A program made the translations under genes and the position numbers. A DNA stretch of 64,000 nt from a virus, in the IMG/VR virus record IMGVR_UViG_3300005614_000040, positions 1 to 64,000 of that record; one strand, written 5' to 3'. Shown here piece after piece: positions 1 to 64,000 of this stretch (positions are counted from its first letter, which is position 1; the number at the start of each line of letters is the position of its first letter). Below the pieces are notes generated by a model. The model had not been told where the DNA came from. It did not search any database and was given only the letters and a program-made list of their open reading frames with translations.

Positions 1-8518: not shown

Positions 8519-10378
8519 ATGTGGACTAATCTGAAAGCGCCAGTCAAGGCGTTTGTTGTGATCGTAGGGTTGGTAGTGGTGTTCTTTGGACTCCGCTACG
8601 CGACCCGTAACATCAACATCGGCAAGGTGCTGGTGCCAACCAAGTTCAACCTGCCTGACCAGAAGGACGCGCAGGTCCAGAACGTTGTGGCCGCGCCGTA
8701 CCCCAGTTCCGACTGCAGCACCTCTGTCCAAGGCCCCGCGATTCGCGGCGAGCACTGGGAGTGGAACGCTCAAGCCGGGTTTCTTTTGGCGGTGGGCGGC
8801 AACTGCACGACCAAAGATTCCCTGATGGAGAAGCACGGCGTCAACCTGGCTCTCACCCGGCAAGACGACACCAACCAGATGGGCCAGGACTTGCTCAAGT
8901 GTGCGCAGGAAATTCACGACGGCGCGAGCCAGTGCTCAACAGGCGCAAACTTTGTCATCATCATGGGTGACGGTGTACCGCAGTTTGCGGCTGGGCTGAA
9001 TCCGTTGCTCGCGAAGCTTGGCCCGGACTACATCCTGAAGGTTATCGCGGCTGTCGGCTTCTCGCGCGGCGAAGACGGTTTCTGGACAGTTCCACAAGTC
9101 AAAGCCGACCCGCACAGCTTCAACACGGTGTCGAACGGCAACACCACCGGACTGCTGATCGACGGAGTGCTCCGCGACGGCGACTGGAACATCGCCGAAA
9201 AGTGGGCTGGGGATAACAACATCCCGAATAATCCGGACGAAACTACCTACAACAAAGACGCTCTCAACTGGATCAACGCCCCTGACTACATCACAGCGGC
9301 CAAAGACTACATCGCGGGCAAGTGCGAGGATCGCAAAGAAGTAAGCGGCCTTGGCGACAAAGCCAAGTTGACGGGTAACGTTGTGCATGTTTGCGTCAAC
9401 GGTGTGGTGACCTGGACGCCGGGTGACGTAATGATCGCCGAGCAAAAAGGTGGCCTAACTAAAATTGTATCGTCCGAAGAATACCGCAGCCAGATGCCTG
9501 CTGTAATCATCGGCCCGGCGCATTTCTTCAATCAGAATCGCGGTGTCATCACCAACATGCTGCAAGCTGCATTTGAAGGCGCTGACCAGGTGAAGGCGTT
9601 TGACGGCGCGCTGCACAAGGCGTCGGCAATTGCCGCCAAGGTCTATAACGACCAAGGTTGCGACACTTGCTCGAATGGCGACTACTGGTACAAGTACTTC
9701 AAGGGCGTCAAGAAGCCGGACGTGACGGGTCTGCCTGTGAAGCTGGGCGGCTCGGCCGTAAGCAATCTGGCCGACAACCAAGCGCTATTTGGCATGAACG
9801 GCGGCAACGACAACTACCGGAGCGTCTACAACATTTTCGCCGGAGTTGACTTGCAACAGTACCCGAATCTGTTCAAGCCGACTGGCCCCACTCCGCTGCC
9901 GGACGTGAAATCTGTCGAGGACAAATCTTTCATCACAGGTGTGGTGCTGGCTCTGTCGAACTCGGACAGCGGCCCGGGTGCCGACGCCGAAAAAGTGGAC
10001 TACAATTCCGCAGGGACGGGGCAAGTGGTGTCGAAAAAGCCCGCCTATATCAACTTTGCAACAGGCAGCGCCCAACCTTTGCCTGACGGTGAAACCACAC
10101 TGGCCGGGCTAAAAGACCAGATCGCCATCACAGGGCTAAAAGTGAAGGTGGTCGGGTACACTGACAACACGGGTAGCCCGGAGACCAACAAAAATCTTTC
10201 GGCTGCCCGTGCTCAGGAAGTCAAGATTTGGCTGCAGACTCACGCCGGGAAAGAAGTCTTTCCGGACAATCGCTTTGTCGAGGTAGTAGGCAAAGGCCCG
10301 GCCGATCCAATAGCCGACAACTCCACGCCTGCAGGCAAGCAGGCCAACCGCAGGGTCGAGATCACCCTGCTCCAATAG
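8519..10378 (+). CDS. membrane-anchored periplasmic protein: putative ABC substrate-binding-like domain fused to C-terminal OmpA_C peptidoglycan-binding domain
   Basis: The N-terminus is a signal-anchor transmembrane segment. The C-terminus has OmpA_C motifs 'GYTDNTGSPETNKNLSAARAQEV' and 'NRRVEITL'. The substrate-binding assignment rests on position upstream of the permease and ATPase, not on motifs. Confidence 0.65.
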   Translation: MWTNLKAPVKAFVVIVGLVVVFFGLRYATRNINIGKVLVPTKFNLPDQKDAQVQNVVAAPYPSSDCSTSVQGPAIRGEHWEWNAQAGFLLAVGGNCTTKDSLMEKHGVNLALTRQDDTNQMGQDLLKCAQEIHDGASQCSTGANFVIIMGDGVPQFAAGLNPLLAKLGPDYILKVIAAVGFSRGEDGFWTVPQVKADPHSFNTVSNGNTTGLLIDGVLRDGDWNIAEKWAGDNNIPNNPDETTYNKDALNWINAPDYITAAKDYIAGKCEDRKEVSGLGDKAKLTGNVVHVCVNGVVTWTPGDVMIAEQKGGLTKIVSSEEYRSQMPAVIIGPAHFFNQNRGVITNMLQAAFEGADQVKAFDGALHKASAIAAKVYNDQGCDTCSNGDYWYKYFKGVKKPDVTGLPVKLGGSAVSNLADNQALFGMNGGNDNYRSVYNIFAGVDLQQYPNLFKPTGPTPLPDVKSVEDKSFITGVVLALSNSDSGPGADAEKVDYNSAGTGQVVSKKPAYINFATGSAQPLPDGETTLAGLKDQIAITGLKVKVVGYTDNTGSPETNKNLSAARAQEVKIWLQTHAGKEVFPDNRFVEVVGKGPADPIADNSTPAGKQANRRVEITLLQ

Positions 10379-10486
10379 GCGTATGCGTATAGCTATTTTG
10401 CTGATCGGTGCGTTTTTGCTGTTCAACGGACACCCTATTCGCCGGAGGATGGATTATATTCTTCGGCTAGGAGATTGGGAGAAATA

Positions 10487-10666
10487 ATGGAAGCGACGGT
10501 AGGTACAGAAGTCCTAGCTTGTAGCTGTGCCGACTGCCTGCATTGGGAGATCGTGCGCAACGAGCGCGGGGTTCACATCCACTGCAAAACCTGTGAGCAT
10601 CGTTTTCCGGTGGAGTTCTACACCGCTCCACACACCAAGCTGAGTTGGGTCGAACGGGAGGAATAG
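10487..10666 (+). CDS. small Zn-ribbon protein (CSCADC...CKTCEH)
   Basis: A GGGAGA ribosome-binding site is present, and there are four Cys in a CxC...CxxC arrangement. Confidence 0.4.
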   Translation: MEATVGTEVLACSCADCLHWEIVRNERGVHIHCKTCEHRFPVEFYTAPHTKLSWVEREE

Positions 10667-11433
10667 TGCTTGACGCCTTTACTCCAAATCGTAGTCTGGA
10701 TCGCCAGGGCCGGAATACGGTCCTGGGGGTCTGGGTTGTGGTATTCGCTCTGGTGTGGCTGGACCACCCTTCGGTTTTTCTGCCGACGCCTGCTGAGACC
10801 TGGACGGCGCTCACGGATATGTGGCTCTACCGGAACCTCGCCAGCGCCATCTTTGCGTCCGTCCAACTAAACATCGAAGCCATCGCCATAGCCACGGTGA
10901 TTTCTCTTACCCTGGCTTACGCGGGCACCATAGCTTTCTTCCGGCCAATAGTTGTGTTGGCGGGTGCGCTCCGGTTCCTGAGTTTCGCCGGGCTGGGGTT
11001 CGCGTTTACGCTGATGACTTCGACGGGCCACGCGCTCAAAGTCAGCGTTCTCGTTTTCATGGTGGTGGTGTTCTTCGTCGTCTCAATGCTGGATGTGGTC
11101 GATCAAATCCCGCAGGAGAAGTACGACCTGGCTAAGACCCTGCGCATGGGACCGTGGGAGACGTTGTTCGAAGTCGTTATCTTCGGTCAGCTAGACCAAG
11201 CGTTCATCGTCCTACGGCAAACGGCGGCTATGTCGTGGATGTTCATCGCGACGGCCGAAGGACTTTCCATGTCGGGTGGCGGGATTGGAACACTGCTCAA
11301 CACGTCGAACAAATCCCTGGCCCGGCTGCCGGATGTTCTCGCGCTGCAGCTTTTGGTGCTGGTGCTCGGGCTGGGCCAGGACCGACTAATCGGATGGCTG
11401 CGCGAACAATGTTGCCCGTGGGTGAAGAAATGA
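10666..11433 (+). CDS. ABC transporter permease, NitT/TauT (SsuC/TauC/NrtB-like) family
   Basis: The protein has six transmembrane segments, an EAA-like loop 'EKYDLAKTLRMGPWETLFEVVIFGQL' and the motif 'SMSGGGIGTLL'. The start codon is uncertain (TTG at 10645 or GTG at 10666, after a GGGAGGA ribosome-binding site). Confidence 0.75.
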   Translation: MLDAFTPNRSLDRQGRNTVLGVWVVVFALVWLDHPSVFLPTPAETWTALTDMWLYRNLASAIFASVQLNIEAIAIATVISLTLAYAGTIAFFRPIVVLAGALRFLSFAGLGFAFTLMTSTGHALKVSVLVFMVVVFFVVSMLDVVDQIPQEKYDLAKTLRMGPWETLFEVVIFGQLDQAFIVLRQTAAMSWMFIATAEGLSMSGGGIGTLLNTSNKSLARLPDVLALQLLVLVLGLGQDRLIGWLREQCCPWVKK

Positions 11434-11564
11434 TGGTAAACGTGGTTGTAGTTTGCCTGCTTCTTATGGGTGCGGGCCTCGGAATCCTGGTTGGGATGTT
11501 CATCAACGAGTACTTCAACCGTTGGTCGAACAAGCTGTTGGATAGACTGGCAGGGAAGAAATGA
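11433..11564 (+). CDS. 44-aa single-pass membrane peptide, translationally coupled between permease and ATPase
   Basis: Its ATG overlaps the permease TGA in a TGATG arrangement. The peptide 'MMVNVVVVCLLLMGAGLGILVGMF...' is hydrophobic, and its stop overlaps the ATPase start. Confidence 0.35.
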   Translation: MVNVVVVCLLLMGAGLGILVGMFINEYFNRWSNKLLDRLAGKK

Positions 11565-12343
11565 TCTACACCGAAGGTGATGTCCTCCTCCACATCGAAG
11601 ACCTGACCAAAGAGTATGACGGCCATCTCGTGCTCAAGAAGGTCAATGCCGTGATCCGTGATATCCGCGTGCCCGGCCAAACCAAAGGCCAGGTAGTAGG
11701 GTTCATCGGCCCTAGCGGGATCGGCAAGACGACCTGCTGCCGCTGCATGGCGGGGTTCGAAACGCCCACGTCCGGCCGGGTGGTGATGGATGGCCTCGAC
11801 CGACCGATCCGCGCGGGCGAGGTCGGTGTGGTAGCTCAGAACTACCCGCTGTTCGACCACCGCACCGTATTCAGCAACCTGATGCTGGCCGCGCGCAAAT
11901 CCTTCCCCGAGAAGGACGCCCACGACAAGGTCGTAGCTTACCTGGCTGACTTCGGGCTGAGTGAGATCGCCCACAAATATCCTAAAAAAATATCTGGCGG
12001 CCAGCGACAAAGGTGTGCTATAATACAACAAATCCTAGCCAAGCAGCACATCATACTCATGGACGAACCCTTCTCCGGGCTTGATCCAATAGCCAAGAAG
12101 AAGACGGCCGCGCTGATCGACCAAATCGCCGACATGGACGAAATGAACACCATCGTCATTGTCAGCCACGATATCGCCGCTGTAGTGAGTTGCTGTGACC
12201 ACGTTTGGGCGCTCGGCCGCGATCACGACGCGCAGGGCAATGTGATCCCAGGTGCCTACATCGTCGAGAACTACAACCTGATGGACATGGGCGCGGGGCC
12301 GGACGTAGTAAACCTCCTCACTGAAAGGTTCGCAACACTATGA
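11561..12343 (+). CDS. ABC transporter ATP-binding protein (SsuB/TauB/NrtD-like)
   Basis: It has Walker A 'GPSGIGKTT', the ABC signature 'ISGGQRQR' and Walker B 'ILMDEPFSGLD'. Confidence 0.85.
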   Translation: MIYTEGDVLLHIEDLTKEYDGHLVLKKVNAVIRDIRVPGQTKGQVVGFIGPSGIGKTTCCRCMAGFETPTSGRVVMDGLDRPIRAGEVGVVAQNYPLFDHRTVFSNLMLAARKSFPEKDAHDKVVAYLADFGLSEIAHKYPKKISGGQRQRCAIIQQILAKQHIILMDEPFSGLDPIAKKKTAALIDQIADMDEMNTIVIVSHDIAAVVSCCDHVWALGRDHDAQGNVIPGAYIVENYNLMDMGAGPDVVNLLTERFATL

Positions 12344-12416
12344 GTGACAATACCCAAACCGTCCTGCTTGTCTTGATTCTGTGCGTCTTCTACTACTTCG
12401 CGTTCTATCGGGACTA

Positions 12417-12854
12417 ATGAAAGACCTCGACTTTATCCTACGCGTGCTCGGAACGATGGCTGACGCCGACTGCGAGCGCGAACTATCGTGGCGTACAGAC
12501 GGCGAGTTCGCGCCCATCACTTTCTGGATCAACTGCAACGACTTCTTCTGGTGGGGTTGCGCAGACGGCCAAGATTTGGGCGACTGGGAGAGTCTCGACG
12601 TTTTAGACAAAGCCATCGCCGATTGCCGGGCGCTCGACGAAGAACACTGGGGTCCGCTCCTATTCTGCGCCAGGGATCGCGGGATGCGCCCGCAAGGAGC
12701 CTACTACAAACTCATCCCAGAGAAACTTTGGCCGCTGTTTCACGCCTGCGGGCCGGAGCGCGAAGTCGGTTTGGGCAATCCGTCGCACCCGAAGAAAGCC
12801 GAACCCAAGCCCTCCCCTGTTCCGCCCAAGAGATTCTGGCAATTCTGGAAATAA
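12417..12854 (+). CDS. hypothetical protein (Trp/Cys-rich)
   Basis: The ATG lies at 12417 inside a GTG-initiated track ORF, and coding composition is good. Confidence 0.45.
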   Translation: MKDLDFILRVLGTMADADCERELSWRTDGEFAPITFWINCNDFFWWGCADGQDLGDWESLDVLDKAIADCRALDEEHWGPLLFCARDRGMRPQGAYYKLIPEKLWPLFHACGPEREVGLGNPSHPKKAEPKPSPVPPKRFWQFWK

Positions 12855-13781
12855 ATGAACTCCTCCGCGCTCGACTTCCGACCGACAAAATGGGATGAGG
12901 TGATCGGCCACAAGTCTGTGGTCGCGTCCCTTCAAAAGCTCCTCACCCAAGCCACCCCGAGCGCGCTCGGGTTCAGCGGGCCTACGGGCGCGGGCAAGAC
13001 TACTCTGGGGTTGCTCTTTGCTGAGAGTGTAAACGGCGGCCCCGTGCTCGACGTGCAGCACATCAACTGCGCGGATCACAACGGGGTGGATGACGCCAGG
13101 GCGCTCGCCGAGGAAGCCCGGCACCGCCCGCTGATGGGCAAGCGCAAAGTCCGTATTCTGGACGAGTGCCACATGATGACGGCTAACGCGCAGAACGCGT
13201 TGCTCATCCCTATCGAGCCGCCCCGGGGCCAGGAACCAACAACACTTTGGATTTTCTGTACCACTGATCCCGAGGCCGTGATCCCTACGCTGCGCAGCCG
13301 GATGCCGTGGTACGACCTGAAGCCCTTCGGCGAGGAAGATATCCGCGAGCTTTACGACTTTGTATCTGTCCAGAAAATGGACGATTTCCCCGAAGATTTA
13401 TTTCAAGAAGTTTTGCGTAAGCAAGTCACGAACCCACGCGAACTCCTTTACGCCTTCGACAAATTTTCAACGGGTTGCTCGGCGGCTGAAGCAGTCAAGG
13501 GGATCAACGAGGAAGTGGAGTATGTCGAGATCGCGAAGGCCGCGTTGAAGGGTTGGTCAGAAGTAGGACCGCTGCTGAAACAATTGAAGGCTGCGGACGC
13601 CAAGCCCCTGAAGCGTATGCTGGCGAGTTGGATGCGTGTCATCCTCATCAGCACCCCGGCGCGTGCGCAAGCCTGCGCCGAGCTACTTGTCCGCTTGGCC
13701 AGCCAAGATGCTTACGAGGACTCGATATCCTTGGCGGCGACCTGCGCAGATATTTATCTTTTTACGCAAAAGCGCCCTTGA
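12855..13781 (+). CDS. AAA+ clamp loader subunit (DnaX/RFC-like)
   Basis: It has 'FRPTKWDEVIGH', Walker A 'GPTGAGKTT', a DExx box 'ILDECHMMT', sensor 'NALLIPIEPP' and the SRC-like motif 'TLRSRMPWY'. Confidence 0.75.
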   Translation: MNSSALDFRPTKWDEVIGHKSVVASLQKLLTQATPSALGFSGPTGAGKTTLGLLFAESVNGGPVLDVQHINCADHNGVDDARALAEEARHRPLMGKRKVRILDECHMMTANAQNALLIPIEPPRGQEPTTLWIFCTTDPEAVIPTLRSRMPWYDLKPFGEEDIRELYDFVSVQKMDDFPEDLFQEVLRKQVTNPRELLYAFDKFSTGCSAAEAVKGINEEVEYVEIAKAALKGWSEVGPLLKQLKAADAKPLKRMLASWMRVILISTPARAQACAELLVRLASQDAYEDSISLAATCADIYLFTQKRP

Positions 13782-13821
13782 CACTCTCCGGTGTTTATGC
13801 TAGATTGTTTTTACACCGAAA

Positions 13822-14325
13822 ATGAATGTGGATTTAGCTGTAGTCGATGTTGGCGACTTTACCCGTGGCTTATTCCAATACGAACGATTTTTGGCGCAGG
13901 TGCCATATCGACCCGTTGAAGGCTGTTGGGAGTGGACCGGAAAACTTCAGTTTGGGTACGGACACGCCAGGTTTAGAGGTAAGACCGAAGCAGCACACCG
14001 GGTAGCTTGGCGCGTGTTTCGAGGTCCGATTCCCGAAGAATTGAACGTTTTACACCAGTGTGACAACCGCCGCTGTGTCAGACCGGATCATCTTTTCCTT
14101 GGTACACAACTCGACAACATGAGGGATATGTTCGCCAAAGGTCGTCAGCACGACCGCAGCGGTGAAAACTCCGGTCGGGCTAAACTGACTGAATATGCTG
14201 TAAAACAAATACGATTGTGGTACGCAGAGGGAGAAGTTACCAGGGCACAACTTTCCGCGTGGTACGGCGTATCAACCTCAACTATCAACGATATTCTGAA
14301 CCGCAAACTCTGGAACAAAATATAA
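13822..14325 (+). CDS. HNH homing endonuclease
   Basis: Motifs 'CWEWTG...GYGH...HRVAW...HQCDNRRCVRPDHLFLGT..DN' match the HNH_3 family. There is also a C-terminal DNA-binding-like tail. Confidence 0.8.
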   Translation: MNVDLAVVDVGDFTRGLFQYERFLAQVPYRPVEGCWEWTGKLQFGYGHARFRGKTEAAHRVAWRVFRGPIPEELNVLHQCDNRRCVRPDHLFLGTQLDNMRDMFAKGRQHDRSGENSGRAKLTEYAVKQIRLWYAEGEVTRAQLSAWYGVSTSTINDILNRKLWNKI

Positions 14326-14334
14326 AGAGGTAAC

Positions 14335-15219
14335 ATGGAAACCACCGACACCCCGGTAAACACCGGGATTGAGAAGTCGTACGCCTGCGAGACCTACCGT
14401 TATGGGTTGAGTTCTCCGGCCAGCGCGCTGGCTAAGAAAATGGTCTCGGCGATGGGCGACATCGAAGCCGTCACCAAGTCCGGCAAGAACGAAAAACAGG
14501 GCTACAAATACGTCAAGGCCGCCGACGTAGCCAACGAGGTCCGCAGTGTCTTGGTCAAGCACGGGATCGCGTTCTTCTACTCGGTAGAGTCGGTCGAGAA
14601 GTGGGAGGTCGCGACTAATTCAGGCGGACGGATGTTCTTCTGCCAGCTTATCGTCGAGGTAACCTTCGTCGATTCTGACACTGGCGACAGCTTCGCGATC
14701 CAAGGCATTGGCTGGGGCAGCGACACTCTGGACAAGGCCCCTTACAAGGCCATGACTGGCGCGCTCAAGTACATCCTGCGCACCGCGTTCCTGATCCCGG
14801 ACGAGGAAGACCCGGAGAATGACCACTCAAACGCCCCCCGAACGGCCGCCGAGCGCCCCAAGGTCTCCCAGGTGCCCGCCAAGGCTACAGACGCCCCCCG
14901 CCCCGGCCAGCAGAAGCCCGCCGACGCCGCAGCGAGCCAGGCACCCACACCCTCCCCAACCCCGCAGGCCGCTGTAGCTGGCGAGACGGTCCGCGACGCC
15001 GCAGTCAAGAAGGCTCACAACGCCCGGATCAGAACGCTCCAGGAAGCTGTGGCTGACGGCAAGGACCCCGAGACCCACGCCTCGAAGGTCAAGGAATACA
15101 TCATCGTCAACGTCGGCCCTGACTACGTCAAGGCGTCGAAAGAGAAATGGGAGTCCGTCCTGGATGTGATGGACACAGCCCGGACAGCCGGGACGCTGTC
15201 AGAATTGGTAGGTGCATAA
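14335..15219 (+). CDS. erf: ERF-family single-strand annealing protein
   Basis: The segment 'KQGYKYVKAADV...TGALKYILRTAFLIPDEEDPEND' has a pattern shared with P22 Erf. The C-terminus is Pro/Ala-rich. Confidence 0.8.
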   Translation: METTDTPVNTGIEKSYACETYRYGLSSPASALAKKMVSAMGDIEAVTKSGKNEKQGYKYVKAADVANEVRSVLVKHGIAFFYSVESVEKWEVATNSGGRMFFCQLIVEVTFVDSDTGDSFAIQGIGWGSDTLDKAPYKAMTGALKYILRTAFLIPDEEDPENDHSNAPRTAAERPKVSQVPAKATDAPRPGQQKPADAAASQAPTPSPTPQAAVAGETVRDAAVKKAHNARIRTLQEAVADGKDPETHASKVKEYIIVNVGPDYVKASKEKWESVLDVMDTARTAGTLSELVGA

Positions 15220-15608
15220 TGGGCAGACTGAAGGAAGCAAACAAGCAGGAAGAGGTCGTGGGTCGTACGTTGCTGATCTACACCTCAAACGGGGAAGAGA
15301 AGGTCACGCTTCCCGTGGGAGCCAGGGTGACGTTTGGCCCGGCCGTGCCGTTTGAAAAAAAGGACGGCTACGGGCGCTCGCAAAATGAGTATTCGCTGCG
15401 GGTCTACGAGAACGCGCTGAACAACTCGCTGGTCGCCGTATTCAACGGGGTTCGGTCGTTCCGGGATATCGCGATTCCGCACTCGAAGTTGGTGGTTCGC
15501 GAAGCGGGCAAGTCGATGTGGAAGTCCGACGAATCCGGCTACAAGGTCGAGGAGTCGGTTGAACGCGAGAAATTCTGGGATACCCCCCTGAAAGCACTGG
15601 AGGACTAA
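15219..15608 (+). CDS. hypothetical protein
   Basis: The ATG overlaps the erf stop codon (TAATG), indicating coupled translation. Confidence 0.5.
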   Translation: MGRLKEANKQEEVVGRTLLIYTSNGEEKVTLPVGARVTFGPAVPFEKKDGYGRSQNEYSLRVYENALNNSLVAVFNGVRSFRDIAIPHSKLVVREAGKSMWKSDESGYKVEESVEREKFWDTPLKALED

Positions 15609-15973
15609 TGAACGTCAGCATACTCATCGGCCGCCTGGGGCAAGACCCCAAGGTACGGTCAACCAACACAGGCAAGAAGGTGTGTAACTTCACAGTCGCA
15701 ACCGACGACGGCTGGGGTGCCAACAAGAAGACGAACTGGCATAACATCGTCGCCTGGGGTGACCAGTGCGGGCCAATCGAAACCTATCTCTCGAAGGGCA
15801 GCCTGGTGGGGGTCGTTGGCCGCACCGAATACCGCAGCTACGACGCGGACGGCGTGACCAAGTACATCACTGAAATCATCGCCGACCGGGTGGAGTTCCT
15901 GAGCACCAAATCGGAAACAGCGCCCGCCGAAACGACGGATACGGGCATCACAGATGACGACATCCCCTTCTAA
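15608..15973 (+). CDS. ssb: single-stranded DNA-binding protein
   Basis: An OB-fold SSB signature is present: 'MNVSILIGRLGQDPKVR...NWHNIVAWGDQ', with an acidic C-terminal 'DDDIPF' tail. Confidence 0.85.
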   Translation: MNVSILIGRLGQDPKVRSTNTGKKVCNFTVATDDGWGANKKTNWHNIVAWGDQCGPIETYLSKGSLVGVVGRTEYRSYDADGVTKYITEIIADRVEFLSTKSETAPAETTDTGITDDDIPF

Positions 15974-16212
15974 AAATGAACATCAACGTAGCCAACATCG
16001 GCTCTAAGTCTTGCGCTCGCAGAAACACGGCAGCAGTTTCCCCAGCCTGCACGAAGCCTACAGCGTAATCCTCGAAGAAGTGAGCTTTGGGACCTGGTGC
16101 GGCTGAAGAAACGCGACCGGGACCCTATTGCCGTTGAAACTGAACTGATCCAGATTGCTGCGATGGCAATCAAAGCTTTGCACTCGCTCGACAATTTTAC
16201 CGGAGGTGAAGT

Positions 16213-16434
16213 ATGACACCCAACGAAGCTAAAGCTATCCTGAGCACGCGTTCTCCCGAGGAACTGAAACGGATGGACGATATCATGGGTTCCGCGTTCG
16301 TTTTGTACGTTGAGCACACCGAGAACCTTACCCGCGACGCCGCAATGCTACGCGTAGCCGAACTCTGCACCGCGCTTGATATGTACCTGGAGGATAAAGA
16401 AAATGACGCTAACGGAAAACCCCTCGATGCCTGA
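16213..16434 (+). CDS. hypothetical protein
   Basis: A GGAGG ribosome-binding site is followed by ATG, and the ORF is 73 aa. Confidence 0.4.
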   Translation: MTPNEAKAILSTRSPEELKRMDDIMGSAFVLYVEHTENLTRDAAMLRVAELCTALDMYLEDKENDANGKPLDA

Positions 16435-16612
16435 AACCCTCTACGTCACCCACGAGGAAGACGGTGGCGACGGGGGTTGGTTCAACGCTCACTCGAACAC
16501 CGACGACATTGCCTGCGGTATGCGACCGGGCGACACCCAAGTCGTAGCTGAGTACCGTCTGGTCGGCAAGCGCGTGCTCGGGATCGTCGCATCTCTCACC
16601 CCGGTGGAGTAA
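16403..16612 (+). CDS. hypothetical protein
   Basis: An internal ATG is preceded by a GGAGGA ribosome-binding site, and the ORF ends 1 nt before the next gene. Confidence 0.4.
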   Translation: MTLTENPSMPETLYVTHEEDGGDGGWFNAHSNTDDIACGMRPGDTQVVAEYRLVGKRVLGIVASLTPVE

Positions 16613-17778
16613 TGGCTCACTATCTGTACGAAAATGCGAACGGTCGCCGCGTCAACACTCACTCGTACAGCGGCGGCAGTTCCTTTAATGAGTGCGCGCG
16701 TAAATATCGCTACCAGCGGTTAGACGGCTGGCGTGAGAAAGCCGTGCGCGCGGCAATGGAGTTCGGCAACGCGTGGGAAGCAGCCATCCAGACCTATCAC
16801 AAAGACATGGATTTGGCTGCAGCGCGGGCCGAGTGGCGCAAAGGCTGGACGGCGGCCAAGAGCTTGGAACTCGCCTATAAGGATTCAGAATCTTGGAGCG
16901 AGATGTTCAAGCAGGGCGACGAACTCCTGCGGCTCTACGCTATCCGCTTGCCCGACCTGCCGATTGTCAACCCTCGCTTCCAACTGAATTTCAAGAAGGA
17001 AGTTTTCCCCGACAGCGAATACTCGGGGATCGAAGATACCTCGTTCATCGACATGCTGGTGGAGGCTGGCCCAGCCCAACATTTATTGTTGCCGCCCGTC
17101 AAATCCAGAGAGCCGCGCCCGTTGCTGATCGATATCAAGACTTCGGGCAAGCCGTATCCTGTGGACGCCCGGATGCTCCGGCTCGATCCACAGCTAAGAC
17201 GATACTCCTGGACGACAGGGGTCGAAACGGTCGCCTTTCTCGTCGGGGTAAAGAACCCCCGCAGTCTGGATCGCGGTCACTACGTCACGCTGTTGACCAA
17301 CACGATCCAAGGCAAAGCAGGCGAGATTTTTGTGGTGTTCGAGGACGCGTCGGACGAATTCGACCTGCGTGTTATTCTCTTGACCGAAAGTCAGTACGGG
17401 GCCTACCTCGACGCTCAGAAAGGCGTACGCGGTAAAGCTCTGGTGAGTCTGAAAGAGAAGTGGGCCGAAGACGGCTTTGTCGTCAATGGGGCTGACGTTA
17501 CCCGCCAGCAAATTCAGTTTCTCGCTACCGTCATCACCCAGCAGGAACGCGACGAAACAGGCGAAGCGGTTGGCCGCGAGGTTTTGGAAATATGCGCGTC
17601 GAACCAGGATGGTTTCTGGCCGCAGCGCCCCGGCGTTCGCTTCCCCAACAACCACTGCGCGTGGTGTCCTTTTCTCGGGTTGTGCATCGATGACAACACC
17701 CGAGTCAAGGACAAGCTCATCAACATCACTACGTCACCCGCTCCGGCGCGTGACTGGCTCGACGTAATGGAGGAATAA
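16612..17778 (+). CDS. Cas4-like / RecB-family PD-(D/E)XK exonuclease with Fe-S cysteines
   Basis: The arrangement is an N-terminal Cys ('NECARKY') plus a C-terminal 'CAWCPFLGLC' cluster. A PD-(D/E)XK core is seen in 'LLIDIKTSGK'. Confidence 0.75.
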   Translation: MAHYLYENANGRRVNTHSYSGGSSFNECARKYRYQRLDGWREKAVRAAMEFGNAWEAAIQTYHKDMDLAAARAEWRKGWTAAKSLELAYKDSESWSEMFKQGDELLRLYAIRLPDLPIVNPRFQLNFKKEVFPDSEYSGIEDTSFIDMLVEAGPAQHLLLPPVKSREPRPLLIDIKTSGKPYPVDARMLRLDPQLRRYSWTTGVETVAFLVGVKNPRSLDRGHYVTLLTNTIQGKAGEIFVVFEDASDEFDLRVILLTESQYGAYLDAQKGVRGKALVSLKEKWAEDGFVVNGADVTRQQIQFLATVITQQERDETGEAVGREVLEICASNQDGFWPQRPGVRFPNNHCAWCPFLGLCIDDNTRVKDKLINITTSPAPARDWLDVMEE

Positions 17779-17930
17779 TGATCCTCATGTTTGCAATACT
17801 CAACGCTATGTTGGCCGGGTTGAACTACTATTTGTGGATCGATGGTGGTGAGACTCGCTACGGGGTGGTGTCCGTAGTGTGCTGTTTGATTTCTGTGTAT
17901 TTGCTGGTCGTGGCGGCCCAGGAGGAATGA
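17778..17930 (+). CDS. 50-aa membrane peptide
   Basis: A GGAGGA ribosome-binding site precedes the ATG, which overlaps the upstream stop. The peptide 'MILMFAILNAMLAGLNYYLW...' is hydrophobic. Confidence 0.35.
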   Translation: MILMFAILNAMLAGLNYYLWIDGGETRYGVVSVVCCLISVYLLVVAAQEE

Positions 17931-18877
17931 TGCCGAAGAGAGTAGTAGACGGCGAAGCGCTTTGGCGCTCCAAAAAACTTCTGAGCGTGCCCGTCGAGTA
18001 TCGCGGTGAATACGCCAATTTGCTACCGCTGGCAGAAGAAAACACCACTTTCGAGTGTGACCCACATCTGGTTTGGAGCCGGGTGTACGCCTACAACCGA
18101 CCGAACATAACTCCTGAGATCACAGCCCAAATCCTGGACTGCTTCGTCGCAGCCGACATGATCGAGCGGTTTTCAGAAGACGGACGTTGCTTTGCGAGCT
18201 TTAGGGGTATGGATAAGCCAGGCCGACTTCCAGGCCCGGCTGCCGCCGCTCGCAAACCTAACCTTCCTCCGCTTCCTCCATCGTTGCGCGAGAACCTGCC
18301 GCTGGAGTCAATCATTCGGGAGAAGTGCGAAGAAATTTTCAACGAGGTCGAGGACAAAAAGTTCTACGCCAAGGAACTCAAAGCAGCTATCAAACGCAAA
18401 GGATACGACGCGCTGAGAGAAGCCTTTGAGATTTGGATTACCACCGGGTACGTCGGCCGTAAACCGATCACCGCGTTTCTGAAAAGTCTGGATTCGATTC
18501 CGCTTGCCGGGCCTGTTACGTCGCCAGCGCTGCAGAACGTTGAAGAGGCTATCGCGCTGCTGAGCGACAACCAGGTATTTTTCCACACATCACAAAAAGC
18601 TATACTCGCCGTGGCAATCAAGGATCACGGTGAAGACGCGGTCATCACCGCCTTCAGGGATTTCTGGGGCACGGTGTCGAGCGACCGGATTACTTTCGCA
18701 GGCATGAACTTTGTCCAGCAGGTCAATACTCGCATCCGGGCGACCCAGGCGAAGCTCCGTGAGCGGGAACTGGCCGCGCAACGTCTCGAAGAATCACTGG
18801 CCGAGGTAGAGCGCAGCGCCGCTCTTGAACTCGAAGCCCTCCGCGCCGAAGAAGAAGAGATTGAAGAGGAACTGTGA
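17927..18877 (+). CDS. hypothetical protein (possible replication-associated; coiled-coil C-terminus)
   Basis: A tandem ATGATG lies after GGAGG. The ORF ends overlapping the primase start. Confidence 0.5.
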   Translation: MMPKRVVDGEALWRSKKLLSVPVEYRGEYANLLPLAEENTTFECDPHLVWSRVYAYNRPNITPEITAQILDCFVAADMIERFSEDGRCFASFRGMDKPGRLPGPAAAARKPNLPPLPPSLRENLPLESIIREKCEEIFNEVEDKKFYAKELKAAIKRKGYDALREAFEIWITTGYVGRKPITAFLKSLDSIPLAGPVTSPALQNVEEAIALLSDNQVFFHTSQKAILAVAIKDHGEDAVITAFRDFWGTVSSDRITFAGMNFVQQVNTRIRATQAKLRERELAAQRLEESLAEVERSAALELEALRAEEEEIEEEL

Positions 18878-20709
18878 GCCAAGACCCAGAACTACAGCGC
18901 CTCAAGGCGCACCCGGCCGCACTGCGTCTGTATGCATCGCGCGTCTCTCTAACCAAAGAGGGACGCGATTACTTCGGGCCGTGCCCCTTCCACACCGAGA
19001 AGACAGGTTCGTTCTCGGTGTCGCAGAAAGACGGCATGTGGTTATTCCACTGCTTCGGCTGCGCAGAGGGTGGAGACATTTTGAAGTTCGTCCAGAAAAT
19101 GGACAACCTCAAGTTTCAGGATGCGGTCAAAGTTGTCCAAGAGTTCGTCGGTGATACGTCTCACGTTGACGCCGTCTTCAAACCCGTTGAGACCAAGGAC
19201 TACAAAACCTTCAGCCTGGCGCAATACGCCAAACTGGAAGCCGCTCTGGTTGAATCCGAAGAAGCTCGGGCCTGGCTCGAATCTCGGGGGATCGACTTCG
19301 ACACGGCCGTCCGCCTGCACCTCGGGTATCGTCAATCGGCCCCGACCAAAGACCAAAACCTGGTTGACCAGGGATGGATCGCGTTTCCGTGTATCGATCG
19401 CGACGTGGTGCGCTTCATCAAATACCGTTCCATAAAGCAGAAGGCGTTCGCGCGTCAGGTCGGCATGGAAACGGAGATGTTCAACCTGGAGACTGTCGAT
19501 CCGCTTGAACCCGTGTGGGTGGTCGAAGGCGAGCCGGATGCTTGCATTTTGGAGATGGCCGGATTCCGCGCAGTCTCTCTCCCGAACGCCGGGCACATCT
19601 TGACCCCCGCGCAGCGCGATGTACTGCTGGGTTCCGAGCTAATCATCCTAGCCGGGGATTGTGACGGAGGCGTGGGCGTGGCCGCGATGGATCGGCTCAG
19701 GGTGGACTTCGGCAAACACGCGATCAAAGTTGAATGGCCCGCGCCTTGCAAAGACGCGAACGAAACCTTCCTCAAGCAAGCTAAGCGTGACCTCACTGCG
19801 TTCCAAGCCACCTGCAACGGGATGGTACAGGCGGCCAAAGCCCAACCCATGAAGGGTGTCTACAGCCTTAGCGCCGTAATGCGGAAGGCGAAGGGAGGCG
19901 TGACGGCCGATAACCCCTCCAGGTTTCACTGGCCGTGGAAAACCGTAGACCTGATGGCGAACTTCCTGCCCGGCGACGTTGCTCTCATCACCGCGACCGA
20001 CACTGGTATGGGTAAGAGTCAGTTCGTCTTGCAAGGGACGGTGTACGGCGCGCGCAAGCACGGCGAGGTCGTAGTCAACTACCAGGCCGAAATGACAGCC
20101 GAGGAAGTCGCCAACATCGTCGCCGCCCATCTGCTCAAACGGGATCGCAACAAACTAACTCCGGATGACTACCTCGAAGCGGCGGACAGAATGGGATCAG
20201 CCCGCTACTACGTCGGCGCGGATTCATCGCTGAGCACGGCCGGGCCTGTGTTGGATTTGATCGAGCAGGCTGTAATCAGGTTCGGAGCGACGGTTTTGGT
20301 GGTGGACCACATCCACTTCGTTTGCCGGAACTCGTCGAACGAAATCCAGGAGCAAGCTAACGCCATGCAGCGCTTGAAGAACATGGCGCGTAAGTACGGA
20401 TTGAAGATCATCGTGGTCGCGCAGCCGCGCAAAGCTGACCAGAAGAACGAAGGCAAGGAGCGACAGTTGAACGCAGTCAAAGGGTCGGAAACGCTGGTGT
20501 CGGATAGCAGTATTGTCTACTTCCTGCATCGCGAGGTAATCAAAAACATCGATCCGGCGAACCCACCCAAAGACGACTACGAGCCGGAAACTTCGGTGCG
20601 CAACAAAAAGGCCCGCTCCAAAGGAACGGGCGCTGCTTACGCGCGGCTCATGTTTCACGGACACATTGCAACTTTTCACGAAACAACGCCACTTGACATT
20701 TTCCAGTAA
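18874..20709 (+). CDS. bifunctional DNA primase-helicase (CHC2 Zn finger + TOPRIM + DnaB-like RecA fold)
   Basis: It has 'CPFHTEKTGSFSV...FHCFGCAEGGD' (a CHC2 zinc finger), 'VWVVEGEPDACIL' (TOPRIM), Walker A 'TATDTGMGKSQF' and Walker B 'LVVDHIHF'. Confidence 0.85.
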   Translation: MSQDPELQRLKAHPAALRLYASRVSLTKEGRDYFGPCPFHTEKTGSFSVSQKDGMWLFHCFGCAEGGDILKFVQKMDNLKFQDAVKVVQEFVGDTSHVDAVFKPVETKDYKTFSLAQYAKLEAALVESEEARAWLESRGIDFDTAVRLHLGYRQSAPTKDQNLVDQGWIAFPCIDRDVVRFIKYRSIKQKAFARQVGMETEMFNLETVDPLEPVWVVEGEPDACILEMAGFRAVSLPNAGHILTPAQRDVLLGSELIILAGDCDGGVGVAAMDRLRVDFGKHAIKVEWPAPCKDANETFLKQAKRDLTAFQATCNGMVQAAKAQPMKGVYSLSAVMRKAKGGVTADNPSRFHWPWKTVDLMANFLPGDVALITATDTGMGKSQFVLQGTVYGARKHGEVVVNYQAEMTAEEVANIVAAHLLKRDRNKLTPDDYLEAADRMGSARYYVGADSSLSTAGPVLDLIEQAVIRFGATVLVVDHIHFVCRNSSNEIQEQANAMQRLKNMARKYGLKIIVVAQPRKADQKNEGKERQLNAVKGSETLVSDSSIVYFLHREVIKNIDPANPPKDDYEPETSVRNKKARSKGTGAAYARLMFHGHIATFHETTPLDIFQ

Positions 20710-20742
20710 TTGTGCAACAATTCTTTTATTCCAGAGGACAAT

Positions 20743-20919
20743 ATGATCGGTTTGAGACTGGTGCTGACAGGCGCAGTTGTTATGCTCACAAGTTGGGCGG
20801 TCGCAGAAGAAGGCCCGCGTGACCCACCACTGTGGTTGGCCATACCCGTAGTGCTGGGTTTTTTCGGCGGTGCAACTGCAAGCGTCGTCGGGTTGATTCT
20901 CGCAATTTGGGGGATTTAA
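20743..20919 (+). CDS. small membrane protein
   Basis: There are two predicted transmembrane helices, 'LVLTGAVVMLTSWAV' and 'LAIPVVLGFFGGATASVVGLILAIW'. Confidence 0.4.
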   Translation: MIGLRLVLTGAVVMLTSWAVAEEGPRDPPLWLAIPVVLGFFGGATASVVGLILAIWGI

Positions 20920-21004
20920 TGCTGCTCTGCATCGCATTTGTACTTTGGTTCATCCTTACCTGCGCAATCTTGCTTTGGATGATCAAGAATCCACCGAGGG
21001 GATA

Positions 21005-22051
21005 ATGCTTAACATTGCAAGCATCAAGCCCCACTTGAAAACCTTGGCCGCCAGCGGCGCTCCGCTCTACGTCCTGGGTGACGGCAAGCTGATCGGGCAC
21101 ACCCCGAACTTCACAGTTTGTGTCGAGGACGATTCCTTGCAGATTTCAGTCGCCGATCCTAGCGCGACCTGTGTACTGTCGGCTGTCAAGTTCAACGCGT
21201 TTGTGTCGAAAGCTAAAACCGGATTCTCCGTCCATTTTTTGGACAGTGGGGTCCGGCTGCTATCCGGAAGCCTGAGCGTGGACTTTCCTCTGCTCAACAC
21301 CCAAGTCAACCTCGTCCAACCCGACTACAAAATGTCGATCCCGACGACAACACTCAAGGAACTTCTTCTCTACGCAACGGCGGTGACCGATGCCAAAGCT
21401 ACCATGACCTATGCCGGGGTAGTTCATATCCACGCAGACCCGGATATATTCGACGAGGAACAATCCAGTTCCGTCAAGGTACAGGCTACGGATGGTTACC
21501 GGGCGCTGCGTATGTCGTTGGGGTGCAATGTTACACCCTTCAGTCTTTTGGTGCCCGCGACGTTAGTAGCCGCTGTTGTCAACTTCACGGGGGAAACTAC
21601 CGAAATCGCCGACACCGAGAACTACCTGGCTTTTCGATCCGGCAACGTTGAAGCGGTTGCCACCAAGTTCGCGGTGAAGCTTCCGGATATCGGTGGCGCG
21701 TTCCCGGCCCGCAGCAAAGTCAGAATGTCGTTCGCGGCCGGGGATATTAAAGAAATTTTAGGAAATCTTTCTCCTTTCCTTGACACCAAGGACCCTGACG
21801 TGGTATGTTCTTTTGAACAAAAGCTGGTGATAACTACTGGCACCGCTCGTGACGAACTCAAGTACGATATTCAACCTACCGTTCAGAACCCCGCATCCGA
21901 AACTCCCAACAAAAAATTCAAAACTCCTGCGAAGTTCCTAACCGACTTCATCTCCAAAGCTTCCGGCACTGTCCAGGTTGAGACGGACAACTTCGACCGG
22001 ATTCTCCTCACCAACGGAAACAAAAAGTATATTTTGGCGGCCAAAAATTGA
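21005..22051 (+). CDS. DNA polymerase sliding clamp, bacterial beta (DnaN)-like
   Basis: The ORF is ~350 aa. It carries 'VQATDGYRALRMSL', which resembles the DnaN motif 'ATDGHRLA'. A GAGGGGA ribosome-binding site is present, and a clamp loader is encoded at 12855. Confidence 0.65.
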   Translation: MLNIASIKPHLKTLAASGAPLYVLGDGKLIGHTPNFTVCVEDDSLQISVADPSATCVLSAVKFNAFVSKAKTGFSVHFLDSGVRLLSGSLSVDFPLLNTQVNLVQPDYKMSIPTTTLKELLLYATAVTDAKATMTYAGVVHIHADPDIFDEEQSSSVKVQATDGYRALRMSLGCNVTPFSLLVPATLVAAVVNFTGETTEIADTENYLAFRSGNVEAVATKFAVKLPDIGGAFPARSKVRMSFAAGDIKEILGNLSPFLDTKDPDVVCSFEQKLVITTGTARDELKYDIQPTVQNPASETPNKKFKTPAKFLTDFISKASGTVQVETDNFDRILLTNGNKKYILAAKN

Positions 22052-22737
22052 GAGTGCTGGTTGCGTGTGAATTTTCCGGGGTGGTCAGGTCAGCGTTCCG
22101 CACGCTTGGCCACGACGCTTGGAGTTGTGACTTGCTACCCTGCACGGACGAGTCGCCGCATCACATCCAAGGAGACGTGCTCGAACATCTTGAAGAAGGC
22201 TGGGACCTGATGATCGCGCACCCACCTTGTACTTACCTTTGTTCTTCTGGCCTGCACTGGAACAAACGTGTTCCCGGCCGCGACGAACTGACGCGTGACG
22301 CTATGCTGTTCGTGTTCAACTTGCTAGGCGAAGGCTTTGTCGATAACCCGATCCCGAAGATAGCTTTGGAAAACCCCATCGGTTGCATCTCCACCACCTA
22401 CCGCAAACCGGACCAGATCATTCAACCCTATGACTTCGGCCACGACGCCAGCAAACAAACCTGCCTCTGGCTGAAAGACCTGCCAAAGCTGATACCGACC
22501 AAAAAGATAGACCCGATCTACGGCTGCTCGTGCGGCGCGCGGTTTCCGCTGGAACTCGGGAAGTACGGATGCCCGAATTGCAACGGCGAAGGAAAAGCCC
22601 GATTCATCTGGGGTAACCAAACGCCTACAGGCCAGAACAAACTAGGACCGTCAGCCGACCGCTGGGCTGCGCGCTCTGTAACCTACGCCGGAATAGCTGA
22701 AGCTATGGCGCAGCAGTGGGGAGGAACCAATGGATGA
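22048..22737 (+). CDS. minimal C5-cytosine methyltransferase-like protein with C-terminal Zn ribbon
   Basis: It has 'VLVACEFSG' (motif I-like), 'HPPCTYLCSSG' (PC motif IV-like), 'LENPIG' (ENV motif VI-like) and 'CSCGARFPLELGKYGCPNC'. At only 229 aa it has no room for a typical target-recognition domain. Confidence 0.45.
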   Translation: MRVLVACEFSGVVRSAFRTLGHDAWSCDLLPCTDESPHHIQGDVLEHLEEGWDLMIAHPPCTYLCSSGLHWNKRVPGRDELTRDAMLFVFNLLGEGFVDNPIPKIALENPIGCISTTYRKPDQIIQPYDFGHDASKQTCLWLKDLPKLIPTKKIDPIYGCSCGARFPLELGKYGCPNCNGEGKARFIWGNQTPTGQNKLGPSADRWAARSVTYAGIAEAMAQQWGGTNG

Positions 22738-23542
22738 GTTCTTAGTAGAGTCCGACGAATCATGGGAAGGCTCAACAGCTTTACTTAGGGTCAAACACGA
22801 TCCGTATCTTGACCATTGCACCTGCGAGTCCTGCCTAGAACCTTTCCCGGGCACAGAAGAAGAGGCCCGCGACGTGCTCGACGTAATGGAAGAAATCGCT
22901 CAGGAAATTCTCGCGCCCGCCGACCTGACCGAAGCTCAGCAGATCGCCCAAGAGATCGAATTCATCACCGACCAGATCACGGAGAAGGAAGCCTGGCTGC
23001 AGATCGGATGGGTCAAGCTGGGGATGCTGGTCAACCGCGTTCACGAGAAGAAATTCTGGCTCGATTACGGCTATCAGAACTTTCCGGCGTTCGTTCAGGA
23101 CATCGCTTCCCGCGTAGACCGCAAGCGCAGCTACATCTACCAGTGCCGGGGTATCGCCGAGCGCCTGCTGCCGCAACTCCCACCCGACACTCTGATCGAG
23201 ATGGGGATTTCTAAAGCCGGAGAACTGCAGAAGCTTACCAAGCTGGGCAAGTTGATCCCGCAGGAGATCATCGACAAGGCGCTGACGGCCAAAATCTACG
23301 AGGTCAGGGCTGTAGTCCAGACCGCGTTGAACCCGGCCGCGCCGCTCGAAGAAGGCAAGTGGTTCGACCTGGGCGGGTGCTACTTCACTAAGGAAGAACT
23401 CACACTCTACAAGCTGGCTTTCGACTGCGCGCTCAAAGATGCAGACCAGCCTATCGCTACAGATTTGGCGGATCACGTCCAGAAAAAGATCGTCCTGACC
23501 CGTTTCGCCGCAGAGTACTTATCAACCCACGGAGGTCAGTAA
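22730..23542 (+). CDS. hypothetical protein (acidic N-terminus, Cys cluster)
   Basis: The ORF has coding-like composition and overlaps the upstream gene by 8 nt. Confidence 0.45.
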   Translation: MDEFLVESDESWEGSTALLRVKHDPYLDHCTCESCLEPFPGTEEEARDVLDVMEEIAQEILAPADLTEAQQIAQEIEFITDQITEKEAWLQIGWVKLGMLVNRVHEKKFWLDYGYQNFPAFVQDIASRVDRKRSYIYQCRGIAERLLPQLPPDTLIEMGISKAGELQKLTKLGKLIPQEIIDKALTAKIYEVRAVVQTALNPAAPLEEGKWFDLGGCYFTKEELTLYKLAFDCALKDADQPIATDLADHVQKKIVLTRFAAEYLSTHGGQ

Positions 23543-23799
23543 TGGAAGAAGAATTCGACGAATGTTATGAGTGCGAAGAGTACTGCCGGGACATTAGCGA
23601 CCTTGAAGGTCAGGTCGAGGGCCTGGAAGAAGAGAACGCCCGGCTCAATCGCGAAAACGACGACCTTACGCGCGAACTCGAAGCAGCTTACGAACTCATC
23701 AAGAAGTCCGGGGTTATCCCCGACACCCCAGAGAACCAGTCACGCTTCAACATTGGCGGGCTTCGCTGGGCACTACTGAAGTACGAGGAAATGAAATGA
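23542..23799 (+). CDS. small acidic coiled-coil protein
   Basis: It has 'CYECEEYC' followed by the heptad segment 'LEGQVEGLEEENARLNRENDDLTRELE'. Confidence 0.4.
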   Translation: MEEEFDECYECEEYCRDISDLEGQVEGLEEENARLNRENDDLTRELEAAYELIKKSGVIPDTPENQSRFNIGGLRWALLKYEEMK

Positions 23800-23904
23800 G
23801 CACACCGCCTGTACCCCAACCCGTCGTTCAGTTTACCCATGTGAACGAAATCCTCTACGCACACGAACGCAACGTAATCACCAAAGCCGAAGCCCGGCGT
23901 CTGC

Positions 23905-24258
23905 TTGGGTTCGCTCCGACCGTCAGCGGCACCGCAACCAGTGGCAGTAAGTAAGGTCTACGTCGAGATCGACGGCCAGAAGCGCCCGATTCGCATCATC
24001 AAAAACCACGCCGAGGTTTGGAAGCTGCCGCCTGAAAAAGTCGCGCAGTGGCCCAAATCCGAAGCGGTCAAGGCCATCCGGCAGCAGGTCGTTGACCGGG
24101 CCAACGGCGAGTGTGAATTTTGCGGGGATCGAGTGGTCGCGGCCCGAGGCGAGATGCACGAAGTTGTATTCCGCAGTCAAGGCGGAGAGGTAAGCGTGGC
24201 TAATTCCGTTTTCATTTGCGGGAAGTGCCACAGAAAGGAACACGGTACGAAAGTATGA
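23905..24258 (+). CDS. small HNH endonuclease
   Basis: The HNH core is 'GECEFCG...HEVVFRSQGGE...NSVFICGKCHRKEH'. The start is uncertain (a GTG at 23944 is possible). Confidence 0.6.
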   Translation: MGSLRPSAAPQPVAVSKVYVEIDGQKRPIRIIKNHAEVWKLPPEKVAQWPKSEAVKAIRQQVVDRANGECEFCGDRVVAARGEMHEVVFRSQGGEVSVANSVFICGKCHRKEHGTKV

Positions 24259-24355
24259 ACGATATTTTCCTTGGAATTTTGCTGTTGGCGGCCATCGGCC
24301 TTATCGTGATCGGGATGCAGGCGTACGAAGAAGACGACTGGGATGAGGGCGACGA

Positions 24356-24610
24356 ATGATCTGGATAATCTTGTGGCTTATCGCAGGTGTGCTCGACGCC
24401 GGATTCATTCTCGGTTATGAAGTCAACCGCTGGCCGGGGTTGAAACCAATGACGCCGTGGTACATCTTTGTGATCCTGGTCGGGCCAGTGGGATTTTTGC
24501 CTACCGCCGCGACTTATAATTTCAAAAACTTTCGCTTGCTTCCGCTGAGCAACGAAGAACGCAAGGCCGCCCACCGCGAACGCTATGGGTTCGAGGAGGA
24601 CGAATGGTAG
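24356..24610 (+). CDS. small membrane protein
   Basis: There are two predicted transmembrane helices ('MIWIILWLIAGVLDAGFIL', 'WYIFVILVGPVGFL'). Confidence 0.4.
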   Translation: MIWIILWLIAGVLDAGFILGYEVNRWPGLKPMTPWYIFVILVGPVGFLPTAATYNFKNFRLLPLSNEERKAAHRERYGFEEDEW

Positions 24611-24822
24611 TCACGAAACAAACCAGCACCATAACGTGCGACTTCGAAGCGTGCAACAAACCACCTATCCTGCTCGACAAGGACATGGAAGTTCCGGCCG
24701 CGTATTGGAAGACCTTGGTGCTCACCAACGCTAAGAACGAACCCAAAGTGTTCTGCTCTAAAGGCTGTTTGTTCCAGTACCTCCAGACCGATTTCGTTGC
24801 CTGTGAAATCCCGGGGGTCTAG
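24604..24822 (+). CDS. small Cys-containing hypothetical protein
   Basis: The ORF is 72 aa and contains 'CDFEACNK...CSKGC'. Confidence 0.35.
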   Translation: MVVTKQTSTITCDFEACNKPPILLDKDMEVPAAYWKTLVLTNAKNEPKVFCSKGCLFQYLQTDFVACEIPGV

Positions 24823-25286
24823 TGGAATACACAACCTACGACGCCGCCCGGCTCGCACTGGGCGACTGGATCAAAACCAACCCCGACTGGCCGGATTCAC
24901 GCGATCCGGCTTTCCATCCTGATCTTTTCCGGCACAAGATAACTCCGCAGGACTTCGAACTCGCGATGGTGTGCCACATCTGCGCGTTCATCGACGAAGA
25001 AGAACCCTACGCTGTGGCTGCGGCGTTCGGCCAGGTGATTATGAACCGCACTCCGGAAAATGGATCACCTTACCAAACCGCGAGCAAGATGATGGAACCG
25101 TGTACGTTCGACCCTCGGAACCACGACATTATCATCCGGCTATTGCACAACGTTGAAAACCTGGTATCCCGCCAGCTTTACGACCCCACCAACGGGGCCA
25201 CCCATTACTTGCACATCAACGCCGTCGCCCCGGGTGCCGCCCAATCCTCCTCCCGGGTAACCATAGGCAGGTACATCTTTATATGA
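24822..25286 (+). CDS. putative cell-wall hydrolase (SleB/Hydrolase_2-like)
   Basis: A C-terminal 'NGATHYLH' resembles the Hydrolase_2 ATHY motif. The start codon is GTG. Confidence 0.4.
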   Translation: MEYTTYDAARLALGDWIKTNPDWPDSRDPAFHPDLFRHKITPQDFELAMVCHICAFIDEEEPYAVAAAFGQVIMNRTPENGSPYQTASKMMEPCTFDPRNHDIIIRLLHNVENLVSRQLYDPTNGATHYLHINAVAPGAAQSSSRVTIGRYIFI

Positions 25287-25717
25287 GCACTGACGCCTAC
25301 CTCCTCCGGAAATACGGCATTGACCGCAAAGAAAAACGCCGGATGGCCAACGCCCAAGGTAACGCCTGTAAGATTTGCCGGAAGACCCACACCAAAGATG
25401 GACGACCAATTCTATTTCACGTTGACCACTGTCACACCATACCGAAGATCAAAGTAGTTGCAACCAAAACAAGTCTCGGGTGGGTAGCAGAAACCATAAA
25501 CCCTCCGGCTAAGTATCCCAAATTGCACTTCATTTGGGCGTACGGGCGCACTCGGATGGAAGCTGTTCTGCAAGTACGAAAACAACTGCGGCGGGCAGCA
25601 ACCCGTTACTTGGTTTGTTGGTCATGCAACTCGTTGCTGGCCAAGGGCCGCGACAATCCTGATGTTTTCGACGCGGCGGCGAGTTACCTCCGCGAATTTG
25701 AATCGAGGTTCCAATGA
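25283..25717 (+). CDS. recombination endonuclease VII (Holliday junction resolvase)
   Basis: It has 'CKICRK...LFHVDHCHT' and 'CWSCNSLLAKGRD', matching the Endonuclease_7 signature C..C...DHDH...C..CN. Confidence 0.75.
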   Translation: MSTDAYLLRKYGIDRKEKRRMANAQGNACKICRKTHTKDGRPILFHVDHCHTIPKIKVVATKTSLGWVAETINPPAKYPKLHFIWAYGRTRMEAVLQVRKQLRRAATRYLVCWSCNSLLAKGRDNPDVFDAAASYLREFESRFQ

Positions 25718-25849
25718 CCACACAGCGCTTCATTATCGAAGTCCGCGATGACGAAGAAGACTCCATCGAAGACCTGAGCATCTTCATCGAGGAAGCCCTC
25801 GAAGAACATTTGCCGGAGGGTGTCCACTACGTTTTGTTGGAGCTTGAAG

Positions 25850-26098
25850 ATGCCTCTGAGGTTGGGTGACGGGAGACTTATGGGTAGAAGCCCGCGCTAC
25901 GCCCTGGTCTTGTCCGCAATCCTCCAGCTAGAGTCAGACAATGTTGAGTCTGGGCCGTACTGGATGTGCGTGGACGAGAAAACCGTAACTATTGCCTACC
26001 AAGCAAAACATACCGACAAAGCCACCATGCTTGTGATCCCGCGCCAGCACTTCGAGACCTTGTTGGAGTGGTACGAAACCGAACAATCGATTACCTAA
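25850..26098 (+). CDS. hypothetical protein
   Basis: Coding composition is good, but the start is uncertain (25820, 25850 or 25880). Confidence 0.35.
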   Translation: MPLRLGDGRLMGRSPRYALVLSAILQLESDNVESGPYWMCVDEKTVTIAYQAKHTDKATMLVIPRQHFETLLEWYETEQSIT

Positions 26099-26099
26099 T

Positions 26100-27359
26100 A
26101 TGAATCTACGCCCCGAAAAAATCCAGCAAATTCGAGATTTTGCAACGGCTAACCCCGGTGTGTCCGACCGGGCCATTGCTAAAGCCCTCAAGGTCAGCCG
26201 CGATGCAGCAGCCAAGTATCGTGGAGAACGTAAGGCAGAAGAAACCGAAGAGTCACAGATGACGGCCGACACCTGGACGTTTGAAGCAAAGACCCGGGAA
26301 CGGATCACCACCCTTGAGGATTTGGTCGCGTTCTGCAAGATCGACCTGGACGTGTGGGATGTAGAACGTTGGGTCGCGAACAAGTGGGAGGTTGGGGCCA
26401 ACATCGACGGCAAGCTCACCGTCGAACCGCTCTACCAGGTTAAGGCTTTCATGCGCAAGCGCCAAGGTATGGTGGCCGCCCGGCAAGAGATCGAAGACCT
26501 GAAAGAACTCGCCAAGAAGGAGTTCCCGGCGCGCGTTCCGCCCAAACCTACCAAAGAAACCGGGCTGATGCTCGAACTGAACCTGAGCGACGCCCACCTG
26601 GGCAAGCTCGCGCATACGGACGAAACCCGGGGGCCGAACTACGACACCCGGATCGCCGAGAGAACATATCGCCGGGCCTTCTACGCACTCCTTGACCGCA
26701 CGGCAGGTTACGAGTTCGACGAGGTGTGGTACGTGGTTGGCAACGACGTAATGCAGAGCGACGACCCCGAGGGCCGCACCACGGCCGGAACCTACGTCTC
26801 GACCGACGGCCGCTACTACAAAACCTTCAAGATCGTCAGATCACTAATCATCGAAAACATCGAAGAACTCCGTAAGCGCGCCCGGGTTGTCCGCGTCATC
26901 GTTGTTCCAGGTAATCACGACGAACGCAGTTGCTTTTTCCTGGGCGATTCGATAGAGTGTTACTTCGCCAATCAACCTGATGTAGTTATCGACAACGAAC
27001 CCAAGCGACGGAAGTACCACACCTTCGGTAAAGTCCTGCTGGGCCTGACTCACGGGCACAAAGGCAAGCACGCTGACTACCCTATCCTCATGGCCACCGA
27101 GGTTCCGGAGATGTTTGGCGCGAGCCGCCATCGCGAAATGCACTGCGGGCACAAGCACAAAACCCAGTCAGACATTACCAAGATCAGGGCCGTCGATGAA
27201 GCTCACGGCGTTCGCGTCCGGATTCTGAGCGCGCTCACCCCGGCCGATTCCTGGCACTCAGACAACGGGTTTGTCGGCAACCTGCGCGCGAGCGAAGCGT
27301 TCGTGTGGCACAGAACTGAAGGGCTGATTGCGACTGCGGTGTATACGGAGCCAGATTGA
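26100..27359 (+). CDS. N-terminal HTH + calcineurin-like metallophosphoesterase
   Basis: A helix-turn-helix is seen in 'GVSDRAIAKALKVSRDAAAKY'. Phosphoesterase motifs are 'VIVVPGNHDE', 'LTHGHKGK' and 'CGHKHK'. Confidence 0.5.
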   Translation: MNLRPEKIQQIRDFATANPGVSDRAIAKALKVSRDAAAKYRGERKAEETEESQMTADTWTFEAKTRERITTLEDLVAFCKIDLDVWDVERWVANKWEVGANIDGKLTVEPLYQVKAFMRKRQGMVAARQEIEDLKELAKKEFPARVPPKPTKETGLMLELNLSDAHLGKLAHTDETRGPNYDTRIAERTYRRAFYALLDRTAGYEFDEVWYVVGNDVMQSDDPEGRTTAGTYVSTDGRYYKTFKIVRSLIIENIEELRKRARVVRVIVVPGNHDERSCFFLGDSIECYFANQPDVVIDNEPKRRKYHTFGKVLLGLTHGHKGKHADYPILMATEVPEMFGASRHREMHCGHKHKTQSDITKIRAVDEAHGVRVRILSALTPADSWHSDNGFVGNLRASEAFVWHRTEGLIATAVYTEPD

Positions 27360-27808
27360 TGGTAGATATTTCCGACTTGGCCCTTGGCACTGCCGCAGAG
27401 CATTTGGTCTGCGCTGACCTTTTGCTGGCAGGATACCGTGCGTTTTTAGCTGACCAGAACTGTCCCTATGATGTGGCAGTTGATACAGACCAAGGAATGA
27501 TTAAGATTCAGGTTAAAGCCACGCGAACCGTTAGAGCGATCCCGCAGCGGCGGGAGCACAAGGCCGCGTATATGTTCCACGTAAGACGTGCAGGCAAAAA
27601 GGGAAAACGAGTTTACGCTGAAAACGAGTTCGATTTACTCGCTTTGGTTGCGGTCGATGTTAAACAGATCGCCTATCTTCCGCCTAGCAAGCAGCGAATG
27701 ACCGTCCACATACGCGCAGAGGGACAATATTCCGGCACCAAACAAGGGAAAACTTTTTCTGACTACGCATTAACCGCCGCCTTGGAGGAAATTCGTGCCA
27801 AAGTTTAA
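27356..27808 (+). CDS. PD-(D/E)XK nuclease, Hjc-like (archaeal-type Holliday junction resolvase fold)
   Basis: The segment 'GTAAEHLVCADLLLAGYRAF...PYDVAVDTDQGMIKIQVK' matches an E...D...(E/Q)xK pattern. Confidence 0.5.
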   Translation: MMVDISDLALGTAAEHLVCADLLLAGYRAFLADQNCPYDVAVDTDQGMIKIQVKATRTVRAIPQRREHKAAYMFHVRRAGKKGKRVYAENEFDLLALVAVDVKQIAYLPPSKQRMTVHIRAEGQYSGTKQGKTFSDYALTAALEEIRAKV

Positions 27809-29042
27809 ATTAATAAACGAGGATTGTCTTGGTCCCTTCGGCCTCGGCTCTTTGGAAGATAATAGCGTGGACAGTGTCACGACAGACCCACCGTATGAGC
27901 TTGGCTTCATGGGTAAGAGTTGGGACAGCACCGGGATTGCGTACGACACGCGCGTATGGACGGAGTGCTTGCGCGTGCTCAAACCAGGCGGCCATCTGCT
28001 GGCCTTTGGCGGCAGCCGGACATACCACCGCTTGGCCTGCGCGGTCGAAGACGCGGGGTTTGAGATCAGAGATCAAATCTTCTGGGTGTACGGGAGTGGA
28101 TTCCCGAAAAGTTTGGATGTGTCGAAGGCTATTGACAAGAGCTTGGGTCGCGACAACGACCGGACGTTCAAGTGTAAGAATCCCGCTGATCGCCCTTATA
28201 CCTATGCCGAAGGTGAAACATCGACGGGTTGGCAATCACCCATTCGTCCGGACAAAACCAACCCCGCGAGCGAAGAAGCACAGCAATGGGACGGATGGGG
28301 CACTGCGCTCAAGCCCGCTCACGAACCCATTGTCTTGGCCCGCAAACCTCTTGTCGGAACAGTCGCGGCCAACGTCTTGCAACACGGTACAGGCGCGCTC
28401 AACATCGACGCCTGCCGAGTTCCAGGTGAACCCGTGCCGATCAACAAGCTGGAGAGTTGGTCCGGCTTCGGGCAAGAGAAATGTCCGGATTACGAAGCCA
28501 CGGTGAATACCCAAGGTCGCTGGCCCGCCAACTTGATCCACGACGGCAGCAAAGAAGTGCTGGACGAGTTCGCAAAATACGGCGAAAGCAAGAGTGGCAT
28601 AGCAGTCCAACGCAACGGTGGGGGTCAAAAGATCGGCGGTAACGGAATCTACGCCGGGTCGAACGGACTGACAAGAGATGATGCTGGGTATGGTGATGCT
28701 GGGACCCCCGCCCGGTTCTTCTATTGCGCCAAAGCCAACAAAAAAGATCGCGGCGACAACAACCACCCTACGGTCAAACCCACCGAACTGATGCGCTATC
28801 TCTGCCGATTGATTACCCCGCCTGGCGGGACTGTTCTCGATCCGTTTATGGGAAGTGGTAGCACCGGAAAGGCGGCCCTGCTTGAAGGATTCAACTTTGT
28901 CGGAATTGAAAAGGACCCCGGATACTACGCCATCGCCGAGCGAAGAGTCGCCGCCGCTGATTCGAGTGTGCCTGACCTGCGGAACGACGCTGGTGGACTG
29001 GCGCTGCAAACTGTGGTGCCCGAACTGCTTTCAGTACCTTAG
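27795..29042 (+). CDS. DNA N6-adenine/N4-cytosine methyltransferase (beta class)
   Basis: It has the catalytic motif 'SVTTDPPYELGF' near the N-terminus and the SAM-binding motif 'LDPFMGSGSTGKAA' near the C-terminus. Confidence 0.85.
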   Translation: MPKFKLINEDCLGPFGLGSLEDNSVDSVTTDPPYELGFMGKSWDSTGIAYDTRVWTECLRVLKPGGHLLAFGGSRTYHRLACAVEDAGFEIRDQIFWVYGSGFPKSLDVSKAIDKSLGRDNDRTFKCKNPADRPYTYAEGETSTGWQSPIRPDKTNPASEEAQQWDGWGTALKPAHEPIVLARKPLVGTVAANVLQHGTGALNIDACRVPGEPVPINKLESWSGFGQEKCPDYEATVNTQGRWPANLIHDGSKEVLDEFAKYGESKSGIAVQRNGGGQKIGGNGIYAGSNGLTRDDAGYGDAGTPARFFYCAKANKKDRGDNNHPTVKPTELMRYLCRLITPPGGTVLDPFMGSGSTGKAALLEGFNFVGIEKDPGYYAIAERRVAAADSSVPDLRNDAGGLALQTVVPELLSVP

Positions 29043-29242
29043 CTGCGGAGACTTCTATTGAGCTACCTACTTTTCGCCCGTCTCCGAGATATTTCGTGCC
29101 CTTGGTTTGTGGTTAGCCTGACCACTTTTTCCGAGGCCGAGGCCAGGAAACTTGTCCAGAAATTGGACAAAGAGAACTGGGAGTACACCTATGCACACGC
29201 ATCCGAGAAAAAAATCCTAGACCCACCGAAAGAGGTACACTA

Positions 29243-29554
29243 ATGGAAACCGAATTCAGCACTAACCTCGAACCCAGTCAAACGGAACTTCTCGCCTGGC
29301 TCGCCGAAGAGTGCGGCGAGGTGGTGCAGATGGTCGGCAAAATCCTGCGGCACGGCTACGAGAGCTACCATCCGGCACGTCGAGATGGCCCCAGCAACCG
29401 ACAGAAGCTCGCCGAAGAACTAGGTAACCTGCGCCTCGTCCAGATCATGTTGATTGCGAGTGGCGACCTCGACGTTCAACTGATCGAGAAGTCATTCCGA
29501 GCCAAAATGGACACGGCCAGCAAGTACCTGCACTTCAACCAAATCGAGGACTAA
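29243..29554 (+). CDS. MazG-like nucleotide pyrophosphohydrolase
   Basis: The MazG motif is 'LLAWLAEECGEVVQMVGKILRHG', in a small all-alpha protein. Confidence 0.6.
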   Translation: METEFSTNLEPSQTELLAWLAEECGEVVQMVGKILRHGYESYHPARRDGPSNRQKLAEELGNLRLVQIMLIASGDLDVQLIEKSFRAKMDTASKYLHFNQIED

Positions 29555-30103
29555 ATGATTCTGGGAATCTGCGGCCGGGCCGAGGTCGGAAAGAGTACGG
29601 TCGGCAAAGCCATCGTCAAGACGGCCGTCTACATGGAACTGGACGCCAAGGTCTACGAGCTTTCGAACTATGTATTGGCCGAGGCCATTGAATCAGGTGC
29701 CATTAAAAACAAAACTCGGGCGGAGTGTACGCCCGAGGACATTCTGGAACTTGTCAGGATCGGCACAGCGGGCCGGGCCAAGGACCAAGACTACTGGATG
29801 AACAAGCTCCGCGACGACGTAGAGAAAGACAAACCGCAAGTAGCCGTCTGCCCTAACATCAGGTACGTCTCTGAAGCCGACGCCATTCAACGCTGGGGCG
29901 GCAAAGTCATCCGGGTGACGGCGCTAAACGCGGACGGCACCGAGTTTATATCCAGGAGCCGCGACCCGAACGACCCGAGCGAAACGAACCAGCGGCTCAT
30001 CATCGCCGACTACTACCTTACTACCCGGCGCGGCGAGAGCGACCTGCTGAAGCTCCAAGCGTCGGCGCTGTTCAAGTACCTGCACGGCCGGAGGAGCCAA
30101 TGA
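29555..30103 (+). CDS. P-loop nucleotide kinase (dNMP kinase-like)
   Basis: It has Walker A 'GICGRAEVGKST'. The ORF is 182 aa and abuts mazG. Confidence 0.5.
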   Translation: MILGICGRAEVGKSTVGKAIVKTAVYMELDAKVYELSNYVLAEAIESGAIKNKTRAECTPEDILELVRIGTAGRAKDQDYWMNKLRDDVEKDKPQVAVCPNIRYVSEADAIQRWGGKVIRVTALNADGTEFISRSRDPNDPSETNQRLIIADYYLTTRRGESDLLKLQASALFKYLHGRRSQ

Positions 30104-30267
30104 AGCACAAGGTCCGCAAAGCCACGACCGAAGAAGCTCAACAAGACTGTTGTGGAGATCGCTATCCGTGCTACGTCGATATGGTGTGCTCCTGCGGTTT
30201 GAAGCTCTGCAAAATGGACATGCTCGAACACCTGCTGCAACTTCATGGAGGTTCCCGTGCCCGATAA
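30100..30267 (+). CDS. small Cys-rich protein
   Basis: Its ATG overlaps the kinase TGA. It contains 'DCCGDRYPCYVDMVCSCGLKLC'. Confidence 0.3.
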   Translation: MKHKVRKATTEEAQQDCCGDRYPCYVDMVCSCGLKLCKMDMLEHLLQLHGGSRAR

Positions 30268-30844
30268 CTTCGCAGCCGTGCCCAAACCCGTACGTGATGA
30301 TGCCTTTATCTATAGTTACTCAGGATCGAGGATAGGGCTAGGCCACGCACCCCCTTCTCTGGAAGACATCGCAGTTTCGCTCGGACGACTGTGCCGTTTT
30401 ACGGGACACTGTCGAATTTTCTATCCGGTCCTGCTGCACAGCATGGCGGTGTCCGATCTTGTCCACGTCGAGAACACCCGGGCCGCGTTGCTGCATGATG
30501 CTGCCGAGATTTATCTTAGCGACATCCCGACGCCCTTCAAAGCGCCGGAGATGAAAGCCATCGAGATGCGTTTACTCATGCCCATCTTCTCAAAGTACTT
30601 GGACCAGTACGAACTACTAGAGTGGGTCGGCCGGGGCCACGAATTAGTGAAGGTGGCGGATCGCGAAGTATTTACCGCCGAGGTCCATCTACTCGGATGT
30701 GCGGGTCTGCGGGCTTGGGTAGGTGAGTCATACCCGGATGTCGAGGAAAAGGTGCAAGAGTACATCGACCGTTACCCTATCGAGGAATGTGTGCGCCCGG
30801 ACGGAAAAGCCGTGATCGAATTCATCAGGAGAGCTAGGCAATGA
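30245..30844 (+). CDS. HD-domain 5'-deoxynucleotidase (YfbR-like)
   Basis: The segment 'HSMAVSDL...ALLHDAAEIYLSDIPTPFK' matches the YfbR HD...GD.PTP.K signature. Confidence 0.65.
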   Translation: MEVPVPDNFAAVPKPVRDDAFIYSYSGSRIGLGHAPPSLEDIAVSLGRLCRFTGHCRIFYPVLLHSMAVSDLVHVENTRAALLHDAAEIYLSDIPTPFKAPEMKAIEMRLLMPIFSKYLDQYELLEWVGRGHELVKVADREVFTAEVHLLGCAGLRAWVGESYPDVEEKVQEYIDRYPIEECVRPDGKAVIEFIRRARQ

Positions 30845-31185
30845 TCCCAGATTCCGACGACCTCTACCGAAACTCAGTGGTGGTGAAGATGCAGGGTGGA
30901 ACTGACCGCGAGGACACCAACCTCTGCGGATCGTGCCGCCATTCCCATATCTTTACTGAAGCGGCGCGCGGTGAGAAAACTGTATTCTGCTGCTACGACG
31001 TACGCGTACGGATGAAGGGGCCAATCTCCCAGTGCAACAAACACAGTGACCGCAACCAACCATCGCTGCACGACATGAACGAAATCGCCTGGCAGCTTCA
31101 AACCAACAAGGGCCGCCACGTCGGTTTCCTTAGCCCCGAGGAACTACGAACCAAAGGTAAGACAAGCGGCGGATTCATGGTATAA
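30841..31185 (+). CDS. hypothetical Cys/His-rich protein
   Basis: It contains 'CGSCRHSHIF...FCCYD...CNKH'. Confidence 0.4.
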   Translation: MIPDSDDLYRNSVVVKMQGGTDREDTNLCGSCRHSHIFTEAARGEKTVFCCYDVRVRMKGPISQCNKHSDRNQPSLHDMNEIAWQLQTNKGRHVGFLSPEELRTKGKTSGGFMV

Positions 31186-31191
31186 TGGATT

Positions 31192-31629
31192 ATGATTTGG
31201 ACAGACAAAATGCGACTGGCTGTTGGCTTCGCCACCGAGAAACATTGGGGCCAGGTGGACAAGGCGGGCCAGCCCTACATCCTTCACCCGTTGGCCGTAG
31301 CTGAAAGTCTGCTACCCTACGGTGAAGATGCGTTTATCGCCGGGGTGCTGCACGACCTCATCGAAGACACCAACACTACGGTCGCTGAGATCATCCACCA
31401 CTTCGGGGTGACGATTGGTTTGGCCGTAAATGCAGTCTCCAGACGCGAAGGTGAGGTCTATGTCGATTTCATCGCCCGGGCCGACCAGCACCCTCTAGGC
31501 CGCCTGGTAAAGATCGCCGACCTGCGGCATAACCTTTCCCCGGCTCGGATGGCGAACCTGCCGCCCGAGATGGCTGGGATCGACCGCCGCTATAAAAGAG
31601 CTTTACAAGCGATGGGTGAAGAGGTATAG
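31192..31629 (+). CDS. RelA/SpoT-type HD hydrolase (small alarmone (p)ppGpp hydrolase)
   Basis: The segment 'KHWGQVDKAGQPYILHPLAVA...AGVLHDLIEDT' matches the SpoT/Mesh1 HD domain pattern. Confidence 0.8.
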   Translation: MIWTDKMRLAVGFATEKHWGQVDKAGQPYILHPLAVAESLLPYGEDAFIAGVLHDLIEDTNTTVAEIIHHFGVTIGLAVNAVSRREGEVYVDFIARADQHPLGRLVKIADLRHNLSPARMANLPPEMAGIDRRYKRALQAMGEEV

Positions 31630-31808
31630 TAAAAATGTACCTTGCGCCCTGTGCTCTAGCGTAACTTCTCTCTAGGCGGAAGAAAAGGATACTCTGACAC
31701 GCTTTTTCTTGGTACAAATCCCCGGCCCGCAGATCAGACGGTAAAGGGTGAGGGTGACATAGACGTTACGACCAACTAGAGCATGGGGCGGAAGGTACAG
31801 CCCAAAGC

Positions 31809-31832
31809 AAAGCCCCCTTTCGGGGGCTTTTT
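31809..31832. terminator. bidirectional rho-independent terminator between convergent arms
   Basis: The sequence aaagccccc-tttc-gggggcttt forms a 9-bp GC stem. T-runs lie on both strands, and it overlaps the stop codon of the giant minus-strand gene. Confidence 0.6.
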
Positions 31833-34800
31833 ACTGCTCTGAGGCGGCTGGTTCCTGCCACATCTGCCGGATGCGGAGGAAGGTCGGGTCTTTCGCCCGT
31901 TCCTCCGGACTCATGTCCTTATACGCCTTTTGCATGTAGCGCTTCTTCTTTCCCGTCATCACCTTGGTCATGGCTGTACGCTCGCGCGGGGTAGCCAACT
32001 CCCACACCTGGAGAGCGTCGGCCATATCCATGCGGTTGACGGTCGAGACCATGCGCGCCGTCTGCGGGTCCATCCCGGCCGTCATCTTCACGTTGTCCTT
32101 GATCTTCTTGATCTCGTCGTGCGGAAGAGTCGAGAAGTCTTTCAGGTCTTCGAGTTGACTGAAGGTCATTCGGCCGGAGCGCAAATCATCCTCAAACCGG
32201 GATACTGCCTGGAGGCGCGACCGCTGGGTCGAGGTCATCAGGCCGGATTCGTTCTTCTCGGAGGCGAGCTTGGCCGCCAAGGTCTGAGCCTGAGTCCGGT
32301 ACACGTCCGCCGTCAAACCACCCGCTTTGGCAAGTTGGCCCGCGTTGGTGATGTTGGTATTGCCCGAGATCGCGGACGCCACGGCCTGCGCCGGGATCGG
32401 GGCCATGTTGCTGGCCAGGTCAACCCAAAGGCTTCCAGGAGAGAGCTTGCGGCCGTATACGTCCTGGCCTGTCACAGCCTCCTGGCCCATGCGCGCGAGC
32501 GGCGACAGCCGACCCTTCATAAACCCTTCGGGGTCGGACGCCATGTGGAGGATGTCGGTCGGCATGGTACGGATCGAATAGATCACGTCCTGGCCGTTCT
32601 TGTCCTTGGTGGCTACGCCGAACGGAGCTTCGAGGTGAGGGTTGCCGCTGTTGACCATGTTGAGCACGCGCGCCGCACCCCAAAGTCCGGCTGCCATGAG
32701 CAAGACCTGGTTACGGGCGAAGTTCTTGTCGCCGAGGCCGCCGCGTAGCGTAGAAGCTGCAAACCGCATTTCCGATTCGAGCCAGTCCGGAGCGAGCGCA
32801 AACAACCGGAACCAGTCCTGCGTTGCTGCAGCCCGGCCCATTGCCCGCCAGTTCTGTCCACCGAAGGCGTTGTTGACGTGCTCGGCCGCTGCCGATGCGA
32901 CGGCGCGCGGTTCCCAATCCGGGTGGGCCGCTGCATACTTGTCGTACATCTTGAGAGCGGCGTCGGCCTTGAGCGAAGGCATGTAGCGGTTGAACAGAAA
33001 GTCCTGGTACCAATCCATCGTCTTGCCGAGGATGGGGATTTTGGCCAGGATTTTGCTGTGAGACGCGAGACCTTCCGAGTGCTCGGACAGCGCCCGGCGA
33101 TCCATCGCGAAGGTCGCACCCTGGATGGCCATGCTGCGCAGCTTGCGAGCGCGGTCGAGTTCCGTCTGGGCTGCCTGCAAATTCTGGGCGTGCTCGGGCG
33201 AGTTCGGATTGGAGCTTGCTTCCTTCTGGGCGTCGTTAACCGCCTGCCTCAAACGGCCAATGGCCTCTTGAGTGAAGCTGTCTACTGGGTGAACCTTGAG
33301 CGGGTTGACTCCCAGCATGACGCCACGGAGAGCTTCCTGCATCATGTGGAACGGGCTGAGCGAGAGCAAGACGCTCTTGGCTTCGCTGCCAGCGGCGAGC
33401 AACGGCTTGGTGATCCGGCCAAAGCCTTCGTTCTTGGTCAGCGGGGATTCGTCGAGACCCAGCGCGTTCGTGAGGTATGGCGCGTACTCCGGGTGGATCG
33501 CGATCTCACCTTGCACAAACACAGGGTTGCCAGCCGCGTCCTTCGCTACCCAGTGGATGCCAGGCAGGTACTTGGGCGGGGTGACGTAACCTTGCGGGTG
33601 CCACACGTATGCGGGCGTCTGGGCGTCGTTGATCTTCTGGAGGGCGTCCTTGGGCAAGACTCCGCTCTGAACGTCCTTCAACGTCCGGAGGTGTTCCTTG
33701 AGTTGTGGGTACTTTGTGTTGGTCGCGGCGTCGCGCACCTGGGCGACGTGGCGCGCGCTGAAGCTGTCGGCAGCCTGAATCCACTTTCCGTTCGGGCCTT
33801 GGAAGGCTTGCTTCGACCAATAGGAGCGCAGGTCAGCGGGCATCACCGATCCATTTTGTGGAACTGTCTGGTTCGCGGTATGGGTCCGGCCGTACGAATC
33901 GATTAGTTCGTCGATGAAGGAGTTGAAGGCTTCTTTGCCAGCGCCTCCTTGAGCGCCGTTCCCCCCTTCTTGTACGCCTCGAACAGTTCCTCGATTCTGG
34001 AGTTGCTTGGATACGCTATCTTTTTCATGGGCTACAAATTCCTCTCTTAGTTTGCGTGCAGTGCCGATTACGCGAGTCAGGGTTTTGAACGCGTCGCTGC
34101 CGTGCCGTTCTTCAACCGCAGCAAAGTACTTCCGCAGCCAGGACTCTTCTTCGTCCGGCGTCACTCCCATTGTATCGCGGTCGCCCGCCATCAGTTTGGC
34201 CGCCGTTTCAACGACACGAGTAACGGGGTCGGACTCGTATTCGTTGTGGGTCAAGTAGACTTGGGCTGCGCCGGGAATCTGCTGGTCGAGATCATGCCAC
34301 TGCGCGCCGTACAGGTGGCGGCCAACCGTTCCGTCCGGCGAGACCTCGGACTGCCAAGCGTGGTTAATTTCTTCCCGCGCCGTTCGGGTCAGATAACTTA
34401 GGCTACGGCCTTGCCCGCCGATCACAGTCACAGGCCGACCCTCTGCATCTCTCGCCGCTTCCGCGACAAGCTGGCGGAGTCCGGAACCAACGTTCTTTGC
34501 GAGGGTGGACTGGCCTACCGTGTATCTACGCTCGATGTCTCCGAGCAAGCGCGGAACCTCACTTGGCTCCAAACTGACGCCTTCAAGTGCAGCCCGTCCA
34601 TACGGATTGAGGATGTGGCTCAGCAACGTCATCGCCGAGCGCGAAAGCCACAGTATCTTGTGGCCGGACGCGTCCGCGCGAACTTCACCGACTTTCGGTG
34701 AATCAAGGTTGTCGAGACTATCCTTTGCGATTCTGAGACGCGTCACGGTGTCTGGGTCACCGGGGCGCTGTTCGTTGAGCTTGCTGAGTTGCTGAACGCG

Positions 34801-37800
34801 TTCGCTTAACGCCAACCGCGTTTGGGCTAACTCATCGCTGTCCGGACGGTCAACGCTCAGAACTACTTTTCGGTAGTTCCCGAGTTTGGTACCCTCTGGA
34901 TTATCTTGGATACCCCGTCCTCGGGTTGAACGTGATTCATTGTTACGCCGTTGGGCAGCTTCACGGAGGACAGAATCGTAGGTGGCTTTTGGCCCGGGCG
35001 GACCAGACGTTTGTGAGTGCTCGTATAGATGTTCTCCGTATCCGTAGGCGTAGTCAAAGGGGTCTTGGGCGAAGTACTCATGGAGTTTAGATAACCTTTC
35101 TTGACCCGCTTTGGACCTGGGGTCAGTGTCTATAATGTGGACAAACGAGCCGTCCGGATGCTGCTCTATTGTAGCACCATCGACGCCTGCTTTTCTCAGC
35201 CATTGGACAGCCTTGGCCGTGTCCATACCACTCAAGTGGATGGTGTACTGGACGTGCGGGCCAGTGGCGTCGTTGTGCCAGAGCAAAACTGACTTCTGAT
35301 TTTCTGCCTTGCCGCGCAGGGCCGCAGCGGTGCGCAGGTCGAGGAGGTCGCCCTTGCCTTCAGAAACCAGCGAAGGCTCTCCGTCTGTTCCGCCGCCCCC
35401 GTGACTCCAGATGCCTGTAGCCTGCTTATACTGCAGGTCTAGGCCGTACTTCTTGTCGATGTTGGCCGCGCGGGTCATCGCCTGCTTGACCTCGGGACTG
35501 TTGGCCTGGGCGATGGCCTGCTCTAAGTTGAGGTCGGCCTGGTTCGAGGACGCGAAGATTTGTCCTTCAACCTGGTTGCGCACCGGGGCTGGGGCGGGGT
35601 TGGCCGCCTGGCGCAACAGGTTTGCGATGTCCTTGTCGGTGTACGGACGTGTGCCGTCACCCGTCAACCCTTGGGCGTGGTTGCGGAACTTGGCGACGTA
35701 GCGGTCGAGATCAGCCTGTTCAGTCTTGGTGCGAACTTCCTTCGACGCAATCAACTGCACCCAACCCGGAACGTTCAGGTTGCGCGGGATCGGCTCGCCT
35801 TTGTCGATGGCGTCCTGCAGACTTTCGACCACCCGGTTCGAGTAGTCGGTCAGGAACTCGTGGGTCTCGTCGAGCGCCCGGCGTGATCCGGCCTGGTCAA
35901 GAATGTTCGGGTTCCGTTGTTCGTGCGCCTCGATTTCTTTCTGGATATTTTGTACCCACTCGGTAATGTTGGTGGGGTTGACGCGCGGGGTCACATCGCG
36001 AACCGCGCCCGAGCGCAAGTGGCGTTCGAGCATCCCGCTCGCAATCATGTTCTTTACATCGTTGGCCGCGATGCTGATGCTCTGAAGCTGGTTGGGGAGA
36101 ACCAGGATGTTGGGGTCTCCGCCGTTGCGCGCCGCGAGAGTGTCGCCTGCGCCCCGCAGGACCGCCGCTGGCAAGCCGTCAGACCCGCGCACGCCCGCCG
36201 CGCGAATGGCCTTGAACCAGTTCACGTTGGCCGCGATAGTACGCAGGCTCTCGACACCGTATCCGGTAAGCTGGACAGGGTCGTCAGTCAAGAGTTCATG
36301 GCCGCGCATCAGACCTTCGAAGATCGATCCGTAAACGCGGTGCATCGCCTGGGTTGCCTTCAGGTCGAATCTGCCGGAGCGGACCTCGTTGCGCCACGCA
36401 CCGACAGCCTTGTCAGCGTTCTCTCCAAATACACGCTGGATGTAGTTATCGACGTAGGAGTGGATCACCCCGGCCTTCGCCGCAGCGGTCCAGTTTTCGT
36501 CATTCACCTTGCGGAACTTATCGACCAGCGCGAGTTCGTCAGGTGACAACCCTTGGGCGACCTTGTGATACGCCTCGGCCCAATCCAAAAGCTGTTGCTT
36601 GCCTTTTTCGGTCAAGCCCTCGTCACCGCGACGGATGAGTTCCTGAAGGTCGTCCGGCAGTCCTGGGTGCTGGCCCGCGCCCGTCGTAGACTCTCCCGGC
36701 ATCGGAGATGGGAGTTCAGCGCCCTGCACGTTCGGGCCTTCGTTCGGCACCGGGGCGAGTTCCGGCCGGGACGCGGTGGCCGCGTCGTAGGGCAGGATTT
36801 TGTCCAGCATCCCGAACCGTTGATAGATCGAGTTACCTGCTTGGCGGGCCTTCTCTGTGTCGGCTACACCTGTGTCGAGGGCGGCCGTTACCCAGCGCTT
36901 CGCCTTGGTGCGAGCTTCAATGGCTTCCTTGCCCTCAAACTGAGCGGCGAGGTTCTTCGCGCCAGCCGCAAACAAATTACCGTAGTACTCGGGCTTGCCA
37001 AGCTCACCGTTCAGAGTGTTCTCGACGTTGCGAGCTTCGTTGGCCGCAGATTCAATATCACCGTCGCGAACCGCTGTGATCGCACGAACCTTCTGTGCTT
37101 CCTGGGTCGGAGCAAGACGCTCGACTTCATTGACCGCAGGCATGAACTCCCCGGCTTTCGCCAGGGTGTATTTGATACCAAGCAGACCGAGTCCGCCGCT
37201 GAGGATGGCTTCGGTCAGCTTCTCGTTAGCGCCGTCGTAGTTGCCTTCCTTCCAATCGTCGAGCACGCCCGGGAACATATGCGCAGCCTGGTAAACTTGG
37301 GGCGCAGCGAAACCAAAGTTGATCGCCGCTTCCATGCCCTTGGCTACCTTCTGTGCCTGGGCCGGGGTGGTATCGCCGATGGCGCGGAACGCCTTCGACA
37401 TCGCGCGCTCAGCGAGATTACCACCAACGAAGTCGGACTGCGCGGTGAGGTCCGCGTCGTGCAGGTAGGTGTTCAGTGCGAGGTAGCGGTTGTAGTCCAT
37501 ACCGCTGTCTGCTACAGCCTGGGCGATTGGCTTGCCCGCGCGCTGGGCGTCCGTGGCCGCCTTGATCGCTTTTCCGAACTGTCCGATCTGGGCGTCGGCC
37601 GCAGCCGCATCTAGGCCCTCTGCGCCGCCCATGAGGGTGTCGCGGAGAACACTGGCCCCGGCTGATTCAATCAAGCTGCCTTCACCAAACGTGAGCGCGC
37701 CTAGCCCCAAAGAAAGAGGCGAGGTCAAACCAGTCAGGAACTTCTCGACGCCGCGCTCGATACCACCAGCGCCCGGCCGCGAGTCGTGCCAACCCAACAC

Positions 37801-38079
37801 CGACTCAGTCAACGGTGTGTTGACGCCCTCCCAGAGTTTCTGGTACCAAGGCGCGTTCGGGTCTTCGATAGACGCAGGTGCGCCCCCACCCAAAGGCGGA
37901 GGCGCAGGGGTGCCGACCCGGTACTGAGCGAACTGGTCAGCAGGCGGAGTTGGGGTTGCCGGGGTTGAAGCCGGGGCTGCACTCTGGCCAGCAGGCTTTA
38001 CCGCGTACTGAGCAAACGGGTCGGCTGGAGCGGGAGTGGCAGTGGAACGGTACTGTGCAAACGGATCGTCTTGCGCCAT
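31831..38079 (-). CDS. giant virion-associated protein (2082 aa); T7 gp16-like internal core/ejection protein by position
   Basis: A single clean ORF carries no recognised catalytic motifs. It is the last gene of the structural operon, after gp14- and gp15-like Q/A-rich proteins. Confidence 0.6.
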   Translation of the reverse strand: MAQDDPFAQYRSTATPAPADPFAQYAVKPAGQSAAPASTPATPTPPADQFAQYRVGTPAPPPLGGGAPASIEDPNAPWYQKLWEGVNTPLTESVLGWHDSRPGAGGIERGVEKFLTGLTSPLSLGLGALTFGEGSLIESAGASVLRDTLMGGAEGLDAAAADAQIGQFGKAIKAATDAQRAGKPIAQAVADSGMDYNRYLALNTYLHDADLTAQSDFVGGNLAERAMSKAFRAIGDTTPAQAQKVAKGMEAAINFGFAAPQVYQAAHMFPGVLDDWKEGNYDGANEKLTEAILSGGLGLLGIKYTLAKAGEFMPAVNEVERLAPTQEAQKVRAITAVRDGDIESAANEARNVENTLNGELGKPEYYGNLFAAGAKNLAAQFEGKEAIEARTKAKRWVTAALDTGVADTEKARQAGNSIYQRFGMLDKILPYDAATASRPELAPVPNEGPNVQGAELPSPMPGESTTGAGQHPGLPDDLQELIRRGDEGLTEKGKQQLLDWAEAYHKVAQGLSPDELALVDKFRKVNDENWTAAAKAGVIHSYVDNYIQRVFGENADKAVGAWRNEVRSGRFDLKATQAMHRVYGSIFEGLMRGHELLTDDPVQLTGYGVESLRTIAANVNWFKAIRAAGVRGSDGLPAAVLRGAGDTLAARNGGDPNILVLPNQLQSISIAANDVKNMIASGMLERHLRSGAVRDVTPRVNPTNITEWVQNIQKEIEAHEQRNPNILDQAGSRRALDETHEFLTDYSNRVVESLQDAIDKGEPIPRNLNVPGWVQLIASKEVRTKTEQADLDRYVAKFRNHAQGLTGDGTRPYTDKDIANLLRQAANPAPAPVRNQVEGQIFASSNQADLNLEQAIAQANSPEVKQAMTRAANIDKKYGLDLQYKQATGIWSHGGGGTDGEPSLVSEGKGDLLDLRTAAALRGKAENQKSVLLWHNDATGPHVQYTIHLSGMDTAKAVQWLRKAGVDGATIEQHPDGSFVHIIDTDPRSKAGQERLSKLHEYFAQDPFDYAYGYGEHLYEHSQTSGPPGPKATYDSVLREAAQRRNNESRSTRGRGIQDNPEGTKLGNYRKVVLSVDRPDSDELAQTRLALSERVQQLSKLNEQRPGDPDTVTRLRIAKDSLDNLDSPKVGEVRADASGHKILWLSRSAMTLLSHILNPYGRAALEGVSLEPSEVPRLLGDIERRYTVGQSTLAKNVGSGLRQLVAEAARDAEGRPVTVIGGQGRSLSYLTRTAREEINHAWQSEVSPDGTVGRHLYGAQWHDLDQQIPGAAQVYLTHNEYESDPVTRVVETAAKLMAGDRDTMGVTPDEEESWLRKYFAAVEERHGSDAFKTLTRVIGTARKLREEFVAHEKDSVSKQLQNRGTVRGVQEGGNGAQGGAGKEAFNSFIDELIDSYGRTHTANQTVPQNGSVMPADLRSYWSKQAFQGPNGKWIQAADSFSARHVAQVRDAATNTKYPQLKEHLRTLKDVQSGVLPKDALQKINDAQTPAYVWHPQGYVTPPKYLPGIHWVAKDAAGNPVFVQGEIAIHPEYAPYLTNALGLDESPLTKNEGFGRITKPLLAAGSEAKSVLLSLSPFHMMQEALRGVMLGVNPLKVHPVDSFTQEAIGRLRQAVNDAQKEASSNPNSPEHAQNLQAAQTELDRARKLRSMAIQGATFAMDRRALSEHSEGLASHSKILAKIPILGKTMDWYQDFLFNRYMPSLKADAALKMYDKYAAAHPDWEPRAVASAAAEHVNNAFGGQNWRAMGRAAATQDWFRLFALAPDWLESEMRFAASTLRGGLGDKNFARNQVLLMAAGLWGAARVLNMVNSGNPHLEAPFGVATKDKNGQDVIYSIRTMPTDILHMASDPEGFMKGRLSPLARMGQEAVTGQDVYGRKLSPGSLWVDLASNMAPIPAQAVASAISGNTNITNAGQLAKAGGLTADVYRTQAQTLAAKLASEKNESGLMTSTQRSRLQAVSRFEDDLRSGRMTFSQLEDLKDFSTLPHDEIKKIKDNVKMTAGMDPQTARMVSTVNRMDMADALQVWELATPRERTAMTKVMTGKKKRYMQKAYKDMSPEERAKDPTFLRIRQMWQEPAASEQ

Positions 38080-38083
38080 TTAT

Positions 38084-39871
38084 TTAGTAGAGAGCACCTG
38101 GGCTTACGTAAGTGCGCGGTCCTGGAGGTGGAGGAGCCACGCCTGTGATTGTTGCGTTCTTCCATGCCGCAGCTTGCGGATTGACGGATGCGTCATCCTT
38201 CGCCCACTTCGCCTTGTTGGCCGCAAAGTCGCCGCGAGACATGACCTGAGTGGTGTTGCCGAGCTTCACGGTTACTTGCTCATCCTGATTGGGTAGAGGT
38301 GCGCCCCCGGCCGATGGCTTGGCGTTGGGGTGAGCCGCGAGGAACGCTTTGACCGTCGCTGCATCAGGTAGGTCGTACGGTGTTCCATCCGAGTCGATGT
38401 AACGGCCGCCGCCTGCTGGTTCGGCGTTAGTGATGTTGCCGCCCGCCCGGCGAATGATACCGCTTACTACGGATCGAGCTTCGTTGGCGTCCACTCCGGC
38501 CTGGGCCACGGCTTTGTGCAAAGGCCCGTTCGGATCGTCTTCGTGCGCGGCTGCGTCGATGGCGGCAATCCAGTCGTCGTGCGCCGTCTTCGCGTTCGCG
38601 GTCAAGACTGGCAGCGCAGCGGCGTATTGCTTGGGCGTCACTGGCATCGGATCACCGATCTTCGCACCAGAGGGGATTTTGTCTCCCTTTTTGTAGGTTC
38701 CGTTGCTTCCGCTGAGAACGGCTTCGAGCGCACCCTTGGCAAAGTCCTGGTCCTGCTGATCCTTGTGGAGCTTGTTGATCTCGGCGTAGTACTGGCTCAT
38801 GTGGGCTTTGGCTTCGTCGATCAACGCCTGTTCCCGCTTCGCCGCGAGATCGGCCGCGTTGCGCTGGGTCTGTTCCCCGTATGCGACCTTGGCGTTGGTG
38901 AGAATCGAAGTCCGCTGTTCGGGTGTGATGGTTTCCTTGGCCGCTGCCTTTCGCTGCAGCACGGCGTAGTAGTCCGGGTCCTTGGTCTTGAGCGCTTGCA
39001 TCTCTGGAGTCTTCAGCCAACTGTCTGTGATCGGAGTGGTGACCGAGTTGTCATAGAGGCTGAAGGTGTTCTCCCACACTGGCTGGCCGTTCTTGTCGAG
39101 AGTGGTTTTGGTGCCTGTAGGAATAGCGATGTACTTCGAAGACGCCCCCGGTGTATCCTTGATAAACTGCGCAGCTTCGGACTCGGACAACCCAGTTTTG
39201 AACGGGGCGATGCCGTTGCTGTCAAAGATAGAGGCCGCCTTTTGTTTTCCGGCGTCGGCCACGTCTTTGTGGTAGCTGAAATCCTTACCTTGGGCTTCAA
39301 TAGTCTCGCGGGCAACTTGGGCGTTGTACCCGGCGGTTTGTGCCTTGAGCATCTGTTGACGAAGAGGTGCTTCCTGAGCTTCACGGTCAGCTTGAGACTG
39401 CTCGCGCTGGTTCTGCTGCGCCTTGAGTTGGTCTTCGTAGTCGGCACGCGCCTGGGCAATCCGCTGCTGATTCATCTGCTGATCGCGGTTGACGACGGCG
39501 TTGCCACCCTGCGCAAATGCGGCCAAGCCCGAACCTTCATTCTGACGAGCCTTGTCTTCTCCCATCGCTGCGCCCAAAAGCGCCGAAGCCACGACGTTCT
39601 TGAAGAACTGGCCGGGAGTGTTCTGAACTTGGGTTTGTTGCATCTTGCCATCAGGACCCACGGAGTACTGTGTCGTTTGTCCAGAAAGCGCTTTGAACGC
39701 TTTGCCGATCAATGAGTCGTGAGCGGCGGCGGCTTGCTGCGGATTAGGCGCGGGCTGCACGTTCGGGGGTGGGGGCATCGAAACACTTGGCGCGCCGCCC
39801 GCCATCGGGCTTACTGACGTATTCGGGGGAGGAGCGGGTTGGCCCGCCATCGGATTAATAAGAGCGCCCAT
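38084..39871 (-). CDS. internal virion protein (gp15-like), Gln/Ala-rich coiled coil, Pro-rich termini
   Basis: The ORF is 595 aa with low-complexity Q/A/K segments. Its stop is 4 nt before the giant gene. Confidence 0.55.
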   Translation of the reverse strand: MGALINPMAGQPAPPPNTSVSPMAGGAPSVSMPPPPNVQPAPNPQQAAAAHDSLIGKAFKALSGQTTQYSVGPDGKMQQTQVQNTPGQFFKNVVASALLGAAMGEDKARQNEGSGLAAFAQGGNAVVNRDQQMNQQRIAQARADYEDQLKAQQNQREQSQADREAQEAPLRQQMLKAQTAGYNAQVARETIEAQGKDFSYHKDVADAGKQKAASIFDSNGIAPFKTGLSESEAAQFIKDTPGASSKYIAIPTGTKTTLDKNGQPVWENTFSLYDNSVTTPITDSWLKTPEMQALKTKDPDYYAVLQRKAAAKETITPEQRTSILTNAKVAYGEQTQRNAADLAAKREQALIDEAKAHMSQYYAEINKLHKDQQDQDFAKGALEAVLSGSNGTYKKGDKIPSGAKIGDPMPVTPKQYAAALPVLTANAKTAHDDWIAAIDAAAHEDDPNGPLHKAVAQAGVDANEARSVVSGIIRRAGGNITNAEPAGGGRYIDSDGTPYDLPDAATVKAFLAAHPNAKPSAGGAPLPNQDEQVTVKLGNTTQVMSRGDFAANKAKWAKDDASVNPQAAAWKNATITGVAPPPPGPRTYVSPGALY

Positions 39872-40278
39872 TAGTTTTTACTCGATTCGATGAAATAAGA
39901 CAACGGCGTCTCGGGTGAAATAGATTCGTCGTCGAGCGCCTTGCGCAGAAACTCGGCTACGGCTTTTATGTCGGCCGGAGACTTCACGCGGTACACTCCC
40001 AATAGGTTGGTGAGAGTGTCGGTCTGCCGCAGGCGCGCGCGCGAGTTCGAAGTAATCTTCAGACCCATGTCGTAGACGGCGGCTTTGTAGCCGGAAACCG
40101 ACGACGGAAAAACGCGAAGACCATCTTGGTTGATGACGTGCTTCCCGGGTAGGGCGAAGCTTTGGAGGAGCAAAGGCGAACGCAACTGATAGGCGGGCGA
40201 ATCAGGGTCGTGAAATCCGTTCACGAAACCGATTGCATCCACCAGTGCTTCTACCTTGGGTACTTTATGTTTTTCCAT
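39871..40278 (-). CDS. hypothetical virion protein
   Basis: The likely start is the ATG 'MEKHKVPKV', which abuts the stop of the upstream gene. Confidence 0.45.
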   Translation of the reverse strand: MEKHKVPKVEALVDAIGFVNGFHDPDSPAYQLRSPLLLQSFALPGKHVINQDGLRVFPSSVSGYKAAVYDMGLKITSNSRARLRQTDTLTNLLGVYRVKSPADIKAVAEFLRKALDDESISPETPLSYFIESSKN

Positions 40279-40279
40279 A

Positions 40280-41077
40280 TTATCCCTGCGTCCAGATATC
40301 ACCCGGAGCCGCGCCCGAGTTTGATCCGCCGCCAAATAATGACCCAGTGATCTTGCTGCCGATCTTGCTGCCGATATCACCGAGTATTGGCGCACCTACC
40401 AACCCGGCGATACCGCCGAGTGCGCCACCGATGGCGTTCCACGGAGAGGCGGCGTTGTTCTGGTCGGCTATGGTTTTGGACATATTGAACGCCGACGAAT
40501 TGGCCGAGCCTGCTTCGCTTGCGTACCCAGTCGGGTTGAACTGGCCGGAGGTGCTCAACAGGTCCGACACGGCTCGGTTGTAGTTCTGGTTACCCTGGTT
40601 CCATCCAGCGTTCTGGATACTTAGGAGTTCGTTCGACTCTTGCTGCGCCCCGGCAGAAGCCAGGTCCGCCATCGTCTGCTGGTTGGTTCCGGTTGGCAGG
40701 AGGGCATTGCCACCACCCGCCGCTGCCTGCGCCTCGCCGACCGCGCGCTTCGCGTTCTGGTACTGCTGCGCGGTGCCGGAGGACGCTAGGGTATTCAGGG
40801 CGTTAGTCTGCGCCGTAGAGTACCCAAACTGGCTTGGGCCTGCATTTACGATGGGACTGAGTTGTTTGCTCAAGCCTGCCAAGATGTTCTGCTGATTTGC
40901 AAACGTGGTAGCAAAGTCCTGTTGCAACGTGTGGGCGAGGTCGGCCTGCGCCTGGGCGTTTGCTTTTTCTTCCGCAGACGCGCCTTTGCACAAGACGGCT
41001 GCGCCCGAGTACTCAAAGCTTTCTTCGGCAAGTACAGTGCCATCCCACGCGATCTTCAGATACGTCGTTACTTTCAT
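40280..41077 (-). CDS. internal virion protein (gp14-like) with C-terminal Gly-zipper membrane segment
   Basis: It is Q/A/N-rich and carries 'GGALGGIAGLVGAPILGDIGSKIGSKITGSLFGGG'. Confidence 0.5.
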   Translation of the reverse strand: MKVTTYLKIAWDGTVLAEESFEYSGAAVLCKGASAEEKANAQAQADLAHTLQQDFATTFANQQNILAGLSKQLSPIVNAGPSQFGYSTAQTNALNTLASSGTAQQYQNAKRAVGEAQAAAGGGNALLPTGTNQQTMADLASAGAQQESNELLSIQNAGWNQGNQNYNRAVSDLLSTSGQFNPTGYASEAGSANSSAFNMSKTIADQNNAASPWNAIGGALGGIAGLVGAPILGDIGSKIGSKITGSLFGGGSNSGAAPGDIWTQG

Positions 41078-41499
41078 AGGTCCGCCAGTTTCAAACGGTA
41101 TACAGGGTATTCGATCTTCTCGAAGATTTGTTCAGCAAATTTGTTGGTGTTGTCGTGGTCGCCGATGAAATATATTTCCCCGACTCCGGCAACAAACCCC
41201 AACGTGATGGCCGCCTGGATTAGTTCGCGCATGGCGTTTGCGATTTGCAAATTAGAAACCCCGGGCCGGAACGCCATGCTTTCGAGCACGTAAGGTCGAA
41301 TGGGTCGGGAGTCGATAACAGCCGGGCGCTGGATGGGAAGAAAGGCCAGTTGGCCGATGTTGTCGAACGCCACCAAAGTAAAGCTGTCAGGGGTTAGGGC
41401 GGCAGCGGGATCAAAATTGGGGTTGGCCCGCTGCCACTCCAGAAATAAAGCTGCGTCGTCAGGTACAGCCGGACGCACAAAGATATGGTTCTTAGTCAT
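41074..41499 (-). CDS. hypothetical protein (possible GNAT-like fold)
   Basis: The ORF is 141 aa. The GNAT idea is not supported by any recognised motif. Confidence 0.35.
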   Translation of the reverse strand: MTKNHIFVRPAVPDDAALFLEWQRANPNFDPAAALTPDSFTLVAFDNIGQLAFLPIQRPAVIDSRPIRPYVLESMAFRPGVSNLQIANAMRELIQAAITLGFVAGVGEIYFIGDHDNTNKFAEQIFEKIEYPVYRLKLADL

Positions 41500-41752
41500 T
41501 GTCCTTCTTTACTACCAGGAGAAGTTGTGTCCCCAAGTTCGTAAACCCCCGCTCAACGGCATCCTTCAGATCGTGGAGCGCGGCTTCAACGTGGGGTAGG
41601 TGGTTGGTGGCCATTGTCTGAATGGTCTCTTCTGTTTTCACGACGCGCTCCTCAAACTTCGCGACGTATCGCGAGGCGCGCCAAAAAAATAGAAGAAGAG
41701 TCGGCCAGCCGATGACAGCAATGTGGTCAGTCACGAAAGCAATTAAGTTCAC
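41492..41752 (-). CDS. small N-terminal transmembrane protein (holin-like candidate)
   Basis: A predicted transmembrane helix 'IAVIGWPTLLLFFW' is followed by a charged tail. Confidence 0.35.
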   Translation of the reverse strand: MNLIAFVTDHIAVIGWPTLLLFFWRASRYVAKFEERVVKTEETIQTMATNHLPHVEAALHDLKDAVERGFTNLGTQLLLVVKKDND

Positions 41753-41789
41753 GGTATTCCTCTGAAGGGCCGGACAAACGTGTCCTAGA

Positions 41790-42137
41790 TTATGGATTGA
41801 ACGGCACTATGCTACCGAGGTCTATCGGAAATCCAGAGGTCAACATCCAATACTGCGGAGTCAACCACACTTTCAGACCGTTTGCCCCGTAAGCTTCTAC
41901 CGTGTAGTAAGAGCTATTAGGGTTCAGCAGGTCAGATGTCCAGATAGATTGATTGGGCGCGGCGTTGCCGTTTTGGTCCAAAAAGATTTTGACTGACACC
42001 CCGCCAACGACCTGAGAGGCGGGCAAGGCCACGCTCTCGTCGTGCGAGAGTTGCAGCGTTAGCCAACCGTTGCTAAGCGGCTGGCCGATGGCATTTTGAA
42101 AGCCGCCGCCAAATACTTGAGTGAGAGTGTAGGCCAT
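41790..42137 (-). CDS. virion structural protein
   Basis: The ORF is 115 aa, Gly/Asn-rich and beta-like. Confidence 0.45.
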   Translation of the reverse strand: MAYTLTQVFGGGFQNAIGQPLSNGWLTLQLSHDESVALPASQVVGGVSVKIFLDQNGNAAPNQSIWTSDLLNPNSSYYTVEAYGANGLKVWLTPQYWMLTSGFPIDLGSIVPFNP

Positions 42138-42379
42138 TATTTGAAGGGGTTACCCAACTGGTTAAGGATCGGTACGCGAGTTTGAGGCACCCGACCGCCG
42201 TTGTAGTAGGAGCGCTGGCTGTCCGGCCCGGCGTTTCCGATCTGAGGAACCGCCGCACGTAGAAACGGATTGGGCGCGGCCGGATAAGTCTGCACGTACG
42301 GACTCGGCGGCTTGTCCATTCTTTGGACAGGTTCGAATTTCGCGAGGTTGTATCTGGTGGCTTCGGCAAGTGTTGGCAT
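42137..42379 (-). CDS. small hypothetical protein
   Basis: The ORF is 80 aa and is coupled to its neighbours. Confidence 0.35.
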   Translation of the reverse strand: MPTLAEATRYNLAKFEPVQRMDKPPSPYVQTYPAAPNPFLRAAVPQIGNAGPDSQRSYYNGGRVPQTRVPILNQLGNPFK

Positions 42380-45142
42380 TTAGCGTTCCTGGAGGAAGCC
42401 CCCAAATAACGTGCTCGACATAAGCTCGTTGGCTACGTTTTCTGCTTCCCACGAAATCTTCAACTGCAGGTGACGGCAAATTGCTGGCTGCTCGGTCTGC
42501 GAGAAATAGTGCCGATGCGAGTAGAGCGTCCGGCTTGCGACCAACTGAGGCGGGTCTGGGGTGAAGCGCGGCATCTCCTCGAACGGGCCGGAAATCTCGT
42601 CGATGCGAACACTCGGCATCAGAGGCTTACCCACCTTGATTGAATCGAAAGTGAAATACGCGAGTTCGGCCACTTGGCCCGGGTGGGCCAGAACCAAACT
42701 ACCGATGGTGAAATACGCCGGATAGACTTGTCCGTTATCGGTATTGGTGTTCCAATCCCGGAACAGGATCGGCCCGGTTCCCGATGGCCCAACCAACAGT
42801 TGGTGGACGCCAGGCGCGGTTTCGATAGAAGCCATCGCCTTTGCACCGCCCGCTACGGTAGCCTTCGGACTCCACGTCAACCCCGTCTCGGGTGAGGGGG
42901 TCGCGCACATGCGGAACCAATCGCCTTGACCATCCGAAACGAACAGTGCTTTATCGCGGGTTCCGCCAATGTACCAAGCGAGATAGCTGGTCTGCGGCGA
43001 CCACGGGGCCGACTGGAATTGGTCGCCAATCGGGAAGCCTACTTCAGAGAGACCGTTGTTTGGATCAAGAGAAACAATCTGGCCGTCCGTAGTAAAGAAG
43101 TAGATGACGCCGCCGTTTACGTCAAGGGCGTTGTAGCTTCCGAGACCTGTGCCTAGCGCGAAGGGCAGCGGCGTCAAAGGACTGCTGGTGGTCGCCAATC
43201 CATAGATGATGTAGATATCGGAGTTAGTGAAGACGAATAACCCGGTGCTCAAGGCGACCATCCGGTACACGGGTGCCGGGAACACAGCCACGTTCGCTGG
43301 CCTGAAACCAGTATTCCCGTTTCCGGTTGTGATATCGGGGCCGCTGCTCCAATATACGACGTTGGCCACCGAACCGAATATGCGGCCAAGGTGGTAAGTC
43401 AGGTTTACGAGGCCGTTGGGTGGTGGATCGCTTGATCCGTCTATCGGGGCTTCGATGAGGATGTTGAGCGCGCCCCCACCCATAACAGACGTGTCTGGAA
43501 TACCGGGATCGAGATATACCCAACTTACAACCGAGCCGTCAGCCGGGACCGCATCTTCAAAAAAGAGGGTTGCTCCGCCTTGCTGCGTCCGCCAAATCCA
43601 GATTTGATCTACCTGTGGGTCGGCGGACAACGGGCCGCCAAGCTGCACGAAATAACCTTGTGTGCCGATTGATCCGACACTTCCACCTGGGATCGTAATC
43701 TGCGGGGATGCTTCGGAGACAGTTCCATCTACTGCGTGGTAACTGAACGCATAACTTATGGTTGCGGTGGTTATAATGGTGCCCGGGCCGAGACACTTCC
43801 AGGTAACGCCGCTATCGGCCGTGTTGGTTCCTACTGTCGTGTTCCACACGGGAGGGGTCGCGCCAGTGGTTCCATTGTTGATCGCGTACTGCCAGTTACC
43901 GTTGCTGTCTAAAATGACGTTGACGGTAGCGCTGGTTCCCGACCCGAAAACAGTCGTCGCAAGCCACTCGCCCGGCGGCCCGACATTGAGCCAAGTTACA
44001 TCACCGTCGATGGTAGTGCCGCCGACTCCCGACCAAGTTGGATACACTCTTCCGCTGGCCTGCAGACTACCTGTGGTGTTGTATTCAACGTTTCCGTTGT
44101 TATCGAGAATACTGTAGTTAGTTGGAATTCCGCCGTACGGCTGCCAAAATCTCACAAAGTAAGAACCCACATAGGCCAGCGTTGGCGCGGCTGCAGGGGG
44201 CACTACACCCCAGTTTTCGACGGCAGTTCCGTAGCTTTTCCACTGCTGGCCGGAGTCCTGAGTAACCGTGAACTCGGTCGGTGTAAAAGTGGGTACGGTC
44301 GCGCCCGTGGTTCCACTTCCTGTGGTTGCCACGCCGTTATCGGCGACCAGGGGATGGTTCGACCCGGTGAAGTGGAACACACTAAAGGCACCGAGCGTCG
44401 TAGAGACAATCTGCGTAACAGGAACCGTCGTTCCGTTCAAAACTGCGGCATTGGTCAAACCGGAAAAGGTTACCTCAGCCCCGATTAAGTCGGTAAAATT
44501 CGCGGGAACGTCGGACGGATTCACGTATAGAGTAATGTGCGCGCCAAAAATCTGCGACGCCACAATCTGCATAGTGATCCCGCCAAGAGCCATGTAGACA
44601 ACTCCAGGCGCAGCACCTTGGTTGATTAAGGTTCCGGGCGTGATGGCGGTATTTGCGTCCCAGCTTCGTGGGGCCAGCCACTTCTTTTGGCTGACGCCGT
44701 CGCCCCAGTAGAGGGTGTTACCGACTGACTGCATGTAGCTCTGGCCCGCACCAGGAAGTTTCGACCAGATGAGGTTCTTCTGGTTGTTCGTTCCGTCGTA
44801 AAGACCGTCAGGCTGATCTACCAAAACCGAAATGACTTCGGACGCCAAAAAGCGACGGAACTCATAAAATATGTTAGGTGAGTCCCACTCTTTGTCGTTC
44901 CAGATTGAAAGCCCCGGCCTACGAATCAAGGTAAGCCGGGTGCTCACTTCGACGTTCAAACTCTCAGCAGTGAGTGCGTCGCCGCGCGGACCCAGATACA
45001 GTCCTTCGACCCGCGAGCCACCGTCGCCAAAAAAGCTGCGATTGGTGTAGAGACCCGTGAAGTAGCGTGCCGTCCAAAGGTCTGCATAGCGGGTCTGTTT
45101 GCCTGCGTTCGCGCCCGCGTGTTGAAATGCGTTCTGAGCCAT
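42380..45142 (-). CDS. large tail protein (920 aa; nozzle / tail tubular B-like or fiber)
   Basis: It is rich in Gly/Thr/Asn beta-type sequence and lies upstream of the internal-core genes. Confidence 0.6.
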   Translation of the reverse strand: MAQNAFQHAGANAGKQTRYADLWTARYFTGLYTNRSFFGDGGSRVEGLYLGPRGDALTAESLNVEVSTRLTLIRRPGLSIWNDKEWDSPNIFYEFRRFLASEVISVLVDQPDGLYDGTNNQKNLIWSKLPGAGQSYMQSVGNTLYWGDGVSQKKWLAPRSWDANTAITPGTLINQGAAPGVVYMALGGITMQIVASQIFGAHITLYVNPSDVPANFTDLIGAEVTFSGLTNAAVLNGTTVPVTQIVSTTLGAFSVFHFTGSNHPLVADNGVATTGSGTTGATVPTFTPTEFTVTQDSGQQWKSYGTAVENWGVVPPAAAPTLAYVGSYFVRFWQPYGGIPTNYSILDNNGNVEYNTTGSLQASGRVYPTWSGVGGTTIDGDVTWLNVGPPGEWLATTVFGSGTSATVNVILDSNGNWQYAINNGTTGATPPVWNTTVGTNTADSGVTWKCLGPGTIITTATISYAFSYHAVDGTVSEASPQITIPGGSVGSIGTQGYFVQLGGPLSADPQVDQIWIWRTQQGGATLFFEDAVPADGSVVSWVYLDPGIPDTSVMGGGALNILIEAPIDGSSDPPPNGLVNLTYHLGRIFGSVANVVYWSSGPDITTGNGNTGFRPANVAVFPAPVYRMVALSTGLFVFTNSDIYIIYGLATTSSPLTPLPFALGTGLGSYNALDVNGGVIYFFTTDGQIVSLDPNNGLSEVGFPIGDQFQSAPWSPQTSYLAWYIGGTRDKALFVSDGQGDWFRMCATPSPETGLTWSPKATVAGGAKAMASIETAPGVHQLLVGPSGTGPILFRDWNTNTDNGQVYPAYFTIGSLVLAHPGQVAELAYFTFDSIKVGKPLMPSVRIDEISGPFEEMPRFTPDPPQLVASRTLYSHRHYFSQTEQPAICRHLQLKISWEAENVANELMSSTLFGGFLQER

Positions 45143-46222
45143 TTAGTAGCCGAAAACTCCCTGAGAGTATGGGTTCGAAGGCCCGACTGCAAGACCAGGG
45201 TTGGCTTGAGCACCACCACCCATAATGCCTTCGGACGGATAAAAACAGAACGAATCTTGTTCGCGCTGCCCGGCCTTGAGCGCCGTCATAATTTGTTCTT
45301 CCCACTTGGCGTACTGCGCGTTGGCCTTGGGCGAGCCTGCGTGGTCGTAGCACATCGCCAACATTCCGGCACGGAACAGATACCCAAGCTCATCCGGGAT
45401 CGGAGATATCGTTTGCTGGAGGCTGACGAATTTCGGTGGCTTCATCTGATACCACGGAATTAGCAGCCAAGTGAGACCAGCTTGGGCGGGGAGCGGGTTG
45501 ACGCGGATAGCGTATCCGTTGGGGTCGGCCACTGTCCAAGTTACGCTACCATCCAGGATTGTTGAACCCGGAGGAGCGGCGGGCGGAAGGAACGGTTCGG
45601 TCGATCCTGTGGTGCCGTATGGACTGTTCGGCGGCAGGGTAATTGGAGTGTTGGTGAAGCCCGGGCTGTTGATGTTCAACCCCAGGATCGCGCTGTTGAT
45701 GTAGAGAATGTTATTGTTGGCGTCAACAAATTGTTGGAGCGGAGAGGAGGGTTGGGCCGCCACTCCATACCCACACCGTATTTGGGTGTTCGGAGACCAC
45801 TGGCCCATGTAAGCTTGCCAGTTCCTCAAAAAACAAACCTGCGCCGGGTTTGCCTGGACAGAGGTTCCTTGAAGATCGCGAACCACCTCCATGCTTACCA
45901 TCGGCTTGGGCGCGAGATTGCCGTTGTTCGTCGAGTTGTTGATGTCAACTCGATCTACCCACTGCAGCCAACCCAGGTCGGTTACCTCGGTCACGTAGTC
46001 TTGCTGCAAAGCCACGGTGATGAAAGGCGGAATCGTGGCTTCGTTCCACTTCCAGTCCATGCCTTGCGCGAGAATTTTTTGTGCAACATCGTTGGCGAAC
46101 GTGAGCGCAGGCTCCTGCGTGTACCCAGAGGTTCCGAGAACCGGAACGCACTCGGGGAACGTGCGGAGCCAGGTAACGATATTTTGCACCGTCAGAGTTG
46201 AAGTTGGAACGAGACTAGGCAT
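45143..46222 (-). CDS. tail/virion structural protein (359 aa)
   Basis: The start 'MPSLVPTS' overlaps the lysozyme stop (ATGCCTAG). Confidence 0.5.
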   Translation of the reverse strand: MPSLVPTSTLTVQNIVTWLRTFPECVPVLGTSGYTQEPALTFANDVAQKILAQGMDWKWNEATIPPFITVALQQDYVTEVTDLGWLQWVDRVDINNSTNNGNLAPKPMVSMEVVRDLQGTSVQANPAQVCFLRNWQAYMGQWSPNTQIRCGYGVAAQPSSPLQQFVDANNNILYINSAILGLNINSPGFTNTPITLPPNSPYGTTGSTEPFLPPAAPPGSTILDGSVTWTVADPNGYAIRVNPLPAQAGLTWLLIPWYQMKPPKFVSLQQTISPIPDELGYLFRAGMLAMCYDHAGSPKANAQYAKWEEQIMTALKAGQREQDSFCFYPSEGIMGGGAQANPGLAVGPSNPYSQGVFGY

Positions 46223-46682
46223 AGTGCTCCAAAAGTGTGGCCATCGAATGAGAACCTTGGCCGTAAGTGTTTCCTGGGAAGCTTGCCCAGATGTTTGAGC
46301 AGGCTTCGATAGCGCCTTGGACGTTTCCAGCCAACACCATGTCAACGGCTCTGCGTTCGTCCATTTGTTGGATAGCCACGGCGTCTTGGGACGCGGGAGA
46401 GAAATCGGACAGACCTAATTTGAGCTTGTACGGTTCCCACCAACGGTAGAGGATTTGATACCTTCCGGACGCCGTTGAAAAGGTCGGGGGGGTTTGGCGG
46501 AACTGTATCGGCCTGCGATGGTATTGGGGGGCGAAGGGGTGATCGTCGTAATCCAGCATCCGGTGTGGACCGTCAATACCGCTGACAATGATGTCGTAAC
46601 CCCGGTCTTTAGTGATCGGACTTGTGCTGGTTCCCTCAGACCATGCAACCAAATCCAGAAACGCAACGAGTTTGGGGTCCAT
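46215..46682 (-). CDS. endolysin, lambda R-type lytic transglycosylase (GH104)
   Basis: Across the ORF, 'FLDLVAWSEGTS...GYDI...GRYQ...DFSP.SQDAVA...CSNIWASFPG..YGQ' lines up with phage lambda R lysozyme. Confidence 0.85.
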   Translation of the reverse strand: MDPKLVAFLDLVAWSEGTSTSPITKDRGYDIIVSGIDGPHRMLDYDDHPFAPQYHRRPIQFRQTPPTFSTASGRYQILYRWWEPYKLKLGLSDFSPASQDAVAIQQMDERRAVDMVLAGNVQGAIEACSNIWASFPGNTYGQGSHSMATLLEHYA

Positions 46683-48964
46683 TATTGAATTACCACGGTG
46701 CCGCTGAACACCACACTGGGACCAATGGTAGCGCCGCCCGCCGGGGGGTTAATCGTGTACGCCGCCGATGTAATGCTACTGTTGGTGAAACTTGGGCAGC
46801 CTTGAACTTGGGCATACACTGTTTCCGAGCTTGAAACTGTCAAGGGGTTGGTGGCGCTTACGCCTGTCAGATTTCCACCTGACTGTGCGTTGGTAGTGTT
46901 CCATACCAAGTACGCAGTGCAAGCCGAAGTCGCGGTCGAGAGAGTAACCGACTGCGCGCCCGCATACGTTCCTGCGACCGGAGAGAATGTAGGAGAGGAC
47001 GCAACGGGCGTACCGCTTGGTTCGTACGCACCAATCGTCGGTGGGTTCGGCCGAGGTTCACCTGCGTAGTCTACGGTGATACCAGAGATCGCTACACCCG
47101 CGCCTACGACGGAACTCGCTCCGCTGGCCGGAATCATGTTGCCGTATCCGTAGGGGTGCCAAGTCATGTCCGTCAACTGCGGGCTGACGCAGAGCGCACT
47201 TGACTCGCTGGCATTAGGACACGTCCAACTTCCGCGATATCCAAAGTAAGAGTTGTTTGTCCAACTCGCGCCGGGGTTGGTCGTCAGCGCGCTAAAATCC
47301 CCTGTGGTGAAAATGGGTGTGGGGTTTTGCGAGTTATCGGGGTTCAGAAACCCAACAAATATGTTGTTGTTGTATTGCAGAACATTGGTCGTACCATGAT
47401 CGCCCGTCGCATACTCGAACTCAAAGCCGATGTTTCCTGCCGTAAAGATGGTGTTGTCCTGAAACTTGGTCGGCGTCCCAGGGGACGTGGTTACCAGCAC
47501 AGGCACATTCCCGGCCCGGCAAGCGTTCGCCAGATCGTCTTGGGTGGGCACTGGACGGCCAGGGATAACATTCTGCAGGACAGCATAGCAGTTACCAACG
47601 ATCAAATTGTTGCGAACCGTTGTACCTCCGCCTCCCGCTTTAAACTGCTGACCCTCGTTTCCGTAGGCGAGCGTTCGTGTGATGGTAATAGTTGAACCCG
47701 CACCCGCGATGTGGAGTCCATCCAACCCGTCCTGCATGTTGTAGCTGACGATACCTTGGTCGAAAATAACATTCCACGGGCTGAGACTGTCGATAGAAGC
47801 TGTGCCCCAACCGTCTCCGTAGCCCCCCGTGCCTTGATCGCGGCAACTGAAATAAGGAACCGAATCAACGATGGGGTATTCTTCTGCGCAGCCGTTCCAG
47901 CTAATTTCCCAATTAGTCCAGGTGGTGTTTCCGATACCTGCGATTCCGGAACCGTTATCGGCGTTCCAACCAGAGTCTTGGTTGCCGAGAAGGGCGATGT
48001 CTGTCGCGGTCAGGTCTCCACCCGGAGGGCCATTAATTCCGTCTGACGCAACACCGTGAATCCGAATATCAGTTAGGGTGATGTGTGCGGTAGCGTTAGT
48101 TATCGTGATGCCGTTCTTGGCGAAATCGGAGATGACATTGCCACCTCCGTCTTTGCAGGCGACGGCTCCGTTTTGTAGACCACACGCCGAAAAGTCTGTC
48201 AAATCAAGACAGGCCACGTCTACGTACGTTGAGCCGTTCAAGCCCAACACCTGCCCTACTCCCCAACCACCATGAAGCTGAGTTCTGGCGTTTTGCGCCG
48301 TACACGACCCGAAGTTGCCGCCGAGGATGCGCGTATGCGCGCCAGATGTTCCGGAAGGCGGCGGGGGCATACCACTGCTGAACTGGTCGTGATATAAACC
48401 CCAGCAATTAGCACCATCCATTGTTAAGCAGTTGACGCTGTTCGGCCACCCGAGCCGATAACTCACATTGTCGGCGATTGAACCACGGATGATGTATGTG
48501 TCTCCGCCCGTCCCGATCCACCCCCAATTAGGGAAAGTCGAACCACCGTCAGCATACGCGCCGTCTTGGTATAACATTCGTGCGTCGTTGAACGCGCAGT
48601 GCTGGTTCACTGGGTACGTCGATCCACTTACGGTGTAGACGGCAGTGCCCCCCGTGCCCGAGACGATACCGCTGGTCGGCCAGGTAATTGCGGTGCCGGA
48701 CGTACCGCCCGAGGTGACTGTCGCATAGTGACCGTTCGGAACATACACTGTCGTTCCCAAGGTCTCAGCCACCGAGGGCTGCCAGTACTCGCCCGCCGTG
48801 GCTCCGCTGGCCGCGACATAGGATACGTCTGCGGTGCCGTCGCATTGGCCGTTGGTAATGTTGGTTGAATTGCGAGTGCCGCCGTCCGGCCGTACGTACC
48901 AGGTCGAAGCGAACGCCCCCGCAGAACAAATCCAGAATGTGAATAGAGTTAGAAATTTTTTCAT
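46682..48964 (-). CDS. secreted right-handed parallel beta-helix protein (tailspike/depolymerase-like) with Sec signal peptide
   Basis: An N-terminal signal peptide 'MKKFLTLFTFWICSAGAFAS' is present. Beta-helix repeat signatures include 'VRNNLIVGNCYAV' and 'YNNNIFVGF'. Confidence 0.65.
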   Translation of the reverse strand: MKKFLTLFTFWICSAGAFASTWYVRPDGGTRNSTNITNGQCDGTADVSYVAASGATAGEYWQPSVAETLGTTVYVPNGHYATVTSGGTSGTAITWPTSGIVSGTGGTAVYTVSGSTYPVNQHCAFNDARMLYQDGAYADGGSTFPNWGWIGTGGDTYIIRGSIADNVSYRLGWPNSVNCLTMDGANCWGLYHDQFSSGMPPPPSGTSGAHTRILGGNFGSCTAQNARTQLHGGWGVGQVLGLNGSTYVDVACLDLTDFSACGLQNGAVACKDGGGNVISDFAKNGITITNATAHITLTDIRIHGVASDGINGPPGGDLTATDIALLGNQDSGWNADNGSGIAGIGNTTWTNWEISWNGCAEEYPIVDSVPYFSCRDQGTGGYGDGWGTASIDSLSPWNVIFDQGIVSYNMQDGLDGLHIAGAGSTITITRTLAYGNEGQQFKAGGGGTTVRNNLIVGNCYAVLQNVIPGRPVPTQDDLANACRAGNVPVLVTTSPGTPTKFQDNTIFTAGNIGFEFEYATGDHGTTNVLQYNNNIFVGFLNPDNSQNPTPIFTTGDFSALTTNPGASWTNNSYFGYRGSWTCPNASESSALCVSPQLTDMTWHPYGYGNMIPASGASSVVGAGVAISGITVDYAGEPRPNPPTIGAYEPSGTPVASSPTFSPVAGTYAGAQSVTLSTATSACTAYLVWNTTNAQSGGNLTGVSATNPLTVSSSETVYAQVQGCPSFTNSSITSAAYTINPPAGGATIGPSVVFSGTVVIQ

Positions 48965-49257
48965 TGCTTTTTCGCCTGGCAAGTTAGGGTGGTCAGGTCC
49001 GGCGTCCCGTCAGCTTTCAACTTCGCGGCGGTGCAGCTAAACAGATATGTCGCGGGAGGTGGAGGAGGGATCGTGTACGCCGGGATTGTTATGGTCTTGG
49101 ACGGGCAGGTCTGCTGGGGGATGGTAAGTTTGGTCGCACCTTTGGGGATAGACAAAGTGTACGAAGGCGACACGCAGCCCGGGATCGTAAGAGTGACCGA
49201 AGGAATCGTCTGCGCGCTGGCTGATGCGCTTAAGAGTATGAGAAGAAGGATTCGCAT
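48961..49257 (-). CDS. small secreted protein
   Basis: It has the signal peptide 'MRILLLILLSASASAQ' and four Cys. Confidence 0.45.
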   Translation of the reverse strand: MRILLLILLSASASAQTIPSVTLTIPGCVSPSYTLSIPKGATKLTIPQQTCPSKTITIPAYTIPPPPPATYLFSCTAAKLKADGTPDLTTLTCQAKKQ

Positions 49258-51197
49258 TAGTATGTAACCCAGTTGGTTCCATTGCACATTACCGGGGCTA
49301 CGACCGCGCCGCCGCTGGCGTAGTTAGCGAGATAAGTGGGGCCTGTGGCATCGCTTACCACAGTGCGCGCACCCTTCAAACCAGACGTACAGGAAGGAAG
49401 GGCAGTGCCAGCCGCCGAGTAGATAGTGTAGGGAATGGTTATGCCGGAAGTTGTTTGGTTCGGGCCAAGATTGTTATTACCCCCGGCGATGTAAATCGCC
49501 CAATCGGTCGATCCCGTCCCTTGATTAGCCGCGTAGAACGCCGCATTTAGTTGCCCAAGCCCGGCTTGAGTCTCGGCATAAAATCCAGCGTTGATGACCG
49601 CATTTGCGGTTATACCCCAGTTGGTATTATTGGCGGCATAAACTGACGCAAGGCGGGGAACCGTCCCGTCATCTGTGCCGCTGGTTTCAAAGGTTCCTAT
49701 CTGGGCTGATCCTAGAACGCCTGTAACAAATTCGGACACAGTATTTCCTGCCCCCGGCGTGGAAACGCCAACTCCGACCACACCTACGCTGGATGATGTT
49801 GTTGTTCCTGTGCCCGTGCCCGTGGTAAAAGAGGTTCCACTTATAGCCTGTGATCTTTGAATTGTGCTGGTGTTGGTAAATTCAGAGTACACTGAAAATG
49901 AGTTACTGCCAGCAGTGGCTCCATCGGACTTAGACACTAAAACACTATTGTCGTTTAGATTTATCAAATCTTGCATAGTCTGAGACAGTGTGCTTTCTTG
50001 TGGCCCGATATTTAGCGGTCCCACGACCGTATAGCCACCGGGAAGAGGGACTTGTGGAGTACCATCTAGAGCGAGTATGCCTGTAGAGGTGTTGTAGGTA
50101 AAATTAGCGTTGCCCGTGAAAACTCCACCTTGATTCGTCTGGACGCTCTTGTCGGGCGACCCAGGCAAGCCCCCGCAAATTGCGTTTGTCGCCGTGCAAA
50201 TCCGGGCGGCAGCGGCGTTGTTCTCAGATAACAATCCATTGCCTGTGGAATCTACCCCAAAGACACCGCTCCCGGCCGCAGGTACAATCGGTGTGGAATT
50301 ATAGGTCAACTTTATTTGGGACGCGCCGGGGGCGTTGATGGCAAGAGGATGAGTAAGAGTTGAAGTAGTGCCGTCGTCGCAGAAAGGAAGGCTGCTCGTG
50401 CTAGTCGTCACCGACGCGGCTTTCAGCGCGCAGTTGATCGTTTGTCCAGAAATACCACCCGAACACGAAAACACCCCGGCAATAACAGTGCAGGTTATGT
50501 TATCCGGCTTCAGTACGCCGAAGGTCGAGGTGGTGGCTTGAGGCAGGAAGTTAACCGGAATCGGGTTGCCCGCGTTGTAACTGGACGACCAGGATGTTCC
50601 CGTTGAATTACCAATACCCGCGCCAGGAAAACCCGCCGAAGACGCACTGATGGTGAGTGTGCTCCCAGAAGGAGTCAAGGTAACGTTCGACCCAGCGGCC
50701 AATGTCCAATAGGTAGGCGCGGCCGATGATCCACTAAAATTTGCCAAAAAAGTGTTGTTGGCTTGCGGCGTTAGAGTAAATGTGAGCGCCGGGGTGGACG
50801 TAGGGTTAGCGACGTTCGTAGTGAACAAAGGGCCGCCCGTGCCTGCGCTGAATGAAGTCACCGAACCGCTTCCGCCCCCGGTCCCGCCTCCCAGCGATAT
50901 CTGAAAAGACGCACCGTTCTGCTGCTCGACATAGGTTCCGGTTGCGGCGTAGTAACTGAAATAACCGTTGGCGTTCGCGTAGAAAGGGTAGCCGATTGGC
51001 TGCGTCAGCGCCGGGTCGGAAAAGATCGTGACCGGAACATTGCATTGCAGTTGGTCGTTGTACTCGCAAAGTGTTACCGGGGCGAACGGAATCGTCTTGA
51101 GGTAACCTGCAGCATTCTGTACGACGTAGCTCGACCGTTGCGGGTTCTGAGCGAACGCGCTGGCCGCAATGAAAATCAGCAGGAGGAGTTTCTTCAT
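49257..51197 (-). CDS. secreted Gly/Thr/Ser-rich fiber-like protein, paralog A
   Basis: It has the signal peptide 'MKKLLLLIFIAASAFAQNP'. The N-terminal ~190 aa are paralogous to 51197-52798. Confidence 0.6.
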   Translation of the reverse strand: MKKLLLLIFIAASAFAQNPQRSSYVVQNAAGYLKTIPFAPVTLCEYNDQLQCNVPVTIFSDPALTQPIGYPFYANANGYFSYYAATGTYVEQQNGASFQISLGGGTGGGSGSVTSFSAGTGGPLFTTNVANPTSTPALTFTLTPQANNTFLANFSGSSAAPTYWTLAAGSNVTLTPSGSTLTISASSAGFPGAGIGNSTGTSWSSSYNAGNPIPVNFLPQATTSTFGVLKPDNITCTVIAGVFSCSGGISGQTINCALKAASVTTSTSSLPFCDDGTTSTLTHPLAINAPGASQIKLTYNSTPIVPAAGSGVFGVDSTGNGLLSENNAAAARICTATNAICGGLPGSPDKSVQTNQGGVFTGNANFTYNTSTGILALDGTPQVPLPGGYTVVGPLNIGPQESTLSQTMQDLINLNDNSVLVSKSDGATAGSNSFSVYSEFTNTSTIQRSQAISGTSFTTGTGTGTTTSSSVGVVGVGVSTPGAGNTVSEFVTGVLGSAQIGTFETSGTDDGTVPRLASVYAANNTNWGITANAVINAGFYAETQAGLGQLNAAFYAANQGTGSTDWAIYIAGGNNNLGPNQTTSGITIPYTIYSAAGTALPSCTSGLKGARTVVSDATGPTYLANYASGGAVVAPVMCNGTNWVTY

Positions 51198-52798
51198 TAG
51201 ATAACCACGAGGTTGAACGTTCCAGCTACCAGGGTCACGGTGCCCACCCACGAGTTGCAAAACGCAACCGTTACCGTCGAGCCTGAAATTGTTGAAATTG
51301 TAGGAGCAAGTTCACCCGTTGTGCTCGACCCTTGGTCTACGCTCAGAACTACGACGTGCCCGGCAGGAACCGGGGCACTCATCGTAGCGCTCTGGGTGTA
51401 GCAGGTGTTCGATCCTACGCTTTGCGAAGAAATAACCAAGGTTCCTGTGATGGAGGTTGGCGCATAGCAAGGCACGCCCGTGCCGCTCAAGGTGCCGCTG
51501 GGGTCAGCTTGAACGCATTGAGTCCCCCCAGAGACCAGTGCGCTGTCCGTTACAGTCGGGACAGTTACCGGGCCGCTAAAACTAGACGTAAAGGTTGGAC
51601 CGCAGCCAATGGACTCTCTGACTGCCGCAGTGTTATCAGTTCCGTAGAAGTCGCAGTAGCCCGCCGCTACGTTTGCGTTCAAAATCGTTTGAGCGTAATA
51701 ACCATACTGGCTGGTGGAAGTAGATGGATCACCAGCTTCGGACGAATAGAACCCGTAGTAATGGGCCGCCGTGCCGCTGCTAGGACTCCCAGCGTAAAAA
51801 CCGTAGAGAGACCCCGCGCCTGTGTTGGCACCGCTCATCTGGCTCTCGAAGCTGATTCCGTTTTTTCCTGTGCGGGTTACGGAGGTGTTGACAAACATCG
51901 GAACAATACCCGTAGCGATTCCAGCGTAGGAACTATCGCTAACGTTTAAGTCGATTCCTCCGGTGGGGCCGTCTGCACCGTTGCTGTGCTCAACTAAGTG
52001 GTCTCCAGTCATCAGCCAGTAGTTATGGTTCGTGTCCGTATTGCCGTCCACCAATAAGTTCGCGCCTGTATCAAACTCCAGCGTGGCGTTGTCGTTGATA
52101 TCGATGGTTCCGAGGCCCCAAGACGGGTCGTTCACAACGAACCATGATTGGCCTGCGAACGTGTTGAGCGGGTCGTTATATTGGACGGAGTAACGAGGCG
52201 CGCCGGGAGTTCCACCCCCTGGTGCTGCACTGATCGTCAACGTGCTGCCGGAAGGCGTAAGGGTGATGTTTGACCCGGCCGCCAACGTCCAGTAAGAAGG
52301 CAGGCCGGACGACCCCGAAAAGTTAGCCAGGAAGGTGTTGTTGGCCGTTGAGCTAAGGTTAAAAGTCAACGCGGGTGTAGTCGTCGGGTTGGCAACGGAC
52401 GTGGTAAATAGAGGCGTTAGGTTGCCCGCACTGAAATTGGTCACGGTGCCAGTTCCGGCCGCCCCTCCGGTCAGTGTGATCTTGAAGTATGTGCAAGTGG
52501 ACGCCGGGACGCATTGCCGTTCGACGTAGGTTCCAGCTAACACGTAATAATAGAAATACCCATTGCCGTCCGCATAGTACGGATAGGCAATAGGTTGGGT
52601 GAGGGCGGGATCAGTAAAAATCGTCACCGGGGTGTTACATTGGAGTTGCGCATTGTACGTGCAAACTGTGATAACGGCGTGCGGAACAACCTTGGCGTAG
52701 TTCGCGTTGTTGACGATAGCGTAACTCGTGCGCTGCGGATTTTGGGCCGCAGCGACCGAGGCGAGAGCAAAGAACACAAATTGGATCAACTTTTTCAT
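51197..52798 (-). CDS. secreted Gly/Thr/Ser-rich fiber-like protein, paralog B
   Basis: It has the signal peptide 'MKKLIQFVFFALASVAAAQNP'. Shared N-terminal blocks include 'QLQCN.PVTIF.DPALTQPI.YP.YA..NGYF.YY...GTYVE'. Confidence 0.6.
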   Translation of the reverse strand: MKKLIQFVFFALASVAAAQNPQRTSYAIVNNANYAKVVPHAVITVCTYNAQLQCNTPVTIFTDPALTQPIAYPYYADGNGYFYYYVLAGTYVERQCVPASTCTYFKITLTGGAAGTGTVTNFSAGNLTPLFTTSVANPTTTPALTFNLSSTANNTFLANFSGSSGLPSYWTLAAGSNITLTPSGSTLTISAAPGGGTPGAPRYSVQYNDPLNTFAGQSWFVVNDPSWGLGTIDINDNATLEFDTGANLLVDGNTDTNHNYWLMTGDHLVEHSNGADGPTGGIDLNVSDSSYAGIATGIVPMFVNTSVTRTGKNGISFESQMSGANTGAGSLYGFYAGSPSSGTAAHYYGFYSSEAGDPSTSTSQYGYYAQTILNANVAAGYCDFYGTDNTAAVRESIGCGPTFTSSFSGPVTVPTVTDSALVSGGTQCVQADPSGTLSGTGVPCYAPTSITGTLVISSQSVGSNTCYTQSATMSAPVPAGHVVVLSVDQGSSTTGELAPTISTISGSTVTVAFCNSWVGTVTLVAGTFNLVVI

Positions 52799-54811
52799 TT
52801 ATTCGATGCTCGATGCTTCCCCGTCAGACTTGTTGGTGATGGTGCCTTGAGTGTTCGATTGATCGCTGGTGAGACCGCTCGGTTTGCCGTTTCCGTTTCC
52901 GGTAAGGGCTGCCGGGGTGCCGGGCTGGGTTGCGTACCCGGCTGGCCGCGTTCCAGTCTGATCTTGCGTTATTTGCCAAGGGTTCTGCGGTTGAAGCGGC
53001 GGCGAAGGAGGGGGAAGAGGAGTTGAGTTGACGAACTGATCGCCATCCAGGAGGTAAATCGCGCCCCACGGGGTAGCAAACAACAGCGCCGACCAAGTTT
53101 CGTTTTCGACAACGACCCCGACAAACTCGGAATCTTCCGCTATGCGGGGGGTTTGATAAAGCGCCCAAGGAGACGGAGCAAACCAAGGTTCTTCATCGAA
53201 GCCGAGGGCCGCAAAGTCGTTCTGTTCAAATTGGTCCTGACGGGGCCATGTGAACGACGCCGAGAGCGGTGGATAAGTCGCCCAGTAGTCTTCTAAAACA
53301 AAGGGTGCTACAAAATCTTCGTCAACAACACGGTAGCTGGCGTTAACTCCGAAGACCGTCGAGACGGGTTGCGGCCAATAGTCTTCGTCAACTATTGTCG
53401 CTACTGGCGCAGGAACAAATTCAGAATCGACGACCGCAAGGCTTACATTCTGCCCGAGGGCCGTGATTACAAACTGTGGCCAATAGTCTTCGTCCAATCG
53501 GGCGAAGACTTCGTCTTGGGTGAACCACGGTTGCGGAACAACGAACGCCGCGACCGGGATCGTTGGATTGATCCAAAAATCTTCGTCGATGAAGGCCGGG
53601 GCGTAGTCCGGATCAACGAACGATAGAACAAGCTGGCTGGCCGGAACCGGAGGTACGGGGTTTTGCCAGTATTCCTCGACCGGAACTCCGTAGAGGCTTC
53701 CGGCTGGAAGTTCTTCAGGGTCTCCGAGCGGAAGCCTCTGATATACCGAAGCTGCGACGGGCGCGGTTGGATTGGCCCAGAAGTCTTCGTCAAGACAGCG
53801 CGTCGCCTGTTCGTTCTGCTCGAACTGGAACGGCTGCGGCCAGAGCAGGGTCGCGGATACAGGGGCGACCGGATTAATCCAGTAGTCCTCGTCAGGCTGG
53901 CCGAACAGCGAACCCGCAGGAATTTCTTCTGGATCACCTAGCGGTAATCTCTGAAAGAAACTTGCAACTACCGGGGCTACCGGGTTCTGCCAGTAGTCCT
54001 CGTCAGGTGAAACGAACTTGACTAGACTCCCCGCCGGGTCGTCCTGGTGGCCGTTGGCGACCGTTTGGCCGATGGAGCCTGTAAGCAGCGCCGCAGCCAA
54101 TGTGGTAGCAACCGCAATCTGCGTACCAAAGCTACCACACACCCGTCCCCACCAACCGTCTTCATCCGGTGTGAAGGTTATGGCTGGCTTTAAAGCAAGA
54201 AGGAAGGCGGCGTTCGCACCCGCCGAACCTCCCTCGGTGTTCGAACTTACTCCTGTCGCTCCAGCGGTCGATTGCAGCCCATACGAAAGCTGTATAGCAA
54301 TGAAGCTGCCCGTAGAGTCGCTGGCAGCGTCAGCGAGAGTCCCTGACGGGTTTGTAGCTACCTTAGCCGCAGAGAGTGGCCCGGCAGATGCGGGCGCGCC
54401 AAAACCCGCGACTACCATGTTACCGTTGCTTACCGGGATGATAGACGTGGTTCCGGTGGTGCCAGAGGCGTTGGACCGAGCACTTACTGTGGTGTCAAGA
54501 ACAGTCGAATCGACACCAATGTATCCACCGATGACACCCTTACTGTGGGAAGTAAGACCCGTAAACGTCCAAGACGTGCCCGTCAACCCACCTTGGCCGA
54601 CTACCGCCGTGAAAACTTGGAGGCGACCACCGGAACTAGCGGTGCCACCTTGTCGCGTCCAACCAGTGGGGGCCGCGCTAGTTCCAGACGTAGCAAGGTC
54701 AGCAACCAAAGCAACGAGTACGTCGTTGGTGGCCGTGCCCGCAGGTTGTGCGAGCGTTACGCTCGTTGTTCCTGAAGCAACGGTCCCCGCCGCCCGAAAC
54801 GTGATCGCCAT
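52799..54811 (-). CDS. structural protein with tandem 'DEDYW-NP-PV' peptide repeats
   Basis: At least 10 degenerate repeats are read, e.g. 'PDEDYWQNPVAPVVAS', 'PDEDYWINPVAPVSAT', 'LDEDFWANPTAPVAAS', 'IDEDFWINPTIPVAAF'. The N-terminal domain is Thr/Gly-rich. Confidence 0.6.
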   Translation of the reverse strand: MAITFRAAGTVASGTTSVTLAQPAGTATNDVLVALVADLATSGTSAAPTGWTRQGGTASSGGRLQVFTAVVGQGGLTGTSWTFTGLTSHSKGVIGGYIGVDSTVLDTTVSARSNASGTTGTTSIIPVSNGNMVVAGFGAPASAGPLSAAKVATNPSGTLADAASDSTGSFIAIQLSYGLQSTAGATGVSSNTEGGSAGANAAFLLALKPAITFTPDEDGWWGRVCGSFGTQIAVATTLAAALLTGSIGQTVANGHQDDPAGSLVKFVSPDEDYWQNPVAPVVASFFQRLPLGDPEEIPAGSLFGQPDEDYWINPVAPVSATLLWPQPFQFEQNEQATRCLDEDFWANPTAPVAASVYQRLPLGDPEELPAGSLYGVPVEEYWQNPVPPVPASQLVLSFVDPDYAPAFIDEDFWINPTIPVAAFVVPQPWFTQDEVFARLDEDYWPQFVITALGQNVSLAVVDSEFVPAPVATIVDEDYWPQPVSTVFGVNASYRVVDEDFVAPFVLEDYWATYPPLSASFTWPRQDQFEQNDFAALGFDEEPWFAPSPWALYQTPRIAEDSEFVGVVVENETWSALLFATPWGAIYLLDGDQFVNSTPLPPPSPPLQPQNPWQITQDQTGTRPAGYATQPGTPAALTGNGNGKPSGLTSDQSNTQGTITNKSDGEASSIE
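53050..53990 (-). repeat. degenerate tandem DNA repeats encoding the DEDYW motif array
   Basis: Recurring 'ccagtagtcctcgtc' and 'ccaatagtcttcgtc' blocks are seen on the + strand. Confidence 0.5.
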
Positions 54812-54849
54812 GATCGCCTTAGCTTAAAGGGGGATTGCTCCCCCTGTCG

Positions 54850-55338
54850 TTACTCTTGGTGCTCGACCGAGAATTCGTAGTTGAGCGATGCGGTTCCGGA
54901 CGCCACGACTAGTTCCACCGAAGGCTGTGTGGCCGCCGAGGTGACGTAGATCATGGAGTCAGGGTTTGGGGCTACCCAACCGCCCGGGCCTGCGGCTCCG
55001 CAGCCGAAGACGACGTGGTTGGTACGACCCGTGGATGAAGTGGTTCCACCCGTCGCAGCCGTCGCGGTTGACGCCTGCATACCTGCGTCCTTGGGGCTAG
55101 GGGTGGTAGCCGTGCCGGACGTAGACGCCGTGGTGCAGCGAATGATACGACCAACGATGCCGCTGATCGCCGTGAGGCCAGCACCTTTACCAATCAGGTA
55201 GGCTGCTTGCAACATGATGTTTCTCGCGGGCACCGCAGACGCGGGCTTGAGGTAGATGGCGCTGGTTTCGGTGTTAGGCGTACCGGAGCACGCACTGTTT
55301 CCCGGGGTCGCCAGAGAACTCGTATAACACATTGGCAT
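54850..55338 (-). CDS. virion structural protein (Thr/Ala/Gly-rich)
   Basis: The ORF is 162 aa. Confidence 0.45.
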   Translation of the reverse strand: MPMCYTSSLATPGNSACSGTPNTETSAIYLKPASAVPARNIMLQAAYLIGKGAGLTAISGIVGRIIRCTTASTSGTATTPSPKDAGMQASTATAATGGTTSSTGRTNHVVFGCGAAGPGGWVAPNPDSMIYVTSAATQPSVELVVASGTASLNYEFSVEHQE

Positions 55339-55350
55339 AATTTTTCTCCG

Positions 55351-55713
55351 TTACATCATTTTGGTTCGATTGAAGTCTGCTCTTTCTTTGCTTAGCTTCA
55401 CCAGCGCAGAGTTCTCATCCTTCAAAACTTCTACAATCTCCTCGGGGGTCAACTCGCGGCCGTAGGTGGCGAGTTGTTCTTCCCGAACTCTTTGCCAGAA
55501 AACCTCATCCGGAACCAACAGCGTGTCGGCCAAGGGTTGCCACTTCTCTGCACATGGAACGCAAAGATAAAACGCAAAGTTGCAATTCTCTTCAGGAACC
55601 ATTCCGCCATCGCTGCCGCAGTTGGCACAATAGATCGGCACCCAGTTGATGCCGTTGAGGTAGGTTATCCGCTTCTGGACTTTGGGACGGGAATCTGGAA
55701 GGATATTCTGCAT
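55351..55713 (-). CDS. Zn-ribbon protein
   Basis: It contains 'CANCGSDGG...CVPCAEKW'. Confidence 0.45.
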   Translation of the reverse strand: MQNILPDSRPKVQKRITYLNGINWVPIYCANCGSDGGMVPEENCNFAFYLCVPCAEKWQPLADTLLVPDEVFWQRVREEQLATYGRELTPEEIVEVLKDENSALVKLSKERADFNRTKMM

Positions 55714-56447
55714 TAAGCACCTACTCTACCCGCGCGTCCGATCTGGCCCATGTTAGCCGATCCTTGTTGATCCATCTGAGCAATAATGGTGTGCTGGAGG
55801 AAGAGGTTCTTCTGGGTCTCGGTCATTCCATCATTAGCCGCAACGACCTGGCGCAAAAACATCTGGAGAGCAAAAGGAAAACGCTCATCGCCAAGATACT
55901 CATACGCCCAAGCCCGCATACCCAGGTTGTAGAGATAGCTGAGATAGTCCGGAATAGGTGCCCAGGTATCTTGGGTCGAAGTGAAGGTAGGCGCGCTTCT
56001 CTGGCAAAGTACGTTGACCGTATACGCTTGATCGGGAGGAGGCGATAGCCGTAAAGTGATATTACCGTTGTTGTCGTCAACCACCGCGCTTATCTGAGTA
56101 GGCTGGTTGGGCGTAGTTTCAAACCCGATATCAGTTTTGACTTCGAGTTCCACGGCCCCGGTTACGGGTTGACCAACAACGTTGGGGAGGTTCAACACCG
56201 CGCGTTCGATCCAGCCAAAGTTGGGAATGTTCACCACGTAGTCCTGCTTGCCTGGGGCGCAAGTAATGACCGGAGAGATTGTGCCGCGATTCCAACGCCA
56301 CGCAAAAGGAGGCGACAAAATAAACTGACGCACCCAATCCGCCCCGGAGAACGCCGGATCACCCTCGTTAGTGAAGGTCAAAGGGGCGTTGCGGACGAAT
56401 CGTTGCGTCAGTCTGATCGTTCTCTCTAAGGTGTTGGTTGAGGCCAT
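55713..56447 (-). CDS. virion structural protein
   Basis: The ORF is 244 aa and is coupled to its neighbours. Confidence 0.5.
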   Translation of the reverse strand: MASTNTLERTIRLTQRFVRNAPLTFTNEGDPAFSGADWVRQFILSPPFAWRWNRGTISPVITCAPGKQDYVVNIPNFGWIERAVLNLPNVVGQPVTGAVELEVKTDIGFETTPNQPTQISAVVDDNNGNITLRLSPPPDQAYTVNVLCQRSAPTFTSTQDTWAPIPDYLSYLYNLGMRAWAYEYLGDERFPFALQMFLRQVVAANDGMTETQKNLFLQHTIIAQMDQQGSANMGQIGRAGRVGA

Positions 56448-56453
56448 TCGGAA

Positions 56454-57011
56454 TTAAACGCCGGAAAGCAGACGTTCTTTTACTTTCTGCCGCTCCTCCG
56501 GTGCCAGCCGAGCGGTCATGGCTTTGATGGGGTCCATGAATTGCCTCTGCCCTGCGGCTGCGTCGAGATTGTCTCCACGCTTGCGGAAGTATTGCGAGTG
56601 CTCCGGGTACAGAGAACTGATTTCCTTGCCGCACTGACTGCAAATTCCGATGGTTTCGCCCGTGTCCAAGCGAATCTTCCAGAACGCTGATTCGCCGAAA
56701 CTACGGTTGCCATTGGCACCCTTCTCGTGCGGGCAGTTGTCCTGAGCGGCCTTGACCATGCGCCGCTTATCTTCTTCCTGCTGCTTGTTGGCGCGCCGGA
56801 ACTCTTCGTTATTGACCTCTTGCTTGGGGTCAACGTACGGCTTCCGCGACTCAATGATCGCCTGAACCAACTGCTCAAACTTGTCGTCCGGTTTCGCTTG
56901 TGCCGCGCCTGCTGCGGTGAGAAGCTGTTGAAGCTGATCCATCGAGAGGACGAGCGGCTGAGTAGCGAGGGCGGGCTGAGTGGCTGGAATTTCTTCTGAT
57001 TGTTTTGCCAT
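56454..57011 (-). CDS. hypothetical protein with Zn-binding motif
   Basis: It contains 'CPHEKG...CSQCGKE' and a coiled-coil N-terminus. Confidence 0.45.
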   Translation of the reverse strand: MAKQSEEIPATQPALATQPLVLSMDQLQQLLTAAGAAQAKPDDKFEQLVQAIIESRKPYVDPKQEVNNEEFRRANKQQEEDKRRMVKAAQDNCPHEKGANGNRSFGESAFWKIRLDTGETIGICSQCGKEISSLYPEHSQYFRKRGDNLDAAAGQRQFMDPIKAMTARLAPEERQKVKERLLSGV

Positions 57012-57049
57012 TTTCTTCTTCCTGCCTTAATCCAAGGCAACGGAGGTTT

Positions 57050-57727
57050 TTACATCTCACACTGATTACGGTACGCGTACAGACGGCGATACCATACTTC
57101 TGAAGCCAGGTTCTCGGGCGGGCGGCCAAACATACTTTCAGCATCGGCTTGGCTTATCATTCCAGCCAAGATGCAACGAAGCAGGGGTGTGCGCCAACCG
57201 CGCTTCTTTTCTTTGATTGGGAAGTCGCGCTCATCGAACTCATACAGGCTGAACTCGGGCATGATCCCGGACTCGACGTACCAAAGATACCGATACCCAA
57301 GCGGTTGAAACTCGGGGTGGGTATCCATGATGTAGACCGAAATGTCGCCCTCGATCTTGCCGGGAATCCAACGTAGCCCGGGCAGCAACTTCTGGAGTTT
57401 TTCCAGAAACTCGTGTGCCCACATAACCTTCCCGATGCGTGCGATCTCGCAGCGAAGGGAGTCCATGTAGACGGGACGGAGTTTCTTGAGCGCGTCAGAG
57501 TTGTTGTTGCGCTCGCGCATCATCGCCGTGTTCTCATCGATGCTGAGAGACGGCGTGGACTCGCAAGCGATACAGCGAATAGCCCTACCATCCTTGGTAG
57601 AGCTATCGCGTCGAAAACGATTGGAGGGTAAAATCCTGAAACAGCAGCAACACTCGCGGCCCAGGAGTTCTTCCGATTCAACAATGTTGCGATCAACAAT
57701 GTTGTCTGAATCGTATATGTTGTGCAT
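57050..57727 (-). CDS. hypothetical Cys-cluster protein
   Basis: It contains 'CCCCFR...CIACES'. Confidence 0.45.
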   Translation of the reverse strand: MHNIYDSDNIVDRNIVESEELLGRECCCCFRILPSNRFRRDSSTKDGRAIRCIACESTPSLSIDENTAMMRERNNNSDALKKLRPVYMDSLRCEIARIGKVMWAHEFLEKLQKLLPGLRWIPGKIEGDISVYIMDTHPEFQPLGYRYLWYVESGIMPEFSLYEFDERDFPIKEKKRGWRTPLLRCILAGMISQADAESMFGRPPENLASEVWYRRLYAYRNQCEM

Positions 57728-57730
57728 GGA

Positions 57731-58435
57731 TTAGTAGTCGCTGAGCGAGAATTCTGTCACTTGGACGGTGTTGCCTGCGTTCGAGGCGTTCCACTTCGAA
57801 CTGACCACGAACTGCAGATTGGATACGGCTGCAGCAGAAACTTCGGTAACGGCGGTGCCGCCCACAACGGTAGCAGCCACACCAGCCGGAACAATGAAGC
57901 TTCCGGACTCAATAACACCGTCGAGCTTGCCTGTGGTGATATCCCACATCAGCTTGAACGAAGCTGAGAACTTGCCGGAGACCGCACCGAAGTTGCCCGA
58001 CGTTCCTGTGGTCAACGCGGCCGAAATAACGCTGTCGCTGCCGATGGTTGCCGAGCTACCAAGGTAGAGGCTGATTTTCAGGTCGTTCGAGGCCACGCCG
58101 GAGGTGAACAATCCGTTGACACGGAGTACGAAAGGCACGCCGTTGAACGCGTTCGGGCCGTGGAACGGCTGATCGGTCGAGCCAATCGGAGGTCCGTAGA
58201 AACGGCCGGACTTGCTGATGATGGCTGGGTTTCCGGAGGTGTTAAGCGGAGACGCCGAACCAACACCTGTGGTTGTCCCTGGAACACCAGTCGGAACCGA
58301 GAGGACGGCCGGGGTGGTGCCCGTGTCCGTGTTCATCAGAACGATGGTTTCTGTGGTTGTGGAAAGGACTTGCGCAGGGATTTGATTGCGGCCAGTTCCG
58401 GCGTAGATCGCAGCAAATGTTGATGGGGATGGCAT
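57731..58435 (-). CDS. virion structural protein (possible tail tube/fiber component)
   Basis: The ORF is 234 aa and Gly/Thr/Ser/Val-rich. Confidence 0.5.
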   Translation of the reverse strand: MPSPSTFAAIYAGTGRNQIPAQVLSTTTETIVLMNTDTGTTPAVLSVPTGVPGTTTGVGSASPLNTSGNPAIISKSGRFYGPPIGSTDQPFHGPNAFNGVPFVLRVNGLFTSGVASNDLKISLYLGSSATIGSDSVISAALTTGTSGNFGAVSGKFSASFKLMWDITTGKLDGVIESGSFIVPAGVAATVVGGTAVTEVSAAAVSNLQFVVSSKWNASNAGNTVQVTEFSLSDY

Positions 58436-58471
58436 ATTTACCTTCTAAGAATCTTGGCCGCTACGGGCGAG

Positions 58472-59125
58472 TTACGAAACTGTGTCGGGTCGTGAGTCGG
58501 ACGACTTCATGGGACGGTAGATGGGTTGAACTCCGATGCGGCCATTTCTCACGTAAACAGCAACTACGCCGCCAGGCTCAACCAAGCAAGATGTGTGGCC
58601 AGAACCCCACAGATCGCCGAGTTCGTGAACGATGGAACTATGCGCGATAATCAAACCGGGGAGGCCCGCGTCATCGGCCATTCCGAACGCTTCCCAGATG
58701 GCCGGATCAACCCGTCCTTTGAAGTTGTTCAGGCTTTCGCCGCCAGGGATTTTCTCATCAGGACTATCGAGATAGACTTGAAGGGCCTCGACGTTGGCTT
58801 TGTTTCGGGGTTTGCCGGAAAAATCACCTACGTCGAGCGCGCGCAACAGAGGCGATGTGTGCTTGGGAAGGTCTTGGCCTTCGTGGATGATGTTGGCCGT
58901 TTGCGACGCCCGAACTCTATCCGAGCCGATGATAAAGGAGAGAGGTATATCAGCAAACAACGTCTTGAGGTGGTGAGCGTCTTTAATTCCATTGGCGTTC
59001 AACGGGACATCTTTGTTGCCCCGGAAACACCCCTCTGCGTTCAGCACTGTTTGCCCGTGGCGGGCTACGTATAAGACGACGAGTTCAGGGGCGGTGGCCA
59101 AGCTATCGGTTGTCGATGACTTCAT
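58472..59125 (-). CDS. histidine phosphatase superfamily (phosphoglycerate mutase-like) protein
   Basis: It has 'LYVARHGQTVLN' (the RHG catalytic motif) and a C-terminal 'AHSSIVHELG' consistent with a second catalytic His. Confidence 0.7.
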   Translation of the reverse strand: MKSSTTDSLATAPELVVLYVARHGQTVLNAEGCFRGNKDVPLNANGIKDAHHLKTLFADIPLSFIIGSDRVRASQTANIIHEGQDLPKHTSPLLRALDVGDFSGKPRNKANVEALQVYLDSPDEKIPGGESLNNFKGRVDPAIWEAFGMADDAGLPGLIIAHSSIVHELGDLWGSGHTSCLVEPGGVVAVYVRNGRIGVQPIYRPMKSSDSRPDTVS

Positions 59126-59408
59126 GGGATAGGCTCTGCGTAGTTACGCTGGCAACGGAAGCTCCCATGTGCTGGGGTTCCTCGACCGCCTGTTCGACGA
59201 CCGCGAGAATTTCGTGCCTGGCTTCGTGGTCGGCTTTTACTTCCGCCAGAATCCCCACCAGGTCTTTGTGCTGAACCTCGGGATAGCCCTTGACATACAT
59301 GATGTCTACTGCGGCCTTGCGCCCGCGCGGATCAGCGTTTTCGTTCAGAGCAAGCGCAAGCAAAATCTGACCGGGGAGGTGTTTGAGTTGGTCGTCGATG
59401 GATATCAT
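59103..59408 (-). CDS. hypothetical protein
   Basis: The ORF is 101 aa and overlaps its neighbours at both ends. Confidence 0.35.
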   Translation of the reverse strand: MISIDDQLKHLPGQILLALALNENADPRGRKAAVDIMYVKGYPEVQHKDLVGILAEVKADHEARHEILAVVEQAVEEPQHMGASVASVTTQSLSHEVIDNR

Positions 59409-59839
59409 TAGGCCGCGAGAATAAATTCTATGGGAGTGGCAGCCAAGGCCGCTGTAACTGAGAGAGCGGTGATGCCGTTTGAGGTATTGGTTTCGCTGAA
59501 GAGGATCATTCCCCCGGGGGCCAGCGTAATGACGGTTTGGGTGCTGCCGCCGTTAGGTGTCCAAGACGCCGTGAGGTTAGCCCCGATACCTGTGGCAAGA
59601 TTGCGTAGATAAAGGAACTGGACGGGGGACCCGGGCAAGGTTAAGCTAACGGGAGAAGTGCCAATCAACTGCGATTGCGTGAACCCGGAGTTCGTGCCCG
59701 TGTAGGTCGAGTTGACCGTCTTAGACAGGGAGGTATCGCCGGAGACGTTGTCCGTGAGTTGAACACTCCCGACTAGAGATGCGGTAACTGACATGGATTC
59801 CTCATAAAACGCCAGAACCACGGGGATACCCCGTAGCAA
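59408..59839 (-). CDS. virion structural protein
   Basis: It is Thr/Ser/Gly-rich; a likely internal start is 'MSVTASL'. Confidence 0.45.
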   Translation of the reverse strand: MLRGIPVVLAFYEESMSVTASLVGSVQLTDNVSGDTSLSKTVNSTYTGTNSGFTQSQLIGTSPVSLTLPGSPVQFLYLRNLATGIGANLTASWTPNGGSTQTVITLAPGGMILFSETNTSNGITALSVTAALAATPIEFILAA

Positions 59840-60011
59840 GGTCTAACGCAGGTTTGGCCCGCGTCGTCAAAATTTTTGAAGGGAGTTGGGATCGCCGACT
59901 CTGTCCAGAAAATGGACGGCGCGAACCTGCGAAATCATAGCCCTATATCCGGCCAAGGATTTCGGATTCTGAGTTGGGTGGGACCGTGATTCTGGCCGCC
60001 AGGGGCAGAAA

Positions 60012-60404
60012 CTAACGGATGCGGGAACCTTCGTTGGAGTAGGCTACCGGGGCTACAGTGAAGGTGCCGCAGTTGTTCCAGTTCATACTGCCAGAAGAAA
60101 TGAAACGCTGCGGAACAATGAACTTGAAGTCCTCGGAGTATTCAAACTCGCGAGTCCACCCCTCCTTGAGGGGCGGAAAGCCCGGCGCGTAGTACAACCC
60201 TTTGTATTTTTCTGGGTTATCGAATATGTGCTTCTTGCGGATCGCGTCGTCGAAGTCCGCGCGCTTCTGCTTGAGAGCTTGTTCCTGGTCGTAGAGGTCT
60301 TTGGCCTGCCGGGCCTCGTCGGGGGTTAGCTGGATGACCTTAGCGGTCTGCGAGAAGGCGGGCAGGGAGAGAAACAGAAAAAGGAGAAGAAATTTCATTA
60401 GCAT
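60012..60404 (-). CDS. secreted protein
   Basis: It has the signal peptide 'MLMKFLLLFLFLSLPAFSQ'. Confidence 0.45.
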   Translation of the reverse strand: MLMKFLLLFLFLSLPAFSQTAKVIQLTPDEARQAKDLYDQEQALKQKRADFDDAIRKKHIFDNPEKYKGLYYAPGFPPLKEGWTREFEYSEDFKFIVPQRFISSGSMNWNNCGTFTVAPVAYSNEGSRIR

Positions 60405-60579
60405 CCGGATGCTGCGGGTTGAACGCGCCGCCACTGCAACCATCGAACGATCAATCCGCTTGATCCGCCCGGGTCAGTGATGGTCGTTTCGTGCATAGAT
60501 TCTTTTAGAAAATGTTCGTCGCCGAGGTTACGTTCGCACTGGTAAACGGCCCCAGCGACTTCTATCTGTGCGGTGCATT

Positions 60580-60828
60580 TCATGCTCTGAAAACTTTCAG
60601 GATAAAGGTGCGGCGCTTAGTGTTAAAGAAAACTACCATCATATCGGTGATGCCCGCTGGGTCCCAAACCGTGGCTTCGTGATTGGACCAACCGACGTAG
60701 TTCAAGCCAAGGTAGTTCGGCGAGCACGGGGCGGTGTTTTTGTGGTGCTCAAACTGCCAGGTGACGTGATAGGTGCGGCCGGGAAAAGGTGAGGATTTCA
60801 TTGCTGGGTTTCCATCTCTTGTAGCCAC
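60580..60828 (-). CDS. hypothetical protein
   Basis: The ORF is 82 aa. Confidence 0.35.
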   Translation of the reverse strand: MATRDGNPAMKSSPFPGRTYHVTWQFEHHKNTAPCSPNYLGLNYVGWSNHEATVWDPAGITDMMVVFFNTKRRTFILKVFRA

Positions 60829-61301
60829 TCGGCCAACCTGAATAGTTCTGCGGAGGTGGCTTGCTGCTTCATCCGATTTGCACGAAACGAGATAATCGCG
60901 ACATTACCCTTGACATATCCGAGTTCGGGGCGGATACGGTCGCAGCTAGGAGCGTTGTCGTGGAAGCTTTTTACGCCGCGCTCGAATGGAGTGCCAAACA
61001 CCGGACAAACGTCCGGAATCACAAAATCTTCTTTGGTCAAATTGAACGGCAAGCCATTTTTCTTGGCACGTTGTTTGCAAGCGTTCAAAAGATAAATTTC
61101 GGGGTGTTCGACGTAGTACTTCTTCTGGCGAGCCGCGTATTTAGTGAGATTCTTTTTCCGGTGACGACGAACCTTCTCTCGGTTCATCTCGGGGTCTTTG
61201 TAGGGCATGATTCCTCGAAGGTGAGTCGGCCGGGCGGCCTTCGAGTTCCACCCGGCTTTCTCTTGGTTCATCACGGTTGCATCCGTGAATTTCGCTGACA
61301 T
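60798..61301 (-). CDS. HNH endonuclease (AP2/NUMOD-type) adjacent to capsid gene
   Basis: It has 'CPVFGTPFERG...APSCDRIRPELGYVKGNVAIIS..AN', matching the HNH_3 family pattern. Confidence 0.6.
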   Translation of the reverse strand: MSAKFTDATVMNQEKAGWNSKAARPTHLRGIMPYKDPEMNREKVRRHRKKNLTKYAARQKKYYVEHPEIYLLNACKQRAKKNGLPFNLTKEDFVIPDVCPVFGTPFERGVKSFHDNAPSCDRIRPELGYVKGNVAIISFRANRMKQQATSAELFRLAEWLQEMETQQ

Positions 61302-61340
61302 TTTCCATTGTAACAGCTACTTAGGAAAATGTCAAGAGGT

Positions 61341-62330
61341 TTAGCTAGACGACGTTTCCGATTGTAGCCTGCGGATCGTCATTGTCGAGCCTGGACGGAG
61401 ACAGGTGGTGAACTTAATGTTATAGCTGACCCAGCCACCGATCATACGCGCCGGGTCCGAAGTCGAGCCGTTGGCCGGAGACTCCTGGATCATCAGCTTG
61501 TAGTTGCGCTCACCGTTGTCCGGGTTCTTGCCGAGGAACACCGCGAACATCGCGTCATCAGCGAAGATGTACGTGTTGTAGTAGGTGTTGCCGCCGATGG
61601 TCACCGAAGGCGCGGTCGAGGTCTGCTTGAACTTCACGCCGCCGAACTCGATAACATCCTCGTTCGAAAGCGGAGCCAACAGCTTCTCGCGGGTTGCGTC
61701 GCCACGCTTCAAGATGTCCGTGAGACCGTTGATGCTGGTGTCGTTGAGAACGTCACGAGCAACGAGCGGGGACATGATGCCGCCGAAGTAGCCGTCAGCA
61801 TACAACGGACGAGCGTTGATGTTGACCAACTGCTGGGCTGCGGAGCGAATGTTGTTGACGGTCAGGTACGAACCGTTGGCCAACTGGATGTTGACCGTGG
61901 AGTCGACACCAACTGCCGAGTCCGCCGTGTACTGAACGAGGGTGTTCAGGGTGAGGGCGAGACGGTAGTTGAGTTCGACTGACAGGTTGTTCAACAGCCC
62001 TGGCTCGTCGATTGCGACATCGAGCGCGAGGTCAGACGCGTTGATGTAGTCAGAGTACTGACCAACCGTCGCGTTGATTTTGGTGCTCGACTCGGTAATC
62101 GGAGAACCGACCGTACCTTCAGCCGACTGGTTGGTGTTGGCCGGAAGCAGCGAGTAGCTGTAGAACTGGATGTTGTTACCCGACTTCATCGGGAGGGGCC
62201 ACTGCTTGGCCATGCCGAGGAAGGGCGTGTTCGCCTTGAGGTTCGGGATCGCCTTGCGCTCGTAGTACGTCGCAAGAAGGTTCGGGAGTTGTCCCGACGT
62301 AACGGTGATTGATGCTGGAGTATAACTCAT
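61341..62330 (-). CDS. major capsid protein (putative)
   Basis: The ORF is 329 aa and lies directly downstream of the scaffold-like gene. The call rests on position and size only. Confidence 0.55.
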   Translation of the reverse strand: MSYTPASITVTSGQLPNLLATYYERKAIPNLKANTPFLGMAKQWPLPMKSGNNIQFYSYSLLPANTNQSAEGTVGSPITESSTKINATVGQYSDYINASDLALDVAIDEPGLLNNLSVELNYRLALTLNTLVQYTADSAVGVDSTVNIQLANGSYLTVNNIRSAAQQLVNINARPLYADGYFGGIMSPLVARDVLNDTSINGLTDILKRGDATREKLLAPLSNEDVIEFGGVKFKQTSTAPSVTIGGNTYYNTYIFADDAMFAVFLGKNPDNGERNYKLMIQESPANGSTSDPARMIGGWVSYNIKFTTCLRPGSTMTIRRLQSETSSS

Positions 62331-62352
62331 TGAGTTGATTCAAGCGCAAACC

Positions 62353-63522
62353 CTAACGACTTCTGGCGCGATTCTGGCGCAGGTTGTTCATCACTGCCTC
62401 CAAATCCGCATCAGAAAGGTTGTCAGGATTATCGACTGAGGGCGCTGCTTCAGGGGCGGGTGCCGGGGCGTTGCCCGTGACTCGCAAACCTAAATTAGCC
62501 GCTCTCGGACGCTCTACCGGAGGGATCGCTCGCGGTGGAACGGGTGCCGCCGGGGGTGCCGGGGGCTGCGGTGTAACCGCCACTGGCGCGGGAGTTGGCT
62601 CCGGCGTCGGTGTGGAGGCAGCAGGCTTCACAAGGAGCAATCCGCTCTCATTGAGATCATCCTTTGCTGCTTCCAAATTCTCTAAGCTCCAGAATCCCTG
62701 CTCTTGCAGGTCTTCAACCGTTTGGCTGGCATTGGCCTTGGTCACAGAACGATTGAGATACTGGCGACCCATGTAGCGGACCATCGTGAGATAGTTCTTG
62801 CCTTCTGAGTCTGGATAAAAATCTTTGTTGGCCTCGACGAAACGAAAGGCTGTTGCATCGGCCAAGCCTTGGGTCGTGAGACGGCGCGTGTTCACGGTTT
62901 CATTAAGGCGCTGAGCCAGTTGCTCGGGCTTCAAACCGAAACGCTTCTCGTTGTAGTAGTCCATCGCCCGGATGGGGTCGGATTCGAGGAGGGTTTTGAA
63001 CTCGAAACTTTCGTCAGCGTTCAGCGCGCGCACGGTGACGGGCTGCGCGGACGACACTGGTATAGGAGGTGCAGCCGGGGTCGGATCGCCGAGCTTCAAC
63101 TTTTCGTCCTGCTGGCGAATCTTCTTGGTTGCATGAAGCTGGGCTTTGCCGAAGTTCACGAACAGGTCATCTTTGGTCTTGCCGTAGTAGACCTGGTCTT
63201 TGATTCCGTCCAACTTCAGAGTTGCCTGCCAGCCCTTGCTTCCTTTCTCAAGGATAAGGGTTCCTCCGCCATCGACGGGAAAAACACGGGGACCTTCCGG
63301 TTCTGGTTCGGGTGCTGGTTCGGAGGGCGCAACTGGCTCGGGCGCGGCTTCAACTGGGATCGGGGTGCCCGGCGCATCCGGCGCGTCGGGCGCGGGGGTG
63401 TCCGGAGTGCCGAAGCCTTCGGTCGCTGCAATCTGTGTGAGGTCTTGGAAATACTCGCTCTCACGGCCAAGGGGTTGGAATGGGTCGAGCCAAGGGTTCG
63501 GCGTAACTGTTGGTGATGACAT
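62353..63522 (-). CDS. scaffolding protein (putative)
   Basis: Pro/Ala/Glu-rich termini flank a central helical region, and the gene precedes the capsid gene. Confidence 0.5.
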   Translation of the reverse strand: MSSPTVTPNPWLDPFQPLGRESEYFQDLTQIAATEGFGTPDTPAPDAPDAPGTPIPVEAAPEPVAPSEPAPEPEPEGPRVFPVDGGGTLILEKGSKGWQATLKLDGIKDQVYYGKTKDDLFVNFGKAQLHATKKIRQQDEKLKLGDPTPAAPPIPVSSAQPVTVRALNADESFEFKTLLESDPIRAMDYYNEKRFGLKPEQLAQRLNETVNTRRLTTQGLADATAFRFVEANKDFYPDSEGKNYLTMVRYMGRQYLNRSVTKANASQTVEDLQEQGFWSLENLEAAKDDLNESGLLLVKPAASTPTPEPTPAPVAVTPQPPAPPAAPVPPRAIPPVERPRAANLGLRVTGNAPAPAPEAAPSVDNPDNLSDADLEAVMNNLRQNRARSR

Positions 63523-63612
63523 GAGTCCTTTTTCCCGCCGTAATCCACGGCGACGGAGATAACGGGAAATATCTTGCGCAAAAATGGTGCTATTTGCGCC
63601 TTTTACTTCCCT

Positions 63613-64000
63613 TTACAACATTTCGAGTATTGCGCCTGCTTGTTGTTTTCGTTCGATCAGATAGGGTCGGATAGAGGTCAACAGCGCTCGGGTGTCGCCG
63701 CCTATTGGCGTGTCAAAACCTTTCGCGTCAACCAGGCCCGCCCAATACTGGAGTCGAATCGTCTTGTTGGGTAGAGCTTTCAACTCGTCGGCCAGGAGTT
63801 CGGCGTCGAGACCGACCAGCTTCCAGAAATAAGCGTCGGTGCCGTCAGCGCGTCGTACCTTCTGGAACTCTCCGCCGAAGTTCACTTGCAGCCATCGGCA
63901 GACTTTCCGGCTGGTCAGGCCCGTGCGGACAATGTGCCGAAACTCATAGAGAATCCCGTCGTCGATGCCAACAAATCCGTCAGCGTCAAGTAATCCGGAG
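63613..64000 (-). CDS. C-terminal part of upstream structural gene (portal-like by position), truncated by window end
   Basis: An in-frame ORF on the minus strand runs to the window edge, with its stop at 63613. Confidence 0.3.
   Translation of the reverse strand, partial: SGLLDADGFVGIDDGILYEFRHIVRTGLTSRKVCRWLQVNFGGEFQKVRRADGTDAYFWKLVGLDAELLADELKALPNKTIRLQYWAGLVDAKGFDTPIGGDTRALLTSIRPYLIERKQQAGAILEML

Follow-up and report, generated by a model that had tools for sequence, protein, structure and literature searches.

A phage-borne ABC transporter whose predicted solute-binding protein carries an OmpA domain, and its place in a conserved gene cassette

Why would a phage carry an ABC importer, and why would the solute-binding protein (SBP) of this importer be attached to peptidoglycan? 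This question is raised by a locus in the window, i.e. the whole stretch of 64,000 nucleotides that was analysed (IMG/VR record IMGVR_UViG_3300005614_000040). The original prediction, made from the letters alone, described a complete importer on a phage, consisting of a binding protein, a permease and an ATPase. These parts are real: the three ORFs are present and intact, the public gene calls for the 74,477-bp contig concur with their coordinates, and there are phage genes on the same element. The unit is larger than proposed, as two upstream genes, p197 and p362, are syntenic with it. The features of the region are as follows:

4312-6738, + strand: MVP (major vault protein) homolog, full-length, 808 aa, directly upstream of the cassette
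6818-7411, + strand: p197, coiled-coil protein; public call of 197 aa from ATG 6818, also a 219-aa ORF from GTG 6752 (p219)
7413-8501, + strand: p362, TM hairpin (residues ~27-73) and then a long cytoplasmic helical hairpin; probably distantly PspA/IM30-like (ESCRT-III superfamily)
8519-10378, + strand: SBP-OmpA protein, 619 aa; signal-anchor helix (7-30), disordered linker (30-55), predicted type-II solute-binding domain (~60-480), short linker, OmpA_C (503-619)
10487-10666, + strand: zinc-ribbon protein, 59 aa (CxCxxCxHWE ... CxTC); its stop overlaps the permease start (TAGTG)
10666-11433, + strand: ABC permease, 255 aa from GTG 10666 (the ORF opens at TTG 10645); predicted type I importer TMD of the NrtB/CmpB lineage, EAA-like loop present
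11433-11564, + strand: hydrophobic ORF of 43 aa, lineage-specific; it overlaps the stop of the permease gene and the start of the ATPase gene
11561-12343, + strand: ABC ATPase, 260 aa; Walker A, Q-loop, signature, Walker B and H-loop intact
12340-12417, + strand: 25-aa TM peptide, kept in the sister phage, elsewhere unlinked to the cassette

The signal anchor and the OmpA_C tail that had been assigned to the 619-aa protein were both borne out: The AlphaFold model (pLDDT 89) has a hydrophobic N-terminal helix at residues 7-30, and Pfam recognises an OmpA domain at 513-611 (E=4e-14, 53 bits, cut-off 27); the strings GYTDNTGS and NRRVEITL are both found in the protein. Structure prediction of the periplasmic domain, proposed earlier as a check against SBP folds, gave a fold of the NMT1/NrtA/TauA class. 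In the model, residues ~60-480 form a two-lobed alpha/beta domain with the type-II solute-binding fold, which Foldseek matched to NrtA (2g29, E=6e-9), CmpA (2i49, TM 0.64), SsuA, ThiY and, with the top TM-score, TauA (6ssy, 0.71, target-normalised). The alignments of the structure model with NrtA, TauA, CmpA and SsuA span 415-457 columns. At the sequence level, searches of Pfam and PDB, a 32-sequence profile included, found no match for the ~420-aa middle of the protein, be it to an SBP family or to any other. As modelled, the protein joins an NrtA/TauA-class solute-binding domain to a peptidoglycan-binding OmpA domain and a membrane-anchoring helix. The residues that are invariant in the family are all kept in the phage protein, i.e. 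D549, R564 and N610-R612 of the OmpA domain as well as C128, C139, C269 and C292. Where the beta-strands end on their C-terminal side, the invariant residues include many Asp, Trp and Asn but only two Arg; this is a weak hint that the ligand is cationic, zwitterionic or polar and not nitrate or a sulfonate.

The permease and the ATPase had both been assigned to the NitT/TauT family. A permease profile searched against 177,635 PDB sequences retrieved CmpB (4e-9) and NrtB (1e-8) and no others, and an EAA-like loop is present in the family consensus; the sequence comparisons place the permease among the type I importer TMDs of the NrtB/CmpB lineage. GTG 10666 is more likely to be its start than TTG 10645. 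The NCBIfam matches of the permease, to ntrB (1e-8) and SaoP, are weak and far under the respective cut-offs. The ATPase has the complete canonical set of motifs (GPSGIGKT, ISGGQ, ILMDEP, SHD), and its family assignment is generic rather than specific to NitT/TauT. The apparent gap of 266 bp between the SBP-OmpA and permease genes contains the conserved 59-aa zinc-ribbon ORF, which had been missed in the original prediction. Its HMM detected the gene at eight loci (the window, L006, L011, L013, L020, L037, L132 and L133), within or immediately beside the cassette wherever the position was compared, and at none of 80 GTDB loci; it is an accessory gene, carried mainly by the viral cassettes.

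The conserved cassette is led by p197, a cytoplasmic protein that is Pro-rich at its N-terminus and forms a coiled coil at its C-terminus, and for which we found neither Pfam families other than generic coiled coils nor a significant relation to PspA or p362. In the case of p362, there is an enrichment of PspA_IM30 matches in a consistent register; the homology is sub-threshold, and p362 is probably a distant PspA/IM30-like member of the ESCRT-III superfamily. According to the family HMMs, a p362-family gene lies near SBP-OmpA at 40 of the 44 viral and 53 of the 80 genome loci, and a p197-family gene at 35 and 52 of them, respectively. Of all genes in the block, p362 shows the highest conservation between sister phages. 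It nearly always accompanies the transporter trio; the coupling is not universal, since a second bacterial clade (Thermoanaerobaculia and Myxococcota) has the trio without recognisable p362 or p219.

The SBP-OmpA fusion had been considered unusual. It is instead the hallmark of a large family, syntenic in Acidobacteriota, with 344 confirmed loci among GTDB species genomes and at least 120 homologs, all of them full length among the matches listed. The cassette is also present in 44 IMG/VR contigs, and the published huge phage LR756500.1 (GenBank, 462 kb) has the same four-gene core. The SBP-OmpA, permease and ATPase genes occur together at every locus (117-119 of 129) whose contig reaches far enough to that side, and the cassette genes are syntenic at over 100 loci of bacteria and viruses; the cassette is common in Acidobacteriota and in large soil phages. 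Operons of the type 'PBPB+OmpA + permease + ABC-ATPase' linked to PspA and TM-Snf7 have been catalogued by Ravi et al. (2024, mSystems, PMC11237479), with an example in Candidatus Handelsmanbacteria (OGG56892.1). Compared by description, these operons share with the phage cassette the SBP-OmpA protein, a permease with several TM segments, an ABC ATPase, a divergent PspA/Snf7-type protein anchored in the membrane, and one further coiled-coil protein. They differ in gene order and in a two-domain AAA+ ATPase that is missing from the phage cassette, whereas the present copy is phage-borne and has the zinc-ribbon gene in addition. The operon type is already known though experimentally uncharacterised, and the phage-borne variant is new.

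We favour the idea, with a probability of roughly 55%, that the three genes make up the transporting half of a conserved envelope cassette of host origin on a temperate, probably Acidobacteriota-infecting phage, and that they import a solute in conjunction with a PspA-like partner. The cassette encodes, in this order, the coiled-coil protein, the TM-anchored and probably PspA-like protein, SBP-OmpA, the zinc ribbon, the permease and the ATPase. The N-terminal helix would fix the periplasmic SBP in the inner membrane, and the OmpA domain would attach it non-covalently to the peptidoglycan; the SBP would catch a specific small solute and pass it to a permease homodimer, and an ATPase homodimer would drive import. 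With its TM hairpin as the anchor and its helical hairpin in the cytoplasm, p362 may reside together with its coiled-coil partner at the cytoplasmic face of the membrane patch that contains the transporter, and the two proteins might stabilise or remodel this patch or regulate the transporter. Co-expression with the early and replication genes could keep this uptake and envelope function going in the infected or lysogenised cell.

It is conceivable, if rather doubtful, that the system is not primarily an importer but an envelope-spanning machine for membrane maintenance or signalling. The SBP-like domain might then sense a cue from the periplasm or the peptidoglycan, which the ABC engine might transduce, and a PspA/ESCRT-III-like polymer might stabilise or remodel the inner membrane; with similarly low odds, the phage would use the machine to keep the membrane intact and the proton-motive force up until lysis, or to build membrane structures. 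The linkage to p362 agrees with this idea, as do the attachment of the SBP to both membrane and peptidoglycan, which resembles MotB-type anchors, and the SBP-like regulatory modules of NrtC and CmpC (9uak and 8wm7, Foldseek matches). Moreover, the adjacent MVP homolog carries the MVP shoulder domain, which is related to SPFH/band-7 domains; this adjacency is confined to the present phage lineage. Band-7 domain proteins are reported among the PspA partners, and a link between membrane remodelling and transport has been proposed (Ravi et al., PMC11237479). However, the permease has the EAA-like loop and the make-up of a canonical type I importer TMD. To our knowledge, such TMDs are known from importers only. 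In addition, the homology to PspA is sub-threshold, and the AAA+ ATPase of the catalogued operon (PMC11237479) is absent.

Auxiliary metabolic genes in the plain sense, i.e. a self-sufficient importer of the nitrate/bicarbonate/sulfonate/taurine type that boosts phage replication, with the coiled-coil genes and the OmpA tail as incidental neighbours, are an unlikely explanation. Of the earlier proposal in this direction, the complete importer on a phage stands, but simple nutrient uptake ignores the PspA-like partner found at nearly all viral loci. The nearest solved relatives fit such an importer: Of the cyanobacterial NrtABCD/CmpABCD systems (nitrate/bicarbonate, TC 3.A.1.16), NrtA and CmpA are, with TauA, the closest solved SBP folds, and CmpB (9u9z) and NrtB (8w9m) the sole PDB profile matches of the permease. 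Yet the identity of the phage SBP domain to NrtA and CmpA is ~10%, with no family match at the sequence level. NrtA and CmpA are anchored as lipoproteins rather than via a TM helix and OmpA, and an ATPase of the NrtC type, which has a regulatory SBP-like domain, is missing from the phage cassette. Since the pocket residues are not conserved, the substrate is probably not that of Nrt or Cmp; the invariant residues at pocket positions seem to be mainly acidic or aromatic, unlike those of the anion-binding NrtA and SsuA. TauABC and SsuABC (taurine/alkanesulfonate, TC 3.A.1.17) likewise have three components with a single permease and a single ATPase gene, but TauA and SsuA are soluble periplasmic proteins of ~300 aa, whereas the phage domain has ~420 aa with insertions, is tethered at both ends and lacks detectable sequence similarity to them. 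The cassette as a whole has no sequence-level place in the substrate-defined families, and all NCBIfam scores are far under the cut-offs. Its position amid replication and nucleotide-metabolism genes (ligase, helicase, HNH, NAMPT and ThyA genes flank the viral loci) and the bacterial clade without p362 are in agreement with a self-sufficient importer; beside the bacterial copies, no conserved catabolic genes were found. Phage ABC transporter genes (phrog_293/phrog_2392, 'ABC transporter') are host-derived as well, and cyanophage PstS is a phage-encoded ABC transporter component regarded as an auxiliary metabolic gene, but here three transporter components and two or three accessory genes form one cassette. 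The phage ATPase matches phrog_293 (1.2e-53); otherwise, PHROG matches are limited to the OmpA tail and a weak one for the permease, with none for the SBP domain.

Judged by its gene content, the element is a phage: a major head protein was recognised (phrog_1357, 3.9e-14), and there are genes for DNA polymerase, primase/helicase, clamp loader, ERF and integrase. It is a temperate soil phage and, as judged from nearest homologs only, probably infects Acidobacteriota. That the cassette is bacterial DNA from a mis-assembled contig or the host flank of a prophage, rather than phage cargo, is highly improbable: close homologs do reside in bacterial chromosomes, and the integrase gene lies upstream, ~0.4 kb from the MVP gene and ~2.9 kb from the start of the cassette, but the cassette is embedded in phage genes (DNA polymerase, integrase and MVP on one side; clamp loader, HNH, ERF and SSB on the other) that all share one strand and overlap at their stops and starts, the gene order is identical in the independent sister contig L132 from another sample, the GC content is even throughout the region, and the cassette recurs in the viral contigs and the huge phage mentioned above. 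In the phage lineage, purifying selection acts on the cassette genes: their dN/dS between sister phages is 0.07-0.25, with similar values for the clamp loader and ERF. In a promoter and terminator scan, signals were at background level.

The best sequence matches of the 619-aa protein are YiaD, PA0833 and TagL, and with MotB/PomB, TssL/TagL and YiaD it shares the N-terminal membrane anchor and the C-terminal OmpA-like domain with the conserved peptidoglycan-binding Asp and Arg; unlike these proteins, it has a complete predicted solute-binding domain in between, and its partners are ABC transporter subunits rather than stator or secretion components. The alternative raised in the original prediction, a MotB/Pal/YiaD-like periplasmic anchor alone, fits this layout and the fact that only the OmpA domain is detectable by sequence, but it is refuted by the type-II SBP fold of the confident model, and the gene always adjoins the permease and ATPase genes.

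The two tiny ORFs at 11433-11564 and 12340-12417 had been proposed as translationally coupled and possibly as accessory subunits. Neither peptide is a subunit of the cassette: The 43-aa peptide has a homolog at none of the loci L001-L134, and sister phage L132 has an unrelated soluble 65-aa ORF in its place; conservation of the 25-aa peptide is limited to the sister phage, in which a gene of 109 aa lies between it and the ATPase gene. The ORFs and their overlaps with the adjacent stops and starts (TGATG, ATGA) are real, but such overlaps are common along the whole gene array of the phage, as exemplified by TAATG at 12415-12419.

The conserved unit around the phage-borne transporter is larger than the trio of binding-protein, permease and ATPase genes on which the original prediction had centred. 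In the bacterial loci, a fixed block of five genes encodes a protein of about 226 aa, a protein of about 353 to 375 aa, a solute-binding protein fused to an OmpA domain (SBP-OmpA), the permease and the ATPase, and the window has the same block, with the genes for p197 (also listed as p219) and p362 upstream of SBP-OmpA. The block is part of a dense gene array on the plus strand, which begins at position 3, runs in one direction and ends near 31.6 kb. The transporter genes and the tiny ORFs lie as the original prediction described them, and independent public calls for the 74,477-bp metagenomic contig give the same genes; the supposed 266-bp gap before the permease gene is occupied in these calls by a 59-aa ORF.

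Features of the cassette and its immediate surroundings
4312-6738, plus strand: homolog of the eukaryotic major vault protein (MVP), 808 aa
6818-7411, plus strand: p197 (p219 if read from the GTG at 6752)
7413-8501, plus strand: p362
8519-10378, plus strand: SBP-OmpA, ORF of 619 aa
10487-10666, plus strand: zinc-ribbon protein (CxCxxCxHWE...CxTC) of 59 aa, between the SBP-OmpA and permease genes
10645/10666-11433, plus strand: ABC permease, ORF of 262/255 aa
11433-11564, plus strand: hydrophobic ORF of 43 aa
11561-12343, plus strand: ABC ATPase, ORF of 260 aa
12340-12417, plus strand (8380-8457 in the sister phage contig L132): hydrophobic peptide of 25/26 aa, MSDNTQTVLLVLILCVFYYFAFYRD

The trio is present in the 129 related loci wherever the contig reaches far enough on the relevant side. 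With family HMMs, the gene for p362 was detected in 40 of the 44 viral and 53 of the 80 genome loci, and that for p197/p219 in 35/44 and 52/80, respectively. Besides a few truncated contigs, those genome loci in which neither gene was detected belong to a clade of their own, made up of Thermoanaerobaculia, Holophagales and Myxococcota; many Thermoanaerobaculia-type members of this clade have a different gene order. The 354-aa protein at the p362-like position in such loci (as in L113) was rejected as a relative of p362, to which it has no detectable relation. SBP-OmpA itself has at least 120 listed database matches, all full length and 54-74% identical, some of them on megabase contigs, and the bacterial homologs of the cassette are 57-66% identical. 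Among GTDB species genomes, 344 loci were confirmed by a pattern-limited scan; Acidobacteriota (Terriglobales, Ca. Sulfotelmatobacter, gp2, Thermoanaerobaculia) supply most of the best 80, and the rest come from Myxococcota and a few other groups. The observation behind the original prediction stands but its interpretation holds only in part: the fusion of a binding protein to an OmpA domain, thought to be unusual, is neither rare nor new, as it defines a large family and has already been catalogued.

This catalogue of PspA-linked operons (Ravi et al. 2024, PMC11237479) contains an example from Ca. Handelsmanbacteria (OGG56892.1) whose genes run PspA, SIG+PBPB+OmpA, TM(s), ABC-ATPase, SIG+TM+Snf7 and AAA+, for which the authors suggest membrane remodelling tied to solute transport. 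Positions 6818-12343 of the window hold the corresponding co-oriented parts, i.e. a PspA/Snf7-type candidate, PBPB+OmpA, a multi-TM permease and an ABC ATPase, and the same arrangement is seen in most related loci fetched. Since the parts list is the same, the fusion has been catalogued before, though it is uncharacterised; in our full-text literature searches, neither phage-borne copies nor SBP-OmpA fusions as such turned up as the subject of a paper. The window cassette differs in its gene order and in lacking the classical AAA+ ATPase with an inactive and an active domain: no AAA+ gene is present in or beside the cassette in the window or in the loci L001-L005 and L130-L133, and the adjacent AAA gene of the window (12855-13781) encodes a clamp-loader subunit (DNA_pol3_delta2).

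The OmpA domain of the 619-aa protein is readily recognised: PF00691 covers residues 513-611 (4e-14, 53.2 bits versus a gathering threshold of 27.2) and was matched in 32/32 family members, and the best NCBIfam and PDB sequence matches are YiaD, PA0833, TagL and MotB-type domains. The SBP domain was missed by Pfam, NCBIfam and phmmer searches of the PDB and by a 32-sequence profile against the PDB, all of which found the OmpA domain alone; none of the 32 members matched an SBP family even at E<=1, nor did the NMT1, NMT1_2 and SsuA-type models recognise the domain. An AlphaFold2 model built on the 32-sequence family alignment (mean pLDDT 89, pTM 0.85) consists of an N-terminal helix (residues 7-30), a disordered linker, a two-lobed alpha/beta domain (about 60-480) and the OmpA domain (503-619). 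Foldseek aligned the middle domain with NrtA, TauA, CmpA and SsuA from the PDB over 415-457 columns at E-values of 6e-9 to 1e-6 (NrtA 2g29, E=6e-9; TauA 6ssy, TM 0.71 normalised to the target; CmpA 2i49, TM 0.64); further matches included ThiY-type proteins and the NrtA-like regulatory domains of NrtC and CmpC. Structure prediction thus bears out the proposal that the periplasmic domain has the fold of an NMT1/NrtA/TauA-class type-II SBP; as modelled, it resembles NitT/TauT binding proteins in structure alone and not in sequence, and the whole protein would be a doubly tethered solute-binding protein.

Two residues of the OmpA domain, D549 (in GYTDNTG) and R564 (in NxxLSxxRA), are invariant in the 32-sequence alignment. 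In A. baumannii OmpA-peptide structures (3td3-3td5, all among the structures matched by SBP-OmpA), the equivalent Asp and Arg touch the diaminopimelate of peptidoglycan, and D549 and R564 are the predicted peptidoglycan-contact residues. Type-II SBPs bind their ligand at the C-terminal ends of beta-strands, and this is where alignment and model place the invariant residues of the SBP domain: W80, W82, R114-Q115-D116-D117, G150-D151, S182-R183-G184-E185-D186, D222-W223, N237-N238 and W299-T300-P301/D303. Since these are for the most part acidic, aromatic or amide residues, we infer that the ligand is specific and the same across the family, and probably something other than a simple anion.

A profile of 23 permease sequences found only CmpB (4e-9) and NrtB (1e-8) among 177,635 distinct PDB sequences. 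The NCBIfam matches of the permease to ntrB (1e-8, 35 bits versus a cut-off of 209) and SaoP (5e-7) are far under the cut-offs; a Pfam search of the window permease itself gave no match, and BPD_transp_1 was matched weakly and by a permease homolog only. An EAA-type coupling loop (IPKExFDLARTLRMGEWRVVxEVVVLG) can be read in the consensus of the permease family. The translated ATPase (ABC_tran, 5.1e-25) has the Walker A motif (GPSGIGKT), Q-loop (VAQNYPLF), signature (ISGGQRQR), Walker B motif with the catalytic Glu (IILMDEP) and H-loop (SHD) of the nucleotide-binding domain (NBD) of a type I importer. Its best matches are generic importer NBDs (GlcV, PotA, CysA), with NrtD and CmpD present but not at the top, and it scores 106 bits with ntrCD versus a cut-off of 292. 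The NitT/TauT signatures that had been ascribed to both proteins are supported by the permease profile but not by the generic ATPase, and neither protein reaches the curated NitT/TauT cut-offs (NCBIfam ntrB, ntrCD). As it combines the NBD motifs, an EAA-loop permease that has the BPD_transp_1 fold, and a two-lobed SBP, the transporter appears to be a complete type I importer, and the scores far under the family cut-offs are consistent with a deep lineage beside the NitT/TauT systems, outside any substrate-defined subfamily.

Of the two proteins encoded upstream, p197 is Pro-rich, has a coiled coil and belongs to no assignable family. The p362 family is large (970 clusters at 50% identity, E<=1e-3) and has no annotation in Pfam. 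The protein has two N-terminal hydrophobic segments, a predicted TM hairpin, followed in the predicted structure by a long helical hairpin (105-169 and 175-264, pLDDT >90) and another long helix, and Vipp1 and PspA chains lead the top list in a Foldseek search with this model. PF04012 (PspA_IM30) is the commonest sub-threshold Pfam match of the family, found for 17 of 76 members with a best E-value of 4e-5, the next family being found for four; the window p362 gave no match to it. Three members, with 12.9-17.5 bits versus a gathering threshold of 33.9, align in one register, from residue ~93 on PF04012 position 22-23 up to positions 148-209 of 220. Moreover, hhalign placed DPIG(I/M)L, the only near-invariant motif of the family, on EDPQKLV, where helix 1 begins in E. 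coli PspA, in a short, weak alignment (E=0.025). Searches of PDB sequences with the p362 and p219 profiles returned coiled-coil noise alone, and the plasmid-derived PspA matches were nearly all ~93% identical enterobacterial copies, too uniform for a diverse alignment. All of these scores lie under curated or conventional thresholds, and we regard it as probable, not as established, that p362 is a membrane-anchored PspA/IM30-like protein of the ESCRT-III superfamily. For p219, hhalign was not significant either with p362 or with PspA, and p219 was therefore rejected as the PspA of the catalogued operon.

The reading that we favour, with a probability of about 0.55, is a functional binding-protein-dependent importer with a doubly held SBP that acts jointly with a PspA-like protein and its coiled-coil partner and is carried by the phage as host-derived cargo. 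A small solute would be taken up via the SBP, which would be held to the inner membrane by its signal anchor and to the cell wall by the OmpA domain, the PspA-like protein and its partner would act with the importer at the cytoplasmic face of the membrane, and the phage would carry the cassette as cargo acquired from a host. The folds, motifs and synteny are observed, as are the selective constraint and the phage context; we infer the topology, the stoichiometry, the direction of transport and the gain for the phage, and p362 may be physically coupled to the importer. It is conceivable, if rather unlikely, that the cassette is a machine for membrane maintenance or sensing and not an importer. 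It would then be an unrecognised envelope machine made of an ABC engine, a peptidoglycan-tethered SBP-like sensor and a membrane-anchored ESCRT-III/PspA-type polymer, which large soil phages, often with an MVP homolog, would carry to stabilise or reshape the inner membrane of the host. The likeness of p362 to PspA would suit such a machine, the importer motifs and the SBP fold an importer. Even less likely is an ordinary auxiliary gene for nutrient uptake whose neighbours are irrelevant; in its favour, one bacterial clade has the trio without p362 and p197/p219, but in most viral loci both genes accompany the trio.

The cassette lies amid phage genes and has cellular homologs, and is thus auxiliary phage cargo. 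Genes of the window code for a DNA polymerase (phrog_17, 1e-108), primase/helicase, exonucleases, a DNA methyltransferase, a major head protein (phrog_1357, 3.9e-14), a processivity factor of the sliding-clamp-like kind, a clamp loader, an HNH endonuclease and ERF, and public gene calls add SSB and a tyrosine integrase on the same contig. The GC content is even over the window, a tRNA scan of the window found none, a promoter/terminator scan gave background level only, and positions 8000-13000 have no DNA similarity to GenBank phages. The sister contig L132, from another sample, shares the order MVP, p216, p362, SBP-OmpA, zinc ribbon, permease, ATPase, clamp loader, ERF and SSB. Between the two phages, dN/dS is 0.07-0.25 for the cassette genes, with dS near saturation, similar to the clamp loader (0.14) and ERF (0.09), and p362 is the best conserved gene (88% amino-acid identity). 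That bacterial DNA had been mis-joined to a phage, as the cellular homologs might suggest, is very improbable with this gene order on two contigs and an even GC content. Finally, the alternative that the 619-aa protein is only a MotB/Pal-like anchor, as its MotB-type matches might suggest, is refuted by the type-II SBP fold of its middle domain.

The cassette was found in 44 IMG/VR contigs, many of 100-530 kb, and is flanked there by genes for DNA ligase, helicases, HNH endonucleases, NAMPT, thymidylate synthase and RNA ligase. Among 50,697 GenBank phage records, only the uncultured 462-kb huge phage LR756500.1 has a full-length SBP-OmpA homolog, beside p362-like, permease and ATPase genes. 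When the three transporter proteins were concatenated for a neighbour-joining tree, with the best 80 of the 344 GTDB loci as genome sample, the long-branched viral copies were scattered over the tree, with bacterial clades nested among them, suggesting repeated exchange of the cassette between phages and hosts; the window groups with the phages L132 and L130 and two cellular contigs (L133, L005). What is new is that the whole cassette, including the PspA-like gene, is a recurrent, selectively maintained cargo of large soil phages, that viral copies often have an extra zinc-ribbon gene, and that in this lineage the cassette lies directly downstream of a full-length MVP homolog. Since the whole cassette is under purifying selection in many large soil phages, including the 462-kb huge phage, its function is probably valuable in infection or lysogeny.

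In Acidobacteriota, which are dominant, hard-to-culture soil bacteria, the cassette points to an envelope system that is widespread, conserved and still untouched by experiment. It unites import by an ABC system, anchoring to peptidoglycan and a membrane protein of PspA/ESCRT-III-like type, which are usually studied separately, and so offers an entry point to the role of PspA-type proteins together with transporters, with defined testable parts: the SBP domain (ligand), the OmpA domain (peptidoglycan binding) and p362 (polymerisation). Moreover, phage cargo can be multi-component membrane machines and not just single enzymes.

The two tiny hydrophobic peptides had been proposed as accessory subunits, an idea that conservation does not bear out. 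Stop and start codons overlap at 10664-10668 (TAGTG, zinc-ribbon stop and permease start), 11431-11435 (TGATG), 11561-11564 and 12340-12343 (both ATGA), and the pattern runs on into unrelated downstream genes, e.g. TAATG at 12415-12419; translational coupling is thus a trait of the phage gene array and no evidence for the tiny ORFs as transporter subunits. The 43-aa ORF has no homolog in the fetched loci, which rules it out as a conserved subunit, and an unrelated 65-aa ORF takes its place in L132. The 25-aa peptide is kept in L132 (MSDNTETVLIILIMAAFYYFAFYRTK), there downstream of a 109-aa gene and apart from the ATPase, and is absent from the other loci compared; because both sister phages conserve it, it is probably a real micro-gene of this phage lineage, unconnected with the transporter. 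The accessory small protein backed by conservation is the zinc ribbon, present in 8 loci, nearly all viral, and in 0/80 GTDB loci, its gene lying within or immediately beside the cassette wherever the position was compared.

The MVP homolog directly upstream of the cassette is full length (MVP_shoulder 4.6e-22, Vault_3 4.3e-10; phmmer against rat and human MVP, 1e-12 over residues 435-784) and belongs to a bacterial and viral MVP-like family with 6,125 matches, among them members on the phage-like contigs L135-L139 and in the huge phages LR756500.1 (462 kb) and LR756501.1/LR756503.1 (735 kb). Although several contigs have both an MVP homolog and the SBP-OmpA cassette, MVP was rejected as a general neighbour: it is absent within +/-10 kb of the cassette in the 129 related loci and sits farther away on the shared phage contigs. 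A single-sequence scan did not find it in IMG/VR, and full-text literature searches found no paper on a phage-encoded MVP.

Several further observations concern the phage genomes. A 344-aa tyrosine recombinase (Pfam Phage_integrase; 2919-3953, plus strand) between the DNA polymerase and MVP genes of the window implies a temperate or integrative lifestyle. A 2,082-aa ORF (31831-38079, minus strand) without PHROG match and the several 600-900-aa ORFs after it, which match no family, presumably code for proteins of the tail or of host recognition in a phage group not yet described. In L132, two DUF8296 copies (1735-2094 and 3842-4201) that the window lacks at these positions flank the p216/p362 pair. 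The 157-kb phage contig L130 (JGI 3300072492) keeps the order p368, SBP-OmpA, permease and ATPase at 7715-16887, with three to five small phage ORFs, including genes for a DUF7693 protein and an Rv2179c-like exonuclease, between consecutive cassette genes; several IMG/VR loci have comparable insertions of 0.5-1.7 kb. On the 894,233-bp contig L137 (JGI 3300035696), which may be a very large phage or a prophage-rich chromosome, about 22 kb around the MVP homolog consist nearly entirely of small co-directional ORFs without Pfam match, a stretch that looks phage-like, and the SBP-OmpA homolog P0059, for which a longest contig of equal length (894,233 bp) is given, may share this contig with the MVP homolog.

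Follow-up and report, generated by a model that had tools for sequence, protein, structure and literature searches.

The nucleotide-enzyme genes at the 3' end of the early (replication) arm of an uncultivated phage form a mosaic of three independent elements: a conserved pair encoding a kinase and an HD phosphohydrolase, an optional MazG-like gene, and an optional gene for a hydrolase that groups with the Aph1 family by its residues and modelled fold. Each belongs to a kind of gene already known from phages. With moderate confidence, we propose that the pair handles deoxynucleotide monophosphates (dNMPs), that the MazG-like protein is a (d)NTP pyrophosphohydrolase, and that the hydrolase is a stand-alone enzyme acting on the alarmone (p)ppApp. 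The window is the whole stretch of 64,000 nucleotides analysed here. The portal and adaptor of the phage are of the SU10 type, it encodes a tyrosine integrase (2919–3953), and its host is probably an acidobacterium.

The preliminary description of this DNA listed four adjacent genes for enzymes acting on nucleotides or alarmones. All four are present on the + strand, with family matches well beyond chance. They are not strictly adjacent, however, as two small ORFs are interleaved, and the block therefore comprises six ORFs rather than four. These encode, in order, a MazG-like all-alpha NTP pyrophosphohydrolase (103 aa, 29243–29554), a P-loop kinase of the NMP-kinase fold described as 'dNMP-kinase-like' (182 aa, 29555–30103), the Cys-rich orf55 (55 aa, 30100–30267), a YfbR-like HD phosphohydrolase (199 aa, 30245–30844; 195 aa from position 30257 in the public gene call), the Cys-rich orf114 (114 aa, 30841–31185), and the hydrolase (145 aa, 31192–31629). 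The tightly packed block begins with a further small gene from the ORF list, orf61 (29058–29243, + strand), which has no Pfam or PHROG match; in the related contig L021, a homolog (48% identity over 44 aa) immediately precedes the MazG-like gene. From orf61 through orf114, successive genes abut or overlap (1–23 nt), and the hydrolase gene starts after a gap of 6 nt.

The two interleaved ORFs differ in standing. The first, orf55, is called in the public record and may not be a real gene: tblastn found no homolog in any relative, searches of Pfam, PHROG and a further family resource gave no match, and L021 has no such ORF, its kinase and HD genes overlapping each other directly. The second, orf114, is restricted to this phage group, with homologs in L021 (76%), L032 (61%) and L029 (48%). 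Among 5.8 billion proteins searched, the only matches were the window's own protein and two homologs, and orf114 has no Pfam, PHROG, NCBIfam or PADLOC match.

Comparison across related phages, which the preliminary description had suggested, does not bear out its reading of the cluster as one functional unit: the four genes are not inherited together, and only the kinase and HD genes are conserved, with the MazG-like and hydrolase genes as separate accessories. The pair is kept in all six related phage contigs (L021, L022, L023, L027, L028, and L029), with the HD gene directly downstream of the kinase gene; the two coding regions abut or overlap in most relatives. Of 42 more distant metagenomic loci that could be evaluated, 18 also have the pair. 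The MazG-like gene is found in only one of the six relatives (L021), and the hydrolase gene is absent from all six. It recurs, at the same position and with 68% identity, in one further short fragment, L032, which comes from the same sample as the hydrolase-free L021. More broadly, no hydrolase or MazG gene was detected at any of 59 distant loci (fetched flanks of at most 4 kb per side), and no MazG, kinase or HD homolog near the hydrolase at 20 other phage loci, which include four copies of one gene (fetched flanks of up to 6–10 kb where the contig allows). In the isolate Tunturi_4, the two HD genes are separated by about 29 kb.

The kinase matches phrog_139 at 1.8e-15, a family annotated in PHROGs as 'dNMP kinase'; its Pfam DNMK match (18.3 bits) falls under the cut-off of 27.1. 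Residues G12-K13 of the P-loop are invariant in the family. The kinase shares the P-loop NMP-kinase fold with the dNMP kinase gp1 of phage T4 (1DEK) and with animal-type phosphomevalonate kinase (3CH4, 7XND), both of which make a diphosphate from a phosphomonoester. Identity to either is only 14–17%, and phosphomevalonate kinase is the better match: the family profile finds the animal enzyme at 8e-9 and 1DEK at 1e-3, and Foldseek with the AF2 model (pLDDT 96.9) places 3CH4 first (TM 0.74) and 1DEK fourth. Unlike that of T4 gp1, the gene is tightly linked to one for an HD phosphohydrolase.

That partner matches phrog_318, 'dNMP phosphatase', at 1.6e-28, again with a Pfam match below threshold (YfbR-like, 17.8 bits against 25.9). 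Residues H65, H84, D85, E88, D93, K99, D139, and E146 are invariant among 25 homologs. In a profile search of the PDB, it matched Atu1052 (2GZ4; 4.7e-24), the 5'-deoxynucleotidase YfbR (2PAQ; 2.5e-7) and the dATP triphosphohydrolase DatZ (6ZPA; 1.6e-5). It belongs to the same HD fold family as these proteins and phrog_318, and has their H...HD...D metal site and their HDxxExxxxD motif, the latter found in DatZ too. Its closest solved relative, Atu1052, is uncharacterised, and sequence does not separate a preference for dNMPs, as in YfbR, from one for dNTPs, as in DatZ.

Most likely, the pair handles dNMP pools. The two enzymes would manage dNMPs freed by nuclease breakdown of DNA, the kinase sending wanted dNMPs towards dNDPs and dNTPs and the HD enzyme dephosphorylating those that are unwanted or in excess. 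Phage T5, which encodes a dNMP kinase and a 5'-deoxyribonucleotidase, offers a parallel. If the kinase and the HD enzyme worked on the same dNMPs, a futile cycle would result, and the salvage model therefore needs a partition of substrates. Salvage of dNTPs by these two enzymes had been put forward as an alternative in the preliminary description, and it fits the comparative data.

The MazG-like protein matches Pfam MazG (27 bits; cut-off 22) and phrog_4856 (8.7e-15), with no PDB sequence match. Four homologs share E22, E23, E26, E59, and an HGYES motif with it, while N, H or Q takes the place of the last Asp in the canonical ExxD motif. The protein resembles the MazG of cyanophage S-PM2 (PMC6850273) and MazZ of Z-genome phages in its small all-alpha MazG domain, its EExxE motif and its position among phage replication genes; it differs from them in having ExxN as its second motif and in the extra HGYES. 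A role for MazG in dismantling the (p)ppGpp signal, as suggested earlier, is disfavoured both by the altered ExxD motif and by the one phage MazG assayed on (p)ppGpp, that of S-PM2, which neither bound nor hydrolysed it and preferred dGTP and dCTP (PMC6850273). The MazG-like protein would be an optional NTP pyrophosphohydrolase whose substrates are probably (d)NTPs and not alarmones.

Judged by alignment and model, the 145-aa protein is an Aph1-family RelA/SpoT-homolog (RSH) HD-type small alarmone hydrolase. It matches Pfam HD_4 (39 bits; cut-off 27.2), phrog_990 (7e-38) and TIGR00691 spoT_relA, and it contains the motif quoted in the preliminary description, GQPYILHPLAVA...LHDLIEDT. The start at 31192 is backed by an N-terminus, M[IT]WT[DN]KMRL, common to the L032 homolog P0002; the public gene call starts at 31210 (139 aa). 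In the alignment, every metal and catalytic residue is intact (H32, H54, D55, D110, E58, D59, and N114), and the earlier assignment to the RSH-type HD hydrolases holds. The likeness to SpoT or Mesh1 does not extend to the base site, however, and the protein is Aph1-like by residues, profile and fold. Among PDB sequences, it is closest to Aph1 (7SMG; 3.1e-19), which outranks every Rel, SpoT and Mesh1 entry, and for the last 57 residues alone, Aph1 is the only PDB match below E = 0.1. A profile of 48 hydrolase sequences matches Aph1 over its full length at 166 bits (4.8e-48) and the (p)ppGpp hydrolases Rel, SpoT and Mesh1 at 90 bits or less. Similarly, the AF2 model (pLDDT 97.1) is compact, with eight main helices, and Foldseek ranks the four 7SMG chains on top (TMq 0.84–0.85, TMt 0.84–0.88), while longer small alarmone hydrolases reach a TMt of 0.68 at most.

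The protein retains five of the six Aph1 signature positions, one with Arg for Lys (D24, R96, R119, K133, and Y134 correspond to D23, R96, R119, R133, and Y134), and the specificity residues D24 and R119 are among them. The sixth, D116, is Ser, as in 10 of the 48 relatives; 25 of them have D there. A D-K-A triad occupies the place of the guanine-binding R-R-S of TtRel. The Aph1 family has been demonstrated to be (p)ppApp-specific: Aph1 and all 12 purified homologs hydrolysed ppApp, only two homologs showed modest ppGpp activity, and Aph1 itself, which has no detectable (p)ppGpp activity, gained activity on ppGpp only when D24 and R119 were mutated jointly (PMC10083569). Consequently, the predicted substrate is (p)ppApp rather than the (p)ppGpp proposed earlier, and the enzyme most likely destroys the former, toxic alarmone. 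Strict specificity is less certain, since two of the 12 homologs had some activity on ppGpp.

The hydrolase most likely works alone, as no synthetase toxin was found in the phage. RelA_SpoT synthetase and MuF domains were absent from the scanned ORFs, from the neighbouring 2082-aa protein and from the public Pfam record of the remaining genome; the ORF scan covered all but the tail-fibre-like ORFs at 46682–52798, with all but about 1.5 kb of the 74.5-kb contig in view. Most likely, the hydrolase gene is a stand-alone one serving counter-defence or immunity against toxins that make (p)ppApp. A metal bound by His and Asp would cut the 3'-pyrophosphate off (p)ppApp, yielding ATP or ADP (AMP from pApp) and pyrophosphate, and the Asp-Lys-Ala triad and R119 would disfavour guanine. 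The enzyme would remove (p)ppApp that comes from toxic alarmone synthetases of the host (toxSAS, for example FaRel) or from injected toxins of the Tas1 type, and might also reverse tRNA 3'-pyrophosphorylation. In either case, translation would continue in infected or lysogenic cells, which would retain their ATP. We know of no (p)ppApp synthetase in the presumed host, itself only a probable assignment.

Downstream, a hairpin that is bidirectional in form separates the convergent arms (31809–31830; AAAGCCCCC TTTC GGGGGCTTT). Its G+C-rich arms of 9 nt are 100% complementary, a T-run follows the stem on the + strand and an A-run precedes it. The terminator seen earlier is thus real, but it does not directly follow the hydrolase gene: it lies 180 nt beyond the stop and abuts the stop codon (31831) of the convergent gene for the 2082-aa protein. 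Relatives of this giant protein carry ART-PolyVal and DUF3293 domains in L023 and ART-PolyVal in L027. Residues ~1068–1410 of the window's protein have no tblastn match in L021.

Two other readings would tie the block to host signalling or to DNA chemistry. On the account given in the preliminary description, which is distinctly unlikely, the 145-aa protein is a SpoT/Mesh1-type (p)ppGpp hydrolase that, together with MazG, lowers host (p)ppGpp and keeps the stringent response off during infection. The HD_4 and TIGR00691 matches, the catalytic residues common to Rel and SpoT, the many database records that call homologs '(p)ppGpp synthase/HD superfamily hydrolase', the modest activity of two Aph1 homologs and the Ser at D116 are all compatible with this, but profile and fold matches widely favour Aph1, the guanine contacts are replaced as in Aph1, and D24 and R119 are both kept. 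The inactivity of the tested cyanophage MazG on (p)ppGpp and the separate inheritance of the MazG and hydrolase genes weigh against it as well. It is very improbable that the MazG, kinase and HD proteins, with or without the hydrolase, reshape the dNTP pool for a non-canonical base, like MazZ, DatZ and PurZ of Z-genome phages or the dCTPase and dNMP kinase of T4. DatZ is the best single-sequence PDB match of the HD protein (E = 0.007), which also weakly matches phrog_7076, 'dATP triphosphohydrolase' (4.7e-4); in L030, a gene of the adenylosuccinate-synthetase family is followed ~350 bp downstream by that of a distant family member (P0139, 34% identity), and glycosyl- and methyltransferases immediately follow the pair in L022. 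Against this, the profile match to DatZ is weaker than those to Atu1052 and YfbR, five of the six relatives keep the pair without MazG, and the scanned ORFs and the public Pfam record of the remaining genome hold no thymidylate-synthase-like hydroxymethylase, PurZ (Adenylsucc_synt), deazaguanine or other base-modifying gene. The two methyltransferases suggested earlier as possible partners of the kinase and nucleotidase in a modified-base pathway are both DNA methyltransferases (Pfam N6_N4_Mtase, phrog_757).

The remaining alternatives retain the (p)ppApp chemistry. The hydrolase gene could be a lysogenic-conversion gene (moron), expressed from the prophage, that protects the lysogen from competitors' (p)ppApp toxins (Tas1-type T6SS effectors or the MuF-Apk of other phages) and does not serve lytic growth. 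This is unlikely, although Aph1 itself shields cells from Tas1, the phage encodes an integrase, and the gene varies in presence among close relatives, is the last before the terminator and alone in the block follows a gap. A promoter-like site on the + strand (31159–31186), made up of AAGACA, a 16-nt spacer and TGgTATAAT as a strong extended -10 element, ends 6 nt before its ATG, but such sites are no commoner than expected by chance (two against 1.4) and TATAAT is missing from the corresponding place in L032, making this weak evidence for a dedicated promoter. Lytic read-through from the co-oriented replication operon is equally plausible, lysogeny is presumed, and the moron reading differs from the favoured one in timing and beneficiary but not in chemistry. 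The slimmest prospects belong to the hydrolase as immunity partner of the phage's own (p)ppApp-synthesising toxin, perhaps a cryptic domain of the adjacent virion-type giant protein. The founding member Aph1 plays this role for the MuF-fused Apk2 of a temperate Bacteroides phage, the hydrolase gene is convergent with and abuts the giant gene in both contigs that carry it (the window and L032), and the giants of relatives carry toxin-type domains. Yet searches of the window's giant protein with Pfam (E up to 1), with PHROGs and against PDB sequences gave no toxin domain, RelA_SpoT and MuF included, none was found elsewhere in the scanned ORFs or public Pfam record, no Tis1-like structural immunity gene was recognised, the giant gene is present in relatives lacking the hydrolase, and just 0.4% of Aph homologs lie near a MuF gene (PMC10083569).

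The favoured reading, a stand-alone (p)ppApp hydrolase, finds its closest parallel in Aph1 (adenosine 3'-pyrophosphohydrolase 1) of Bacteroides caccae (Ahmad et al. 2023, PMC10083569). Both are phage-encoded and similar in size (145 and 149 aa; 32–34% identity by Foldseek), and they share the compact eight-helix HD fold, the metal and catalytic residues, the D-K-A triad, and D24, R96, R119, and Y134; K133 is conservatively replaced by Arg and D116 is Ser. Unlike Aph1, the window enzyme stands alone at the end of a replication operon with no adjacent MuF-Apk2 toxin or Tis1-like immunity gene found, and the probable host is an acidobacterium rather than Bacteroides. The Rel and SpoT hydrolase domains, Mesh1 and PaSAH, which act on (p)ppGpp or have dual specificity, share HD_4, the metal ligands, the ED catalytic pair and the ribose-contacting Asn with it, but have R-R-S for D-K-A and extra N- and C-terminal helices, and their profile scores are ~76 bits or more below that of Aph1. 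In biological terms, the nearest counterparts are PaSpo of Salmonella phage SSU5 and PbcSpo of phage PVP-SE1, single-domain RSH-type HD hydrolases with no partner toxin (Jimmy et al. 2020, PMC7229694), which are likened here by description and may belong to a different subfamily; no homolog of the window hydrolase was found within the first 50 kb of the PVP-SE1 genome. PaSpo also removes the modification from tRNA, acting on pyrophosphorylated tRNA (PMC11245113), which Aph1-type enzymes are not known to do. PaSpo and PbcSpo neutralised all five toxSAS toxins tested (PMC7229694), and this is the role proposed for the window hydrolase.

The long rightward arm of replication genes ends in seven closely packed open reading frames (ORFs) at 29058-31629 (+). 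These are a 61-aa ORF (orf61, 29058-29243, +), a MazG-like protein of 103 aa (29243-29554, +), a P-loop kinase of 182 aa (29555-30103, +), a 55-aa ORF (orf55, 30100-30267, +), an HD phosphohydrolase of 199 aa (30245-30844, +), a Cys-rich ORF of 114 aa (orf114, 30841-31185, +), and an HD_4 hydrolase of 145 aa (31192-31629, +). From orf61 to orf114, neighbouring genes abut or overlap by 1-23 nt, while a 6-nt gap makes the hydrolase the sole set-off gene in the block. The four enzymes that a preliminary description placed at 29243-31629 are all present, and their family-level assignments hold. They are not four adjacent genes, however; the interleaved orf55 and orf114 had been overlooked. Likewise, the terminator that was said to follow directly is real but more distant, with the hydrolase stop codon and the hairpin being separated by 180 nt of non-coding DNA (31630-31808). 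The perfect 9-bp hairpin (31809-31830; AAAGCCCCC TTTC GGGGGCTTT) has A and T runs on its flanks, which suits bidirectional termination, and is directly adjoined by the stop codon of a convergent gene for a giant 2082-aa protein (31831-38079, -). Neither the non-coding stretch nor the window as a whole gave any tRNA or Rfam match. In L021, a related phage contig without the hydrolase, approximately 300 nt of non-coding DNA lies at the position matching 31630-31808.

The window spans positions 12-64011 on a metagenome contig of 74,477 bp (ENA ERZ27252105 k141_4674152). The rightward arm carries genes for a family A DNA polymerase, clamp-loader-like ATPase, ERF, SSB, primase-helicase, and processivity factor, together with a tyrosine integrase, endonuclease VII, metallophosphatase-type exonuclease, PD-(D/E)XK nuclease, and two DNA methyltransferases. 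The leftward arm carries SU10-type adaptor proteins, and an SU10-type portal is encoded in the part of the genome outside the window. No close isolate phage was found at the DNA level by blastn against 50,697 phage records, in which a methyltransferase segment was the sole match to 26000-32000. An acidobacterial host is likely, because Tunturiibacter phage Tunturi_4, which has an acidobacterial host, is among the best isolate matches for both HD proteins, and because one related contig was binned with a Candidatus Sulfotelmatobacter genome. The tyrosine integrase gene (2919-3953, +) lies approximately 0.9 kb 3' of the family A DNA polymerase gene, and the phage may therefore be temperate. An integrase is also found near the arm end in the related contig L028. 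Within the early arm, an unusual block at 4294-12343 (+) includes an 814-aa protein that matches the Pfam shoulder and vault-repeat models of the Major Vault Protein (no PADLOC match), two coiled-coil/transmembrane proteins, a 619-aa OmpA-domain protein, a polytopic membrane protein, and an ABC-transporter ATPase. A histidine phosphatase (58472-59125, -; His_Phos_1, 2.2e-26) sits amid the structural genes and also occurs in the near-identical contig L031.

The hydrolase had been described as a SpoT-type (p)ppGpp hydrolase. It matches Pfam HD_4 at 39 bits against a cut-off of 27.2 and can be aligned with Rel. Among solved structures, its best sequence match is Aph1, the (p)ppApp hydrolase of Bacteroides caccae (PDB 7SMG, 3.1e-19), ahead of all Rel, SpoT, Mesh1, and small alarmone hydrolase entries. 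A profile of 48 homologues aligns to Aph1 over residues 8-144 with small gaps only (166 bits, 4.8e-48), whereas the top score for a (p)ppGpp hydrolase is 90 bits. Ahmad et al. used the C-terminal ~53 residues (Y90-E143) as the search criterion that parts (p)ppApp from (p)ppGpp hydrolases (PMC10083569). When the last 57 residues of the hydrolase were searched against the PDB with phmmer (the published test used jackhmmer against UniProt), 7SMG alone fell below E = 0.1 (E = 0.013). The second match was unrelated (E = 0.91), and no (p)ppGpp hydrolase was matched.

Residue-level comparisons point in the same direction. The metal-binding residues H32, H54, D55, and D110, on which the earlier assignment hinged, are all in place, as are the catalytic pair E58-D59 and the ribose Asn, N114; all seven are invariant in 48/48 family members and align with their Rel and Aph1 counterparts. 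Six residues were set as the Aph signature by the authors of the Aph1 study: D24, R96, D116, R119, K133, and Y134 (PMC10083569). Four are kept in the hydrolase, namely D24 (as D23; D in 47/48 relatives), R96, R119 (R in 42/48), and Y134 (invariant, 48/48). K133 is conservatively changed to R133 (R in 28 and K in 20 of the 48 relatives). D116 is not kept, being replaced by S116, a common variant within the family (25 of the 48 have D, 10 have S, and the remainder have other residues). Joint mutation of D24 and R119 gives Aph1 measurable ppGpp activity (PMC10083569), and the counterparts of both, D23 and R119, are present here. Similarly, D23, K24, and A25 reproduce the D24-K25-A26 triad of Aph1. 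They align with R43, R44, and S45, which contact guanine in the Thermus Rel (TtRel; PMC10083569), and this R-R-S is absent from the hydrolase.

The AlphaFold (AF2) model (pLDDT 97.1) has eight helices of at least eight residues. Foldseek places four 7SMG chains on top, with TM scores of 0.84-0.88 in both directions over the whole chain, whereas Mesh1, PaSAH, and RelH do not exceed 0.68 with normalisation to their own length. These longer enzymes score lower because of extra helices that the hydrolase is without; its predicted fold is compact like that of Aph1, with no counterpart of helices 0 and 9 of other hydrolases. On the combined strength of sequence, signature-residue, and fold matches, the hydrolase very probably belongs in the Aph1 family, and its predicted substrate is (p)ppApp. 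Enzymes of that family cleave (p)ppApp, act weakly or not at all on (p)ppGpp, and assemble as tetramers (PMC10083569). It is less sure that ppGpp is strictly excluded as a substrate here, because of S116 and because two Aph1 homologues were slightly promiscuous toward ppGpp (PMC10083569). Thus, the earlier reading survives in so far as the gene encodes a genuine and probably active alarmone hydrolase, while the SpoT-type class gives way to the Aph1 family.

The four enzymes had also been proposed to form one functional unit. Relatives suitable for comparison were obtained through exact-protein look-ups of where homologues of the HD protein are encoded, yielding six related contigs (L021, L022, L023, L027, L028, and L029). 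Used as queries in IMG/VR, the C-terminus of the giant protein and the kinase recovered no relatives, and the HD protein recovered four distant ones only. All six contigs share the same layout, comprising the replication arm, the site of the block, and the convergent giant gene. The proposed unit does not persist across them: the kinase and HD genes occur in 6/6, either adjacent or one to two small ORFs apart, whereas the MazG-like gene occurs in 1/6 and the hydrolase in 0/6 (tblastn and profile searches). The single MazG-like gene is that of L021 and is separated there from the kinase by the gene for a 368-aa AAA protein, and orf114 is found in 2/6. Further afield, 59 distant metagenomic loci carry a kinase homologue; the HD gene directly follows the kinase in 18 of the 42 that could be evaluated downstream, and no hydrolase or MazG match turned up at any of the 59 in flanks fetched up to 4 kb on each side. 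From this pattern of gene presence and absence, the recurrent unit is the kinase and HD pair, and the MazG-like gene and the hydrolase are separate accessory genes co-located here by happenstance. Searches of defence libraries gave no PADLOC and no useful NCBIfam matches.

The closest homologue of the hydrolase (P0002, 68% identity) is on a 1.8-kb fragment, L032, that reads orf114, an extra 89-aa ORF, hydrolase, and the end of the giant gene. L032 is therefore another relative with the hydrolase at the position matching that in the window, and it shares its sequencing run with L021, which lacks the hydrolase. At 20 other phage-like loci with a hydrolase homologue, four of which are copies of one gene, no MazG, kinase, or HD homologue was found in the flanks fetched. 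Tunturi_4 encodes its hydrolase (gp55) approximately 29 kb from its HD phosphatase (gp101), and gp101 adjoins DNA polymerase and dUTPase genes. At L003:9232-10450, a hydrolase homologue (54% identity) overlaps the end of an RlaP-family nucleotidyltransferase gene, a partner that differs from every gene in the window. Overall, hydrolase homologues were detected in 468 of 50,697 phage records, and the fold is common to many phage proteins. Base composition (GC 0.578; GC3 0.678, inside the genome range of 0.667 +/- 0.065) was uninformative about recent transfer of the gene.

The MazG-like protein matches Pfam PF03819 at 27 bits (cut-off 22) and retains the first metal motif, EExxE, with E22, E23, and E26 invariant in four homologues. 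The second metal motif of MazG is ExxD. Here, E59 is conserved, and the Asp position is occupied by N62, with H, Q, or N in three homologues; an HGYES motif is conserved instead in the protein and these three homologues. PDB searches returned spurious DARPin matches only. Alarmone activity has been tested for just one phage MazG, which showed neither binding nor hydrolysis of (p)ppGpp and had dGTP and dCTP as preferred substrates (PMC6850273). With that result and the incomplete ExxD, the suggestion that MazG acts here against the stringent response finds no support.

Of the genes in this region, the kinase and HD pair is the least understood piece. The kinase has a P-loop with G12 and K13 invariant across the family and a confident NMP-kinase-fold model. 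As a single sequence it has no PDB match; its family profile matches animal phosphomevalonate kinases (8e-9) and then T4 dNMP kinase (1DEK, 1e-3), and Foldseek, too, places animal phosphomevalonate kinases nearest (TM 0.70-0.74), with T4 dNMP kinase at rank 4. Pfam DNMK (PF21448) scores 18.3 against a cut-off of 27.1, and DNMK and P-mevalo_kinase are matched similarly often across 54 family members (22 and 24, respectively). Since T4 dNMP kinase and animal phosphomevalonate kinase both phosphorylate a phosphomonoester, 'dNMP-kinase-like' seems a fair label. In the HD family, the H...HD...D metal site and an HDxxExxxxD motif are invariant. The family profile matches the uncharacterised Atu1052 (4.7e-24), YfbR (2.5e-7), and DatZ (1.6e-5); Pfam YfbR-like (PF12917) scores 17.8 against a cut-off of 25.9, and PHROGs labels the family as dNMP phosphatase.

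The simplest reading, by analogy, is that the pair would manage dNMP pools during replication. Phage T5 encodes both a dNMP kinase and a 5'-deoxyribonucleotidase, and serves as a model for such management, under which the kinase and the HD enzyme would have to prefer different substrates. It is also conceivable, though unlikely, that the pair is an undescribed two-enzyme phage system, perhaps acting on a substrate other than that of ordinary dNMP salvage, with the hydrolase beside it as a mobile anti-toxSAS counter-defence gene whose presence varies among phage variants within one sample. One possibility would then be that the pair removes or converts dNMP-type danger signals sensed by some defence systems, of which m6-dAMP, the trigger of PUA-Cal-HAD defence, is an example (bioRxiv 10.64898/2026.01.15.699771). 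Another possibility is that it supplies a non-canonical nucleotide. No PurZ (Adenylsucc_synt) match was found among the ORFs scanned or is recorded for the remainder of the genome. At L030:2464-4675, a distant HD member (P0139, 34% identity) lies approximately 350 bp 3' of an adenylosuccinate-synthetase-family gene that is possibly PurZ-like, with a ParM-like segregation gene close by, a context that recalls Z-genome clusters. In L022, four glycosyltransferase genes, a Methyltransf_21 gene, and a metallophosphatase follow the pair (8603-13555), standing where orf114 and the hydrolase are in the window; these genes may have a role in modifying DNA or the cell surface.

In its own phage, Aph1 confers immunity to a (p)ppApp synthetase that is fused to MuF. 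A comparable partner was sought for the hydrolase. Pfam revealed no RelA/SpoT synthetase, MuF, or other toxin domain over the ORFs scanned, all of them outside the tail-fibre-like ORFs at 46682-52798, and public Pfam annotation covering the remaining ~9 kb of genome flags no RelA/SpoT synthetase, MuF, or toxin domain either. Searches with the giant protein against Pfam, PHROGs, and PDB sequences gave no match, and none of them revealed a toxin domain, even at Pfam E values up to 1. Its relatives (1294-2401 aa) include members with toxin-type domains, ART-PolyVal with DUF3293 in L023 and ART-PolyVal in L027, and its residues ~1068-1410 have no tblastn match in L021, the closest relative.

The patchy occurrence of the hydrolase in close relatives is in keeping with an accessory role in counter-defence or immunity. 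Stand-alone phage hydrolases of the same superfamily neutralise every toxSAS toxin tested (PMC7229694), one strips the tRNA 3'-pyrophosphate (PMC11245113), and phage defence by toxSAS systems has been demonstrated (PMC9712102). No homologue was found in the first 50 kb of the genome of PVP-SE1, a phage whose own hydrolase has been tested. The hydrolase could act during lytic growth or, equally, from the prophage and protect the lysogen. The tyrosine integrase and the terminal position of the gene in its arm are compatible with action from the prophage. A perfect extended -10 element just 5' of the hydrolase is compatible with it too, but such a site is no commoner than chance expects, and L032 has no TATAAT at the corresponding place. 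A promoter of its own for the hydrolase was consequently rejected as weak.

If the assignment of the hydrolase is true, a soil phage, probably of Acidobacteriota, carries a stand-alone Aph1-type (p)ppApp hydrolase with no partner toxin. This would strengthen the case for (p)ppApp toxins or defences being important beyond model organisms, and for phages bringing specific antidotes. A common habit of annotation would also stand corrected: for this region, it would be misleading to rely on database names like "ppGpp hydrolase" or to link MazG to the stringent response. The recurrent kinase and HD pair, in turn, offers a cheap and well-defined target for biochemistry.

These findings leave current concepts unchanged. 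The hydrolase and the other enzymes are known kinds of gene. The Z-genome cluster combines PurZ, MazZ, and DatZ, and its PurZ member was not found in this phage among the ORFs scanned. The hydrolase, beside which no synthetase gene was found, differs from the Apk2-Tis1-Aph1 and FaRel-ATfaRel pairs, in which that gene lies nearby and is often fused to MuF or PAAR.

Follow-up and report, generated by a model that had tools for sequence, protein, structure and literature searches.

Four consecutive genes of a podophage, situated in its tail-fibre slot, encode proteins with apparent Sec-type signal peptides (SPs), which raises the question of whether these proteins are secreted to act on the host envelope or are virion parts that leave the cytoplasm before they join the particle. 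We analyzed this locus within a window of 64,000 nt, the whole stretch of DNA under study, whose source is a soil phage, with Acidobacteria as the probable hosts. The phage is a podophage and distant kin of the Tunturiibacter phage Tunturi_3.

Gene layout of the fibre slot

The four genes, like all features located below, lie on the minus strand and are designated A (46682-48964, 760 aa), B (48961-49257, 98 aa), C (49257-51197, 646 aa) and D (51197-52798, 533 aa). Each of their ATG codons overlaps the stop codon of the preceding gene (TAATG or ATGA), and these overlaps are indicative of translational coupling, thus the start calls are well supported. Genes A-D occupy a hypervariable tail-fibre slot, which is flanked by the tail adaptor gene on one side and by the genes of the second adaptor and the nozzle on the other. 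The upstream border of this variable cassette is an SU10-type tail adaptor (55713-56447), which is 53% identical to the adaptor of the syntenic relative L002 and 37% identical to Tunturi_3 gp13. The downstream border is a second adaptor-like structural protein (45143-46210; 62% identity to the L002 counterpart and 33% to Tunturi_3 gp12), the start of which is probably at 46210 rather than at 46345, and beyond it lies a nozzle-like tail protein (42380-45142, 920 aa, 39-47% identity to Tunturi_3 gp19). A lysozyme/endolysin gene without an SP (46215-46682, 155 aa) is translationally coupled to A.

The sole large SP-less protein of the cassette is E (52799-54811, 670 aa, 2 Cys), in which an N-domain (aa 1-210) is fused to a DEDYW-repeat module. 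Two further ORFs without an SP are short (80 aa at 42137-42379 and 115 aa at 41790-42137) and match just aa 1-70 of gp20 and aa 3-110 of gp15, the N-terminal parts of two 'tail fiber' proteins of Tunturi_3. Of the classical fibres of the Tunturi_3 type, the window retains N-terminal stubs alone.

Signal peptides

The predicted SPs span aa 1-19 of A (MKKFLTLFTFWICSAGAFA, with the mature protein starting at STWYV), aa 1-15 of B (MRILLLILLSASASA, followed by QTIPS), aa 1-16 of C (MKKLLLLIFIAASAFA, followed by QNPQR) and aa 1-18 of D (MKKLIQFVFFALASVAAA, 52745-52798, with predicted cleavage before Q19 and also followed by QNPQR). All four possess a positive n-region, an uncharged hydrophobic h+c stretch of 13-16 residues, and small residues at positions -3 and -1. 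The h+c stretch is too short for a transmembrane anchor. In A-D, position +1 holds no lipobox Cys (it is S, Q, Q and Q), and the n-regions, being MKK or MR without RR, contain no twin arginine of the Tat type. A-D do not belong with Llp, Cor and Lom, the phage exclusion proteins and morons that are small lipoproteins or outer-membrane beta-barrels: a lipobox is absent, and A, C and D are fibre- or enzyme-like proteins of 533-760 aa.

Using a rule-based scorer with our own rules, we detected SPs among the 47 genes of the window only in A-D and in a fifth gene of the virion module (60012-60398, 128 aa, MKFLLLFLFLSLPAFS then QT, 1 Cys). The presence of at least four adjacent genes among 5 flagged out of 47 has a permutation p-value of 0.0012. 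Within the first 50 codons, A and C have no in-frame ATG, GTG or TTG after the start, the further in-frame start codons of D are all located inside the SP, and those of B (codons 29 and 35) lie ∼14-20 codons into the mature protein. The original prediction of four consecutive minus-strand genes with cleavable-type SPs was borne out by the coordinates, the coupled starts, the n/h/c pattern and the scorer. At the sequence level, the N-termini of A-D are confirmed as genuine Sec-type SPs, for which translocation and cleavage are predicted.

Head-binding domain and shaft module of C and D

The first ∼200 residues of C and D are 64% identical (E = 4e-76) and their C-terminal parts are unrelated, as had been anticipated for two paralogues with a common N-domain and divergent C-termini. 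In D, the SP is followed by an N-domain of the head-binding type (aa ∼19-110, 52469-52744), which is a beta-sandwich (pLDDT ∼95) with a Cys46-Cys54 pair, by a fibre shaft module (aa ∼112-195, 52214-52465) with the motif SFSAGNLTPLFTTSVANPTTTPALTF, and by a unique C-terminal part. The same N-domain (aa ∼17-105, 50883-51149, placed by alignment to D) and shaft module are present in C. The shaft module is common to hundreds of phage fibre and spike proteins, SP-bearing and SP-less alike.

The profile of the D family matches the 'Tail spike protein' of the cyanopodophage Pan3 (9vyg, E = 8e-6) and the 'Tailspike head-binding domain' of a second cyanopodophage, Pam1 (7eeq_A, E = 6e-4), with moderate E-values over a stretch of ∼45-50 residues. 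The same two chains are the best Foldseek matches of the D N-domain model (pLDDT 95; TMt 0.43-0.58). Residue ∼36 of D aligns with residue 19 of Pan3, thus the N-terminus of the Pan3 spike corresponds to the start of mature D. The characterized members examined (Pan3, Pam5) begin at the head-binding domain and have no SP, a pattern from which C and D depart. In the related phage A4 (compare the gp24 fibre; PMC12002296), domains of this kind are docked where adaptor and nozzle meet. Based on the head-binding homology, in both sequence and fold, and on their position in the fibre slot, C and D are most likely virion spikes or fibres. The same evidence speaks against the initial suggestion that the proteins of this run are secreted rather than being virion parts.

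A beta-helix protein related to exported EPS enzymes

The model of A (AF2, mean pLDDT 85) contains a right-handed beta-helix at aa ∼20-650, whereas the C-terminal ∼110 aa are of low confidence. Foldseek matches include PL9, PL6, GH136, RbmB, AlgG and tailspikes (TM 0.3-0.55), and at 10-14% identity no active site of A is assignable from them. A belongs to a large family of exported beta-helix proteins from Acidobacteriaceae, with homologues encoded in a Wzx/Wzy EPS cluster; its cellular relatives, which are exported proteins or lipoproteins, have the conserved Cys in common with it. The fold model, the lyases and hydrolases among the matches and the EPS-cluster homologues agree with the proposal of a ∼760-aa parallel beta-helix resembling polysaccharide lyases or hydrolases. 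We therefore describe A as a putative polysaccharide-active beta-helix captured from a host family of exported EPS-cluster enzymes.

Mature A begins with the family motif STWYVRPDGG, and its N-terminus is colinear with the cellular enzymes; no particle-binding or virion anchor domain is recognizable in A. The sole addition relative to the cellular homologues is an insertion of ∼65 aa (48599-48841) in the C41-C123 loop, which is 18 aa long in those homologues. This insertion, CBM5/12-like by eye, is common to P0059, P0068, P0094 (on phage contig L004), P0095, P0126 and P0148. For A alone, the reading as a secreted depolymerase is a plausible one.

Cysteine content

The mature proteins contain 16 (A), 4 (B), 10 (C) and 10 (D) Cys residues, those of C being arranged in close pairs, compared with 0-3 in the other virion proteins (2082, 595, 920 and 670 aa; MCP). 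In the D family, the median Cys content is 1.6% for SP-bearing and 0.48% for SP-less members, and the Cys count is even in 82% and 54% of them, respectively (MWU p = 1e-6 for SP-bearing versus SP-less); ORFs of the IMG/VR loci follow the same trend (p = 8e-8). Within the A family, 8 Cys positions are invariant and a further 4 nearly so. An oxidizing compartment is the only setting in which the association of SPs with abundant, even-numbered Cys is understandable, and the Cys pattern of A-D is supported, from sequence, as a signature of extracytoplasmic folding. The orphan protein B, which is Pro/Thr-rich with TIP repeats in its mature part, may be a periplasmic accessory protein or chaperone.

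Recurrence in related and cultured phages

SPs were flagged in 37 of the 53 class-1 N-domain homologues in the set scanned and in 53 of 78 module-bearing ORFs from IMG/VR contigs, where as many as six such genes follow one another. More than 100 divergent homologues keep the SP grammar (n/h/c regions, A-x-A and then Q) despite sequence drift. The corresponding slot of the relative L002 contains five SP genes in a row, and all its large genes are SP-bearing. A class-2 combination of SP and N-domain (Tunturi_2 gp12, L004, L006-L008) always lies on the downstream side of a gp11-type tail protein, as its immediate neighbour except in L006, and this domain, including that of Tunturi_2 gp12, also matches the Pan3 spike.

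Among the cultured phages, SPs were flagged in gp12, gp13, gp16 and gp17 of Tunturi_2, apparently also in gp14 (judged by eye, with an internal start), and in gp113 and gp114 of Tunturi_4. The SP-bearing genes of Tunturi_2 take up ∼13 kb immediately behind its head and adaptor genes, and the cassette lies three genes upstream of the endolysin. The label 'virion structural protein' in the Tunturi records is a Phold prediction, and the Tunturi isolation paper does not mention the SP trait. In Tunturi_3, the slot holds ordinary fibres, which are SP-less and Cys-poor, although the host strain of this phage is also that of Tunturi_1 and Tunturi_2. Therefore, the proposed export route would be a property of the phage lineage rather than of the host, and export is not obligatory. 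The fallback offered by the original prediction, a host with an unusual assembly route, comes closer to our conclusion as far as the unusual route is concerned, but misplaces it in the host.

Proposed route and alternative explanations

We propose, with a probability of about 0.5, that A-D form a host-surface-recognition cassette, the receptor-binding proteins of which are exported, disulfide-bonded, and dock after the envelope is breached. All four proteins would be made as Sec preproteins and exported by SecYEG; signal peptidase I would cut after A-x-A and leave Q or S at +1, by which D would acquire the N-terminus of a Pan3-type spike, and disulfides would form through periplasmic oxidation. 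Meanwhile, spikeless capsid-tail particles would be built in the cytoplasm. Once holin and the endolysin (46215-46682) breach the envelope, periplasmic trimers of C and D would dock on the tail via the head-binding domain. A would act on host EPS as a degrading enzyme, whether free or borne on the particle by an unspecified link. Export would, in addition, enable the spikes and the enzyme to remove receptors from an infected cell prior to lysis. To our knowledge, there is no precedent among tailed phages for receptor-binding proteins that join after lysis or in the periplasm, and joining at such a stage would seem inefficient.

It is rather unlikely, in our estimate, that A-D never enter the particle and instead constitute a non-virion secreted cassette acting on the infected cell's own envelope or EPS, with roles in receptor masking or destruction, superinfection exclusion, or progeny release from slime, the true receptor-binding protein being elsewhere, e.g. 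E or the nozzle. The SPs and the Cys signature point to export in this case as well, A is colinear with cellular exported enzymes and devoid of an anchor domain, and the cassette adjoins the endolysin gene, in line with the neighbourhood of the Tunturi_2 cassette. Small exported morons occur beside receptor-binding-protein genes (lambda Lom, T5 Llp). Inhibition zones without plaques, described on non-host strains in the Tunturi paper, are compatible with soluble enzymes. However, the head-binding domain of C and D has homologues in tailspikes that have been resolved on the tails of Pam1 and Pan3, and a constant N-domain with variable C-termini, in step with the type of the upstream tail protein, is a hallmark of virion fibres. 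The use of the fibre slot argues in the same direction: every large gene in the slot of L002 is SP-bearing, Tunturi_2 devotes its ∼13 kb after the head and adaptor genes to SP proteins, and classical fibres are reduced to stubs in the window.

Conventional cytoplasmic assembly, in which the SP-like N-termini would play no part in export during infection, would agree with the textbook view that all characterized tailed phages assemble in the cytoplasm. The phage might block Sec late, folding might outrun targeting, or the N-terminus might have another purpose or removal route. We regard this as improbable, given that the SP grammar is held across divergent homologues, that SPs correlate strongly with a high and even Cys content whereas the SP-less relatives are Cys-poor, and that the conserved Cys recur in the cellular relatives of A, which are exported proteins or lipoproteins. 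An artefact of mis-called starts or of chance hydrophobic N-termini is hardly credible in view of the coupled starts, the clustering of the flagged genes, and the retention of the SP in paralogues and hundreds of homologues, including GenBank-annotated CDS of cultured phages.

With respect to the exported-spike route, we tentatively suggest that widespread soil tailed phages (Tunturi_1, Tunturi_2, Tunturi_4 and the phages of many IMG/VR contigs) could finish virion assembly outside the cytoplasm, via exported, trimmed and disulfide-bonded spikes attached at envelope breach. If true, this route would let phages recruit exported surface enzymes of the host directly as spikes.

Comparison with known systems

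Late phage proteins that use Sec include the SP and SAR endolysins (fOg44 Lys44, P1 Lyz), the coat proteins of filamentous phages, and the morons lambda Lom, lambda Bor and T5 Llp. They set a precedent for the late use of host Sec, which A-D would share; however, they are lysis enzymes, small exclusion proteins and coats assembled at the membrane, and none of them serves a tailed virion as fibre or spike. The classical tailspike depolymerases (P22, Sf6, Det7, and the K1-5/SP6 spikes with adaptor proteins) have no SP, few Cys and an N-terminal particle-binding domain, and assemble in the cytoplasm. Points in common with the window are a podophage fibre slot that encodes a beta-helix enzyme and the modular swap of distal domains, whereas A differs in having no N-terminal particle-binding domain. 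The stubs at 41790-42379 are a possible parallel to the separate small anchor proteins of some classical spikes.

Among bacterial proteins, the cellular relatives of A are comparable to WceF of Pantoea stewartii, a tailspike-like stewartan glycanase whose gene is located in an EPS cluster (PMC7949094). Both are exported, EPS-cluster-encoded beta-helix proteins with a tailspike/lyase-like fold. The likeness lies in fold and genomic context, and the signals differ: WceF has a Tat signal, whereas the A family is Cys-rich with Sec or lipoprotein signals. The gene of A itself resides in a phage.

The Pam1 (PDB 7eeq) and Pan3 (9vyg/9vyh) spikes share with C and D the same domain at the extreme N-terminus of the mature protein, variable distal parts, and genes located between the adaptor and nozzle genes. 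The Pam5 tail fibre begins directly with a similar domain; the Pam5 proteins examined are Cys-poor. The chain of Pan3 can be aligned to mature D starting from its own first residue. The distinctive features of C and D are the cleavable Sec SP of 16-18 aa that precedes the head-binding domain and, relative to Pan3, an added Cys-x7-Cys loop formed by a 4-residue insertion.

Genomic context of the signal peptide cassette

A podophage virion module fills the minus-strand half of the window and includes a major head protein (61341-62330, -; phrog_1357), an SU10-type adaptor (55713-56447, -), a second adaptor-like protein (45143-46210, -) and a 920-aa nozzle-like protein (42380-45142, -), for which a phmmer search against PDB gave no useful match. 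Read as its longest ORF, 45143-46345, the second adaptor-like gene would overlap the lysozyme gene by 131 bases; homology to Tunturi_3 gp12 begins at 46210 (MPSLV...), probably the true start. No nucleotide match to the window was found in INPHARED. Judged by protein identities (40% for the head protein, 33-37% for the adaptors and 39-47% for the nozzle), the phage is a distant relative of Tunturi_3 (PP885686), a cultured podophage of Tunturiibacter (Acidobacteriaceae).

The adaptor-nozzle stretch of Tunturi_3 encodes ordinary tail fibers (gp15, gp18). In the window, the stretch from the adaptor to the second adaptor/nozzle pair contains g120, g162, E (52799-54811, -; 670 aa), D (51197-52798, -), C (49257-51197, -), B (48961-49257, -), A (46682-48964, -) and the lysozyme gene. 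Two short ORFs, of 115 aa (41790-42137, -) and 80 aa (42137-42379, -), have only N-terminal matches to Tunturi_3 'tail fiber' proteins, to gp15 aa 3-110 (E = 1e-15) and gp20 aa 1-70 (E = 7e-7), respectively. They look as if classical fibers had been cut down to tail-proximal stubs, which may serve as anchor or adaptor proteins. Downstream of the tail genes, a 2082-aa and a 595-aa protein (31831-39871, -), probably internal or ejection proteins, lack any cysteine in 2,677 residues and any family match, the latter being weakly similar to Tunturi_3 gp24 ('lytic tail fiber protein'). The virion module also contains a histidine phosphatase superfamily gene (58472-59125, -; His_Phos_1, E = 2e-27). 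A holin candidate is an 86-aa ORF (41492-41752, -) with an N-terminal hydrophobic segment (MNLIAFVTDHIAVIGWPTLLLFFW), located ~4.5 kb from the endolysin gene.

Signal peptides and cysteine content

The original prediction of four consecutive minus-strand genes with signal peptide N-termini was borne out for A-D by a rule-based scorer, which was written for this analysis and applied to the 47 genes of the window. The scorer flagged A-D and 60012-60398 and no others; four adjacent genes among five flagged of 47 correspond to p = 0.0012. The predicted Sec-type signal peptides (SPs), with cleavage at the slash, are MKKFLTLFTFWICSAGAFA/STWYV in A, MRILLLILLSASASA/QTIPS in B, MKKLLLLIFIAASAFA/QNPQR in C and MKKLIQFVFFALASVAAA/QNPQR in D. 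Each has a positive n-region, followed by 13-16 uncharged hydrophobic residues, a stretch too short for a membrane anchor, and small residues at -3 and -1; neither a lipobox nor a twin arginine is present in these N-termini. The genes are translationally coupled, each ATG overlapping the stop codon before it (TAATG or ATGA). A and C lack any further in-frame ATG, GTG or TTG in the first 50 codons, and D has such codons only within the SP; in B they occur only at codons 29 and 35, inside the mature protein.

The residue after the predicted cleavage site in B, C, D and most homologs is very often Gln (A/Q or G/Q). This pattern recalls the 'Q-rule' of Bacteroidetes, which concerns pyroglutamate N-termini, and suggests that members of the SP-bearing fiber family are carried both by phages of Acidobacteriota and by those of Bacteroidota-like hosts. 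The fifth flagged gene (60012-60398, -), between the head genes and the histidine phosphatase, encodes a 128-aa protein (MKFLLLFLFLSLPAFS/QTAKVI) with one cysteine and no homolog among the loci compared.

The mature proteins A, B, C and D contain 16, 4, 10 and 10 cysteines, mostly in close pairs, and in the A family eight cysteines are invariant and four nearly so. The counts in other virion proteins are 0 (2082-aa and 595-aa proteins), 3 (920-aa protein), 2 (670-aa protein) and 1 (head protein). SP-bearing members of the D family (n = 113) have a median of 1.6% cysteine and an even count in the mature part in 82% of cases, versus 0.48% and 54% in SP-less members (n = 69; Mann-Whitney p = 1e-6). 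Among ORFs of at least 250 aa in 80 IMG/VR loci, the count is even in 81% of SP-bearing and 60% of SP-less proteins (p = 8e-8). A high, even and conserved cysteine content together with an SP is a signature of disulfide-bonded extracytoplasmic proteins, which provides indirect but consistent evidence that the signals of A-D are used for export.

Proteins C and D

An N-terminal domain common to two of the proteins, also anticipated, was found in C and D, whose first ~200 residues are 64% identical (E = 4e-76). C and D have no Pfam, PHROGs or NCBIfam match, and D has no protein match in INPHARED. An exhaustive search identified 1,063 relatives, dozens of which have the SP, the N-domain and a shaft module in common and carry unrelated C-termini of 100-1,500 residues. 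No relative and no prophage copies were seen in a search of species-representative genome contigs with this N-domain.

The D N-domain is modeled as a beta-sandwich (pLDDT ~95; <50 for the C-terminal 330 aa), and is structurally most similar to chains of the tail complex of cyanopodophage Pan3 and the tail machine of cyanopodophage Pam1. The D-family sequence profile matches, in short alignments, the Pan3 'Tail spike protein' (E = 8e-6) and the Pam1 'Tailspike head-binding domain' (E = 6e-4). D residue ~36 is aligned with Pan3 residue 19, so that the predicted mature D and the Pan3 spike start at corresponding positions, and the signal peptide is an add-on. Compared with the Pan3 spike, D has an added Cys-x7-Cys loop, a 4-residue insertion. 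The Pam5 tail fiber, which is Cys-poor, begins directly with a similar-looking domain (by eye; BLAST E = 0.18). Each fiber of the related cyanopodophage A4 docks at the adaptor-nozzle junction through three such domains (PMC12002296). The shaft module (SFSAGNLSPLFTTSVANPTTTPALSF) is also found in SP-less fibers, one with a T7 tail-fiber N-domain and one with Peptidase_S74 (PF13884), and in the Pam5 tail spike. By homology, C and D are classified as tailspike- or fiber-type virion proteins.

Protein A

The expected parallel beta-helix is A, with a right-handed helix in the AlphaFold model (pLDDT 85); Pfam, PHROGs and NCBIfam give only a sub-threshold Beta_helix match. Weak but consistent structural neighbors are PL9 and PL6 lyases, GH136, RbmB (the Vibrio VPS lyase), AlgG, a K1 capsule lyase and phage tailspikes. 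Most of the more than 1,100 homologs at 50-69% identity come from Acidobacteriaceae (Edaphobacter and relatives), have Sec or lipoprotein signals and begin, once mature, with the TWYVRPDGGTRYS..GQCDG of A; fusion to Ig-like domains is seen in many. The family, a large group of exported beta-helix proteins in acidobacteria, appears to be uncharacterized; the nearest characterized analog is Pantoea stewartii WceF, a tailspike-like glycanase that is exported and belongs to the stewartan cluster (PMC7949094). In Edaphobacter acidisoli (BMJB01000002.1, 6975-11899), a Wzx/Wzy-type EPS cluster contains two tandem copies alongside UDP-glucose dehydrogenase, epimerase, glycosyltransferases, Wzy_C, flippase and deacetylase; one of these copies is fused to He_PIG/PKD Ig-like domains. 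Based on its homolog family, the EPS-cluster setting and the fold, A looks like a host exported enzyme, predicted to modify EPS, that was captured by the phage.

The main difference between A and its cellular homologs lies in the first disulfide loop, where A has an insertion of ~65 residues that also occurs in six aligned homologs, one of them on a phage-like contig (L004). The insertion was considered as a virion-docking domain and rejected, as by eye it resembles a sugar-binding CBM5/12 module. A has no recognizable particle-binding domain.

Proteins B and E

B is a 98-aa orphan with an SP, TIP repeats and four cysteines, and no Pfam, PHROGs or NCBIfam match. Small SP-bearing proteins also precede A-like genes in a syntenic relative of the window phage (L002; 121 aa) and in Tunturi_2 (gp16), with no detectable homology among the three; a periplasmic accessory or chaperone role for B is only a guess. 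E, which has no SP, no Pfam family and 170 homologs, is a fusion of two modules that stand apart in other phage-size contigs: an N-domain (aa 1-210, MAITFRAAGT...) and acidic repeats with at least seven copies of DEDYW/DEDFW, followed by NPxxPV. Itself SP-less, E could act as a hub for exported spikes or as their partner. A membrane-spanning bridge was rejected for E, as its hydrophobicity peaks at only 1.54 over 19 residues and no TM segment is present.

Recurrence in other phages

L002, whose adaptor and second adaptor are 53% and 62% identical to those of the window, has between the same two bordering genes one for a 97-aa membrane protein and an unbroken run of five whose products are SP-bearing and Cys-rich (401, 1085, 791, 121 and 1008 aa). 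SP-bearing fiber or spike genes also occur within the virion modules of a P22-like prophage (L003) and of L004. In IMG/VR, at least 53 of 78 untruncated module-bearing ORFs start with an SP, and the module-bearing loci commonly have several SP genes in a row, up to six.

Among the cultured Tunturiibacter phages, whose annotations are Phold predictions, the podovirus Tunturi_2 has flagged SPs in gp12, gp13 ('tail fiber'), gp16 and gp17 ('virion structural protein') and, by eye only, an apparent SP from an internal start in gp14 ('pectin lyase'); gp12, gp13, gp14 and gp17 are Cys-rich. The group follows the head genes and the tail protein gp11. The gp12-type N-domain, which forms a second class and is found also in L004 and three further loci (L006-L008), always lies downstream of a gp11-type gene, directly adjoins it except in L006, and likewise matches the Pan3 spike. 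The siphovirus Tunturi_4 has SPs in gp113 and in gp114, an A-family member. The paper on the isolation of these phages never mentions signal peptides and reports no proteomics.

Tunturi_1, Tunturi_2 and Tunturi_3 share one isolation strain, T. psychrotolerans X5P2. The spikes of Tunturi_1 and Tunturi_2 are SP-bearing and Cys-rich, unlike the Tunturi_3 fibers (13298-22304), all of which are SP-less and Cys-poor; the phages thus form a natural control pair. Therefore, the trait belongs to phage lineages and not to the host. An unusual assembly route, earlier offered as an alternative and ascribed to the host, would instead be a property of phage lineages.

Proposed mechanism and alternatives

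In the best-supported model, to which we assign a probability of about 0.5, the cassette products form the receptor-binding set of the phage and would be made as Sec preproteins, exported, cut by signal peptidase I and oxidized in the periplasm. Once the inner membrane and wall have been opened by holin and endolysin, trimers of C and D would dock on spikeless particles via their head-binding domains, and A would degrade host EPS, either free or particle-borne. Export could give the phage access to disulfide-stabilized host surface domains and permit stripping of receptors from the infected cell.

The original prediction preferred secreted or periplasmic depolymerases and adhesins over virion parts. 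Such purely secreted proteins, never joining the virion, would suit A well, whereas the head-binding domain of C and D and their place in the fiber gene slot argue against this reading, which we regard as possible for the set as a whole at clearly lower odds. It is unlikely that the signals are idle and assembly is cytoplasmic, as this is contradicted by the link between SPs and cysteine content and by the conserved SP grammar. That the whole pattern is an artefact seems extremely improbable.

If the spikes are exported, they would be a sizeable exception to the cytoplasmic completion of tailed-phage virions. This would explain how phages reuse disulfide-dependent host surface enzymes as depolymerases and would provide built-in receptor destruction on the infected cell. 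It would also change how receptor-binding proteins are recognized in soil viromes, where signal peptide filters would discard them, and 'viral CAZyme AMGs' of the kind of A may in fact encode spikes or depolymerases; to express such proteins for biotechnology, folding in the periplasm may be required. Cultures suited to a direct test exist: Tunturi_1, Tunturi_2 and Tunturi_4 have the trait, and Tunturi_3, from the Tunturi_1/2 strain, lacks it.

In literature searches, we found no paper on signal peptides of tail fibers or spikes, nor any description of the present combination with the extracytoplasmic maturation of virion receptor-binding proteins that it implies. The components are of known kinds, namely tailspikes and fibers with head-binding domains, beta-helix depolymerases and Sec signals, and there is a substantial chance that their union in an SP-bearing spike cassette reflects a new assembly route.
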